Origin: Candidatus Omnitrophota bacterium
GTDB lineage: Bacteria > CG03
Length of the DNA stretch: 43,945 nucleotides
Direction of reading: 5' to 3'
Assembly: GCA_013791745.1 (NCBI GenBank)
Contig: VMTH01000007.1
Coordinates: forward strand, 1 to 43,945
This document shows positions 1 through 43,945 of the stretch, piece after piece (positions within the stretch are counted from its first letter, which is position 1; every line of letters begins with the position of its first letter). The notes under the pieces are model-generated. The model was not told where the DNA came from. It searched no databases and was given only the letters and a program-made list of their open reading frames with translations. A program made the translations under genes and the position numbers.

Positions 1-758
1 GCTTCCTTCGTTTTCCAGCATTCCTGCCCGATAAAATTAAGAACAGGCGGCGACATCATAGCATCGCCCGAAAGGGCTGCCAACCGGCACCTTTCCATAA
101 TTGAATAACAGTATTCAAGCCCGTAGCCTAATCCGCCCGTGCTGTGGTGCATGACAATTTTATCAGTGCCCAGCCCCATATCGGAAATTAGAATGTTCAG
201 CTGTTTTGCCAGATTTATGTCAAGGGGCGTCTCGGCAATAAGGGAATGTCCGCCGGCAAGGGCCGCGGCGGCAAGAGTCTTATAGTTGTCTTTTACAGCT
301 ATTCCGAAAAGTACGTTTTCACCCTTGGCCGCCTCCGTCAGGGAGGGAATGATTTCCTGGTCTTTTGCGACATTGCCGCATCCTGTAACAATAAGCGGAA
401 GTGTTGTATTCTTAAGCACTTCCTCAAGAGTCTTCACCGCGTCCTCCGCAGACGTATTTTTCGTATCAGGGTCGGCCGACATAAAACGCACGCAGAGAAG
501 GTCGGGAGAAAAACTCTCCGCTTTCTTTACCCATTCCGCTATACTTGCCGCGTCTTTCCAGTACTCAAGGAGATACGGGTTCCAGTCGGGATTCAGCCAG
601 TCGCGCACTTCCAGCGCAAGAATCGGACGGTGACCGGTATCCCCTTCAAAATCAAGAAAAGGCAGCGTTCCGTGGCCCCCTACCGTCACTTCTTTCTCGC
701 CTTTGCCGATCTTCACTTCGCTTACTCTGCCGCTTGATTTTTCCTTTACAATATCCAT
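1..758 (-). CDS. acsD: Corrinoid iron-sulfur protein small subunit (AcsD/CdhD-like). The C-terminal part lies beyond the left edge of the window.
   Basis: This is an open minus-strand frame with no stop in the window, so it is absent from the ORF track. The ATG is at 756-758, with GAGGTGA 5 nt upstream on the minus strand. My translation starts MDIVKEKSSGRVSEVKIGKGEKEVTVGGHGTLPFLDFEGDTGHRPILALEVRDWLNPDWNPYLLEYW... and continues ...LPLIVTGCGNVAKDQEI...HSLIAETPLD. This resembles the CFeSP small subunit. Its position after acsC/acsV/cooC matches bacterial acs clusters. The plus-strand ORFs 246-737, 286-633 and 545-760 are antisense shadows. Confidence 0.85.
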   Translation of the reverse strand, partial: MDIVKEKSSGRVSEVKIGKGEKEVTVGGHGTLPFLDFEGDTGHRPILALEVRDWLNPDWNPYLLEYWKDAASIAEWVKKAESFSPDLLCVRFMSADPDTKNTSAEDAVKTLEEVLKNTTLPLIVTGCGNVAKDQEIIPSLTEAAKGENVLFGIAVKDNYKTLAAAALAGGHSLIAETPLDINLAKQLNILISDMGLGTDKIVMHHSTGGLGYGLEYCYSIMERCRLAALSGDAMMSPPVLNFIGQECWKTKE

Positions 759-774
759 AATATCACCTCGCATT

Positions 775-1503
775 TCATGATTTACTTTCCAGCTTTTTCA
801 TTATACCATCTATTACTTCTTTGGTCGCCGGTTCTGTTTTTCCCAGAGGGCTCCCTGATTCAGCGCTGTTTTCTATCACCTTATCATATGGCAGCACCCC
901 TATAACTTCAATACCAATATCTGACGCGTAAGATGGAATTTCATCAGTCCTGTTTATTACAAGTCCGACATTATCGGCACGGATCTTGAGTTTCTCCAGC
1001 AGAGACAGGCTGTTTTTTACGGTATCCAGGCTCACCCTGTCTTTATTGGCCACAAAAATAAGCCAGTCAACTTTACCGTCGGTCTGACGCGATAAATGTT
1101 CAAGCCCGGCTTCGTTGTCTATAATTTCCACGGGGTACCGTTTCCGCATACCGCCGAGGAATTCCCTGAGAATGTTGTTTATCGAGCAGTAGCAGTCCCT
1201 CCCCTCGTGATGGCCCATCGCGATGAAATCGACAGGGCCGCCCTCGGTGATGGCCTCTTCAACCTGAAGGGCGAAATACTGCGGCCTCGACATTCCCGCC
1301 GGAGGCGGATCGTTTTTCACTTCCTCTCGTATGTCAGCGATCGTCTTTTCATAATTAATCCCGAGAAGAACGTTCAGATTGGAATTGGAATCCGCGTCAA
1401 CTACGAGCACAGGTTTTACTCCTTTGTCCATGAAAGCGCTCACAAAAAGAGCTGCCAGCGTGGTCTTGCCGACTCCGCCCTTTCCTGCTAATGCTATTCT
1501 CAT
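775..1503 (-). CDS. cooC: CooC-family Ni-insertion ATPase (AcsF-type accessory protein of acetyl-CoA synthase)
   Basis: I place the start at the internal Met (MRIALAGKGGVGKTT), which has AGGAG 8 nt upstream, rather than at the track start 1545. It has a deviant Walker A GKGGVGKTT and a CooC-type CxC metal motif (GRDCYCSINN). It sits between acsV and acsD. Confidence 0.85.
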   Translation of the reverse strand: MRIALAGKGGVGKTTLAALFVSAFMDKGVKPVLVVDADSNSNLNVLLGINYEKTIADIREEVKNDPPPAGMSRPQYFALQVEEAITEGGPVDFIAMGHHEGRDCYCSINNILREFLGGMRKRYPVEIIDNEAGLEHLSRQTDGKVDWLIFVANKDRVSLDTVKNSLSLLEKLKIRADNVGLVINRTDEIPSYASDIGIEVIGVLPYDKVIENSAESGSPLGKTEPATKEVIDGIMKKLESKS

Positions 1504-1566
1504 AATCAGATTTCTCCTATCAGATTTCGGATTTAAACAAAACAATCACCAATCACCAATCCGCAA

Positions 1567-3432
1567 TCATTTCTCATACTGCTTCCTCACATTGGGGAAC
1601 AGATCAAGGTTGGTGTGAGGAAAAAACAGGCTTGCCGTGTACTCCTGCATAAAAAATGAATTCGAAGACAGATCAATATACGTCATTTTTTTATTTATCT
1701 CCTCGGTTATATTCTTCGCCTCACGGCTCAGTATGCACATCTTCTCTCCGGTAATGGAGGAGTTCCCCAGGAAGACAAAAAGGTCCAGCGGTATGTCCGG
1801 TAAAAGCCCTATGTAAACAGCGTCCTTTATGTCCATAGCCGTTCCGAGGCCTCCCGATATATAAAACCTCTGTATGTTGTCAATCGTCAGGCCGAGTTCT
1901 TTCAGCAAGACGAATATCCCGGTAAAAATGGCTCCCTTGGAATTAATAAGATTTTTGATATCCGGTTCGGTGATATATATATCCTTCCCGTAGCGTGTTT
2001 CGTCCCCTTTCACAACAAGGAATCCTTTTTCTGTCACGCCGGGAGCTCCGGAAATGAATTTTCCATCCCGCTGGATGATGCGCTCGGAAATCATCTGAGC
2101 CGTCAAAGATATGAGCCCGCTCCCGCATATCCCCAGCGGTTTCTTGTTCTTGATCGTCTTATAAGTTACTTTGCCGTTTGATATTCTGACTTTCTCTATG
2201 GCGCCGGATATGGCTCTTATACCCGAAGAAATTCCGCCGCCTTCAAAACAGGGTCCGGCGCTTGTGGAACATGAAGCCAGCCAGTCCTTGTTGCCTATGA
2301 CTACCTCGCCGTTGGTGCCGAGGTCAACGAACATGGATAAAACAGAAAAATCATATATTCCCGAGGCAAGAACGCCCGCCACTATATCCCCTCCCACCCA
2401 GGCGGAAGGACACGGCAGAGCCGTAACTTTCGCAAACGGGCTTATCCGTATATTCAGTTCTCTCGCCGTCAGAACTACGGCAGAACCGAGCAGCGGCACA
2501 TACGGGCTGCGCCTTATAAATCCCGGAGGCAGTTTATAAAAGAAATGGGTCATCGTGGTGTTGCCCCCGGCAAGAAGAATGTAGACATTGTTACCCGATA
2601 CGTTTTTCTCCAGAATCATCTTCTGTATCATCTTGTTTACAGCCGTTATCAGGGATGAATGCATATGCTGCATACTGTTTTTTTCTTCAACCTGTATGAT
2701 CCTGGTGATTACGTCTTCTCCCATGGGGATCTGCGGATTGTAGGACGAAGCCGTTGATATAACTTCCTGCTTTTCCATATCTATAAGGTAGGCGACAAGC
2801 GTAGTCGTGCCGATGTCCAGGGCAATCCCGTAGTTCTCCTTTACCCTGTTTCCCGCTTCAAAGTCTATGATTTCCCCGTCACATACGGCTACTGTCACTT
2901 TCCAGCCGGCGCCGCGGAGGATATAGGGTATGCGCCTCAGAAGCTGAAGCGGAATTTCTTTCACCGGACAGCCCTTTTCAAGAAGAGCGGTTTTTACCCT
3001 TTCAAAATCAGCAGTGGGCTCCGCGAGAACAGGCGGGGAGAGCTCAAGAAAATGCTTTTCCACGATAGGCTCCGGAGAAAAAATATTTTCCGCGAGGGAA
3101 GAAGGCTCAAGTTCCTGACGGGACACCTCTCCCTCAAGTATATCCAGTTCCTCAACCCGGCTCGAATACGGAATCTCCAGTTCAAGGTCACTTTCCGGTA
3201 TCGTAAGACAGGCGAGAACAGTCTTTTCCTTTTCCTCTTCTTTAGTTAAGAACTGCGCCGATCGGGATTTATAACCGCCCTTCAGTATCTTTACCCTGCA
3301 TTTTCCGCAGGTCCCTTCCCCCGCGCATGTCGAGTTCATGAAAATGCCGCTGCTGTTTATGATGGTCAGCAAATCCGTACCCTTCTCCGCTTTCAGTTTC
3401 TTTTTGTCCGGCAGGATCAGAACTTCAATCAT
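1567..3432 (-). CDS. acsV: Reductive activator of the corrinoid Fe-S protein (RACo/AcsV): an N-terminal plant-type [2Fe-2S] ferredoxin domain plus an ASKHA ATPase domain
   Basis: 621 aa. The N-terminus carries CAGEGTCGKCRVKI...LACL (2Fe-2S). The core has the ASKHA phosphate motif GIALDIGTTTLVAYL and later DLGTNGEVV. It lies directly downstream of acsC. Confidence 0.85.
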   Translation of the reverse strand: MIEVLILPDKKKLKAEKGTDLLTIINSSGIFMNSTCAGEGTCGKCRVKILKGGYKSRSAQFLTKEEEKEKTVLACLTIPESDLELEIPYSSRVEELDILEGEVSRQELEPSSLAENIFSPEPIVEKHFLELSPPVLAEPTADFERVKTALLEKGCPVKEIPLQLLRRIPYILRGAGWKVTVAVCDGEIIDFEAGNRVKENYGIALDIGTTTLVAYLIDMEKQEVISTASSYNPQIPMGEDVITRIIQVEEKNSMQHMHSSLITAVNKMIQKMILEKNVSGNNVYILLAGGNTTMTHFFYKLPPGFIRRSPYVPLLGSAVVLTARELNIRISPFAKVTALPCPSAWVGGDIVAGVLASGIYDFSVLSMFVDLGTNGEVVIGNKDWLASCSTSAGPCFEGGGISSGIRAISGAIEKVRISNGKVTYKTIKNKKPLGICGSGLISLTAQMISERIIQRDGKFISGAPGVTEKGFLVVKGDETRYGKDIYITEPDIKNLINSKGAIFTGIFVLLKELGLTIDNIQRFYISGGLGTAMDIKDAVYIGLLPDIPLDLFVFLGNSSITGEKMCILSREAKNITEEINKKMTYIDLSSNSFFMQEYTASLFFPHTNLDLFPNVRKQYEK

Positions 3433-3439
3433 CGATCCG

Positions 3440-4753
3440 TCATCTCCAGGATTCCTTGAGATATTTAGGGAGAGCCGATGCCTCTTTGGGCCCTACAAGG
3501 ACTTCCCAGCCGCTCTCCTCCTCGACCTTCGCCTTCAAAACCGCGACATAACCCGGGATGATCAGCTTCTTGTGCTTCACCTTCTCCGCCACACCGCATT
3601 TCTGAAGCGACTGCGCTATAACCTCGGCGTTAAATTTGTCCGCTGCCCATGCCGTGAGAACCGACTGTCCCTCCGAATCCGTTATAAGCAGCCATGCCGG
3701 TATTTTAGAGTTTTCTATCTCCGGCTGAACCGTGTAGAAAGTCAGTGAAAAATTCGTTGTGACAATAACCGGCGAATTCTCATCGGGTTTCCCGACTTCG
3801 TAAAGTTTTGCTTCCATCATAAGGGGTTTCTGAGGGTCAGTGTAAATATTGAGCCTCAGTGTGATAAGAGCAAGCAGTTCCTCGTATTTCTCCGTCTCAA
3901 CAATTACCATGCCGGCATATTTGCATACAAAGTTTGCCGCAAGAGCGATGTCTCCCCCCGCCATTCCTATAAGAGGATATCCGAGCGGCCTGTAACTCTT
4001 TTTCAGGCACAGCCTCCATGAAGACGTTAATGAGTGCAGCGCCTCTTTCATATTTTCCGCCTTAGGGCAGAGCATGATGTTCTTGAATCCCTGCGCCTGT
4101 ATCTTCTGTGAGGTTTCGGCAACCTCCTCAAGGTCTTTCCCCTTCACCGCCAGGATACAGTCAGTCTCCTGTGCCATTTTCGCCCACTCTTCGCAGTTTC
4201 CCGCGTCGGCGCCGATTACGACAGGACGCTGGGTTGAAATGCCTGCTCTTGCTTTTTTAACAGATCCAATGTCTTCGCTGATAAGGACAAGCGGTATTTC
4301 TGAAGCGGCGGCCGCCCTGGCGGCAAAAGTTTCAGCATTACCGGAATCGTTTTTAAGCGCTACGGCGTCTATCCCGAACATCATACCCACGCGCTCAAAT
4401 TCCATTTTCCTGATGTTTTCAATTTTTGACTTGAATTCTTCCTCGGGAAGAGAATCGCTGAGCAGGATTACCAGCGCCGGAGCGTGAAAAAAAGTCTTTT
4501 CATGGCGGAACAGGACAGTCTCTCCTCCCAGCTCTATCTCATTGTCCTTAATACCGAATTTCAAAGTAGCCATCGGCGGCTGCGAGGCGCTCTCAAGTGC
4601 CTGTTTCCCGGCCGCGTCTATGTCCGGGCATTTATCAAGTGACGCTTTCTTCTGCGCCAGAGCCATCGCGAATGCAAGGCATGTCGGTAAACCGCATTTC
4701 TTACAGTTTGTTTTCGGCAGAAACTTATAAATCTGAAGACCTGTCAAAGCCAT
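3440..4753 (-). CDS. acsC: Corrinoid iron-sulfur protein large subunit (AcsC/CdhE-like)
   Basis: 437 aa. The N-terminus MALTGLQIYKFLPKTNCKKCGLPTCLAFAMALAQKKASLDKCP carries the CX2CX4CX16C [4Fe-4S] motif typical of CFeSP large subunits. It is followed by a TIM-barrel and a Rossmann-like B12 domain. Confidence 0.9.
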   Translation of the reverse strand: MALTGLQIYKFLPKTNCKKCGLPTCLAFAMALAQKKASLDKCPDIDAAGKQALESASQPPMATLKFGIKDNEIELGGETVLFRHEKTFFHAPALVILLSDSLPEEEFKSKIENIRKMEFERVGMMFGIDAVALKNDSGNAETFAARAAAASEIPLVLISEDIGSVKKARAGISTQRPVVIGADAGNCEEWAKMAQETDCILAVKGKDLEEVAETSQKIQAQGFKNIMLCPKAENMKEALHSLTSSWRLCLKKSYRPLGYPLIGMAGGDIALAANFVCKYAGMVIVETEKYEELLALITLRLNIYTDPQKPLMMEAKLYEVGKPDENSPVIVTTNFSLTFYTVQPEIENSKIPAWLLITDSEGQSVLTAWAADKFNAEVIAQSLQKCGVAEKVKHKKLIIPGYVAVLKAKVEEESGWEVLVGPKEASALPKYLKESWR

Positions 4754-4805
4754 AATCTATCCCCCTCTTTAATAATATACATCCACAAATTCGCGATTTC
4801 TACAC

Positions 4806-6983
4806 TCACATCAGCGGGTCCATCTCGAGCGCCGGATGCTGGGACTGCTGCAGGTACTCGACCAGTTTTTCCGCGTCTGTTGCCGCACTCTCGTCCGCGA
4901 TCTTATCCAGTAGACCAGGAACCCCTTCCTCTTCACAGAGCTTTTTGAATTTATCGCCCAGAAATTCCTTCAATTCCTTCGGCATCCAGACAATGCGCTT
5001 TATTCCGCCGTCCGCCCGGAGGAACTTCTTTGACAGAAGATACAGTCTGCCCACGCCCATGAAACCGGGTGTCTGCTGGCCGCCGCCGACGGTGCCGGCG
5101 AGAGTCGTGAATGTCATGCCCGCCGGAGTCATTCCCGCGAATTCCCTGTTTACCACCATGAAACCGTTTGCTTCAGGTACTATCGCGAGGATCATCTCAA
5201 AGCACCCGCAGGAAGTTTCGGGGAAACTCATAATTGAATAAGCGTGGAACTTCTCAAGGGTTTTGTTTGAATGATTTTGTATAGCTTCGTTTATCCCTTC
5301 CCATTCACCTAATTCGGCGTCGAGGACTCTTCCTTTCTTGACCGGCTGGTTCGGGCCTTTAGGGTTTATTTCATAACTGGCCTTGCAGTCCAGCCAGTTG
5401 TATGCTCCACACAGGCCTATGCGCTCGGGCTTTACAATACACACGTGGGTCGGAGCGAAACTCTGGCAGAGCGTGCAGGTATAGAAGTCTTCCACGCTCT
5501 CGTCGGTCATCCCGGCCATCCTTTCGTCTCTGTCGTCATACACTTTCTTTGCAACCGACAGGTTCTTTTCCACTTCTTCTCCGACCGTGCTTATCCTCAC
5601 CTGTATCTTGTCCACGATGGCGCCGAACATCTCGTGGAGCCGCGCATGTATGATCACACCGAAATGCCTAAGAGTGAAGCCTTTTTCCTTCGCCTCTTTT
5701 GAAATCCTCATCCAGTTCATGTCCCTCTGTCCCATGTGGAATATGCCGTGCGCCTGGTTTATGACGGTGTGGATCTGCCTTTCAAGTATGGGCTCAAAAT
5801 CGCTCTGCATTTTTCTGCCCGCGACTTCGACCATGATCATAAGCGGGTAAGCCTGGCCTTCTTCCATAGCGTCAACGTCCGGACCGTTCAGATCGATTTT
5901 TCCGTCCTCTATTTCTTCAGAGTTTTTAGCGGTGACGAATTCAAAGCTTGCGCTGTACTTGCCGCCGAACTGGACGAATGTCTGTTCCTTTCTTACCCGC
6001 TCGCCTTCAAAAGCGGCGGAATACGCGACAGGTATCGGTATATCGCTTACCGTAACCTTAACACCTCTCACTTCTATGCAGGTGGGCACGATTTTTTTAT
6101 AATCAAGTTCATTCACTATGTGTTCGAAAGTGCATATTCCCGTAGGCAGTATTTCAGGAGTCTCCATATCAGTAATTACCGGGAAACCCATGTTTATAGC
6201 GCCCGCTCCTGTCGCGTATTTTATATCGTCGAGCGGACCCAGCGTAAGTCCGAAGGCGAACACCCTCTCCTTGCAGTATAAAAGGCATTCCTTTGCCTGA
6301 CCTTTCTTTAAACCTCCGAATGTCAGTGCGCCCCTGATTGCCCAGTTCAGCGGATAAATCGCCGTAACCGTGTCCCTGCCGTAAGGCACAATATATGTGT
6401 CCCAGCCCATTTCCATACCTTCTTCTTTCAGCTGGTCAATAATAGACTTGCCATTTGACGACGAACCGACAAAAGTGAGGATCTGCCTTTTCTGAAATTC
6501 CCTCACGATATCAACAGCGGTTTTACTGTCCGGAGCCGCGCCGAGAATCGCCGCGAAACCCGGAAGCCGGCCGTCGACGAGCTGTATGCCGAGAGAGCGC
6601 AGGATCGTATCCGAAAAAAAACCTTCGCAGTCATCCTGCGGTTCCTTTTCGTAAAGGTACCTGAGCGCGCATATTATCTCTTCGCACAAGAGCGCCGCGA
6701 TCCCGCTGTCCAGGGCATCACCCAGATACGGGAGATTCAGGCTGCTGCTGGGCTCCTCGCTTAAAAGGGACTGCGCTTCCTCTATAACAGGCTGAATATC
6801 CTTCAGCTTTTTCACGTCCAGGCCCATAAGGGCGCACGCCATCGGAAAATAAAAAGCCGTTTGCGGAAATCCGACTTCGCAGGACCCGCCCTTATCCTTT
6901 ACCGCATTCTCCCACGAAGTCTTCGCTTCATTGAATAACTGCCTTGCTCCCCGTATCGCCGCACTCGCAACTATCTTAGACAT
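4806..6983 (-). CDS. acsB: Acetyl-CoA synthase catalytic subunit (A-cluster subunit of CODH/ACS), bacterial long form
   Basis: About 725 aa. The true start is probably the ATG at 6983, which has GGGAGG upstream; the track start at 6986 is a TTG. A-cluster cysteines are present: CTLCQSFAPTHVCIVKPERIGLCGA and the Cys-Gly-Cys motif ETSCGCFE. The start overlaps the stop of the upstream nuoG-like gene by 8 nt. Confidence 0.93.
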   Translation of the reverse strand: MSKIVASAAIRGARQLFNEAKTSWENAVKDKGGSCEVGFPQTAFYFPMACALMGLDVKKLKDIQPVIEEAQSLLSEEPSSSLNLPYLGDALDSGIAALLCEEIICALRYLYEKEPQDDCEGFFSDTILRSLGIQLVDGRLPGFAAILGAAPDSKTAVDIVREFQKRQILTFVGSSSNGKSIIDQLKEEGMEMGWDTYIVPYGRDTVTAIYPLNWAIRGALTFGGLKKGQAKECLLYCKERVFAFGLTLGPLDDIKYATGAGAINMGFPVITDMETPEILPTGICTFEHIVNELDYKKIVPTCIEVRGVKVTVSDIPIPVAYSAAFEGERVRKEQTFVQFGGKYSASFEFVTAKNSEEIEDGKIDLNGPDVDAMEEGQAYPLMIMVEVAGRKMQSDFEPILERQIHTVINQAHGIFHMGQRDMNWMRISKEAKEKGFTLRHFGVIIHARLHEMFGAIVDKIQVRISTVGEEVEKNLSVAKKVYDDRDERMAGMTDESVEDFYTCTLCQSFAPTHVCIVKPERIGLCGAYNWLDCKASYEINPKGPNQPVKKGRVLDAELGEWEGINEAIQNHSNKTLEKFHAYSIMSFPETSCGCFEMILAIVPEANGFMVVNREFAGMTPAGMTFTTLAGTVGGGQQTPGFMGVGRLYLLSKKFLRADGGIKRIVWMPKELKEFLGDKFKKLCEEEGVPGLLDKIADESAATDAEKLVEYLQQSQHPALEMDPLM

Positions 6984-7743
6984 CAATACCTCCCGTATTC
7001 TTAAAATTCTCCGTTATTCTTTGCTTCCTGCACGCAGGGCAGAGGTTGAGAATCTCATTTAGTTTATCATTTTTTATTTTCTTTTTCGCTTCTTCAACCT
7101 GTTTCAGTGAAGCATATTTTTCCCCGCATTTATTGCAGGCCGCTAATTCCTCTTTTTTGTGCCATACTTCGATTTCCCGCGCTTTGCCGTCTTTAACCTT
7201 TATCCTTCCTGTCGGGCAGAGGTATGCGCAGGCCCCGCAGGCCATGCAGGCCGGATTCTCATCCAGGAACGGCGTTTCGGGGATCCTCGCCCTGCCCCGG
7301 TTCACAAAACCTATTGCTTCCCGGCCTATCAGCTCCTTACAAACCCTGATGCAGAGCCCGCAACGTATACAATTATCCGGTTCTTTGCCCGCAACCCTGG
7401 AAACATCCGCCGCTCCGTACTTCCGCGCAAGTTTTTTAATTTCTTCCGCTTCCGGCGCCAGCGAGAACAGTTGACTGATGACAACTTTTCTTGCGCTCAC
7501 TACTTTTTCTGAATCAGTAAAAATTATAAGCCCTTCGCTGACCGGATATGTGCAGGATGTCGTAAGAGTCTTCCAGCCTTTCTTTTCAACTTCGACCAGG
7601 CATACTCTGCAGGAGGCATAGGGTTCAAGAGAGGGATGCCAGCACAGATGCGGTATGTCAAACCCATTCTCAAGCGCGGCCTCGAGGATCGTCCTATCCT
7701 TTTCGGTCTCCACTTTTTTCCCGTCTATAGTAATCCCAATCAT
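6976..7743 (-). CDS. NuoG/HydA-N-terminal-like ferredoxin subunit ([2Fe-2S] + 2x[4Fe-4S]) with no catalytic domain and a C-terminal CxxC...CxxC tail
   Basis: 255 aa. MIGITIDGKKVETEKDRTILEAALENGFDIPHLCWH...CRVCLVEV...C forms the 2Fe-2S site (C34, C45, C48, C64). CIRCGLCIRVC and CMACGACAYLCP are two 4Fe-4S motifs. The tail has CNKCG...CPACR. There is no H-cluster or molybdopterin domain. A 4-nt overlap links it to the nuoF-like gene upstream, and an 8-nt overlap links it to acsB downstream. Confidence 0.8.
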   Translation of the reverse strand: MIGITIDGKKVETEKDRTILEAALENGFDIPHLCWHPSLEPYASCRVCLVEVEKKGWKTLTTSCTYPVSEGLIIFTDSEKVVSARKVVISQLFSLAPEAEEIKKLARKYGAADVSRVAGKEPDNCIRCGLCIRVCKELIGREAIGFVNRGRARIPETPFLDENPACMACGACAYLCPTGRIKVKDGKAREIEVWHKKEELAACNKCGEKYASLKQVEEAKKKIKNDKLNEILNLCPACRKQRITENFKNTGGIDV

Positions 7744-9530
7744 ATTTTTGTCACAGCGCCGAAGTTACATACCTCCAGACATATCCCGCATTTTATACAC
7801 TTCCCCTGAACAATGACGTGAGGTTTCTTTTTCTCTCCGGTGATCGCATCCTGAGGACAGTTCTTAGCGCACAGCGTGCAGCCGGTGCACTCTTTTTCCA
7901 GTATTTCGTATTTAATCAGCGCGGGGCAGACTTTTGCGGGACAAATCCCCTTTATGTGCGCCAGGTATTCGTCCCTGAAATATTTCAGAGTAGTAAGTAC
8001 GGGGTTCGGCGCGGCTTTCCCCAGCCCGCACAGAGAAGTCTCCTTTACCATCCGCGAAATCTTTTCCAGTTCGGTCAGGTCATTCTCATCCGCTTTCCCC
8101 TCAATAAACCTGTCAAGTATCTTCAGCATCAGGTAAGTGCCTTCCCTGCAGGGAGTGCATTTTCCGCAGGATTCCTCCTGCGTAAAGGAAAGAAAATACC
8201 TTGCCACCTGCACCATGCAGGTATCCTCGTCCATCACGACCATACCGCCGCTCCCCATCATGCTGCCGGCCTCGGTCAGGGCCTCGTAATCAACAGGGAG
8301 ATCAAGGTATTTCTCCGGGATATTGCCTCCTGACGGCCCCCCGGTCTGAACCGCCTTGAATTTCTTTCCGCCTATGATCCCGCCGCCTATCTTGAAAATC
8401 AGATCCCTCAGGGTGATTCCCATCGGGACCTCAACAAGCCCCGTGTTCCTCACTTTCCCGACGAGGGAAAAAATCATCGTCCCCTTTGAATTCTCCGTGC
8501 CGATGGAGGAAAACCACTTCCCGCCGTTTTTGATGATCAGCGTGACCGACGCCCAGGTCTTCACATTATTTAGAGCGGTCGGTTTGTCCCATAAGCCTTT
8601 GTCCGTTGCGTGGATATGCTTCACCCGCGGCTCTCCGAGACGTCCTTCTATTGAAGCCATAAGAGCGCTTGACTCGCCGCAGACGAAAGCCCCTGCGCCC
8701 TGCACGATCTCAATCTCAAAATCAAAACCGGAATTAAGAATATTTTTACCGAGAAACCCTTTTGCCATCGCCTGGTTGAGGGCGATTTCAAGATGTTTCA
8801 CCGCGAGCGGGTACTCCGCCCTGACGTAAATGAAACCTTTGTTTGATTGTATTGCAAAAGCCCCTATGATCATGCCCTCTATTACAAGATGAGGATTACC
8901 CTCGAGGATGCTCCTGTCCTGGAAACAGCCGGGGTCTCCCTCGTCAGCATTGCAGATAATATATCGCGTATCGGACACCTGCGATTTCCTGCAGGAATCC
9001 CATTTCCTCCAAGTCGGGAAACCGCCGCCTCCCCGGCCGCGCAGGCCTGAGGTTTTTACTTCTTCCACTATCGCGTCCGGACTCATCCCAAGCGCTTTTT
9101 CAAGAGCTTTATATCCTCCGAGATCCGTGTAATCCTTAATATCCGTCGGGTCAATCCTGCCGTTATTCTCAAAAAGAATCCGTTTCTGGTATTTGTAAAA
9201 AGGAACCTGTTCTTCTTCAACGATTTTTGTTTTTGATACTTCGTCTTCATAAAGGAACTCTTCAATTATCTCACCCTTTAAAACGGTCTTTTCAACAATC
9301 CTTTCTACATCCTCCGCTTTTATTTTCTGATAAAAAATGCTTTTGGCGTCATTCCTTATGACTACCAGCGGGCCTCTTTCGCAAAACCCGTGACAGCCAG
9401 TCATTTTTGACACGGCTTTAACCTGCATATTGTCAGCGGGCAATAACTCCCTGAACTTCTTCAGGACTTCTCCCGCACCCTGTGCGGAACACCCTGTCCC
9501 GCAGCAAACCGACACTATCGTCCCTGTCAT
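7740..9530 (-). CDS. NuoF/HydB-like NAD(H)- and FMN-binding subunit with an N-terminal thioredoxin-like [2Fe-2S] domain and a C-terminal 2x[4Fe-4S] ferredoxin domain
   Basis: 596 aa. The N-terminus has CCGTGC...CHGFCERGP. The flavin/NADH region has GLRGRGGGGFPTWRKW and a glycine-rich GAGAFVCGE. The N3-type cluster motif is ESCGKCTPCREG. The C-terminus has CTGCTLCAKNCP and CIKCGICLEVC. This is the architecture of HydB/HndC-type (Bfu-type) subunits. Confidence 0.9.
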   Translation of the reverse strand: MTGTIVSVCCGTGCSAQGAGEVLKKFRELLPADNMQVKAVSKMTGCHGFCERGPLVVIRNDAKSIFYQKIKAEDVERIVEKTVLKGEIIEEFLYEDEVSKTKIVEEEQVPFYKYQKRILFENNGRIDPTDIKDYTDLGGYKALEKALGMSPDAIVEEVKTSGLRGRGGGGFPTWRKWDSCRKSQVSDTRYIICNADEGDPGCFQDRSILEGNPHLVIEGMIIGAFAIQSNKGFIYVRAEYPLAVKHLEIALNQAMAKGFLGKNILNSGFDFEIEIVQGAGAFVCGESSALMASIEGRLGEPRVKHIHATDKGLWDKPTALNNVKTWASVTLIIKNGGKWFSSIGTENSKGTMIFSLVGKVRNTGLVEVPMGITLRDLIFKIGGGIIGGKKFKAVQTGGPSGGNIPEKYLDLPVDYEALTEAGSMMGSGGMVVMDEDTCMVQVARYFLSFTQEESCGKCTPCREGTYLMLKILDRFIEGKADENDLTELEKISRMVKETSLCGLGKAAPNPVLTTLKYFRDEYLAHIKGICPAKVCPALIKYEILEKECTGCTLCAKNCPQDAITGEKKKPHVIVQGKCIKCGICLEVCNFGAVTKI

Positions 9531-9931
9531 TTGTATTTCTCCAGGACCTTTACTATTTTCTGGGGAGTCATTTTTCCGTGATAGTCGTCGTCGATCATTA
9601 CCAGCGGGCCAAGGGCGCAGGCCCCTATGCAGTTGACGGTCTCAAGCTTGAAATTCCCGTCTTTTGTGGAATCCCCGGGATTTATCCCCAATACCTGTGT
9701 GATCCTCTCCACGATCCGGGGGGCGCCCCTTACATAGCATGCAGTTCCCATGCATACCATTATTTTGTGCTTTGCCGGAGGGACGAGCGAAAAAGATTTA
9801 TAAAATGTCGCTACGGAATAAATACGCGACATGGGTATATCCAGCCTGTGAGAAACCTCTTCCAGCTTCTCTCTCTTAAGATACCCGCATTCTCTCTGGA
9901 TATCCTGCAGAACTCTTATCAGATTCGTCAT
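9527..9931 (-). CDS. NuoE/HydC-like thioredoxin-fold [2Fe-2S] subunit
   Basis: 134 aa, with CMGTACYVRGA...VNCIGACALGP (the four-Cys pattern of NuoE). It overlaps the nuoF-like start by 4 nt. Confidence 0.88.
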   Translation of the reverse strand: MTNLIRVLQDIQRECGYLKREKLEEVSHRLDIPMSRIYSVATFYKSFSLVPPAKHKIMVCMGTACYVRGAPRIVERITQVLGINPGDSTKDGNFKLETVNCIGACALGPLVMIDDDYHGKMTPQKIVKVLEKYK

Positions 9932-9951
9932 TCTCTATAAATCCTGTTTTA

Positions 9952-10446
9952 TCATTTCTTAAACTCGGTCAAAAATCTTCTCGTCTTCTCCCTTGAGATT
10001 TCCGTCGGCTCTACAAAAACCAGCGCTTTTGTAGGACAGGCCGCAGCGCAGGCCGGCTCTTCGCCCTGTTTCAGCCTTTCCCTGCATAAATCGCATTTTA
10101 TCACGGCTTTGCCTTCCCTGTTTGTTTTGATAACACCGAAGGGGCATGCGATAACGCAGAAATCGCATCCTATGCACGATTCGCTGTCCAAAAAAACAAT
10201 CCCGTTTTCTTCTTTACTTAAAGCCCCGGAGGGGCATACCGCAACGCACGGCGCGTCCTCGCAGTGACGGCACTGAAGAGGGAGAGTCACATCGTCGCAG
10301 CCGATTACACTGATCCTGGCTGCCGGCCGCGGTTCTTCCGCAATTGCTTTAGCCAATTCCCTGCTTTTAGAATGAGCAACCGCGCAGGCGAGCTGACAGC
10401 TCCTGCAGGCAAGGCATTTCTCAGGGGATATGTATATTATTTTCAT
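9952..10446 (-). CDS. cooF: CooF-type polyferredoxin (4x[4Fe-4S]-like), the electron-transfer partner of CODH
   Basis: 164 aa. It has multiple CxxCxxCxxxC(P) motifs (CLACRSCQLAC, CRHCEDAPCVAVCP, CIGCDFCVIACP, CDLC...CAAACP). It lies 13 nt downstream of cooS. Confidence 0.85.
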   Translation of the reverse strand: MKIIYISPEKCLACRSCQLACAVAHSKSRELAKAIAEEPRPAARISVIGCDDVTLPLQCRHCEDAPCVAVCPSGALSKEENGIVFLDSESCIGCDFCVIACPFGVIKTNREGKAVIKCDLCRERLKQGEEPACAAACPTKALVFVEPTEISREKTRRFLTEFKK

Positions 10447-10459
10447 CGCTGCCCCCTGC

Positions 10460-12361
10460 TTAATTTTTTTCCGCTAACGGTTTCAGGTTGAGTTTCACCC
10501 TTTTCTCGTCCAGCAGTTTTACAATCATATCAGCCGTCTTTACCGGATCCGGCTCAAAAACGAAATTCGCCCCGACAAGTTTATGAATATCCTCCAGCAG
10601 GAATTTCTTCACTTTCTCACTCCCTATGACAGGCAAAGGATTGCCGAGAAAAGTGGTTATACCCGAACCCACCGCGTAAAACGCGATCGCAACGGCTTTT
10701 TCGCTCATCCATTCGGGAGCCGCGCCCGCCACCGGCAGGTCCGAGATATCCTCTCCCAGGCCGCCTTCCTTCAGGACATTGCACAGAATCACGAGAATCC
10801 TTGATATATCAACGCAGGACCCCAGATGCAGGACCGGCGGGATCCCCACAGTCTCGCATATTTCCTTCAGGCCCGGGCCGCAAAGATCTTTCGCTTCAGG
10901 CCTGAGAAGCCCCGCTTTCGCTGAGGCAATCGCGGAACAGCCGGTCGTGACGACAAGCACATCTCTCTTGATCAGTTCCTCCGTAAGTCTGATATGACAC
11001 AGATCGTGTACCTGTTTGGGGTTGTTGCACCCGACAATACCCACGGCTCCCCTCAGCCGGCCTGATATTATGGCATCGTTCAGAGGCCGGTAGGTGGACC
11101 GGTATTTGCCGCCGAGGAACTGAAAAACAGATTCCGCGGTAAAACCCGCGACAAGATCCATTGTCACATCGGGGATATTCACCTTTGCTTCTATTCTGTT
11201 GGGGAAGTTGTCTATGGCGATCTTCACTATTCCCTTGGCAATGTCAAACGCTTTCTCCTCATTGAATTCAATATGCTCGGCAAACGGAAATTTTGCCTTG
11301 GGAGAAGTTGAAATAAGTTTTGTGTGTGAGCACTGGCAGAGATCTCCCAGCGCCGGCATAACGCACTGGATGTCCACGAGCATAACTTCAACGGCGCCCG
11401 TTGCGATCGCCAGTTCCTGCTGCAGGAAATTTCCCGCAATGGGTATTCCGTGACGCATAAGTATCTCATTTGCCGTGCAGCAGATCCCGGCAAGGTTTAT
11501 TCCTTTCGCCCCCTTGCTTTTCGCGTATTCCAGCATCTCCTTGTCCCGTACCGCATCGACCATGACATCGGATAATGTCGGCTCATGGCCGTGGACGATT
11601 ATGTTCACTTCGTCTTTGCTTATAACACCGAGGTTTACTTTTGACCTTATCGGTTCGGGGCTTCCGAACAGAATATCGGAAAGTTCTGTCGCGATCATAG
11701 AACCGCCCCAGCCGTCGGCCAGCGAATTTCGTAACCCCTGCAACAGCAGGTTGACATCATCATTGTCGGCGCCGACATGAGTTCTATGCAGGGTATCGAC
11801 CACTTCCCTGTCTATGCCGCGCGGAACTATTTTAAGGTCTCTCCAGATTTTCTGTCTTTTTTCCGGCGCACGCTTAATAAAGAGGAGTTCTCCCTGCTGC
11901 CGTGAAAACTCCGCGAAAGCTATTTCCGCCACGTCCTTTGCTATCGCGTTAGTATCCCGGCCCTCTGTCTTTACGCCGTATTCCGCTGCAATAACAAGAA
12001 GTTTCTTTTTATCTTTGATTGAATATCCCTTTGTCTTGCCCTCAGCGGCAAGGAGCAGTGTATGGGCAATATCCCGGCCGTGGTCGGAGTGGGCAGCGGC
12101 GCCGGCGGCAATCATCCTTATGAGATTCCTTGCGGAAATTATTGCGGCGGTAGCCCCGCAAACGCCTTTCTGAGGACCTTCGCCGAACGGATCAATCCTG
12201 CAGGGCCCCATAACACAATTTTTACAGCAGAGCCCCATCTCGCCGAAACCGCACTGGGGAAGCATTTTCTCGTATCTGGTCCAGGCGGTTTCAAGATCCG
12301 GATTTTTTTCAAGAACTTCCCTGCTCGCTTTATCATGGGTCAATTCAGTGGGTTTCTTCAT
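10460..12361 (-). CDS. cooS: Anaerobic Ni-Fe carbon monoxide dehydrogenase catalytic subunit (C-cluster)
   Basis: 633 aa. The N-terminal D/B-cluster motif is CGFGEMGLCCKNCVMGPCRI. Also present are HGHEP, GICCTANE, VGCNNP, TGCSA and LGSCVD, the characteristic CooS/AcsA blocks. Confidence 0.93.
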   Translation of the reverse strand: MKKPTELTHDKASREVLEKNPDLETAWTRYEKMLPQCGFGEMGLCCKNCVMGPCRIDPFGEGPQKGVCGATAAIISARNLIRMIAAGAAAHSDHGRDIAHTLLLAAEGKTKGYSIKDKKKLLVIAAEYGVKTEGRDTNAIAKDVAEIAFAEFSRQQGELLFIKRAPEKRQKIWRDLKIVPRGIDREVVDTLHRTHVGADNDDVNLLLQGLRNSLADGWGGSMIATELSDILFGSPEPIRSKVNLGVISKDEVNIIVHGHEPTLSDVMVDAVRDKEMLEYAKSKGAKGINLAGICCTANEILMRHGIPIAGNFLQQELAIATGAVEVMLVDIQCVMPALGDLCQCSHTKLISTSPKAKFPFAEHIEFNEEKAFDIAKGIVKIAIDNFPNRIEAKVNIPDVTMDLVAGFTAESVFQFLGGKYRSTYRPLNDAIISGRLRGAVGIVGCNNPKQVHDLCHIRLTEELIKRDVLVVTTGCSAIASAKAGLLRPEAKDLCGPGLKEICETVGIPPVLHLGSCVDISRILVILCNVLKEGGLGEDISDLPVAGAAPEWMSEKAVAIAFYAVGSGITTFLGNPLPVIGSEKVKKFLLEDIHKLVGANFVFEPDPVKTADMIVKLLDEKRVKLNLKPLAEKN

Positions 12362-12407
12362 TATTTCCCTCCTCTTAATAAACGGTTACAGTTAACGGTA
12401 ACGATGC

Positions 12408-13187
12408 CTACCTGGGCGGCAGGCGGGTTTCGTCACCGTCAAACGATTGCTCTTTCAATACTGACTTTAAACTGTCCAGGATTTTTTCCAGTTCTTTTTT
12501 TATCTGTACGGTATCCTTCAATTTCCCTCGTTCTTTCCGCAGATTTGGATTATAGGAAATAAATCCCGCGAAATCAATTTTGCCGACTTTACCGCGCAGA
12601 TAATCCTTATCGGACTCATCCCATATCTTGTTCGCGATAATTTCTATATGCCTGACGCCCAGCTTTTCCGCCAACTCCTTGATCTTCCGGGCGGTCTCAA
12701 TGCTCTTTATTTCCGGCTCTACGATTAGAAAGAGCATATCCACTCCGGCAACGACACCGCGCGTCAAGTGTTCTATTCCGGCTTCCATATCAAGCACCAC
12801 GGCCTCGTCCCTTTCAAGGACAAGGTGACTGATGAGAGCCTTTATGAGCGAGTTTTCCGGGCAGAAACAGCCGGTCTTGTTAGTATATTTCCCTATCTGC
12901 ATTATCCTTATCCCGTCAAAGTCCAGTGAATATTTGTCCGGCAGGTCGTTTACGAAAGGGTTCAGTTTGAAAAGCCCGCCGTCGGCGGCGGTCCTTTCTT
13001 TTATCATCTCTTTCAATCCGGATATTGACTGCAACTCCGCTTTGGCGTCAAAGAGAGTCAGTAGATTGCTGTCCGGGTCGCAGTCTATCGCGAGGACCTT
13101 GAATCCTCTTTCTTTCAGGATAACCGCAAGAAGAGCGGCGATTGTCGTCTTTCCGCTGCCGCCTTTTCCCGATACCGCTATTTTCAT
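12408..13187 (-). CDS. cooC: CooC-family Ni-insertion ATPase (CODH maturation); first gene of the acs operon
   Basis: 259 aa. Walker A is MKIAVSGKGGSGKTT and the CxC motif is TGCFCPENS. It is a second, diverged paralogue of the gene at 775-1503. Confidence 0.85.
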   Translation of the reverse strand: MKIAVSGKGGSGKTTIAALLAVILKERGFKVLAIDCDPDSNLLTLFDAKAELQSISGLKEMIKERTAADGGLFKLNPFVNDLPDKYSLDFDGIRIMQIGKYTNKTGCFCPENSLIKALISHLVLERDEAVVLDMEAGIEHLTRGVVAGVDMLFLIVEPEIKSIETARKIKELAEKLGVRHIEIIANKIWDESDKDYLRGKVGKIDFAGFISYNPNLRKERGKLKDTVQIKKELEKILDSLKSVLKEQSFDGDETRLPPR

Positions 13188-13291
13188 CGTATTCCTCTTC
13201 CTTTTTTACAATCCGCGATCGCTAACCCGAATGATTCATACTCTTAACGACAAAATGCTGGAACACTTTGCAAATCCCAATACTTGTTTTC

Positions 13292-13321
13292 ATTTTACAG
13301 AAAAAAGGATGTGGTTGTCAA
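13292..13321 (-). promoter_or_regulatory. Candidate sigma70-type promoter of the cooC-cooS-...-acsD operon
   Basis: The minus strand reads TTGACA (13321-13316), an 18-nt spacer, then TAAAAT (13297-13292). This lies about 105 nt upstream of the cooC ATG. Confidence 0.45.
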
Positions 13322-13422
13322 TTTTCGGAAAAAGGGAAAAGGGGAAAAGGGGACGTCCTTAATATTCTTTATTCCTGAGGCAGAGCTTCTTCAGGGGAAA
13401 ACGGGGACGGTTCTGGTTTTCC

Positions 13423-13881
13423 TTACGCGGCGGAATTCATATATTCTTTCAGCGTCAGAAAATCCATGTCAAACTGCTTCTCGGAGCGCTTTATCAGTTT
13501 TTTTGAATGATCATCCAGCAGCGGCTGAAAATTCACGGTCCAGTCAAGCTTGAAATCCCCTATGTTGATGTGATTGTCCGTCCATGTTTTGGAATCGCCC
13601 GCATGAATATCCTCCAGACGGAACCGCAGCGGAAAAAGAACCTTTCTTGTTCTCAGTTCGGGGATAAAAATAAGTTTTTTTTCGTCTTTGTATTTTTTAG
13701 CTATTTTGGCAAAGCCCACAACACCCCGCACCGGCCTTATGGCATAGAACCAGAGAATGTCTCCGGGCCTGGCGGCAAGATATAAGGGCCTGTCCTTTTC
13801 CGAAACCGCCGCAAGGGGCGGAGAATGTTTCAGCCCCGTGCGCCAGTTTTCCTTTATGTCAATTTTTATCCAGTGGCTCAA
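13423..13881 (-). CDS. Hypothetical protein, possibly PUA-like (EVE/ASCH-type) fold
   Basis: 152 aa. The segment GDILWFYAIRPVRGVVGFAKI after an N-terminal HWIKIDIKENW resembles EVE/ASCH-type proteins. This rests on weak similarity from memory only. Confidence 0.35.
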   Translation of the reverse strand: MSHWIKIDIKENWRTGLKHSPPLAAVSEKDRPLYLAARPGDILWFYAIRPVRGVVGFAKIAKKYKDEKKLIFIPELRTRKVLFPLRFRLEDIHAGDSKTWTDNHINIGDFKLDWTVNFQPLLDDHSKKLIKRSEKQFDMDFLTLKEYMNSAA

Positions 13882-13926
13882 CGGCGTTGCGCTCCGAAAA
13901 ATAATTCCCTCACGGCAAAAAATCTC

Positions 13927-14592
13927 TTATTTGATTATGACCTCTTCCAGAATGACAGACTCCAGCGGCCTGTCGCCGGAACCAGTCTTCACCGCTTCTA
14001 TCTTTTTGACCACATCCATCCCCTCAATGACCTCGCCGAATATCGTGTGGCGGTTGTTGAGCCATGGCGTGGGAACAGTCGTTATAAAGAACTGGCTTCC
14101 GTTGGTGCCGGGGCCTGAATTGGCCATTGCCAGAAGTCCCAGCCTGTCAAAAACAAGGCTCCCGTCGAACTCGTCTTTAAAGCGGTACCCGGGGCCGCCC
14201 GTGCCGTTTCCCATGGGACATCCGCCCTGTATCATGAAATTCTTTATTATCCTGTGAAATATCAGGCCGTTGTAAAAAGGCCGCTTGACCTGCTGGCGGG
14301 TCCTCGGGTCCATAAACATCTTGTCGCCCTTCGCCAGATCGACAAAATTCTCAACAGTGACAGGCGCTTTGTCAGGATAGAGTTTAATAACTATTTCTCC
14401 GAGCGGCTCGTCGCCGTGGCGGATCTTCATAACAGCCCGCAGTTCTTTCTTTTCAGCTATCTTTTCTTTCACAAGGGTCTCCTCAGCCGGGGGGGATATT
14501 TCGACAGGCGCCGAAGGACTTTCCTGCTTCAGCCCGCCGCAGCCGGCGATAAAAAACACAACAGCAAAACCAATTTTTGAAATAATTTTCAT
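13927..14592 (-). CDS. ppiB: Cyclophilin-type peptidyl-prolyl cis-trans isomerase, lipoprotein
   Basis: 221 aa. A signal peptide with lipobox FFIAGC is followed by FHRIIKNFMIQGGCP...GTGGPGY.F.DEF and LAMANSGPGTNGSQFFIT, the cyclophilin signature blocks. Confidence 0.9.
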   Translation of the reverse strand: MKIISKIGFAVVFFIAGCGGLKQESPSAPVEISPPAEETLVKEKIAEKKELRAVMKIRHGDEPLGEIVIKLYPDKAPVTVENFVDLAKGDKMFMDPRTRQQVKRPFYNGLIFHRIIKNFMIQGGCPMGNGTGGPGYRFKDEFDGSLVFDRLGLLAMANSGPGTNGSQFFITTVPTPWLNNRHTIFGEVIEGMDVVKKIEAVKTGSGDRPLESVILEEVIIK

Positions 14593-14709
14593 ATTTTTTC
14601 AATCCTCCGCATATTTTTTGTTTTTCATTATAACAAAAAAGCCGGAATGGACAAGCCCATCTGAAAATTTTGGCGGAAAAAGGGCTTTTCTGCTATCATT
14701 GTCACGAAC

Positions 14710-16725
14710 ATGAAAGATTACCCCGAACTGACAGAGATCTTCACCCGCGGCGGCATGGTCGACACAGGCATGGAAAATTATGAGATCCGCGATGAACAGC
14801 TCGACATGGCTCTGCGCATAGAAGAGTCTCTGGCGACCAACGAACATCTCATAATCGAGGCGGGAACAGGCATAGGCAAAAGTCTCGCCTATCTCGTGCC
14901 GCTGATAATATACGCGAAGACAAAGCGCAAAAGAGCCATTGTCGCCACATACACGAAAACCCTGCAGGAACAGCTCACAAAAAAAGACCTGCCTTTTCTG
15001 CTGAATGCCCTGCCTTTTAAATTCAATTTCGCGCTATGTCTGGGAAGCGCCAACTACCTTTGCCTGCGGCGCCTCCACAAGAGCCGCCAGCTCGGACTTT
15101 TTAAAGATGACGACGAGCTCAGGGAATGGGATGAAATAGCGCGATGGAGCAGAAAAACAAAAACGGGTGTCAAACTCGACGCCGAATTCAAAATCAGCGA
15201 TAAGATATGGATGGAAGTGTGCAGGGAATCAGACATGTGCACCGGCAGAAAATGCCCTTACGGCAGCCTGTGTTTCTACAACCGCTCCAAGATAGAACGC
15301 TCAAACGCGGATATCCTCGTGTCCAACCATCATCTCTTTTTCACGGATATCGCATCCGGCAATAAGATACTCCCCCCCTACGCCGCGGCGCTGATAGACG
15401 AGGCCCACAACGCGGAAGATGTCGCCGCCGAATATCTCGGCGCGGAATTTTCCTACGGCAATATGAAATACATCCTCGGCCGACTCACGGGCGGCCGGGA
15501 TTTCGGCATGGACAGCGGCACCGCCGACGAAATATTGAAAAGCGCCGCGAGAACCGAAATGCATGTGAAAGAACTTTTCAGAGCTGTTATCGCCCGTTTC
15601 GGCCGTGAAAAAACACTCCGGCGCGTCCGCGAAAAGCATATCTTCAACGGCGCCGCCGGGGCATCGATACAAGAACTGTCCGGTATGGTGCGGGCTGCCG
15701 CCTCAAAAATGAAAGACGAGAACGGCGATACCTCTGACGAGGGCGCGGAACTGGGCGCCTACGCGGGGAGGCTCAGCGAAGCGAAAAACGCCCTTGAATT
15801 GTTTCTTGAGCAGAGCGAACCGGACTTTGTTTACTGGGCCGATATCAAGCCCGCCGGACGGCGCCTGCGGGCAAGCCTGTATTCCTGCCCGCTGGATGTT
15901 TCACGCATCCTCAGGCAGACCCTCTACAAAAACACTGATTCCGTCATCATGACTTCGGCGACTATGTGCGTAAACGATTCTTTTGAATATATGAAAGAAC
16001 GCCTCGGGATGATCAACGCGGGAGAACTGCGGCTCGGGTCGCCTTTTGATTATAAAAAACAGGCCCTGCTTTACGTAGCCGGGGACCTTCCCTCACCGGC
16101 CGGCGATTTCGCTGAATTCGAGCAAAAGGCGCTGGAGAGGATGGGCAGTATATGCGCGGCCGCAGGCGGCGGCACTTTCGTTCTTTTCACGAGCTGGAAG
16201 AGCCTGGAAAAAGCTCATGACTACCTCAAAAAGAACATCCCTGGCCTGAATTTCCTGAAACAGGGCCAGATGAACCGCTGGCAACTGCTTGAGACATTTA
16301 AAAACAAATCTTCGGCGGTGCTTTTGGGAACCAATTCCTTCTGGCAGGGCGTGGATGTCCCCGGAGAAGCGCTGCGCTGCGTGATAATATTCAAACTGCC
16401 CTTCGCGGTGCCGGATAATCCCCTAACAGAAGCGAGGATAGAGAAACTGAAGGAGGAAGGCAAAAACGCTTTCGCTCATTATCAGATACCGCAGGCCGCG
16501 ATCATGCTCAAGCAGGGCGTGGGCAGGCTCATAAGAACAAAGACCGACAGGGGCGTTATAGCTGTCCTTGACCCGCGGGTTCTCCTGAGTTCATACGGAA
16601 AAATATTCCTCCGCTCCCTTCCCGATTGCGCCATATCCTCGGACATTGAGGAAATAAGCGCTTTCATCCCCTTTCACGGCCCTGATAAGCCTAAAAGATC
16701 TTCACGGCAAAAATCAGGCCTGTAA
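14710..16725 (+). CDS. dinG: DinG/Rad3-family ATP-dependent DNA helicase (Fe-S type)
   Basis: 671 aa. Walker A is EAGTGIGKSLAYL, the DEAH box is LIDEAHN, four Cys lie in the Fe-S insertion (CLGSANYLCLRR...C..C), and the C-terminal motifs are QG.GR.IR and ITSAT-like MTSATM. Confidence 0.85.
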   Translation: MKDYPELTEIFTRGGMVDTGMENYEIRDEQLDMALRIEESLATNEHLIIEAGTGIGKSLAYLVPLIIYAKTKRKRAIVATYTKTLQEQLTKKDLPFLLNALPFKFNFALCLGSANYLCLRRLHKSRQLGLFKDDDELREWDEIARWSRKTKTGVKLDAEFKISDKIWMEVCRESDMCTGRKCPYGSLCFYNRSKIERSNADILVSNHHLFFTDIASGNKILPPYAAALIDEAHNAEDVAAEYLGAEFSYGNMKYILGRLTGGRDFGMDSGTADEILKSAARTEMHVKELFRAVIARFGREKTLRRVREKHIFNGAAGASIQELSGMVRAAASKMKDENGDTSDEGAELGAYAGRLSEAKNALELFLEQSEPDFVYWADIKPAGRRLRASLYSCPLDVSRILRQTLYKNTDSVIMTSATMCVNDSFEYMKERLGMINAGELRLGSPFDYKKQALLYVAGDLPSPAGDFAEFEQKALERMGSICAAAGGGTFVLFTSWKSLEKAHDYLKKNIPGLNFLKQGQMNRWQLLETFKNKSSAVLLGTNSFWQGVDVPGEALRCVIIFKLPFAVPDNPLTEARIEKLKEEGKNAFAHYQIPQAAIMLKQGVGRLIRTKTDRGVIAVLDPRVLLSSYGKIFLRSLPDCAISSDIEEISAFIPFHGPDKPKRSSRQKSGL

Positions 16726-16805
16726 CTTTTTGCTCAGGACAGGCGTCTAACGGTTGAAGGCAAAAGTGATGAAGAAGTCGAACCCAAATAAGGAGGAAGG
16801 TTAAA

Positions 16806-17345
16806 ATGAAAAACTTAATGAACTGGACGGCGGCTGGAATGATGATGGCGACGCTGGCGGCTTTTTCGCCGCTCATGGCCGAAACACCGGACAAGAGCGA
16901 AATGGCGGAATTCAGGGAATGGAAACAGAAAAAAGCTCAGAACCTGCAGAAACGCGACGAGCGCAGAAAAGCGATGCACGAGAAAAGAATGGAGAGGATG
17001 ACGAAAGAACTCGGACTCAGTGAAAAACAAAAAACTTCTATCTCCGGTATCCTTGAGAATTCGTGGAAAAAAGTCGCCGAAGAAAGAAACGCGTTCACGG
17101 ACAAAGTGAAAAAAATCAGGGAGACTTCCGACAAAGGCATTGAGAAAGAACTGACCAAAGAACAGATCAAAAAATGGGAAGAACACAAATCCCGGATGAT
17201 GAAGCAGGATCGCAAGATGAGTAAAAAGGGCAAAAAAATGAGCGGCAAAAAAGGGGACAGAGGAAATATGCGCGGCAGCGGGATGGACTGCGAAAGTTAT
17301 GACTGTGGCGACGGTAAAATGAGAGGCGAACAGGACGACAAATAG
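16806..17345 (+). CDS. Spy/CpxP-like periplasmic protein (LTXXQ-type helical repeats) with a Lys/Gly-rich tail
   Basis: 179 aa. It has a signal peptide (..LAAFSPLMA), two motifs LSEKQK and LTKEQIKKWEEH, and a strong RBS AAGGAGGA 7 nt upstream. The minus-strand ORF 16815-17351 is its antisense shadow. Confidence 0.6.
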   Translation: MKNLMNWTAAGMMMATLAAFSPLMAETPDKSEMAEFREWKQKKAQNLQKRDERRKAMHEKRMERMTKELGLSEKQKTSISGILENSWKKVAEERNAFTDKVKKIRETSDKGIEKELTKEQIKKWEEHKSRMMKQDRKMSKKGKKMSGKKGDRGNMRGSGMDCESYDCGDGKMRGEQDDK

Positions 17346-17367
17346 TCTCAAACCTGTTTTTTCTGAT

Positions 17368-17406
17368 GCGGCCTTCTCCTTTCAAGGGAGAGGGCCGCGC
17401 GTTTTC
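17368..17406 (+). terminator. Rho-independent terminator after the Spy-like gene
   Basis: The stem is GCGGCCtTCTCC (17368-17379) paired with GGAGAgGGCCGC (17387-17398), with a 7-nt loop, followed by GCGTTTTCC. Confidence 0.7.
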
Positions 17407-17433
17407 CACACCCGTAAAACGCCGGCTTTCCGG

Positions 17434-18909
17434 TTAAATCTTTAAGAAACTGTCTTTTTCAATCACCTTACGGCCGTTAACAAAAAGATATTCCAGCCCT
17501 TCGGCATAAGAATGGGGATTTTCCACAGAAGCTCTATCCGAAAAAATACCCGGATCGAATACCGCTATATCGGCGGCATATCCTTCTTTGATATAGCCTC
17601 TGTCCTTAATCCTGAATTTTTCGGCCGGCAGCGAGGTCATCGAGCGCAGAGCATGGCTTAACGATATCAGCCGCTCATCTTTGACAAACTGCCGGAGTTT
17701 ACGCGGAAAATTCCCGTAACTTCGGGGATGAGGCTTTGCCTCTCCGAAAACCTGCGTCCATCCGTCGGAACCGGATAAAATATAGTCTTTTTTCATTATT
17801 GACCGGACATTCTCAATATCCTGGCTCATGAATATGCAAAAGGGCGGCTCCGGAGAGAAGACAAGCTCCATGAGAACATCTATCGGCGGGCGCGAAAACT
17901 CTTCCGCTATGGCGCTTATGCTTTTCCCCTCGTAATCGCCGCGCTGAGGATAAACGCTTATTATTATCCTCTCCGGCGGCAGATAATTAAATTTGCTTTC
18001 AAGTTCTGATTTCAGCGCCTCGTAACACCCCCCCTTCCTGTGCTCGGTTTTCAAAACACTGCCGTCAAGAAATTCCGGATTGACGAGCAGAGTTATATAG
18101 GTCGAGCCGTAATCATAGGCATATTGATCGGCTGTGACATCAAGACCTTCCCCGCGCGCGGCTTCAATTTTTTCAAGCGAGACTTCCGCCGGCAAGGCGT
18201 TCAAGGGCGCTGATATTTTCAGGTGTGAGATTTCAAGCGACACGCCTGTCCTGTATGCTATGCCGATCGCCTCATCAACAGCGTCAGTCACGCCGAGGCC
18301 GGTTTCGCTCCTCATATGAGTGGCGTATACACCTCCCCGCCGCTGGCAAACGCGGGCCATAACCTCGATCTCTTCTTTTGAAGCAAAACATCCGGGGGAA
18401 TATTCAAGCCCTGTGGAAAAACCCCGCGCTCCCTCATCCATTTCTTCTTCAAGAGCTTCCGCCATTTTCTTTATATCAGCGTGTGAGAGTATCTTTTTAT
18501 CGCCAAAGAGCCTTAACCTTAACATCCCGTGGGGAACAAGATGGATGACATTCGTTCCGAAATTATTTTTCCGGGCCCAGCCGAGCCATTTAGCTGTGCC
18601 GCTTTCGCCGAGGCCGCAGTTTCCCGTGACGACAGTTGTGACCCCCTGACGAAGATAGCAGAGATTGGATTTTACGGACTCCCCAGCGGATGAACGTTCC
18701 TCGCCGATAAGATCCATCACCGCGAGGTCACAGTGAGTGTGAACGTCAATAAAACCGGGGCTGACAACGCGTCCCGAGGCGTCTATAATTTTTTCCGCGG
18801 GGCCGTCTATTTTGCCCACGGCCGCTATCTTCCCGTCTTTCAAAGCCACATCGGCTTTTGAAAATGCCCGGCCGTCAAAAACATCTCCACCTTTGATGAT
18901 GTAATCCAA
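17434..18909 (-). CDS. N-acyl-D-amino-acid deacylase (D-aminoacylase) family amidohydrolase
   Basis: 491 aa. The N-terminus DYIIKGGDVFDG...GRVVSPGFIDVHTHCD is typical of D-aminoacylases. The start codon is TTG, with AAGGCGG upstream. Confidence 0.75.
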   Translation of the reverse strand: MDYIIKGGDVFDGRAFSKADVALKDGKIAAVGKIDGPAEKIIDASGRVVSPGFIDVHTHCDLAVMDLIGEERSSAGESVKSNLCYLRQGVTTVVTGNCGLGESGTAKWLGWARKNNFGTNVIHLVPHGMLRLRLFGDKKILSHADIKKMAEALEEEMDEGARGFSTGLEYSPGCFASKEEIEVMARVCQRRGGVYATHMRSETGLGVTDAVDEAIGIAYRTGVSLEISHLKISAPLNALPAEVSLEKIEAARGEGLDVTADQYAYDYGSTYITLLVNPEFLDGSVLKTEHRKGGCYEALKSELESKFNYLPPERIIISVYPQRGDYEGKSISAIAEEFSRPPIDVLMELVFSPEPPFCIFMSQDIENVRSIMKKDYILSGSDGWTQVFGEAKPHPRSYGNFPRKLRQFVKDERLISLSHALRSMTSLPAEKFRIKDRGYIKEGYAADIAVFDPGIFSDRASVENPHSYAEGLEYLFVNGRKVIEKDSFLKI

Positions 18910-18920
18910 ATTTTCCGCCT

Positions 18921-19907
18921 TTATAACGGCTCTTTTTTCAGGACTTTCATGGCCGCTTTGTAGCCGGCGTCAACGGCTTCGCCGCCGCGGTAAAATTCAA
19001 GAAGGCCGATGGAACTTGTGTCGGGTGATATGAGCACATCAGCCCCGCCGGCATTCTCCTTCGCCGAGGCGTACTCCAGGATGTATACGGCATTCAGGAT
19101 CGTCTCAAAAATACCGGGCATATCGGGCAGGTCCTTCAAAACATTCTTGTAGAATTTCTTTTTCAGTTTTTCAGTGTATTCCACGGCGGAAGAGATGAGA
19201 TCGCTGTTTTCCTCTGTCAGTTTTTCCACAGCTTTTTCCAGAGCCGTCAGAACCGGCAGCGCGTCCGAAGGCCTGCGGACAGCCGTTTTTTTACGCGTCC
19301 GTGAGTTAAGTTTTTTAGAGGGGTCGCAAATGACATTGGATGCGATGACGCGTCCCGCGCCCATCCGGCGGGCGGTCTCTACCGGCACCGGCTCTATGAT
19401 CCCGCCGTCAACAAAAAAACTTGCGCCGAGGGGAACGGGTGTGAATATACCGGGAATGGATATACTCGCCCTCACCGCTTCAACAACGGAACCCTTGTTT
19501 ATAACCTTTCTCACGCCTTTTTTAATATCGCAGGTCACCACGGACAAAGGTATTTTTAGATCGGAGAAAGAAACATCTCCTATGCAGACTTTAAGGAATT
19601 CTTTCACTTTTTCACCGTGTATAACGCCCTTGTTCAGCATAAAAAAATGAGGATCGGCCAACCCCACGAGCTTCTTCCAGTCAAGGTGACGGGCTATATG
19701 CTCCAGGTCATCTATGCGGCCTTCTCTGGCGAAAGCCGCCCCCACAAGAGCGCCCATGCTGGAGCCCGCGATCATATCTATTTTAACGCCCTTCTCAAGA
19801 ATGGCTTTTATAACGCCTATGTGCGCGATGCCCCGGGCGGAGCCGGAACCCAGCGCCAGAGCTGTGGGCGTATTTTTGCTTAATATTTTCCGGACAGTTT
19901 TGATCAT
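18921..19907 (-). CDS. Patatin-like phospholipase (RssA-like)
   Basis: 328 aa. It has the oxyanion motif GSGSARG, the nucleophile elbow GSSMGA, and the catalytic Asp in DGG (FFVDGGI). A 4-nt overlap links it to the transketolase gene. Confidence 0.85.
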   Translation of the reverse strand: MIKTVRKILSKNTPTALALGSGSARGIAHIGVIKAILEKGVKIDMIAGSSMGALVGAAFAREGRIDDLEHIARHLDWKKLVGLADPHFFMLNKGVIHGEKVKEFLKVCIGDVSFSDLKIPLSVVTCDIKKGVRKVINKGSVVEAVRASISIPGIFTPVPLGASFFVDGGIIEPVPVETARRMGAGRVIASNVICDPSKKLNSRTRKKTAVRRPSDALPVLTALEKAVEKLTEENSDLISSAVEYTEKLKKKFYKNVLKDLPDMPGIFETILNAVYILEYASAKENAGGADVLISPDTSSIGLLEFYRGGEAVDAGYKAAMKVLKKEPL

Positions 19908-21802
19908 CCCTTCTCCAGAAGTTTTTTTATGGATCTCACATCGAGCGAGAATTCTTTAAAGAGACAGCTTTTGTCTCTCGCCGAAAATGTGAAACCATCA
20001 GCTCCTCGTCTGAGAACTTGCATATTCAAACCCGCTTTTAAAACATGTTTGCTTATCTCATCGGCGAGGCCGCCGGATGTGACGCCCTCTTCCAGAACAA
20101 TGATTTTTTTAAAAGGACTGAGCATCGCAAGCGTTTTTTTGTGGTCAAGATAATTCTGGGCGCTGAACGCCGCCACAGCCGCGCCTACGGCGGACGAGGA
20201 CGCCGCGGATGATGACAGTTCAGCAACGGCTCTCAGCGCGTAAGAAGCCAGATGAGGCCCGGAAACAACAATGCAGATCTTCTTCCCCTCTTTCAGCATG
20301 ACGCCGCTGTCGATTGAGAACTTTCCGGCAGTCTCCTTAAAAGGAAAATCCCGCGGGCTTCGCCGCAACTTGATATAAACGGGATAATTCCATGATTTTT
20401 TCGCACCGCTCAGATAATATTTCAGTAATTTCCTTGTTTCAGACGCGGAGAACGGATCATAAACCCTCATGGAGTGTATTGAACGCATCATGGGGATGTC
20501 CCCCGTCATCTGATGCGTTTTACCGTCGGTGGCGTAGCACAGTCCCGAATAACTGCCCGCGTAGATCACGGGGGTCTTCTCCGTGGCATTGACATATATC
20601 TGCTCAAAACATCTCCGGAAAAAACTCGCGTAAGTGTTCACAACCGGAATAAAGCCGGAAAGAGCGAACCCCCCCGCCGTGGATGCCATGTCCTGCTCGG
20701 CAATGCCCGATTCCACAAATCTTTTTCCGTATTTTTCCGCTATGGGCGTGAGTTTCATGGATTTTTCAAGATCGGCGTCCAGCACGATTATCTTCCTGTT
20801 TTTACGCATAAGAGAAAAAAGCTCATCGGCAAAAGCGTCTCTGGTTGAAAGTTCGCGGCATGACGGAATTCCAACCGCCGCCGGGGCGGCGGGCGGGATT
20901 CCCCACCGCCCGAAGGCTTCTTTGATACACGCGGCTCCGGTCCCGGTGACAAGTTCTTCCAGTATGCGCGCGTATTCCTCCGCCGACGGCACCTTTGAAT
21001 GCCAGACGGCCTTTCTCCGTGAGGGATTTTTCATGGCCGTCACGGAGCTGCCCGCGCCTTTTATGGTGTCGGCGATGATCACGCAATTATCTTTCCCGCA
21101 CGCAAGAGCGAATGCCTTTGCCAGACTTTCCATGTCATTGCCACGCGCTGTAATGACTTTAAAGCCGAAGCCCGACAAAGTTTTTTCAAGATCATCTATG
21201 GCCTTTATATCCCTCACCGCGCTGTCGGTCTGGAGATTGTTCCTGTCAATTATCGGGACGAGTTCCGTCAGGCGGTTTTTTCTGATACTCATCAAAGCCT
21301 CAAAATTCTGGCCTTCCTGCAGTTCACCGTCGCCGAGTATCACAAAAGCCCGCCGTTTTTCTTTTTTAAGGCGAGAGGCCATGATCATTCCGGCGGCCTT
21401 TGACAGAGACTGTCCGAGAGATCCCGTGTTAGACGCGATACCGGGAGTGCTCATATCCGTGTGCGCCTGCAAACCGCGGGGAGTCTTGTACGAAAGAAGC
21501 TCTTCAAAGTTTATGACGCCTTTGGCGGCAAGAGCGGCATACTGCGCGGGAGCGGCGTGACCCTTGCTGAGTATGAGTATATCCCGGGCCTTCATCCCCC
21601 TGAAATAAAGATATGTCACAATATCAGCGCAGGAAAACGAAGCTCCCAGCCAGCCGTGTTCAGCGGATTTTATCGCCGCGAGAGCATTAATTCTGTTGAC
21701 AGCGGCAAGACGCGCGAGTGTTGTAACTGAAGCTTTCTTAGGAAGTTTCCCGAAAGCTTTTCTGAAAAGCGCTTTATCTACAAGGAATATTTTTCCCGGC
21801 AT
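19904..21802 (-). CDS. Transketolase-family TPP enzyme (N- and C-terminal halves fused)
   Basis: 632 aa. The N-terminal block is GWLGASFSCADIVTYLYF...LSKGHAAPAQYA. The TPP motif is GDGELQEGQNFEA...N. The pyrimidine-binding half has GIAEQDMASTAGGFALSGFIPVVNTYASF. Confidence 0.8.
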   Translation of the reverse strand: MPGKIFLVDKALFRKAFGKLPKKASVTTLARLAAVNRINALAAIKSAEHGWLGASFSCADIVTYLYFRGMKARDILILSKGHAAPAQYAALAAKGVINFEELLSYKTPRGLQAHTDMSTPGIASNTGSLGQSLSKAAGMIMASRLKKEKRRAFVILGDGELQEGQNFEALMSIRKNRLTELVPIIDRNNLQTDSAVRDIKAIDDLEKTLSGFGFKVITARGNDMESLAKAFALACGKDNCVIIADTIKGAGSSVTAMKNPSRRKAVWHSKVPSAEEYARILEELVTGTGAACIKEAFGRWGIPPAAPAAVGIPSCRELSTRDAFADELFSLMRKNRKIIVLDADLEKSMKLTPIAEKYGKRFVESGIAEQDMASTAGGFALSGFIPVVNTYASFFRRCFEQIYVNATEKTPVIYAGSYSGLCYATDGKTHQMTGDIPMMRSIHSMRVYDPFSASETRKLLKYYLSGAKKSWNYPVYIKLRRSPRDFPFKETAGKFSIDSGVMLKEGKKICIVVSGPHLASYALRAVAELSSSAASSSAVGAAVAAFSAQNYLDHKKTLAMLSPFKKIIVLEEGVTSGGLADEISKHVLKAGLNMQVLRRGADGFTFSARDKSCLFKEFSLDVRSIKKLLEKG

Positions 21803-21812
21803 ACGAAAATTC

Positions 21813-23336
21813 TCAATAATGGAAGGCGCTCTCGCCTATGAATTCCCTGAGTATGGAATTGTGCGGCACTCTCTTGGGCGGTATGACCAGAAAAAAACGC
21901 AAGAAATATAAAAGCCGCCTCGCCTCAAAATAGGAATCATCCGTCTTCTTCACATTTTTGAGCAGTTTTTCAACCAGCGGCTTTATAACCGCCTGCTCGT
22001 ATATCAGCGAGGAATTGAAGAAGACATCGCAGGTGCGCTGAAAAGGAAATATGTATCTGTCTTCGCCTTCCCTCACTTTCGGAAAGCGCTTTATTGAGTC
22101 CGAAGCCGAATAGCCCCTGAATTTATTGTCTCTGACAATGCGCCTTATCAGACGCGAATCCGAAGTAAAAATCCTGTTGTCGTTATCTATCCCCAGCTGC
22201 GTGAGGGCGCTGACAAAAATTTTGAAAAATTTCCCCGACGGTATATTCGGCAGTATCGCGGGGTTGAGGGCGTGTATCCCTTCTATGAGCACCAGCGAAT
22301 CCCTCTCCAGCCGCAGCCGGCGGCCTGTGTATTTACGGCGGCCCAGCTTAAAATCATATTCCTGGAGGCGTATCTCTTTACCCTCAAGGAGCTCCTGCAT
22401 CTGGCGTCTCAGGAATTTGAGATCCAGCGCGCGGACCGACTCAAAATCGTAATCACCGTCCTTCGTGCGGGGGGTTTTTTCGCGCGAGTGGAAATAGTTG
22501 TCAAGCGATATTTCCGTGGACTTGAGCCCGTCGGCCCGAAGCTGGACGCCCAGCCTTTTTATAAATGTCGTTTTACCCGAAGAAGAAGGCCCTGCCACGC
22601 ATATTATTCTCCTGCGCGGAAAGGAGGCCTTTATCATATTAGCTATTTCAACTATCTTGCGTTCGTGAAAAGCCTCCTGCACGTTTATCAAAGTCCTGAT
22701 GGAGCCGTCCGCGATGGCGCAGTTAAGATCGCCGGCGTTTTGTATCCCGAGAATACGGTTCCATTCTTTGGTTTCCATATACACTCTGTAAAGTTTTTTC
22801 TGCCTGTCTTTGGTAGCGGGCAGTTTTTCTATATCGCCCCTCACGGGGAACTGCAGTATAAAGCCGTGGTTGTATCTGACAAGACGGAAAGTTCTGATGC
22901 TCCCGGCCGAATAAACAGTTTCGGCCAGCATAAAGTCAAAATAGCCCCGTAAAAAAACGATATCTATTTCCGCGTCCGGCAGATAGCGCACGGCGTTATA
23001 TTTATCCTCCCTGCCGTATTTCCGGCAGAGCCTCATAACACGACCTTTCTTCATCCTCACCCTGGTGAATTTTTCGTCCGAGGCGATTATCTCTCTCATG
23101 CGGCGGGAGACACTGTTGATAAACGACGAAGTGATTCTCTCGCCGCCGTTTATCTCATAGAAATAACCGTTCATCAGTGTCTGTCCCACATGCAGGGAAG
23201 AATCAGGGTAAAGCTCGTGTATGGCGCACTCGAGCAGTATGGACAAACTGCGGCGGTAGATCTCGGCGCCGTGCTTAGTGTTGAAACTGACCCTGCCGCG
23301 CTCAAGCGCTATATAAAAATCTTTGTGTTTTTCCAT
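21813..23336 (-). CDS. Long-form uridine kinase-like nucleoside kinase (N-terminal extension + Udk/PRK-family P-loop domain)
   Basis: 507 aa. The P-loop is VAGPSSSGKTTF. It is followed by ISLDNYF...DYDFESVRALDLKFL...LLEGKEIRLQEYDF and LIEGIHALNP, the uridine kinase pattern. Confidence 0.7.
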   Translation of the reverse strand: MEKHKDFYIALERGRVSFNTKHGAEIYRRSLSILLECAIHELYPDSSLHVGQTLMNGYFYEINGGERITSSFINSVSRRMREIIASDEKFTRVRMKKGRVMRLCRKYGREDKYNAVRYLPDAEIDIVFLRGYFDFMLAETVYSAGSIRTFRLVRYNHGFILQFPVRGDIEKLPATKDRQKKLYRVYMETKEWNRILGIQNAGDLNCAIADGSIRTLINVQEAFHERKIVEIANMIKASFPRRRIICVAGPSSSGKTTFIKRLGVQLRADGLKSTEISLDNYFHSREKTPRTKDGDYDFESVRALDLKFLRRQMQELLEGKEIRLQEYDFKLGRRKYTGRRLRLERDSLVLIEGIHALNPAILPNIPSGKFFKIFVSALTQLGIDNDNRIFTSDSRLIRRIVRDNKFRGYSASDSIKRFPKVREGEDRYIFPFQRTCDVFFNSSLIYEQAVIKPLVEKLLKNVKKTDDSYFEARRLLYFLRFFLVIPPKRVPHNSILREFIGESAFHY

Positions 23337-23417
23337 AAGGCTTGTATTTTAGCTTAAAAACCAGGAAAGAAAAAGGGGAAAAATATCAGAACCGCCCTTA
23401 TTGTCATAACTGAATAA

Positions 23418-24050
23418 CTAAATACCCGGCACCAATTGCGGCGCCAATTGAAAGAGCTTTTGAAAACGCCTGATGGCCCCGGCGGGATCAGACGATGAGG
23501 CCACCGCCGATATGGCGCACAGGGCGTCGGCACCGGCGGAGATGACTTCCCGCGCATTGTCAAAATTTATTCCGCCTATGGCGACAAGAGGCAGTTTTGA
23601 AAAAGATCTTATTCTTTTTATCAGCTCGATCCCGCAGGAGGCGCCGGCGTCTTTCTTTGTGGATGTGGCAAAGACAGGGCTTATCCCCAGATAATCAGCG
23701 CCGAGACGCTCGGCTGCGCGCGCCTCATCCTCGTTATGCACGGTGACGCCTATTATTTTATCTTTACCAAGGAGCCGCCGGGCCTCGTCCAGCGGCATAT
23801 CGTCCTGGCCTATGTGCGCGCCATCCGCCGAAACGGCTAAAGCTATGTCTATCCTGTCGTTTATTATGAGCGCCGCATTCCGGCATATCTCCCTCAGGCG
23901 CGAGGCTTCTTCAAAAAGGATTTTTGTTGAAGCGTTTTTCTCCCTGTACTGGACGACCCCGACGCCGCATTTCACGGCAAGAGAAACATCATCGAGCACA
24001 CCCGCCCGGCTCAAGGCGGAATCCGTGATGAAGTAATAGCCCCTGATCAC
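23418..24050 (-). CDS. thiE: Thiamine-phosphate synthase
   Basis: 210 aa. It reads YFITD...VQYREK...INDRIDIALAVSADGAHIGQDD...ISPVFATSTK...PLVAIGGI. A 4-nt overlap links it to thiM. Confidence 0.9.
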   Translation of the reverse strand: MIRGYYFITDSALSRAGVLDDVSLAVKCGVGVVQYREKNASTKILFEEASRLREICRNAALIINDRIDIALAVSADGAHIGQDDMPLDEARRLLGKDKIIGVTVHNEDEARAAERLGADYLGISPVFATSTKKDAGASCGIELIKRIRSFSKLPLVAIGGINFDNAREVISAGADALCAISAVASSSDPAGAIRRFQKLFQLAPQLVPGI

Positions 24051-24832
24051 GCGAGCTTTTCCAGTGTTTCTATCTGCTGCCTGTTCAGATTATACACACA
24101 GTCAAACAGGTCATTTTTGAAACTACCCGTGCCCGTGCAAATCTCAGAAGCGATTTCGGCGGCTATGCCGAAACAGACCAGCGCCGAGGCCGAGGCGCGG
24201 GCAAGATCCTTATTCACCGCGGCAAAAGTTCCGATGACGGAGGCGGCCATGCATCCTGTGCCCACGATCGTTCCCATCATATCCGTGCCGTTTGACACCT
24301 TATAAACCCGGGAAGCGTCCGAGATAATATCCTCTTTGCCCGTGATAACGACCGTACAGGATTTTTTCGCGGCCAGTTCAGAGGCCATCACGGAAAGATC
24401 GGCGTCCACAGAGCCGCTGTCAACGCCCTTGGTCTTCACTTCCATTCCCGTCACGCGCGCGATCTCAGAAGCGTTGCCTTTAATGATATTCACTTTAACG
24501 CTTTCCAGGATCTCATAGACCTTTTCGTCCCTGAAACGCGTCGCTCCCGCCCCGCAGACATCCAGCACGACGGGAATGCCCTTTTTGTTGGCGGCGCCAG
24601 CGGCCAGTTTCATGGCTTCTATCAGTTCGATTGTCAGCGTTCCTATATTGAGCACCAGCGCCGAGGCGAGAGAAGCCATGTCCGCGGCTTCCTCTTGTGC
24701 GTGGGCCATGACGGGGCTCGCGCCGAAAGATTTGACAATATTTGCGCAATCATAGATCGTCACCCAGTTGGTTATGTGATGTACCAGCGGTTTTTCCTTT
24801 CTCACTTTTTCCAGCAATTCCCATGTGCTCAT
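24047..24832 (-). CDS. thiM: Hydroxyethylthiazole kinase
   Basis: 261 aa. It reads PLVHHITNWVTIYDCANIVKSFGASPVMA...NIGTL...PVVLDVCGAGAT.FR...IKGNASEI...TGCM. Confidence 0.9.
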   Translation of the reverse strand: MSTWELLEKVRKEKPLVHHITNWVTIYDCANIVKSFGASPVMAHAQEEAADMASLASALVLNIGTLTIELIEAMKLAAGAANKKGIPVVLDVCGAGATRFRDEKVYEILESVKVNIIKGNASEIARVTGMEVKTKGVDSGSVDADLSVMASELAAKKSCTVVITGKEDIISDASRVYKVSNGTDMMGTIVGTGCMAASVIGTFAAVNKDLARASASALVCFGIAAEIASEICTGTGSFKNDLFDCVYNLNRQQIETLEKLA

Positions 24833-24875
24833 TAAATCCTCCCAATATACAATTCTCTCTAATCAATACAGACGA

Positions 24876-24904
24876 ATTCTATAACTCTTCACGATTTCAG
24901 TCAA
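24876..24904 (-). promoter_or_regulatory. Candidate sigma70-type promoter of thiM-thiE
   Basis: The minus strand reads TTGACT (24904-24899), a 17-nt spacer, then TAGAAT (24881-24876). This lies about 45 nt upstream of the thiM ATG. Confidence 0.4.
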
Positions 24905-24999
24905 CACAGACAGCCGCCGCTATTTGTTTTTTTTTGGCGAATTATATAAGATTTTACCGTAATGATTTGGAAAACTTACAAAACCCGGGGGAAAATAAC

Positions 25000-27900
25000 A
25001 TGAGCGAAATCAAAAAAAACATGCAGGCTATCGACGGCAACACGGCGGCGGCGCATGTCGCCTACGCTTTCAGCGAAGTGGCGGCGATATATCCCATAAC
25101 GCCCAGCACGACTATGGGGGAGCTTTCCGAACAGTGGTCAGCTCAGGGCCGCAAAAATCTTTTCGGTGAAAAGCTGAATGTAATAGAGATGCAATCTGAA
25201 TCCGGGGCCGCCGGAGCCGTCCACGGTTCATTGTCCGCAGGCGCCCTGACAACAACTTTCACCGCCTCCCAGGGGCTCATGCTGATGCTGCCCAACATGC
25301 ACAAAATCGCGGGTGAGCTCCTGCCTGCTGTCTTTCATGTTTCCGCCAGATCGCTCGCCTGCCAGTCGCTCTCAATATTCGGCGACCATTCCGACGTTAT
25401 GTCGGCGAGGAACACCGGCTTTGCCATGCTTGCGTCCTCATCCATACAGGAAGCGATGGACCTTGCCATCGTGTGCCATCTGGCCACTCTTGAATCAAGC
25501 ATTCCCTTCATGCACTTCTTTGACGGCTTCAGGACCTCTAACGAAATACAAAAAGTGGAAGTGCTGCCTTATGAACTGATGGCGGAACTGCTGGACATGC
25601 AATATATTGAAAAATTCCGCGCGAGATGTATGAATCCCAACCGGCCATACGCCAAGGTGGGAGCGGAAAACCCCGATGTCTATTTCCAGGGGAGAGAAAC
25701 GGTCAACCGCTATTATGACGCTATCCCGGAAATCGTAAAAAAATACATGGTAGCGGTCGGGAAGAAAATCGGCAGAGATTACAAATTGTTTGAATACACA
25801 GGGGCGCCGGACGCCGACAAAATAATAATCGCGATGGGCTCGGGCTGCGAAACAATAGAAGAGACCGTGGAATACCTGAACAAGCGCGGAGAAAAAGTCG
25901 GCGCCGTCAAGGTGCGCCTCTACAGGCCGTTCTCCGTGAAGGATTTCGTCTCCGTCATTCCGAAGTCCGTAAAAAAAATAGCTGTTCTCGACAGAACCAA
26001 AGAGCCGGGTTCCATAGGCGAGCCCCTGTATCTTGATACTGTAGCGGCCCTTAAAGGCAAAGATATAAAAATAATCGGCGGGCGTTACGGGCTTTCCTCA
26101 AAAGAATTCACGCCGGGAATGGTGAAAGCCGTTTATGAGCACCTGGGCAAAAACGGCGATCACGGATTCACGGTGGGAATAACCGACGATGTGACAAAAC
26201 TTTCAGTCACCGTGGAAGAAAACATAATAGCCGAGCCCGCCGGCACAATAAAAAGCAAATTCTGGGGTTACGGTTCCGACGGCACGGTCGGCGCCTGCAA
26301 AAACGCCATCAAGATAATCGGCGACAACACGGATATGAACGCGCAGGGTTATTTTGTTTACGACTCTAAAAAATCAGGCGGCATCACGATCTCCTATCTG
26401 CGATTCGGCAAAGAAAAAATACGCTCGCCCTACCTGCCGATAGAGTTTGATTTCGTGGCGCTCCACAAACCGGAATACATAGGCCGCTATGACATTCTGG
26501 ACGGCATAAAAGAAGGAGGCGTCTTTCTTATCAATTCCCCGGAGAAGACATCGGATATCTTCTCAAGCCTCACTGAAAAAATGCAGAAAACGCTGAGGGA
26601 CAATAAAATAAAATTCTATGCCATTAACGCTCTCAAGATAGCCGAAGAAGTCGGGCTGGGGCTCCGTATCAACACGGTGATGCTCGCCGCCTTCTTCAAG
26701 ATATCCGGCGTGCTCCCGGAAGATCAGGCGATAGAACTCCTGAAAAAAGCCATCAAGAAAACATACGGCCTCAAAGGTGACAAAGTTGTTAACATGAACT
26801 GGGCGGCGGTTGACAAAACAGCCGAGGCCCTTGTTCAGCTTGAAATACCTTCCGCAAGCGGCGAGCACACGGAAATAAAAAAACTTATACCCGAAAACGC
26901 GGGAGTTTTTGAAAAAACGATTATTGAGCCCGTGATGAGGCTCAAAGGCGATAACATAAGCGTTTCGCAGATGACCAATGACGGCGTGGTCCCGACAGCC
27001 ACCGCACGGCTTGAAAAAAGAGGGATCGCCCCGCTGGTTCCCCGCTGGATCAGCGATAAATGCATACAGTGCAATCAGTGCTCCTTCGTCTGCCCGCACT
27101 CTGTCGTAAGAGCCAAACAGATAGCTCCCGGAGATTTAAAAAATGCCCCCGCAAATTTTAAAACCGTGGAATCCAAAACAAAAAATGATAAAAGTCTCCA
27201 ATACCGGCTGCAAATTTATGCCGAGGACTGCACCGGATGCGGGAATTGCGTCAACACCTGCCCCGTCCAGGCTCTTGAGTTTCATCCCATAGAGGAAGAG
27301 CGGTCGGCGGGATCTTCGGCAAACACGGCATTTTTTGACAATCTCCCCGACGATATAACTGACGGCGTAAAAGAGACAACGGTCAAAGGCAGCCAGTTCC
27401 GGAGGCCCCTGTTTGAATTCCCCGGCGCTTGCGCGGGCTGCGGTGAATCGGCTTACATAAAAAATGTCACACAGCTCTTCGGAAAAAGGATGATAATCGC
27501 AAATGCCACGGGTTGCTCGTCAATATACGGCGGCACCTTCCCAACGATCCCTTATTGTCAGACAAAAGAAGGAACAGGCCCGGCTTGGGCAAACTCGCTG
27601 TTTGAGGATAATGCCGAATACGGCTTCGGTATGAGGCTGGCCGTTGATTCCAACAGGCAGCAATTGCTTTCAAATGTTAAGGCGCTCATTGAAAAGAATA
27701 TCTCGCCGGAGCTGACTCAATCCCTGAAAAAAAATGTTGAACTGTGGAAAAATGTTGACGCTGAAGCCAAGGCTGCGGCGGGCTCTACAAGATCCCTCCT
27801 CAAAGACGCTCTTAAAAAAGCTTCCGGCGGAGATAAGAAAATCATAAGCAAAATAATTGAGCTTCAGGATTATTTTGTGGATAAAAGCGTCTGGTGCATC

Positions 27901-28524
27901 GGAGGAGACGGTTGGGCTTATGACATCGGCTACGGCGGGCTGGACCATGTCCTCGCCTCAAAAAAGAACATAAATGTCCTTGTGCTGGATACAGAAGTCT
28001 ATTCCAACACGGGCGGACAATCATCAAAAGCCACACAGCTGGGCGCCTCGGCAAAATTCGCCATATCGGGAAAAGAAATAAAGAAAAAAGACCTCGGACT
28101 CATAGCCATGTCCTACGACTACATCTATGTGGCGAGCTGTTCCATGGGAGCCAACAAACAGCAGTTTCTTAACGCTATCAGCGAAGCGGAATCCTACGAC
28201 GGGCCTTCGCTGATAATCTGCTATTCGCCCTGCATAAATCACGGCCTGGATATGTCAAGATCAGTTGAGGAAGAAAAGCTGGCCGTGGAATGCGGTTACT
28301 GGCCTCTTTACCGCTTCAACCCGCTTATTGCCGACGAGGGAAAAAATCCTTTTAAGCTGGAGTCAAAAGACCCGAACGGAAAATTCCAGGAATTCATACA
28401 GAGCGAGGTGCGATTCAGTTCCGTTAAAAAACTCTTCCCCGACAGAGCCGAAGAGCTTTTCGCGAAAGCGGAGAAAGCGATGCTGAAACGCTACGCCCAT
28501 TACAAAAAACTCGCTGAAGTTTAA
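25000..28524 (+). CDS. nifJ: Pyruvate:ferredoxin (flavodoxin) oxidoreductase, single-polypeptide NifJ/PFOR type
   Basis: I place the start at the in-frame ATG at 25000 ([37 protein letters not shown]), not the track start 24742, whose 86-aa extension runs through the thiM divergent promoter. The product is about 1174 aa. The ferredoxin domain has [13 protein letters not shown] and [12 protein letters not shown]. The TPP domain has [16 protein letters not shown]. Confidence 0.93.
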   Translation: [1174 protein letters not shown]

Positions 28525-29492
28525 ATTTGTAATTTATCCAGAACCTTAAGCAGTTCCTCATAATTTTGAGAGCCCGTCACCTTCCCGCGGGCGGCGGCGG
28601 CGGAAGCAAAATCTTTCAGATACCACAGGGCCGCCTTTCTCATCAGCCCTATCACCGATGAATCGGTGAGATCCGAATATTTCCTGATATACGAAAGATG
28701 TTTTTTCAGAGTTTCTATGCGCTGTTTTTTTCCCGGCTTCGGAGAGCACAGGCCGTTTTTAAGAAAACCGTTTATGTCTTTGAATATCCAGGGATTCCCC
28801 ATGGCCCCTCGTGCGACGATAATACCGTCGCAGCCCGTCTCTTCAAACATCTTATTCGCCAGAGGCGCGGATAGGATATTGCCGGAAGCGAACAAAGGAA
28901 CGCTCAGGTTTTCTTTCGCCATTTTTATGGCCTCATAATCCACATCGCCGCCGTACATCTGAGCGCGCGTGCGGCCGTGCAGAAATATGGCGGATACCCC
29001 GGCGCCCTCACAGCCCCTCACGACATCGATGAGGGCTCTTGTATCGCTTTTGTCAAAACCCGTCCTGAGCTTAACAGTAACAGGGAGCCCTGATTTCAGC
29101 GCAAGGATTTTTATTATAGCGAAAAGTTTTTCCGGCGTTTTAAAAAGCGCGGCGCCCTGACCGTTTACCACAACTTTTCTCACCGGGCACGCGGCGTTTA
29201 TATCTATAAACTCGACATCCGCGTGTTCTTTCATCTTCAGCGCGGCATCAAGCATGAGCTCGGCGTCGGAGCCGAGAAGCTGGCCTGCCACGGGACTGTC
29301 AGCCGGGACGCTCTTGAGCATACTCAGCGTCTTTTCCCTTTCCCTGACGAGAGCGTCGGAGGATATCATCTCGAAAAAAGCCATCAGCGCGCCGTGTTCC
29401 CTGCATATCAGCCTGAAGGGCAGATCCGAGCAGCCGGCAAGCGGAGCCAAAAACACATTCGTTTGAAAGACTTTATCGCCAATTCTTATCAT
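28521..29492 (-). CDS. dusB: tRNA-dihydrouridine synthase (DusB-like)
   Basis: 323 aa. It reads FLAPLAGCSDLPFRLICREHGA...DINAACPV.KV...GAAL...VTVKLRTG...HGRT. Confidence 0.88.
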   Translation of the reverse strand: MIRIGDKVFQTNVFLAPLAGCSDLPFRLICREHGALMAFFEMISSDALVREREKTLSMLKSVPADSPVAGQLLGSDAELMLDAALKMKEHADVEFIDINAACPVRKVVVNGQGAALFKTPEKLFAIIKILALKSGLPVTVKLRTGFDKSDTRALIDVVRGCEGAGVSAIFLHGRTRAQMYGGDVDYEAIKMAKENLSVPLFASGNILSAPLANKMFEETGCDGIIVARGAMGNPWIFKDINGFLKNGLCSPKPGKKQRIETLKKHLSYIRKYSDLTDSSVIGLMRKAALWYLKDFASAAAARGKVTGSQNYEELLKVLDKLQI

Positions 29493-29567
29493 GGGCTATT
29501 TTAATTTATTAAGCGTGAATATAAAAGCGCGCCGGGGGCTAGTGGAGCGGTTCCTGATTCGCGGCAA

Positions 29568-29596
29568 TAGCAAATGCCCCCATTTTTTAGTATAAT
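29568..29596 (+). promoter_or_regulatory. Candidate promoter giving a leaderless or near-leaderless transcript for the YchF-like gene
   Basis: A perfect TATAAT lies at 29591-29596 and TAGCAA lies 17 nt upstream (29568-29573). The ATG at 29603 begins only 6 nt after the -10 box, and no RBS is present. Confidence 0.45.
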
Positions 29597-29602
29597 CCCC
29601 CT

Positions 29603-30292
29603 ATGAAAATATATTTGAGCGGATTGGCTTTTGACGAGGGGAAGGTGAAATACAATGACGAACGCCTGATAAAACTCAGCGACAAATTCAAGCCGAAAAA
29701 AGTCGCGCCGTTTTTCGCGGAACTCACAACGGCTGATCCCGAACAGGCGGACGCGATCGCCGTGCGGAAAGAGACTCTCCTTGATTTACTGATCCCCGAC
29801 ATGGAAAAACTGGAAGGGCGTCTGGCGAGGAGCGAAAGTCAGGACGAAAAAAAACTTCTCGTAAAATGCATCCGGGCCATGGAAGAAGAAAAAGTCCTCT
29901 GCGATCTGGAATTGAGCGTCGACGAAAAAAACATTCTCAAAGCCCTCGCTCCCCTGACCTTTAAACCCACAGTGGTGATTGACGGAGATATCTCAACGGA
30001 CGAACTCATCGCCAGCGTCTTGAAAAAAGCCGGCATCATATTCTTCTACACGGCCGGGAAAGACGAATGCAAGGCCTGGCCGGTGGAAAAGAATTCTAAC
30101 GCCGTCACCTGCGCGGGAAAAATACACAGCGACCTCGCGCGCGGTTTTATACGCGCGGATGTGGTGCCCTTCGACGGCATGATGAGCGTTTTCAACATGC
30201 ACGAGGCCAAAGAAAAAGGTCTTGTCAAAACCGTGGAAAAGAACCACATCATTGAAGACGGGGACATAATAGAGATAAAATTCAACGTCTGA
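29603..30292 (+). CDS. YchF/Ola1-related protein lacking the P-loop (helical insert + DUF933/TGS-like C-terminal domain only)
   Basis: 229 aa. The C-terminus AWPVEKNSNAVTCAGKIHSDLARGFIRADVV.F...G....EAKEKGLVKTVEKNHIIEDGDIIEIKFNV matches the YchF C-terminal domain. The N-terminus MKIYLSGLAFDEG has no GxxxxGKS/T. Confidence 0.7.
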   Translation: MKIYLSGLAFDEGKVKYNDERLIKLSDKFKPKKVAPFFAELTTADPEQADAIAVRKETLLDLLIPDMEKLEGRLARSESQDEKKLLVKCIRAMEEEKVLCDLELSVDEKNILKALAPLTFKPTVVIDGDISTDELIASVLKKAGIIFFYTAGKDECKAWPVEKNSNAVTCAGKIHSDLARGFIRADVVPFDGMMSVFNMHEAKEKGLVKTVEKNHIIEDGDIIEIKFNV

Positions 30293-30296
30293 CCGC

Positions 30297-30332
30297 GTCC
30301 GGCGGAATCAAAGGATGCGGACAGCTTTTTTT
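30297..30332 (+). terminator. Weak candidate terminator after the YchF-like gene
   Basis: The stem is GTCCG (30297-30301) paired with CGGAC (30318-30322), with a 16-nt loop, then AGCTTTTTTT. The U-tract overlaps the stop codon of the convergent gene. Confidence 0.35.
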
Positions 30333-31497
30333 AGAATCCTTTCAGTATTTCGGCTGCCCTGATTTTAAGACCTTCGGAAACATCCGGCCTTTTCATTAAT
30401 CTCCCCAGCGAAGATTTTATCTGTTCGAGAACGCATATATGTTTCTCGTCTTTAAGCGCCGCGACCAGCGCTACCGTCTCTTCTTCGGCCAGTTCCACCA
30501 GAGCCCACACGGCGCTGGCCCTCATCCATTCGTTCGGGCTCGAAATCATATCTTTGAATGTGGCGGCAGCAAGCTTTTTGTTATGGGGATAAAGGGCTTT
30601 CGCGGCATTAGCGCGCACCCGGTTGCTGATATCATCAAGGTAGGGCAAAAAGAAAGTCGTCGCTATATTCGGGTCTTTTTCAGTTTTCAGTTCTTCCTCG
30701 ATAAATTCTATTCTTCTGGCCTTCTCCCTGATTATCGGGTCTATGTCCGTTATTGTCTCGTGCGTGGAATTTCTCACGAGCGGCGGAAGAGGCGAATGCC
30801 GGGAAAAGCCGCGCATCTCTTCCATGATTTTTTTCTGATGCTCCAGCGTGGAGATCTCCCTTTTCTCAACAAATCTGCGCGTGATGGCGTGCATCAGGTA
30901 AAAGGCCGCCAGAAGTATTAGGGCAAAAACCGCAATGCCGGCGAATACTATCTGATTCATTTTAACCCTATCGGCTTCGCGCGCGGAGGAGATCTCCGAG
31001 AGAAGTTTCTCCCTTTCTTTTTCGCTTTGTTTCAGCAGGCTGTTTATCGTTTCCAGGCCGTAGTTGAAATTCGCGGAAAATTTGTCTTTCTGTTGTTTGA
31101 ATTCTTTGATCAGCGCGTTGAGTTCTTTCTCTTTCGCGGCGGAAGATTCCGCTATCAGGCCCCTCTCGGACATCCGGCGGCACAAAAGAAGCATCTTCCT
31201 GATCTCCTGATTGTCAGGATCAATATTCCCGGCCTTTGTCAGATACGCCTGAGCGGAAACATAGTCATCAGCCAGAAAGCTCTCGGAACCGTATTCCGTG
31301 AGCATCTTCACAAAAAACTCCTTCATCTCGCTGTTTTTGCCGTCCAGGCTTAAAGCTGTTTCCATCAGCGACATGCTCTCCCGCTTCTCTCCTTTGATAT
31401 ACTCAGCCACGGCTCTGTTAAAAACCTCTTTTGCCGTCTCTGCAGAAAGATTCTGGAAAACAGCCAGAAAAATAATAAGCAATAATTGTTTTTTCAT
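30331..31497 (-). CDS. Single-pass membrane protein: signal peptide, periplasmic TPR/coiled-coil region, TM helix, cytoplasmic HEAT-like repeats
   Basis: 388 aa. The signal peptide is MKKQLLLIIFLAVFQNLSA and the TM helix is IVFAGIAVFALILLAAFYLMHAI. The C-terminus has HEAT/PBS-lyase-like repeats (NRVRANAAKALYPH..., EWMRASAVWALVELAEE). It is the third gene of the cassette, 12 nt after the PorV-like gene. Confidence 0.6.
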   Translation of the reverse strand: MKKQLLLIIFLAVFQNLSAETAKEVFNRAVAEYIKGEKRESMSLMETALSLDGKNSEMKEFFVKMLTEYGSESFLADDYVSAQAYLTKAGNIDPDNQEIRKMLLLCRRMSERGLIAESSAAKEKELNALIKEFKQQKDKFSANFNYGLETINSLLKQSEKEREKLLSEISSAREADRVKMNQIVFAGIAVFALILLAAFYLMHAITRRFVEKREISTLEHQKKIMEEMRGFSRHSPLPPLVRNSTHETITDIDPIIREKARRIEFIEEELKTEKDPNIATTFFLPYLDDISNRVRANAAKALYPHNKKLAAATFKDMISSPNEWMRASAVWALVELAEEETVALVAALKDEKHICVLEQIKSSLGRLMKRPDVSEGLKIRAAEILKGF

Positions 31498-31509
31498 TTC
31501 CTATCTCCT

Positions 31510-32967
31510 TTATTTCGGATCTTCCCCGGTGCCGTGATCGCCCAGAAATTTTCTGAGCCGCTGCAGTAACTTTAAAACACCCATATCGGCCGGCGACAGC
31601 TTCAAAGCGTCCTCTAAAAACTTCTTCGCCTCCAAATACTCTCCCTTGTTGAGCGCCTTATACGCAAGGCATCTGCACTGCAAAAGCGCGGCGTTCTTAT
31701 TCGCCGGATCTAAATTCAGGATCTCATCCACGGTTTTCAGACAAGTGTCAAAGTCGGATTTACGCAGCTGCTCCCGCGCGGCCGTGAACAAATCCCTGCT
31801 CTTCTGTTTCTGGGCTTTTTCTTCAATCTTCATCTCAATGTTAAAGAGCGTTTCCAGATCCTCCTTGGTATCGGATTCTATCATGGCGATCTCTCTGAAT
31901 TCCGCACGGGCCAGTTCATATTTGTCGTTCAGGAAATATTCTATGGCCGTATTTGTCAGTTTGTCATATGTCTGTTTCGCTTTCCGGAGTTCATCGCCTC
32001 GGCGTTCAAGTTCCTTACGGCTGCTGTAATACAATTTGGCCTCTTCGGCCGCGTCCGTGTCAAAGTAAAACTTTACGCTTAACATGTGTTTGATTCCGAG
32101 CTCATGGAACACAAAAGCGTAATCCGCTGAACAGCGCTCAGTGATAACGGTAAAACCCGCGCTCAATTCCTTATAGTTCAATCCCGCGTTCAGCGCGAAA
32201 ATCGGCGAGATCATATAAGAGCAGCCCGCCTTCCACAGCGTGCCGGAGCCGGCGCCGGGACGGATGAGGTCAAGGGAAGGCTTTATTTTTCCTCCGGGCA
32301 ATTCTCCCGCCGCGCCGAAGATCAGTCCGCGGGAATAATCATCAGCGCTATCTTTTAATTTCAATGAGGGGCTGATGAAATTTTGAACACAGAAAGACAC
32401 ATCAGCATATTTCCAGGAAGATATAATTCCCAGGTCCGCGCCGACGGAGCTGGCGCGGTAACTGTCCATACTCTGCGACAGCAGTTTGATATTCGTTCCG
32501 GCCGCGAGCTTATCTTTCACCGGGTAGGCGAATGAAAAAATAAAAGCTTGTTCTTTAGCGGCGAAACTTCCCAGGCTCTCTCTCAGAAGAGATGTTTTTT
32601 CAGCCATCGCCGATTCCACCCCGGCGAATGAAACGCCCATATAGGAAGATTTCGGAAGGAAGGTAACGGGCCCGAATTTATGCCCGCCACCGATAAAATA
32701 ATAATTTCCGCCGTCATACATGGGCCTGTAAAAAAAGGATAACTCATCTCTTGCCAGATCACAGAGTGATGCGGGGTTAAGATACACGCCCGCGAGATTC
32801 CCTCTGAGCGCCGAGCCGCTGCCGCCCCTGGCGGCCTGCGCGGCATCGCCGGAGAGGACAAGAAGATAATCTCCCGGCCTGCCTCCGGATGCGTCTCCGG
32901 AATAATAAGCTCCGGCGGCCGAGGCAAAGCCCACCGCTATACAGAAGACGAATATCCGCGCAGTCAT
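31510..32967 (-). CDS. PorV/PorQ-like outer-membrane beta-barrel fused to a C-terminal coiled-coil/TPR domain
   Basis: 485 aa. The signal peptide is MTARIFVFCIAVGFASAAGA. The N-terminal block AAQAARGGSGSALRGNLAGVYLNPASL resembles the conserved start of PorV/PorQ (UPF0164-like) barrels. About 290 aa of alternating beta-strand-like sequence follow, then TPR-like helices (residues ~300-485). Its start overlaps the stop of the upstream cargo gene by 4 nt. Confidence 0.5.
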   Translation of the reverse strand: MTARIFVFCIAVGFASAAGAYYSGDASGGRPGDYLLVLSGDAAQAARGGSGSALRGNLAGVYLNPASLCDLARDELSFFYRPMYDGGNYYFIGGGHKFGPVTFLPKSSYMGVSFAGVESAMAEKTSLLRESLGSFAAKEQAFIFSFAYPVKDKLAAGTNIKLLSQSMDSYRASSVGADLGIISSWKYADVSFCVQNFISPSLKLKDSADDYSRGLIFGAAGELPGGKIKPSLDLIRPGAGSGTLWKAGCSYMISPIFALNAGLNYKELSAGFTVITERCSADYAFVFHELGIKHMLSVKFYFDTDAAEEAKLYYSSRKELERRGDELRKAKQTYDKLTNTAIEYFLNDKYELARAEFREIAMIESDTKEDLETLFNIEMKIEEKAQKQKSRDLFTAAREQLRKSDFDTCLKTVDEILNLDPANKNAALLQCRCLAYKALNKGEYLEAKKFLEDALKLSPADMGVLKLLQRLRKFLGDHGTGEDPK

Positions 32968-35900
32968 TTAAGCACTCCTATCAGCCTGCGGCGGCGATGC
33001 TCGCCTCCGGAAGATGGATGAACAGTAAGATTCAGGATATATACGCCGTTTGCCACAACCGAGCCCTTGCCGTTTCTTCCGTCCCATGTGATGATATTCG
33101 TCGTTCCCGTCGGAGTCCCCGCCCCCGAAGCGCTGAATTTTTTAACAAGCTCTCCGAACGGGCTGTAGATCTCAAATTCCAGCACGGAATCTTCAGTTAA
33201 AACGCATTCTATTTCCGTATTTTCAATCAGGGGATTGAAGGGGTTCGGGTAATTTTTCACATCGCCGGAGACAGAAGCCGGCGCGGCATAATTGAGAACC
33301 CTGAAATAAGACAGATCGCGCACCGTTGCCGTCACCTGTCTGTTCTGCGTATCTATCTGCTGATCGTTCACGACGGTCCATTTTCCGTTCGCCTCATCAA
33401 GAACAAATAATTTTGTTGTTGAAGGCGCGACAACATCAAGGCCGTCATAGTCAAAAACCAGATTGAAGGTATAAGCGGACGCGTCCGCGACGGCTCCGTT
33501 CAAAGAATTCTTCAATTCGATCTTATAGCTCGACCCTCCGGGGATTGTCATAATGGGCGAGACTGACGCCGCCTCATCAGCCAGGGAGGTGAGGGAATCG
33601 CTCACCTCCGCCGCATCAATATAAGTGTTCGGGGGAAGATCCGGAGATTGAACGCTCAAACGCCCGCATATTACTTGAGACCACTTCACATAAAAAGAAA
33701 ATGTCTCACCGCTCATCCTCTCCCCTCCCTGAGAATCTTCCGCGTTCACTCTCCAGAAATAAGTGGTGAAATCCGAAAGAACGGAAGTGGCATTGATTGC
33801 GTAGGTATTTGTGGAAACCGGGAAAACCTCCAATAGAACAGTCTCCGGAAAAGTGGAGGAATAGACGAGAAAGCGATAATTGACCGAGTCACCGCTCAAA
33901 AGGTCGGGATCACCGTTGCCCTGCCATACAAATTTGGGCGTGAGCATGGAGACCTCTCCGGAATCCTCCGGAGACAGCAGAGAAAAAGGCAGCGGGGAAT
34001 GATTGACATTCCAGACGCTGAATTTCCCCGAAACGGAAGAACCCGCCATAAGGCCGTCCGACACTTCCACCATTATCTCATAATCACCGCCGTCAGAATA
34101 AAGGCTCGTGTCCAGAATATATGACGTGGCCCCCTTCCTTAAACCTTCTCCGAAATAAAGTTTTTCCACGAGAAGCTGCGGGGCAGCGGCGGGCCCTGTT
34201 GAAATAAAGAGATTGAAATAAACCCTGTCATAGAAATTGATGTCTTCAAAATCCCATTCTATGAGCATCAGCCCTGTCTCAATATTTCCCGCCTGCGGAT
34301 TTTTGACGCTGGCCGTCGGGGCATTATCGTTATTGTTTATGCTGAAATCTCCTGTTTCCGCGCTTGTTCCGGATAATCCGCCGCTGTCAGAGGCACTTAT
34401 TTTAAGCCGGAAGAATGCGCCGTTGCCCGATAAAGCGCTGTTCCATGTCCAGCGGTCCACCGACACATCGGAAAGTTCATGAAGGAGCGTATAAGTTATC
34501 CCGCCGTCATTGGATAAAAAGATCCGTATATCGTGAAACGCGTCTCCCGAATTGGGATCCGAGACCTGCCAGACGATATCGCTGTTTCCCGATACGGTGT
34601 CTCCTTCAGATGGGGCGACCACAGTAACTGACGGCGAAGCGTTTGTCAGGGCCGAAGCGAAATTTGACACCGGTGAGATGTTGCCGGCTGTGTCGCGCGA
34701 ACGGACGGCGAAAAAATATTCCGCGTTATTCTGGAGTCCGGAAATTGTAAAATTTTCAAGATTCCCCGGCGATTGCGGGGACGGCCCTGGCATTGAATTC
34801 ACCGAAGCGATTGACGCTGCGGTAAAACTGAAACTGGCGTAAAAAACCTCATAGCCCGCGAGATTGTCAAACGGGGGATCGGAAGGGCTCATCCACAGCA
34901 ATTGGATCTCTCCGTTGGCGGATCCTGTAATAGCGTCCAGATCCCCTATTTGCAGCGGAAGAGAAAGATCAACAAAAAATGTGAAGGTTTCCGACCATTC
35001 AGATTCATCGCTATAACCGTCCCTCGCCTTCAGCCTCCAGAACCAGGTCTTCTGGGAAAGACCGGATGACGGCAAAGAAAGAGCGTCAATACCGGAACTG
35101 TCTATGAGCGGCGAGACAAACGCGCTGTTGTCAGCCAGCTGCAGACGGTAAAGGATATCTTCGCTGTCGGGGTCATATGCCTCGTTCCAGAACAGGGTCG
35201 GAGTGGTGTAATTTATGTGGAATTCAGCGCTCGGCGACGCCGGAACCGCCGGTTCCGGAAAAGAATTGCTGTTGATGGTGATAAGCGACAACTCGGGCGT
35301 CTTGGACGGGTCAGGCGAAATTAATTCCGCTCTCCAGCGGACGTACCTGTGGGAAACATAATCGCCTATATTTGTCAGCCAGCCGAACCATATAACCGAG
35401 TTTGTTGAAAAACTGAACTCATAATTGATCGTTCCCGAGCTGAGCTCATGGTTTACAGAATAAGACAGATATCTCGCGCGGCCCGTGCCCGAATCATAGC
35501 CGTTGGATCTACCGTAAGCGTGTGTCTGATAGTCCGTCCTGAAGAGGATATCCGGCACACCGGTGATAACGCCGGTTGAAATGTCCGGGAAACCGTCAGT
35601 CCCCGAGGAAACGCAGGCGGAGCTGAGTTTGATATAGTCATTTTCATACGGCGCAGGCAGAGAAAACACGGCGCCGGATAAAACCACGACAGACACTCTG
35701 TAAAATGACGAAGTTGAAAGCTGCACCGGTTCTATCTCCGCCCAGGCCCAGCCGGTGGCGCCCGAAACAAGAGCCGTGGCGAGGCAGCCACCCGCGTCAG
35801 ACCATAGATTGAGCGTGTAGGTTTCCAGATCGCTCGAGGGCAGATACCTGCCGAGGCCTATTATGGCTCCGGGGACGGCAACTCTGAATCTCCAGCCCGC

Positions 35901-36119
35901 CTCCCTGTTGACGGGTATCATGTCATCGGAACTCTCGTTCTCAAAAAGTTTGCTCCGCGTTGAGGGAAGCCTTAGAACGCCGTCGCCTGTGTCCCAGTCG
36001 GCGTTTGTGCCTATGGAATCCTTATGGGCGGCTGTCGCGAAATCTTCGCTCACCGTCATCGCGCGGGAAGACACACAGACGCCTGCGGCAAAACAAAAAA
36101 GGATAAGAATTTTTTTCAT
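32964..36119 (-). CDS. Large secreted or cell-surface protein with multiple Fn3/Ig-like domains and a T9SS-type (type A, FlgD-Ig-like) C-terminal sorting domain
   Basis: 1051 aa. The signal peptide is MKKILILFCFAAGVCVSSRA. There are two copies of a P..TPxFxW....DPD....Y.[LF]......F........YFWRV.A.D module and at least one classical Fn3 (GYEVFYAS...YFFAVRSRDTAGNISP). The C-terminus NYPNPFNPLIENTEIECVL...EFEIYSPFGELVKKF...ITWDGRNGKGSVVANGVYILNLTV matches the Por-secretion CTD pattern. Confidence 0.75.
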   Translation of the reverse strand: MKKILILFCFAAGVCVSSRAMTVSEDFATAAHKDSIGTNADWDTGDGVLRLPSTRSKLFENESSDDMIPVNREAGWRFRVAVPGAIIGLGRYLPSSDLETYTLNLWSDAGGCLATALVSGATGWAWAEIEPVQLSTSSFYRVSVVVLSGAVFSLPAPYENDYIKLSSACVSSGTDGFPDISTGVITGVPDILFRTDYQTHAYGRSNGYDSGTGRARYLSYSVNHELSSGTINYEFSFSTNSVIWFGWLTNIGDYVSHRYVRWRAELISPDPSKTPELSLITINSNSFPEPAVPASPSAEFHINYTTPTLFWNEAYDPDSEDILYRLQLADNSAFVSPLIDSSGIDALSLPSSGLSQKTWFWRLKARDGYSDESEWSETFTFFVDLSLPLQIGDLDAITGSANGEIQLLWMSPSDPPFDNLAGYEVFYASFSFTAASIASVNSMPGPSPQSPGNLENFTISGLQNNAEYFFAVRSRDTAGNISPVSNFASALTNASPSVTVVAPSEGDTVSGNSDIVWQVSDPNSGDAFHDIRIFLSNDGGITYTLLHELSDVSVDRWTWNSALSGNGAFFRLKISASDSGGLSGTSAETGDFSINNNDNAPTASVKNPQAGNIETGLMLIEWDFEDINFYDRVYFNLFISTGPAAAPQLLVEKLYFGEGLRKGATSYILDTSLYSDGGDYEIMVEVSDGLMAGSSVSGKFSVWNVNHSPLPFSLLSPEDSGEVSMLTPKFVWQGNGDPDLLSGDSVNYRFLVYSSTFPETVLLEVFPVSTNTYAINATSVLSDFTTYFWRVNAEDSQGGERMSGETFSFYVKWSQVICGRLSVQSPDLPPNTYIDAAEVSDSLTSLADEAASVSPIMTIPGGSSYKIELKNSLNGAVADASAYTFNLVFDYDGLDVVAPSTTKLFVLDEANGKWTVVNDQQIDTQNRQVTATVRDLSYFRVLNYAAPASVSGDVKNYPNPFNPLIENTEIECVLTEDSVLEFEIYSPFGELVKKFSASGAGTPTGTTNIITWDGRNGKGSVVANGVYILNLTVHPSSGGEHRRRRLIGVLK

Positions 36120-36169
36120 TTATTCCCTTACGCATTTTATCTTATTTCCGCCCTTTTGTCACAAAAAGC

Positions 36170-36198
36170 TTGACACAAAACCACTCAACTTGTTAAAT
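36170..36198 (+). promoter_or_regulatory. Candidate promoter of nikR (near-leaderless)
   Basis: TTGACA (36170-36175), a 17-nt spacer, then TTAAAT (36193-36198). The nikR ATG at 36207 begins 8 nt after the -10 box, and there is no RBS. Confidence 0.45.
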
Positions 36199-36206
36199 TG
36201 TCATCA

Positions 36207-36620
36207 ATGGATAAGCTTACAAGATTCGGCGTTTCGCTTGAAAAAGAACTTCTGTCAAAGTTTGACCTTCACATAAAAAAACAGAATTGTCCGGCCCGCT
36301 CAAAAGCGATCGCGGACCTTATAAGGAAAGAACTTGTCAAAAGCGAATGGATCAAGGGGAAAACTGTCGTGGCCGCGATAACTCTTGTCTATGACCATCA
36401 CAAAAAAAAACTTATCAGCAAACTTATTGATATACAGCATGACACGCACGGGCTCATTATTTCCTCACAGCATATCCATCTGGATCACAATAACTGCTTT
36501 GAAATAATAATTGTAAAAGGAGCGCCTCAAAAAATAAAAAGTCTTGCGGATAAACTAAAATCCGTAAAGGGCGTCAAACATTCCTCTCTGACTGCCGCCA
36601 CGACCGGAAAAGAAATCTGA
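36207..36620 (+). CDS. nikR: Nickel-responsive transcriptional regulator NikR (ribbon-helix-helix + ACT-like Ni-binding domain)
   Basis: I place the start at the ATG at 36207 (MDKLTRFGVSLEKELLSKFD...RSKAIADLIRKEL, the RHH domain). The track start at 36198 is a TTG lying inside the -10 box. The C-domain has the high-affinity Ni ligand pattern QHDTHG...HIHLDHNNC, comparable to E. coli H76, H87, H89 and C95. Confidence 0.9.
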   Translation: MDKLTRFGVSLEKELLSKFDLHIKKQNCPARSKAIADLIRKELVKSEWIKGKTVVAAITLVYDHHKKKLISKLIDIQHDTHGLIISSQHIHLDHNNCFEIIIVKGAPQKIKSLADKLKSVKGVKHSSLTAATTGKEI

Positions 36621-36629
36621 ACTCCCCCC

Positions 36630-36678
36630 TTGACAAATTTTTTAAAAGTGTTACTATTCTATAAATCGTAGCACTTTT
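36630..36678 (+). promoter_or_regulatory. Promoter of the omp-nikKMLQO operon overlapped by a candidate NikR operator
   Basis: TTGACA lies at 36630-35 and TACTAT at 36652-57 (16-nt spacer). The inverted repeat AAAAGTGTTAC (36644-36654) - N13 - GTAGCACTTTT (36668-36678) has one mismatch. Its core GTGTTAC-N13-GTAGCAC covers the -10 box and the expected transcription start site. Confidence 0.65.
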
Positions 36679-36691
36679 AAAGGAGGTTATT

Positions 36692-37660
36692 ATGAAAAAA
36701 CAGGTTGCGAATCAGGTAACTTTGTTTTTGGTATCATCGGCGTTACTTATAAATGCCTCAGGCGCCGGGGCGGAAAGCCTGATCAGCGGTTTTGCCGACA
36801 TTCTTTATCGCGATGGGCAGAGCGAAAACAGTTCATTTCAAATGGGAGCCTTTGAAATTGACTTTGAAACCGCAATCAGTGATCAGGTGTCCTTTGAGGG
36901 AGCCGTTGTCGTGGAAGACGGGGAGGCCGCTCTCGGTCAGACGCTTGTTGATTTCAGTATTATAAAAGAAAAACTCGGTCTGCAGGCAGGACTCATAGAC
37001 ATACCGTTCGGAATTGACTGTCATACATTTGCAGCCTGCGACAGAAAGCTCATAAGCCCTCCTATTACAACTGAACTTATGATGGACGGGGGCTGGGGCG
37101 ACACCGGGATAAATCTTCACGGTGAAACTTCCATCTTGAATTACAATCTTTTCGCGGTTAACGGTATGGGCGTCGACACAAGCAGCGCTCCCGTAAACCA
37201 GACAGCGGACAATAATAATTCAAAAACTTACGGCGGCAGAATAGGCGTCTCTCCGGCAAAACAGCTGGAACTCGGATTTTCTTTTGCGCAGGGGCCCTAC
37301 CTTGATGATGACAGCAAAAAACTGTGGCAGAGAACCGGGGCAGATGTCCGTTTCTACGCCGGCGGACTTGAATTAAAAGGGGAATACCTCTCAGGAAAAG
37401 AAGACCTTCCGGCAACGGGAGAAAATAAGCACAGCGGATTCTATGTTCAGGCGCTCATGAAAATATATGAAAAAACTTATGGTGCGCTGCGTCTCGGAGA
37501 ATGGAAATCTGACGGGGGCAGTAAAATAGAAAGGACAACGATAACCGTAGGCTATGATATGACCGAATCGGTCTCCATACGCGGCGAGTATCTGATAACC
37601 GGTGAAACTCCGAGTGTGAACAATAATTCGGTTGCGCTGCAGACTGTAATAAGTTTTTAA
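36692..37660 (+). CDS. Porin-like outer-membrane beta-barrel protein; first gene of the nickel-regulated operon
   Basis: 322 aa. It has a signal peptide (..LLINASGAGA), alternating amphipathic strands and a C-terminal aromatic residue (...ALQTVISF). The strong RBS AGGAGG lies upstream. Confidence 0.6.
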   Translation: MKKQVANQVTLFLVSSALLINASGAGAESLISGFADILYRDGQSENSSFQMGAFEIDFETAISDQVSFEGAVVVEDGEAALGQTLVDFSIIKEKLGLQAGLIDIPFGIDCHTFAACDRKLISPPITTELMMDGGWGDTGINLHGETSILNYNLFAVNGMGVDTSSAPVNQTADNNNSKTYGGRIGVSPAKQLELGFSFAQGPYLDDDSKKLWQRTGADVRFYAGGLELKGEYLSGKEDLPATGENKHSGFYVQALMKIYEKTYGALRLGEWKSDGGSKIERTTITVGYDMTESVSIRGEYLITGETPSVNNNSVALQTVISF

Positions 37661-37822
37661 TGAAGCTCCCCGCAACAAGCTACTGGGTATTAAACCCATA
37701 TCAGATTCTGCGTAGCCTGCAAGGCGAAGCAGAATAAATAAAAGAGTCCTGAGAAAAAATGTTTGATTTAGAGGAAAAGCCCGCCACCTTGTAAAGGCGG
37801 GAAAGAATAAGAAGGAGAAATT

Positions 37823-38584
37823 ATGAAAAAACCAATTATTGCTATGCTTTGTTCAACGTTGATTTGCATTAATGCCTACGCTCATTTCGGCATGGTCATC
37901 CCCTCCGACGACATGGTTACAAAGTCGGATAAAAAAGCCATTTCCCTCCGGGTGCAGTTTATACACCCCATGGAAGGCGCCTACATGAACATGGAAAAAC
38001 CGTTAAAGTTCGGCGTCATGTCCAGGGGAAAGACAAAAGACCTTCTCTCAACTCTGAAGGAAAAAAAGGTAAACGGATTCTCCATATGGGAAACCGATTA
38101 TGCGGTGAGACAGCCCGGCGACCACATATTCTATGCGGAGCCCAGGCCCTACTGGGAACCTTCCGAAGACTGTTTTATCATTCACTATACAAAAGTCATT
38201 GTAAACGCTCTCGGCTTAGAACAGGGATGGGACGAAGAAATAGGGCTGAAGACGGAAATAGTGCCGCTTACAAGGCCCTATGGGCTCTGGACGGGAAATG
38301 TGTTTCAGGGAATAGTGAAAGTCGACGGCAAGGCTGTACCGTTTGCGGAAATAGAGGTGGAATATTATAATGGGAGAGTGGAGATAAAGTGGCCCGCGGA
38401 CCCTAGGATCACGCAGCTAACTAAAGCCGATGCTAACGGCGTATTTACATACGCTATGCCGAAAGCCGGCTGGTGGGGTTTCGCCGCGCTCAATGAAGAC
38501 TCGAAAAAAATGAAACATGAAGGCGTTGAAAAATCAATTGAACTAGGCGCTGTTTTGTGGATAAAAACCCACGACATGAAATAA
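37823..38584 (+). CDS. nikK: Periplasmic nickel/cobalt ECF-transporter accessory component (NikK/CbiK-type, DUF4198-like)
   Basis: 253 aa. The signal peptide ends ..INAYA, and the predicted mature N-terminus is HFGMVIPS. It lies immediately upstream of nikM, with a 1-nt overlap (TAATG). Confidence 0.6.
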
Positions 38585-39189
38585 TGCATATATCTGAAGG
38601 CGTCCTTTCCGCGCCTGTTCTCATAGCAGGCGGAGTTCTCAGCATCTGCTGCGTAACCGCCGGATTGAGAAAACTGGAATATGAGAAAGTGCCGCAGGTA
38701 GCTGTTCTTACATCCGCTTTTTTCGTTGCTTCGTTAATTCATGTTCCCGTAGGACCCTCAAGCACTCATCTTATACTCAACGGCCTCACGGGAATCCTGC
38801 TGGGATGGGCGGCATTTCCCGCGATTCTCACGGCATTAACTCTTCAGGCGGTTTTTTTCCAGTTCGGGGGCTTTACTTCCCTGGGAGTCAACACGTTCAA
38901 CATGGCCTTTCCCGCGCTCGTCAGTTTCTGGCTATTCAGCATTTTTGTTTCAAAAAACAACCGCCGGATCACAATGTTCGCCGGGTTTATAGGCGGTGCA
39001 GCGGGGGTTTTAGGCGCCTGTTTTCTTGTCGCTGTCTCATTATTGACAAGCGGAAAAGCGTTCCTGCCGCTTGTGAAACTTCTGGCCGCCGTTCACCTGC
39101 CGGTTATACTCATAGAAGGACTCATAACCGCGCTGGCGCTTGGATTTCTGCAAAAGGTCAAACCGGAACTCTTAGATAGGAGGATATAG
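38584..39189 (+). CDS. nikM: ECF transporter substrate-specific S component NikM/CbiM
   Basis: I place the start at the ATG at 38584, which gives the conserved N-terminus MHISEGVL. The Met1-His2 N-terminus is the metal-binding element of CbiM/NikM. It has 5-6 TM helices. The track start at 38557 adds 9 non-conserved residues. Confidence 0.85.
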   Translation: MHISEGVLSAPVLIAGGVLSICCVTAGLRKLEYEKVPQVAVLTSAFFVASLIHVPVGPSSTHLILNGLTGILLGWAAFPAILTALTLQAVFFQFGGFTSLGVNTFNMAFPALVSFWLFSIFVSKNNRRITMFAGFIGGAAGVLGACFLVAVSLLTSGKAFLPLVKLLAAVHLPVILIEGLITALALGFLQKVKPELLDRRI

Positions 39190-39662
39190 TGAAGATAATT
39201 AAACATTTTTCGGGAACTGCCGTTTTCCTGATCCTGCTTTCGTATAATGTTTGCGCGCATAAAGTAAATATATTCGCCTACGCCGAAAACGGCAGAGTTT
39301 ACACCGAAAGCTATTTCAATGACGGCAAAGCAGTCGTAAACTCTGAGATAAAAGTATACGGCCATAAAACCGGAGAGCTTCTTCTCAGCGGCACAAGCGA
39401 CAACCTCGGCGAGTTTGTATTCGATTTACCGCAGAAATCGGCAATTCGTATAGTCCTCAACGCAAGCATGGGGCACAGAAATGAATACATTCTTTCAGAA
39501 GAAGAGGCGGCAGGAGATACGGATAAACCCGTTAAAAATGGAGCCCGGGCGGAGAAACCGGCAGTGCGGGACATTCTTGCGGGCATCGGCTGCATCTTCG
39601 GCATATCGGGAATAGCAATGTTTGTCAAATGCCGGAAAATAATTAAAAAAAATGCATCTTGA
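39189..39662 (+). CDS. nikL: Small bitopic membrane component of Nik ECF systems (NikL-like)
   Basis: 157 aa, with a GTG start overlapping the nikM stop by 1 nt. It has an N-terminal signal/TM (..LLSYNVCA then HKVNIFAY), a beta-rich middle domain and a C-terminal TM (ILAGIGCIFGISGIAMFV). Its position between nikM and nikQ matches the nikKMLQO arrangement. Confidence 0.5.
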   Translation: MKIIKHFSGTAVFLILLSYNVCAHKVNIFAYAENGRVYTESYFNDGKAVVNSEIKVYGHKTGELLLSGTSDNLGEFVFDLPQKSAIRIVLNASMGHRNEYILSEEEAAGDTDKPVKNGARAEKPAVRDILAGIGCIFGISGIAMFVKCRKIIKKNAS

Positions 39663-40419
39663 ACCTTTTGCCGAGGGGAAATCTTTTATTCATTCCCTTG
39701 ACCCGCGCGTAAAGATTCTCGGACTGCTCCCGTTCATTGTGACGGTCGCCGTTTCAAAAAATCTGAACACGCCGGCACTCGCTTTGATGGCCGGGATATT
39801 CCTGGTCGGCCTTTCAAGATTAAATTTCAGCGCCCTCATCAGCCGCCTTTACGTCGTAAATCTTTTTATCCTGCTGCTATGGCTGATAATGCCTTTTGCC
39901 GTGCCGGGCAGAGAACTCTTCTCCGCCGGGCCGCTGTGCGCCACAAAAGAAGGTGTTTTCTATGCTTTGATCATCACATTAAAAGCAAACGCGATCTTTC
40001 TTTCGACCATAGCTCTGATAGGAACTGTCCCTCTTTTTAAACTGACTCACGCGCTGCATCATCTGGGGATGAACGAAAAACTTTCGCTCCTGTTTTTTTT
40101 CTGCTACAGATATATAACTGTTCTTCACAGGGATTACCACGCCCTTTACGACGCCGTTAAAGCAAGAGCTTTCACTCCTCTTAACAGCCTGCGCACCTAT
40201 AAGACATACGGCTGGCTGATAGGTATGCTTCTTGTAAAGAGTTATGAACACTCACAGAAAATGTATGAGGCGATGCTCTGCCGCGGCTTTTGCGGCAGGT
40301 TTCCGGTACTCAACCATTTCAAAACAGAAAAAAAGGATTATTTTTTTCTCGCCGCGATGCTGTCAATTACCGTCTTCATACTGATGTTTGAAAAAAGCGT
40401 ATTTACCGCGATGCTTTAG
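39652..40419 (+). CDS. nikQ: ECF transporter transmembrane T component NikQ/CbiQ
   Basis: 255 aa. It reads SFIHSLDPRVKI..., has multiple TM helices and carries the conserved A.xAR-type motif (DAVKARAF). An 11-nt overlap links it to nikL. Confidence 0.85.
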   Translation: MHLEPFAEGKSFIHSLDPRVKILGLLPFIVTVAVSKNLNTPALALMAGIFLVGLSRLNFSALISRLYVVNLFILLLWLIMPFAVPGRELFSAGPLCATKEGVFYALIITLKANAIFLSTIALIGTVPLFKLTHALHHLGMNEKLSLLFFFCYRYITVLHRDYHALYDAVKARAFTPLNSLRTYKTYGWLIGMLLVKSYEHSQKMYEAMLCRGFCGRFPVLNHFKTEKKDYFFLAAMLSITVFILMFEKSVFTAML

Positions 40420-41067
40420 ATGATAAAAATAAAGAACCTCAAATTCAGCTATCCCGACGGAAGACCGGTCTTCAGCAAACTCAACTTCGAATACAGCCAA
40501 GGCTGCAGACTCGGATTCTTCGGGCGCAACGGTTCAGGCAAGACAACGCTTCTGCGCCTTATCATGGGACTGCTGAGGCCACAGTCAGGGCAGATAGAAA
40601 TATTCGCCAAACTCCGTAATACAGAAAAAGATTTCGCGGAAGTAAGAAGAAGAATCGGTTATCTTTTCCAGAACCCGGATGATCAGCTCTTCTGCCCCAC
40701 CGTGAGAGAGGAAATAGCGTTTGGCCCGCTGAATCTTGGAAAAAAGGCGGAAGAAGCGGCGGAGACCGTCAAAGAAACCTGCAAAATCCTCGGCCTCGAC
40801 GGTTTTGAGGACAGAATAACCTTCCATCTTTCGGGCGGCGAAAAAAGGCTCACGGCCCTTGCCTCCGTTATTTCAATGAAACCGGAACTCCTTCTGCTTG
40901 ATGAACCCACAAACGACCTTGATGAAGACAAGACAAAAACAGTTCTTGATTACCTGAGGAATAACACAAAATCATTCATCATGGTTTCGCAGGAATTAGA
41001 CCACCTGAAATATGCGGGGGTCAACGAAATCTGCCGGCTGGAAAATTCCCGGATAGTCCCTGCATAA
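40420..41067 (+). CDS. nikO: ECF transporter ATPase component NikO/CbiO (short form)
   Basis: 215 aa. Walker A is GRNGSGKTT, the Q-loop is FQNPDDQLF, the signature is LSGGEKRL and Walker B is LLLDEPTNDLD. It starts immediately after the nikQ stop. Confidence 0.88.
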   Translation: MIKIKNLKFSYPDGRPVFSKLNFEYSQGCRLGFFGRNGSGKTTLLRLIMGLLRPQSGQIEIFAKLRNTEKDFAEVRRRIGYLFQNPDDQLFCPTVREEIAFGPLNLGKKAEEAAETVKETCKILGLDGFEDRITFHLSGGEKRLTALASVISMKPELLLLDEPTNDLDEDKTKTVLDYLRNNTKSFIMVSQELDHLKYAGVNEICRLENSRIVPA

Positions 41068-41278
41068 CCTCTCCTGATTTCCCCGGCTTTGATGAATGGA
41101 ATTTACTTCTTATCCTTACAATGCTGATGTATAGACTGATGCGATGGAAAGGAACTCACCAGCCTGATCAAGAAAAATTTACAACTCCGGTTTCTCGTAT
41201 CTCAGGTTGACAATTTCAAACATTAAAGTAATAGTTTGATAATGAAAGTGCACGCTACCGGATAATGTAAATAAGAAA

Positions 41279-42751
41279 ATGCCCATATCTAAAAACTCAT
41301 CCTGGTTTAAAAATGTAATCCGCGAAGAAGAAATCACCCCTTTTTTGACAAACGGCTGTGACTTTATAAACGATGCAGATATTAAAAAACTGCTCAAAAA
41401 GCATATAAAACCGGAGAAGCGGAAAATCCGCGGCATCATACAAAAATCTCTCTCTATCAAGCGGCTGGAACCGGAAGAAACCGCTGAGCTTCTCAATGTT
41501 GAAGATGACGCCCTTCTCGAAGAAATGTTCGATGCCGCAGAAAAAATCAAGAAAAAAGTCTATGACAACAGGATCGTCACCTTCGCCCCGCTTTATCTCA
41601 GCAACCACTGCGTGAACGACTGTTTATACTGTTCTTTCAGGAAGAGTAATAATGATCAAAAACGCAGACAGCTCACACTGAAAGAAACCGAGGAAGAAAC
41701 CAAAGCCCTGATATCCACCGGCCACAGGAGGATCATCGTTGTCTACGGCGAACATCCCTCTTCTGACATAAATTATATGACCGACACTATAAACACCATC
41801 TACAGCACAAAAGTCCGGCACGGAGCAATACGCAGAGTGAATGTGAACTCAGCGCCCATGGATATTGAAAAACTTAAAAAGCTGAAAGAGTGCGGCATCG
41901 GCACCTATCAGGTTTTTCAGGAAACATACCACCATGAAACTTATAAAAAAGTTCATCCTTCAGGCACAAAATCCGATTACAGATGGCGGCTCTACGCTCT
42001 TCACAGAGCACAGAAAGCAGGAATTGACGATGTCGCGATAGGCGCTCTTTTCGGTCTTTATGACTGGAAATTCGAGGTCATGGGACTTTTATATCACACA
42101 ATAGACCTGGAAAAACATTTCGGGATAGGGCCTCATACAATTTCATTCCCCAGGCTGGAACCGGCGGCTAACACTCCTTTCAACAGGCAGTCCAAATACA
42201 AAGTTTCCGACGGGGACTTCAAAAAACTGATTGCCGTAATCCGGCTTTCAGTACCCTACTGCGGTATGATAATCACGGCGCGGGAAACGGCGCAGATGAG
42301 GAGAGAATGCCTGAAACTCGGTGTAACTCAAACCGATGCTTCGACAAAGATAGGCATAGGCGCCTATAGTGAGAGATGCAGCGAACAGGAAGGAGAAAGA
42401 CAGCAATTTATTCTAGGAGATACACGAAGCCTTGATGAAGTCATAGGCGAATTCGCTGAAATGGGCTATATAACTTCTTTCTGCACGGCGGGATACCGCT
42501 GCGGCAGGACCGGCAAATGTATAATGAACCTCCTGAAGAAAGGCGAGGAAAAATGGTTCTGTAAAATAAACGCTGTCCTTACCTTCAGAGAATGGCTGGA
42601 CGATTACGCTTCTCCTGGAACAAAGAAAAAAGGTGAAAAAATAATAAAAAAAGAAATTGAAGAGATAAAAACGCAGAAACCGAAGATATTTAAAAAATTT
42701 ATGGACGACTATACAAAAATCAAAAATGGAGAACGCGACATCTACTTTTGA
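41279..42751 (+). CDS. hydG: [FeFe]-hydrogenase maturase HydG (radical SAM tyrosine lyase) with a variant C-terminal cluster motif
   Basis: 490 aa. The radical SAM motif is CVNDCLYCSFRK. The length and the C-terminal extension (...GYITSFCTAGYRCGRTGKCIMNLLKKGEEKWFCKINA) point to HydG rather than ThiH. It is followed 12 nt later by hydE. Confidence 0.8.
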   Translation: MPISKNSSWFKNVIREEEITPFLTNGCDFINDADIKKLLKKHIKPEKRKIRGIIQKSLSIKRLEPEETAELLNVEDDALLEEMFDAAEKIKKKVYDNRIVTFAPLYLSNHCVNDCLYCSFRKSNNDQKRRQLTLKETEEETKALISTGHRRIIVVYGEHPSSDINYMTDTINTIYSTKVRHGAIRRVNVNSAPMDIEKLKKLKECGIGTYQVFQETYHHETYKKVHPSGTKSDYRWRLYALHRAQKAGIDDVAIGALFGLYDWKFEVMGLLYHTIDLEKHFGIGPHTISFPRLEPAANTPFNRQSKYKVSDGDFKKLIAVIRLSVPYCGMIITARETAQMRRECLKLGVTQTDASTKIGIGAYSERCSEQEGERQQFILGDTRSLDEVIGEFAEMGYITSFCTAGYRCGRTGKCIMNLLKKGEEKWFCKINAVLTFREWLDDYASPGTKKKGEKIIKKEIEEIKTQKPKIFKKFMDDYTKIKNGERDIYF

Positions 42752-42763
42752 ATAGCGGATATT

Positions 42764-43945
42764 ATGTGCTACGCGATCCCGGGTAAAATAACAGGCTTTC
42801 AAGGCAAAAAAGTCATAATAGACTACTTCGGCGAGAAACGGTATGCGCACAACGATTTTGTGAAAGTGAAATCCGGCGACTATATATACGCGCAGGGCGG
42901 TTTCGTCATAAATGTCGTTCCCGAAAAAGAAGCCCGGGAAATACTGGAATTCTGGAAAGAAACATTTTTTAAACTCCGGAAAGTGGATCTGAGACTTTCA
43001 AAACTTGAGGGAAAGAGCGACGCATCAAAAAAAACCCGGATAATACTGGATGCGGCGCTGGAAGGAAGAAAAATCAAATTTGAAGAATATCTGCATCTCT
43101 TCTCACTGGAAGATGAGGGAGATAAGGAATACTTATATAAGGTGGCGAATTTCATACGCCAGAAATATCACAAGAATGCCTGCTGCGTGCACGGGATCAT
43201 TGAATTTTCAAACTACTGCGCGAACAATTGCCTTTACTGCGGCATACGAAAAGACAATATATCCCTCCCCCGCTATAGGATGACTGAGAAAGAAATTCTT
43301 GAGACCGTTAAGCTGTCTATTGACACTTACGGTTTCAAAGCGCTGGTTCTTCAAAGCGGAGAAGACCCTGAATGGGACGCCGGCCGTATTGCAAAACTCA
43401 TTAAAAAAATACGCGGTGAAAATGATGTCCTCATCTTCATAAGCGTGGGGGAAGTGGGCAAAGCCGGCTTGAAAAAATTCTATGACGCGGGGGCCCGGGG
43501 CGTACTCATACGCTTTGAGACTTCAAACGAAAATATTTATTCAAAAATCCATCCCGGGGATTCTCTGGAACGGCGCATGAAAGAAATTGAAGAAGCGAAA
43601 AAGATGGGTTTTCTTGTCCTGACAGGAGGCCTCGTAGGTTTCCCCGGCCAGACTGATGAGGATACGGTTAAGGATATTCTTGCCGCCGTAAAACTGGGGC
43701 CGGAAATGTACACTTTCGGCCCTTTTATTCCGCATCCCCAAACGCCTTTTGCGGGAACGCTGTCTCCGCCTCTTGATAAGATACTGAAAACCATCGCCCT
43801 GCTGAGGATAGCTGACCCTATGGGAAAAATCGTTTCAACAACGGCGCTGGAAACTCTCGCGCCTGTAGAAGGAAGGAACAGGGGTTTCATGGCCGGAGCG
43901 AATTCCATGATGCTCAACCTCACCCCCGATAAGTACAGAAAGAAC
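42764..43945 (+). CDS. hydE: Fusion protein: N-terminal HypC/HybG/HupF-like domain + [FeFe]-hydrogenase maturase HydE (radical SAM). The 3' end lies beyond the window.
   Basis: This ORF is not in the track because it has no stop before the window end. I translated it codon by codon from the ATG at 42764. It begins MCYAIPGKITGFQGKKVIIDYFGEKRYAHNDFVKVKSGDYIYAQGGFVINVVPEKEAREILEFW (HypC-like). The linker is KETFFKLRKVDLRLSKLEGKSDASKK. It then reads ...VHGIIEFSNYCANNCLYCGIRKDNISLPRYRMTEKEILE...LVLQSGEDP...GFPGQT...FGPFIPHPQTPF (HydE). The whole frame is 394 codons with no stop. Confidence 0.8.
   Translation, partial: MCYAIPGKITGFQGKKVIIDYFGEKRYAHNDFVKVKSGDYIYAQGGFVINVVPEKEAREILEFWKETFFKLRKVDLRLSKLEGKSDASKKTRIILDAALEGRKIKFEEYLHLFSLEDEGDKEYLYKVANFIRQKYHKNACCVHGIIEFSNYCANNCLYCGIRKDNISLPRYRMTEKEILETVKLSIDTYGFKALVLQSGEDPEWDAGRIAKLIKKIRGENDVLIFISVGEVGKAGLKKFYDAGARGVLIRFETSNENIYSKIHPGDSLERRMKEIEEAKKMGFLVLTGGLVGFPGQTDEDTVKDILAAVKLGPEMYTFGPFIPHPQTPFAGTLSPPLDKILKTIALLRIADPMGKIVSTTALETLAPVEGRNRGFMAGANSMMLNLTPDKYRKN

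What the first reader, a model, noticed from the sequence alone, without database searches (positions are those of the whole stretch)
6976..10446. HydBC/Bfu-type NuoE-NuoF-(truncated NuoG) flavin module inserted between acsA/cooF and acsB of the CODH/ACS operon
In characterised acs clusters, acsA and acsB are adjacent or separated only by accessory genes. Here cooS-cooF is followed by three other genes. The first is a NuoE-like 2Fe-2S protein. The second is a 596-aa NuoF-like protein with the extra N-terminal 2Fe-2S domain and C-terminal 2x[4Fe-4S] domain typical of electron-bifurcating HydB/HndC-type subunits. The third is a 255-aa NuoG-N-terminus-like protein carrying only clusters, with no H-cluster, Mo/W-pterin or other catalytic domain. 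The three genes are translationally coupled to each other (4-nt overlaps) and to acsB (8-nt overlap). This suggests a stoichiometric assembly in which CODH (via CooF) takes the place of the catalytic head of a Bfu-like enzyme. Such an assembly would connect CO/CO2 chemistry directly to NAD(P)(H), possibly together with ferredoxin. Whether bifurcation is involved is unclear, because CO oxidation alone is exergonic with both acceptors. A NAD(P)-linked CODH/ACS supercomplex would change how redox balance of the pathway is modelled in this lineage.
Basis: partly seen in the sequence, partly recalled or inferred. Interest (0 to 1): 0.65.

Follow-up and report, generated by a model that had tools for sequence, protein, structure and literature searches.

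The report
NADH/ferredoxin flavin module wired into CODH/ACS
An acetyl-CoA-pathway operon from an uncultured groundwater bacterium carries, between its CO dehydrogenase and its acetyl-CoA synthase genes, a complete electron-bifurcation-type (Bfu) flavin/iron-sulfur module, which suggests that CO2 reduction in this pathway is driven by NADH plus ferredoxin rather than by ferredoxin alone.

Summary
On the minus strand the operon reads cooC-cooS-cooF-nuoE-nuoF-nuoG'-acsB-acsC-RACo-cooC-acsD.

The three inserted genes are a complete Type-2 Bfu core (BfuC, BfuB, BfuA). BfuB carries every cofactor motif that separates bifurcating enzymes from plain NuoF/HoxF. BfuA lacks the His-ligated cluster and any catalytic domain.

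CooF, BfuA, BfuB and BfuC each match, end to end, a chain of the solved electron-bifurcating tungsten aldehyde oxidoreductase Wor-Bfu (PDB 9MQX). CooS would sit where the tungsten subunit sits.

The same cassette lies inside CODH/ACS operons in at least ten other loci. BfuB from these loci falls in at least three separate, well-supported parts of the BfuB tree, one of them archaeal.

The best reading is a CODH/ACS-Bfu assembly that couples CO2/CO chemistry to NAD(H) and ferredoxin. No experiment tests this.

A stand-alone "Codh-Bfu" was already predicted in 2022, and NuoEFG-like genes near Wood-Ljungdahl CODHs were noted in 2019. The ACS-embedded form is therefore a new variant of a known kind.

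The parts
13292..13321 (-). Best sigma-70-like promoter match (TTGACA-18-TAAAAT, 11 of 12), about 105 nt upstream of cooC1. Candidate operon promoter.
   Evidence: a consensus match only
12408..13187 (-). cooC1, the Ni-insertion ATPase for CODH and first gene of the operon
   Evidence: CbiA/ParA/NifH-like P-loop; conserved position
10460..12361 (-). cooS/acsA, the Ni,Fe-CO dehydrogenase catalytic subunit (633 aa)
   Evidence: Prismane 3e-180; best solved relatives are CooS-type CODHs, including the CODH of the C. autoethanogenum CODH/ACS
9952..10446 (-). cooF, a poly-[4Fe-4S] electron-transfer subunit (164 aa). Proposed bridge between CooS and BfuA, the counterpart of the CooF-like chain E of Wor-Bfu.
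   Evidence: Fer4_11; full-length match to 9mqx_E, E 3e-31
9527..9931 (-). bfuC (NuoE-like), a thioredoxin-like [2Fe-2S] subunit of 134 aa. It is about 22 residues shorter at the N-terminus than solved BfuC/HydC.
   Evidence: PF01257 1.6e-48; best match 7t2r_C, then HydC, NfnC and 9mqx_C
7740..9530 (-). bfuB (NuoF-like), the FMN/NAD(H) subunit of 596 aa. Cluster ligands: N-terminal [2Fe-2S] (C9/C10, C14, C46, C50); B1 [4Fe-4S] (C455, C458, C461, C501); B2/Zn site (C438, H525, C530, C535, with I476 at the fifth position); C-terminal 2x[4Fe-4S] (C548, C551, C554, C558 and C578, C581, C584, C588).
   Evidence: (765 bits to A. mobile NiFe-Bfu subunit B, 760 bits to Wor-Bfu subunit B, both full length)
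6976..7743 (-). bfuA (truncated NuoG, Type 2), 255 aa. Ligands: [2Fe-2S] (C34, C45, C48, C64); two [4Fe-4S] (C125, C128, C131, C135 and C166, C169, C172, C176); C-terminal CxxC...CxxC (C201, C204, C233, C236). No His-ligated cluster and no catalytic domain.
   Evidence: alignment A1; full-length match to 9mqx_A, E 8e-47; AF2 pLDDT 90.2; TM 0.85/0.88, rmsd 2.3 A to 9mqx_A
4806..6983 (-). acsB, the acetyl-CoA synthase (A-cluster) subunit with the N-terminal CODH-docking domain. Its ATG at 6983 overlaps bfuA by 8 nt.
3440..4753 (-). acsC, large subunit of the corrinoid iron-sulfur protein
   Evidence: CdhD + FeS
1567..3432 (-). RACo, the ATP-dependent reductive activator of the corrinoid protein
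   Evidence: Fer2 + RACo linker/middle/C-terminal domains
775..1503 (-). cooC2/acsF-like Ni-insertion ATPase
   Evidence: 242-aa public gene call
1..758 (-). acsD, small subunit of the corrinoid protein. Only the N-terminal part is present; it runs off the window. On the public contigs the operon continues with acetate kinase, acsE, a cyclohydrolase (FTCD_C) and FTHFS.

Best explanation
The three inserted genes, together with cooF, encode the electron-transfer chassis of a Type-2 Bfu enzyme: BfuC, BfuB, BfuA and a CooF-type bridging subunit. This chassis docks on the CO dehydrogenase of the CODH/ACS complex.

The proposed electron path is: C-cluster, B-cluster and D-cluster of CooS; then the four [4Fe-4S] clusters of CooF; then the two [4Fe-4S] and the [2Fe-2S] of BfuA; then the BfuB/BfuC core. 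In the core, FMN exchanges a hydride with NAD(H), and the C-terminal 2x[4Fe-4S] domain of BfuB exchanges single electrons with ferredoxin.

In the acetogenic direction the enzyme would confurcate: NADH + reduced ferredoxin + 2 CO2 give 2 CO. The CO is consumed at once by AcsB through the CODH-ACS tunnel. In the acetyl-CoA-cleaving or CO-oxidising direction it would bifurcate to NAD+ and ferredoxin.

Shown here: the domain and ligand content, the end-to-end homology of all four subunits to a solved bifurcating complex, the operon structure, and recurrent synteny. Inferred: physical assembly, the electron path, the use of NAD(H) rather than NADP(H), and bifurcation itself.
For: (a) Domain and ligand content meets the published Bfu definition (definition in PMC9304861).

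(b) BfuA, BfuB, BfuC and CooF match chains A, B, C and E of 9MQX, titled 'Electron-bifurcating tungstopyranopterin-containing aldehyde oxidoreductase with NADH'. All four matches are end to end: E 8e-47, 760 bits, E 2e-35 and E 3e-31. The AF2 model of BfuA superposes on 9mqx_A with TM 0.85/0.88.

(c) The genes overlap (ATGA, ATGA, 8 nt) inside one operon. There is a promoter-like site only upstream of cooC1, and terminator-like matches do not exceed chance: 20 found against 16.2 +/- 4.2 expected.

(d) The same cooC-cooS-cooF-E-F-G'-acsB-acsC-RACo order occurs in L001, L002, L087, L088, L089 and L091; the partial P0040 contig shows the G'-acsB-acsC-RACo part of it. BfuA identity falls to 40% across these. 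Rearranged but still intercalated versions occur in L003 (Firestonebacteria) and L010 (Myxococcales MAG).

(e) In a BfuB tree the window's clade (bootstrap 100 for the core, 60 with L003 and L091) is entirely CODH/ACS-linked. Other CODH/ACS-linked BfuBs sit elsewhere. L010 pairs with L026 (100) and that pair groups with the AOR/Wor clade (bootstrap 68). L028 sits inside an archaeal F420-type clade (100). L002 is separate but its position is poorly supported. I read this as repeated independent recruitment.

(f) In the Bathyarchaeia MAG L028 a Bfu module is inserted between cdhA and cdhB, and BfuB is fused in frame to CdhB, the CODH-binding epsilon subunit.

(g) Between the window and L001, E and F are as conserved (87%, 86%) as CooS and AcsB (86%, 87%).

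(h) The nearest BfuA relatives sit with other low-potential oxidoreductases (AOR, POR) in the same cooF-like-X-E-F-G' format. The cassette is therefore a portable adaptor.

(i) No hydrogenase or formate dehydrogenase gene lies in the 44-kb window.
Against: There is no biochemical, proteomic or structural evidence for a CODH/ACS-Bfu complex in any organism. Codh-Bfu itself remains a prediction (PMC9304861; one search found no later paper).

Standard-state CO oxidation (-520 mV) can reduce both NAD+ and ferredoxin without bifurcation. The thermodynamic rationale therefore rests on an assumed very low CO activity in the tunnel.

The fifth B2-site position is Ile476, a minority state (22 of 1558 Bfu sequences). 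BfuC lacks about 22 N-terminal residues.

The BfuB::CdhB fusion was seen in a single MAG. None of the 120 best CdhB homologues is fused.

Transcript evidence is negligible: three short contigs in one metatranscriptome.

The rest of the genome was not searched for an orphan catalytic partner. Deep nodes of the NJ tree are unsupported.
Confidence: 0.6

Rival explanations
1. The module is bound to CODH but does not bifurcate. CooS-CooF-BfuABC is simply a CO:NAD(P)+ oxidoreductase. It would be a functional analogue of the CooS-CooF-FNOR systems, and the C-terminal ferredoxin-like domain of BfuB would serve only as an internal wire or be idle.
For: CO/CO2 at -520 mV can reduce NAD+ directly (Table 1 of PMC9304861). 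A separate, 100%-supported clade of CODH-linked NuoF proteins (L092, L009, L014) lacks the C-terminal 2x[4Fe-4S] domain. This shows that plain NADH-linked CODHs probably exist.
Against: The window's BfuB keeps every feature that distinguishes bifurcating from non-bifurcating homologues: the N-terminal 2Fe-2S, the B2/Zn-site Cys3His, and both C-terminal [4Fe-4S] clusters. In characterised Wor-Bfu, an equally low-potential substrate is oxidised only when NAD+ and ferredoxin are both present (PMC9304861).
Confidence: 0.17
2. The module is co-regulated with the Wood-Ljungdahl genes but is not attached to CODH. It would serve another catalytic partner encoded elsewhere (a hydrogenase, a formate dehydrogenase or methylene-THF reductase), or act as a free redox-balancing unit.
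For: Bfu cores combine with many partners (PMC9304861). Only 44 kb of the genome was examined.
Against: A Type-2 BfuA has no catalytic domain and needs a partner. The only redox enzyme that is always adjacent is CooS/CooF. The cooF-E-F-G' cassette is found next to CODH in lineages that lack ACS in the neighbourhood (L018, L034, L092), and inside CODH/ACS operons in loci whose BfuBs fall in several separate parts of the BfuB tree. The genes overlap with each other and with acsB. The window has no hydrogenase or FDH.
Confidence: 0.13
3. The module supplies low-potential electrons for reductive reactivation of the corrinoid protein (through RACo) or for Ni-cluster maturation, rather than for catalytic turnover of CODH.
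For: RACo and two cooC genes lie in the same operon. Bifurcation could generate the very low potential needed for Co(II) to Co(I).
Against: The cassette also occurs with CODH alone, without RACo or the corrinoid protein genes (L018, L034, L092). It is always led by a CooF-type subunit, as in Wor-Bfu, where that subunit contacts the catalytic enzyme. RACo is found in ordinary acs clusters without Bfu; that statement rests on my own knowledge.
Confidence: 0.05

Closest known systems
Wor-Bfu (BfuABCSL), the electron-bifurcating tungsten aldehyde oxidoreductase of Acetomicrobium mobile (PDB 9MQX; Schut et al. 2021/2022)
   Same: It has the same four-subunit electron-transfer chassis. The 247-aa Type-2 BfuA includes the C-terminal CxxC...CxxC motif (38% identity, TM 0.85/0.88). 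BfuB is full length (760 bits). BfuC is present. A roughly 150-aa CooF-like subunit (chain E) matches the window's CooF end to end. Its substrate couple is also very low in potential.
   Different: The catalytic subunit is a tungstopterin AOR-family protein, not a Ni,Fe-CODH. There is no partner enzyme that consumes the product, whereas here ACS takes the CO. In the BfuB tree the Wor/AOR clade is separate from the window's clade.
Codh-Bfu, predicted for Acetohalobium arabaticum and Clostridium cellulovorans (Schut et al. 2022, PMC9304861)
   Same: It is a Type-2 Bfu core encoded together with a Ni-CODH and poly-[4Fe-4S] subunits, and CO is proposed as the third substrate. It is likewise uncharacterised.
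   Different: There, the CODH genes lie between bfuB and bfuA. It was reported in only four sequences, all Firmicutes, and described as a CO-oxidising or detoxifying enzyme. Here the order is cooS-cooF-bfuC-bfuB-bfuA, the cassette is intercalated between the CODH and ACS genes of a full Wood-Ljungdahl operon, and relatives span non-Firmicutes lineages and an archaeon.
NiFe-Bfu (HydABCSL) of A. mobile, and the FeFe HydABC hydrogenases of T. maritima, T. kivui and A. woodii
   Same: These give the best overall BfuB and BfuC matches: 7t2r_B at 765 bits and 7t2r_C at E 4e-42. The BfuBC core and its cluster ligands are the same.
   Different: Their BfuA/HydA is 570-690 aa. It carries the His-ligated cluster plus either an H-cluster domain or a docking site for NiFe subunits. 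The window's BfuA is a 255-aa cluster-only protein.
HytA-E/FdhA of Clostridium autoethanogenum (FdhFeFe-Bfu), another Type-2 Bfu of an acetogen
   Same: According to PMC9304861, its HytD/BfuA carries only the A1, A2 and A4 clusters, and separate catalytic subunits feed the core. It also serves the Wood-Ljungdahl pathway.
   Different: It catalyses H2/formate chemistry on the methyl branch. The window's module sits on the carbonyl branch. No direct sequence comparison was made here.
Complex I N-module (NuoEFG) and the HoxEFU diaphorase
   Same: Homologous folds for all three proteins.
   Different: NuoF and HoxF lack the N-terminal 2Fe-2S, the B2 site and the C-terminal 2x[4Fe-4S]. NuoG and HoxU carry the His-ligated cluster (PF10588), which appears as an insertion in the HoxU-like sequences P0058 and P0060 in alignment A1. 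No membrane-arm or hydrogenase genes are nearby.

Membership tests
Bfu family (Schut et al. 2022) | BfuB carries the NuoF FMN-binding, SLBB, NuoF [4Fe-4S] and ferredoxin-type 4Fe-4S domains (IPR011538, IPR019554, IPR019575, IPR017896) | tested here: met
   PF01512, PF10531, PF10589 and a C-terminal Fer4 dicluster domain. The definition was read.
Bfu family (Schut et al. 2022) | BfuC is a NuoE-type thioredoxin-like [2Fe-2S] protein (IPR002023) | tested here: met
   (PF01257, 1.6e-48). It is N-terminally shorter by about 22 residues.
Bfu family (Schut et al. 2022) | B2-site ligands are conserved (Cys438, His525, Cys531, Cys536 in A. mobile numbering). The His is absent from non-bifurcating homologues. 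| tested here: met
   C438, H525, C530, C535. The fifth, variable position is Ile476, which is Ile in 22 of 1558 family members.
Bfu family (Schut et al. 2022) | BfuB has the N-terminal [2Fe-2S] (B5) and the two C-terminal [4Fe-4S] clusters (B3, B4) that are proposed to bind ferredoxin | tested here: met
   C9/C10, C14, C46, C50; then C548, C551, C554, C558 and C578, C581, C584, C588.
Bfu family (Schut et al. 2022) | Tightly coupled three-substrate (bifurcating/confurcating) activity | not testable with these tools
   Needs an enzyme assay.
Type 2 Bfu | BfuA lacks the A3 and A5 clusters and any catalytic domain. Electrons enter from extra subunits. | tested here: met
   one [2Fe-2S] and two [4Fe-4S], with no PF10588. 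Full-length match to the Type-2 BfuA 9mqx_A. The extra subunits CooF and CooS are encoded directly upstream.
Codh-Bfu as described in 2022 | Ni-CODH and poly-FeS subunit genes lie inside the bfu gene cluster | tested here: met
   cooS-cooF lie immediately upstream of bfuCBA in one operon.
Codh-Bfu as described in 2022 | CODH genes sit between bfuB and bfuA, BfuB belongs to clade 49, and members are Firmicutes only | tested here: not met
   The gene order differs. Relatives include Firestonebacteria, a Myxococcales MAG and Bathyarchaeia. Clade assignment is inconclusive: the best solved match is clade-49 A. mobile NiFe BfuB, nearly tied with clade-45 Wor BfuB, and the deep nodes of the tree are unsupported.
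Bacterial CODH/ACS (AcsABCDE) | CooS-type CODH, AcsB with its N-terminal CODH-docking domain, both corrinoid protein subunits, and the methyltransferase, all in one cluster | tested here: met
   cooS, acsB with PF18537, acsC; acsD and acsE just beyond or at the window edge.
Respiratory complex I N-module | NuoG with the His-ligated cluster and a molybdopterin-like domain, and adjacent membrane-arm nuo genes | tested here: not met
HoxEFU diaphorase of NAD-reducing [NiFe] hydrogenase | HoxU with the His-ligated cluster, and adjacent hoxYH genes | tested here: not met
   the insertion is present in the HoxU-like sequences P0058 and P0060 and absent here; no hydrogenase genes.
CooS-CooF-FNOR (FAD-dependent NAD(P) oxidoreductase-linked CODH) | A pyridine-nucleotide-disulfide-type FNOR gene next to cooS-cooF | tested here: not met
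   the operon has no Pyr_redox protein.

The most novel reading that the evidence does not exclude
CODH/ACS in this lineage is a true flavin-based confurcating enzyme. A CooS2-CooF-BfuABC-AcsB supercomplex uses one NADH and one reduced ferredoxin to make two CO, which are channelled straight into acetyl-CoA synthesis. That would halve the ferredoxin cost of the carbonyl branch. This wiring would have been invented independently at least three times, including once in Archaea by insertion between cdhA and cdhB with BfuB fused to the epsilon subunit.
Probability: 0.4. Interest if true: 0.8.

Novelty: new variant of a known kind. Interest (0 to 1): 0.55.

Why it matters
Energy budgets for the Wood-Ljungdahl pathway assume that CO2 reduction to CO costs one reduced ferredoxin. 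Reduced ferredoxin is the most expensive reductant in an anaerobe living near the thermodynamic limit.

If NADH supplies half of these electrons by confurcation, the ferredoxin that is saved can pass through Rnf or Ech. The ATP yield per acetate then changes. The same applies, in reverse, to the energetics of acetate oxidation. This matters for models of subsurface acetogens: near-identical sequence occurs in groundwater and subsurface metagenomes from at least 11 studies.

It would also give the first case where the puzzling 'low-potential third substrate' Bfu enzymes have an obvious rationale. A channelled intermediate at very low activity puts the couple between NAD and ferredoxin.

Finally, the cooF-bfuCBA cassette appears to be a portable adaptor that plugs different low-potential oxidoreductases (CODH, CODH/ACS, AOR, POR) into the NAD and ferredoxin pools.

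Tried and rejected
- Complex I N-module and HoxEFU readings. Rejected because BfuB has the extra clusters, BfuA lacks the His-cluster, and no partner genes are present.
- Bam-type benzoyl-CoA reductase context for the Syntrophaceae relatives. Pfam showed POR alpha/beta subunits instead.
- Rosetta-stone test. I searched the CdhB part of the L028 BfuB::CdhB fusion against 5.8 billion proteins. All 120 best hits are stand-alone CdhB of about 180 aa, so the fusion is a single case and only weak support.
- Transcript evidence. Only three contigs of 151-163 nt from one groundwater metatranscriptome map to acsC, the acsB/acsC junction and bfuB. That is too little to show co-transcription.
- Literature. 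'Codh-Bfu' occurs in one paper only. Searches for CODH/ACS together with NuoF, CooF and bifurcation found no paper describing this arrangement.
- The first tree attempt with Biopython timed out. I replaced it with my own NJ and bootstrap code.
- Taxonomy of the source organism could not be established. The closest genome records are labelled only 'bacterium'.
- I did not run a third homologue search or the metagenome scan, because synteny was already answered.

Full report
**What is there.** The region lies in a minus-strand operon. A sigma-70-like site at 13321-13292 precedes cooC1. The genes run in this order:
- cooC1 (12408-13187)
- cooS/acsA (10460-12361)
- cooF (9952-10446)
- a NuoE-like gene (9527-9931)
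- a NuoF-like gene (7740-9530)
- a truncated NuoG-like gene (6976-7743)
- acsB (4806-6983)
- acsC (3440-4753)
- RACo (1567-3432)
- a second cooC (775-1503)
- the start of acsD (758-1)

On public contigs that carry the identical protein, the operon continues with acetate kinase, acsE, a cyclohydrolase and FTHFS. It is therefore a complete Wood-Ljungdahl cluster.

nuoE/nuoF and nuoF/nuoG' each share ATGA. nuoG'/acsB share 8 nt (ATGTCTAA). The stated span also includes cooF, which is separated from nuoE by 20 nt. Terminator-like matches inside the operon do not exceed chance.

**What the three proteins are.** The 596-aa protein has the full domain set of a bifurcating BfuB/HydB: an N-terminal thioredoxin-like [2Fe-2S] part, the FMN/NADH domain, SLBB, the NuoF [4Fe-4S] domain and a C-terminal 2x[4Fe-4S] ferredoxin domain.

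Its best solved relatives, all full length, are subunit B of the A. mobile NiFe-HydABCSL (765 bits) and 9mqx_B (760 bits), followed by NfnB and HydB of T. kivui, A. woodii and T. maritima. Complex I NuoF and FdsB match only the central 400 residues, at about half the score.

Schut et al. 2022 (PMC9304861) define the Bfu family by these domains and by a B2 site (Cys438, His525, Cys531, Cys536) whose His is missing in non-bifurcating homologues. The window's protein has C438, H525, C530 and C535, plus all ligands of B1, B3, B4 and B5. The variable fifth position is Ile476, a minority state seen in 22 of 1558 family members.

The 134-aa protein is a BfuC/HydC-type NuoE (best match 7t2r_C, E 4e-42). 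It is about 22 residues shorter at the N-terminus, and this holds for its whole clade.

The 255-aa protein has one [2Fe-2S] and two [4Fe-4S] motifs. It lacks the His-ligated cluster (no PF10588) and has a conserved C-terminal CxxC...CxxC motif. That is the published definition of a Type-2 BfuA: clusters A1, A2 and A4 only, with electrons fed in from extra subunits.

**The closest solved system.** The 255-aa protein aligns end to end with 9mqx_A (247 aa, E 8e-47), including the C-terminal Cys motif. An AlphaFold2 model (pLDDT 90.2) superposes on 9mqx_A with TM 0.85/0.88, rmsd 2.3 A and 38% identity. The next hits are only the N-terminal thirds of HydA and NuoG.

9MQX is titled 'Electron-bifurcating tungstopyranopterin-containing aldehyde oxidoreductase with NADH'. 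Its B chain is the 'Am Wor' sequence of the Bfu paper. The window's CooF also aligns end to end with chain E of that complex, a 152-aa CooF-like subunit (E 3e-31). BfuC matches chain C.

So all four electron-transfer proteins encoded between cooS and acsB have a counterpart in one solved, biochemically bifurcating complex. CooS occupies the place of the tungsten subunit.

**Conservation and independent origins.** The BfuA family is small: 64 clusters at E <= 1e-10 among 5.8 billion proteins.

In 80 genome loci that hold BfuA relatives, tblastn with the window's proteins found the identical cooC-cooS-cooF-E-F-G'-acsB-acsC-RACo order in two:
- L001, an unclassified bacterium (74-87% identity)
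- L002, a Clostridia MAG (45% BfuA identity)

Rearranged but still intercalated versions occur in two more:
- L003 (Ca. Firestonebacteria): cooS..acsB-cooF-E-F-G'-acsC
- L010 (Myxococcales MAG): cooF-like-E-F-G'-cooS-acsB-acsC

Five of the seven more distant metagenomic BfuA homologues that I looked up have the same arrangement: L087, L088, L089, L091 and the P0040 contig. One sits with POR (L090) and one with cooF-cooS only (L092).

Other relatives sit in the same format behind an aldehyde oxidoreductase (the Wor-Bfu type: L030, L032, L038, L046, L063) or behind a 2-oxoacid:ferredoxin oxidoreductase (L004, L005, L011, L015, L017, L037).

I built a neighbour-joining tree of 72 BfuB sequences with 200 bootstraps.
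- The window groups with L001, L087, L088 and L089 (bootstrap 100), and more loosely with L003 and L091 (60). Every member of this group is CODH/ACS-linked.
- L010 pairs with L026 (100), and the pair groups with the AOR/Wor clade (bootstrap 68).
- L028 lies inside an archaeal F420-type clade (100).
- L002 is placed elsewhere, with weak support.

Deep nodes are unsupported, so the exact number of origins is uncertain. At least three are well separated.

Between the window and L001 the E and F proteins are as conserved (87%, 86%) as CooS and AcsB (86%, 87%).

**The archaeal case.** In the Bathyarchaeia MAG L028 the order is cdhA, then a BfuA carrying an FrhB domain, then bfuC, bfuB, cdhC and cdhD. 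The 814-aa BfuB ORF continues in frame into a CdhB (epsilon subunit) domain. Ordinary Bathyarchaeia have cdhA-cdhB-cdhC.

None of the 120 best CdhB homologues is fused. The fusion is therefore a single observation from one co-assembled MAG. I treat it as suggestive only. The insertion point, between the CODH subunit and the rest of the ACS genes, mirrors the bacterial one.

**Mechanism proposed.** Shown: the parts list, their ligands, the operon structure, the homology to Wor-Bfu and the recurrent synteny. Everything below is inferred.

CooF bridges the surface-exposed cluster of the CooS dimer to the [4Fe-4S] pair of BfuA. Electrons then pass through the BfuA [2Fe-2S] to the BfuB/BfuC core. 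There FMN handles NAD(H), and the C-terminal ferredoxin-like domain of BfuB handles ferredoxin, as proposed for all Bfu enzymes. AcsB has its CODH-docking N-terminal domain (PF18537), so the same CooS should also carry ACS.

In CODH/ACS, however, CO is a tunnelled intermediate. By the Nernst equation (n = 2), each ten-fold drop in CO activity raises the couple by about 30 mV. At a CO/CO2 ratio near 1e-4 the couple sits near -400 mV, between NAD and ferredoxin, which is where H2 and formate sit for HydABC and Fdh-Bfu. This calculation is my own inference. Schut et al. argue similarly that bifurcation would allow use of extremely low CO.

In the acetogenic direction this means NADH + reduced ferredoxin + 2 CO2 give 2 CO, with ACS pulling the reaction. 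Half of the ferredoxin demand of the carbonyl branch would be replaced by NADH.

**Rivals.**
- A non-bifurcating CO:NAD+ oxidoreductase is possible. A separate clade of CODH-linked NuoF proteins lacks the C-terminal ferredoxin domain (L092, L009, L014) and probably works that way. The window's BfuB keeps every bifurcation-specific feature.
- A partner encoded elsewhere cannot be excluded, because only 44 kb was examined. The window holds no hydrogenase or FDH. It does hold a PFOR at 24742-28524. The cassette follows CODH across lineages.
- A role in corrinoid reactivation is unlikely, because the cassette also occurs with CODH alone.

**Comparison with the literature.** Schut et al. 2022 predicted a 'Codh-Bfu' from four Firmicutes sequences in which the CODH genes lie between bfuB and bfuA. 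They saw it as a CO-oxidising or detoxifying enzyme, and it remains uncharacterised. Inoue et al. 2019 listed NuoEFG-like COGs among the genes associated with Wood-Ljungdahl-type Ni-CODHs, without interpretation. Suzuki et al. 2018 mention a nuoEF set near CODH/ACS in one MAG.

I found no paper that describes the cassette intercalated between acsA/cooF and acsB, proposes a CODH/ACS-Bfu assembly, or notes the archaeal parallel. The searchable library does not cover subscription journals.

**Verdict.** This is a new variant (ACS-embedded, phylogenetically broad, recurrent) of a predicted but uncharacterised kind (Codh-Bfu, Type-2 Bfu). Confidence that the module works with the CODH of CODH/ACS and links it to NAD(H) and ferredoxin is about 0.6. 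Interest is 0.55.

Noticed in passing
window about 10463-10469 (minus strand, end of cooS); L083:7224-7343: In a sister MAG (GCA_018899275.1) the A7 run just before the cooS stop codon is A6. This puts cooS in frame with cooF and gives an 802-aa CooS::CooF ORF. It could be a homopolymer assembly error or a real variant.
   Followed up: partly
L028:5104-15897: In a Bathyarchaeia MAG a Bfu module is inserted between cdhA and cdhB of the archaeal CODH/ACS operon. BfuA carries an F420-type FrhB domain (473 aa). BfuB is fused in frame to the CdhB epsilon subunit (814 aa). No other fusion was found among the 120 best CdhB homologues.
   Followed up: partly
L092:2238-7753; L009; L014; L006; L016: A 100%-supported clade of NuoF-like proteins lacks the C-terminal 2x[4Fe-4S] domain. 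They sit next to cooF-cooS or cooC, including in Methanoregula and Methanospirillum MAGs. This is probably a distinct, non-bifurcating NADH-linked CODH.
   Followed up: partly
L091:9821-13660: The acsB gene in this CODH/ACS-Bfu locus is 1279 aa and carries an intein (Intein_splicing plus a LAGLIDADG endonuclease).
   Followed up: no
L087:5397-6280 and 9771-10242: An AbiEii toxin-like gene and a 79-aa ORF are inserted between cooS and cooF. cooT and a DUF8180 gene lie between bfuA and acsB. The cassette tolerates insertions at its borders.
   Followed up: no
L071:4226-10780; also L076, L077, L045, L051, L080: In Desulfobacterales a BfuA-like 250-260-aa protein occurs without NuoE or NuoF. It follows an FDH-like molybdopterin protein, a CooF-like protein and a 724-aa NfnB/GltD-like flavoprotein. 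In L071 and L076, acsC-acsB(-cooS) lie next to it on the other strand.
   Followed up: partly
window 9527-9931: BfuC is N-terminally short (129-137 aa, against about 155 aa in solved HydC/BfuC) throughout the window's clade. The start codon lies only 20 nt after the cooF stop.
   Followed up: partly
window 24742-28524 (+), 19904-23336 (-): A single-polypeptide pyruvate:ferredoxin oxidoreductase (1260 aa) lies 11 kb from the operon. A PRK-family kinase-like protein (507 aa) sits next to a transketolase-like protein (632 aa).
   Followed up: no
L081:17894-19102 (just beyond the window's start): Acetate kinase is encoded inside the acs cluster, between acsD and acsE. That is an unusual place for it and fits an acetogenic or acetate-activating lifestyle.
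   Followed up: no
window 6900-10500: Near-identical sequence is present in groundwater and subsurface metagenomes from at least 11 different studies (2018-2025). The organism is widespread in aquifers.
   Followed up: no
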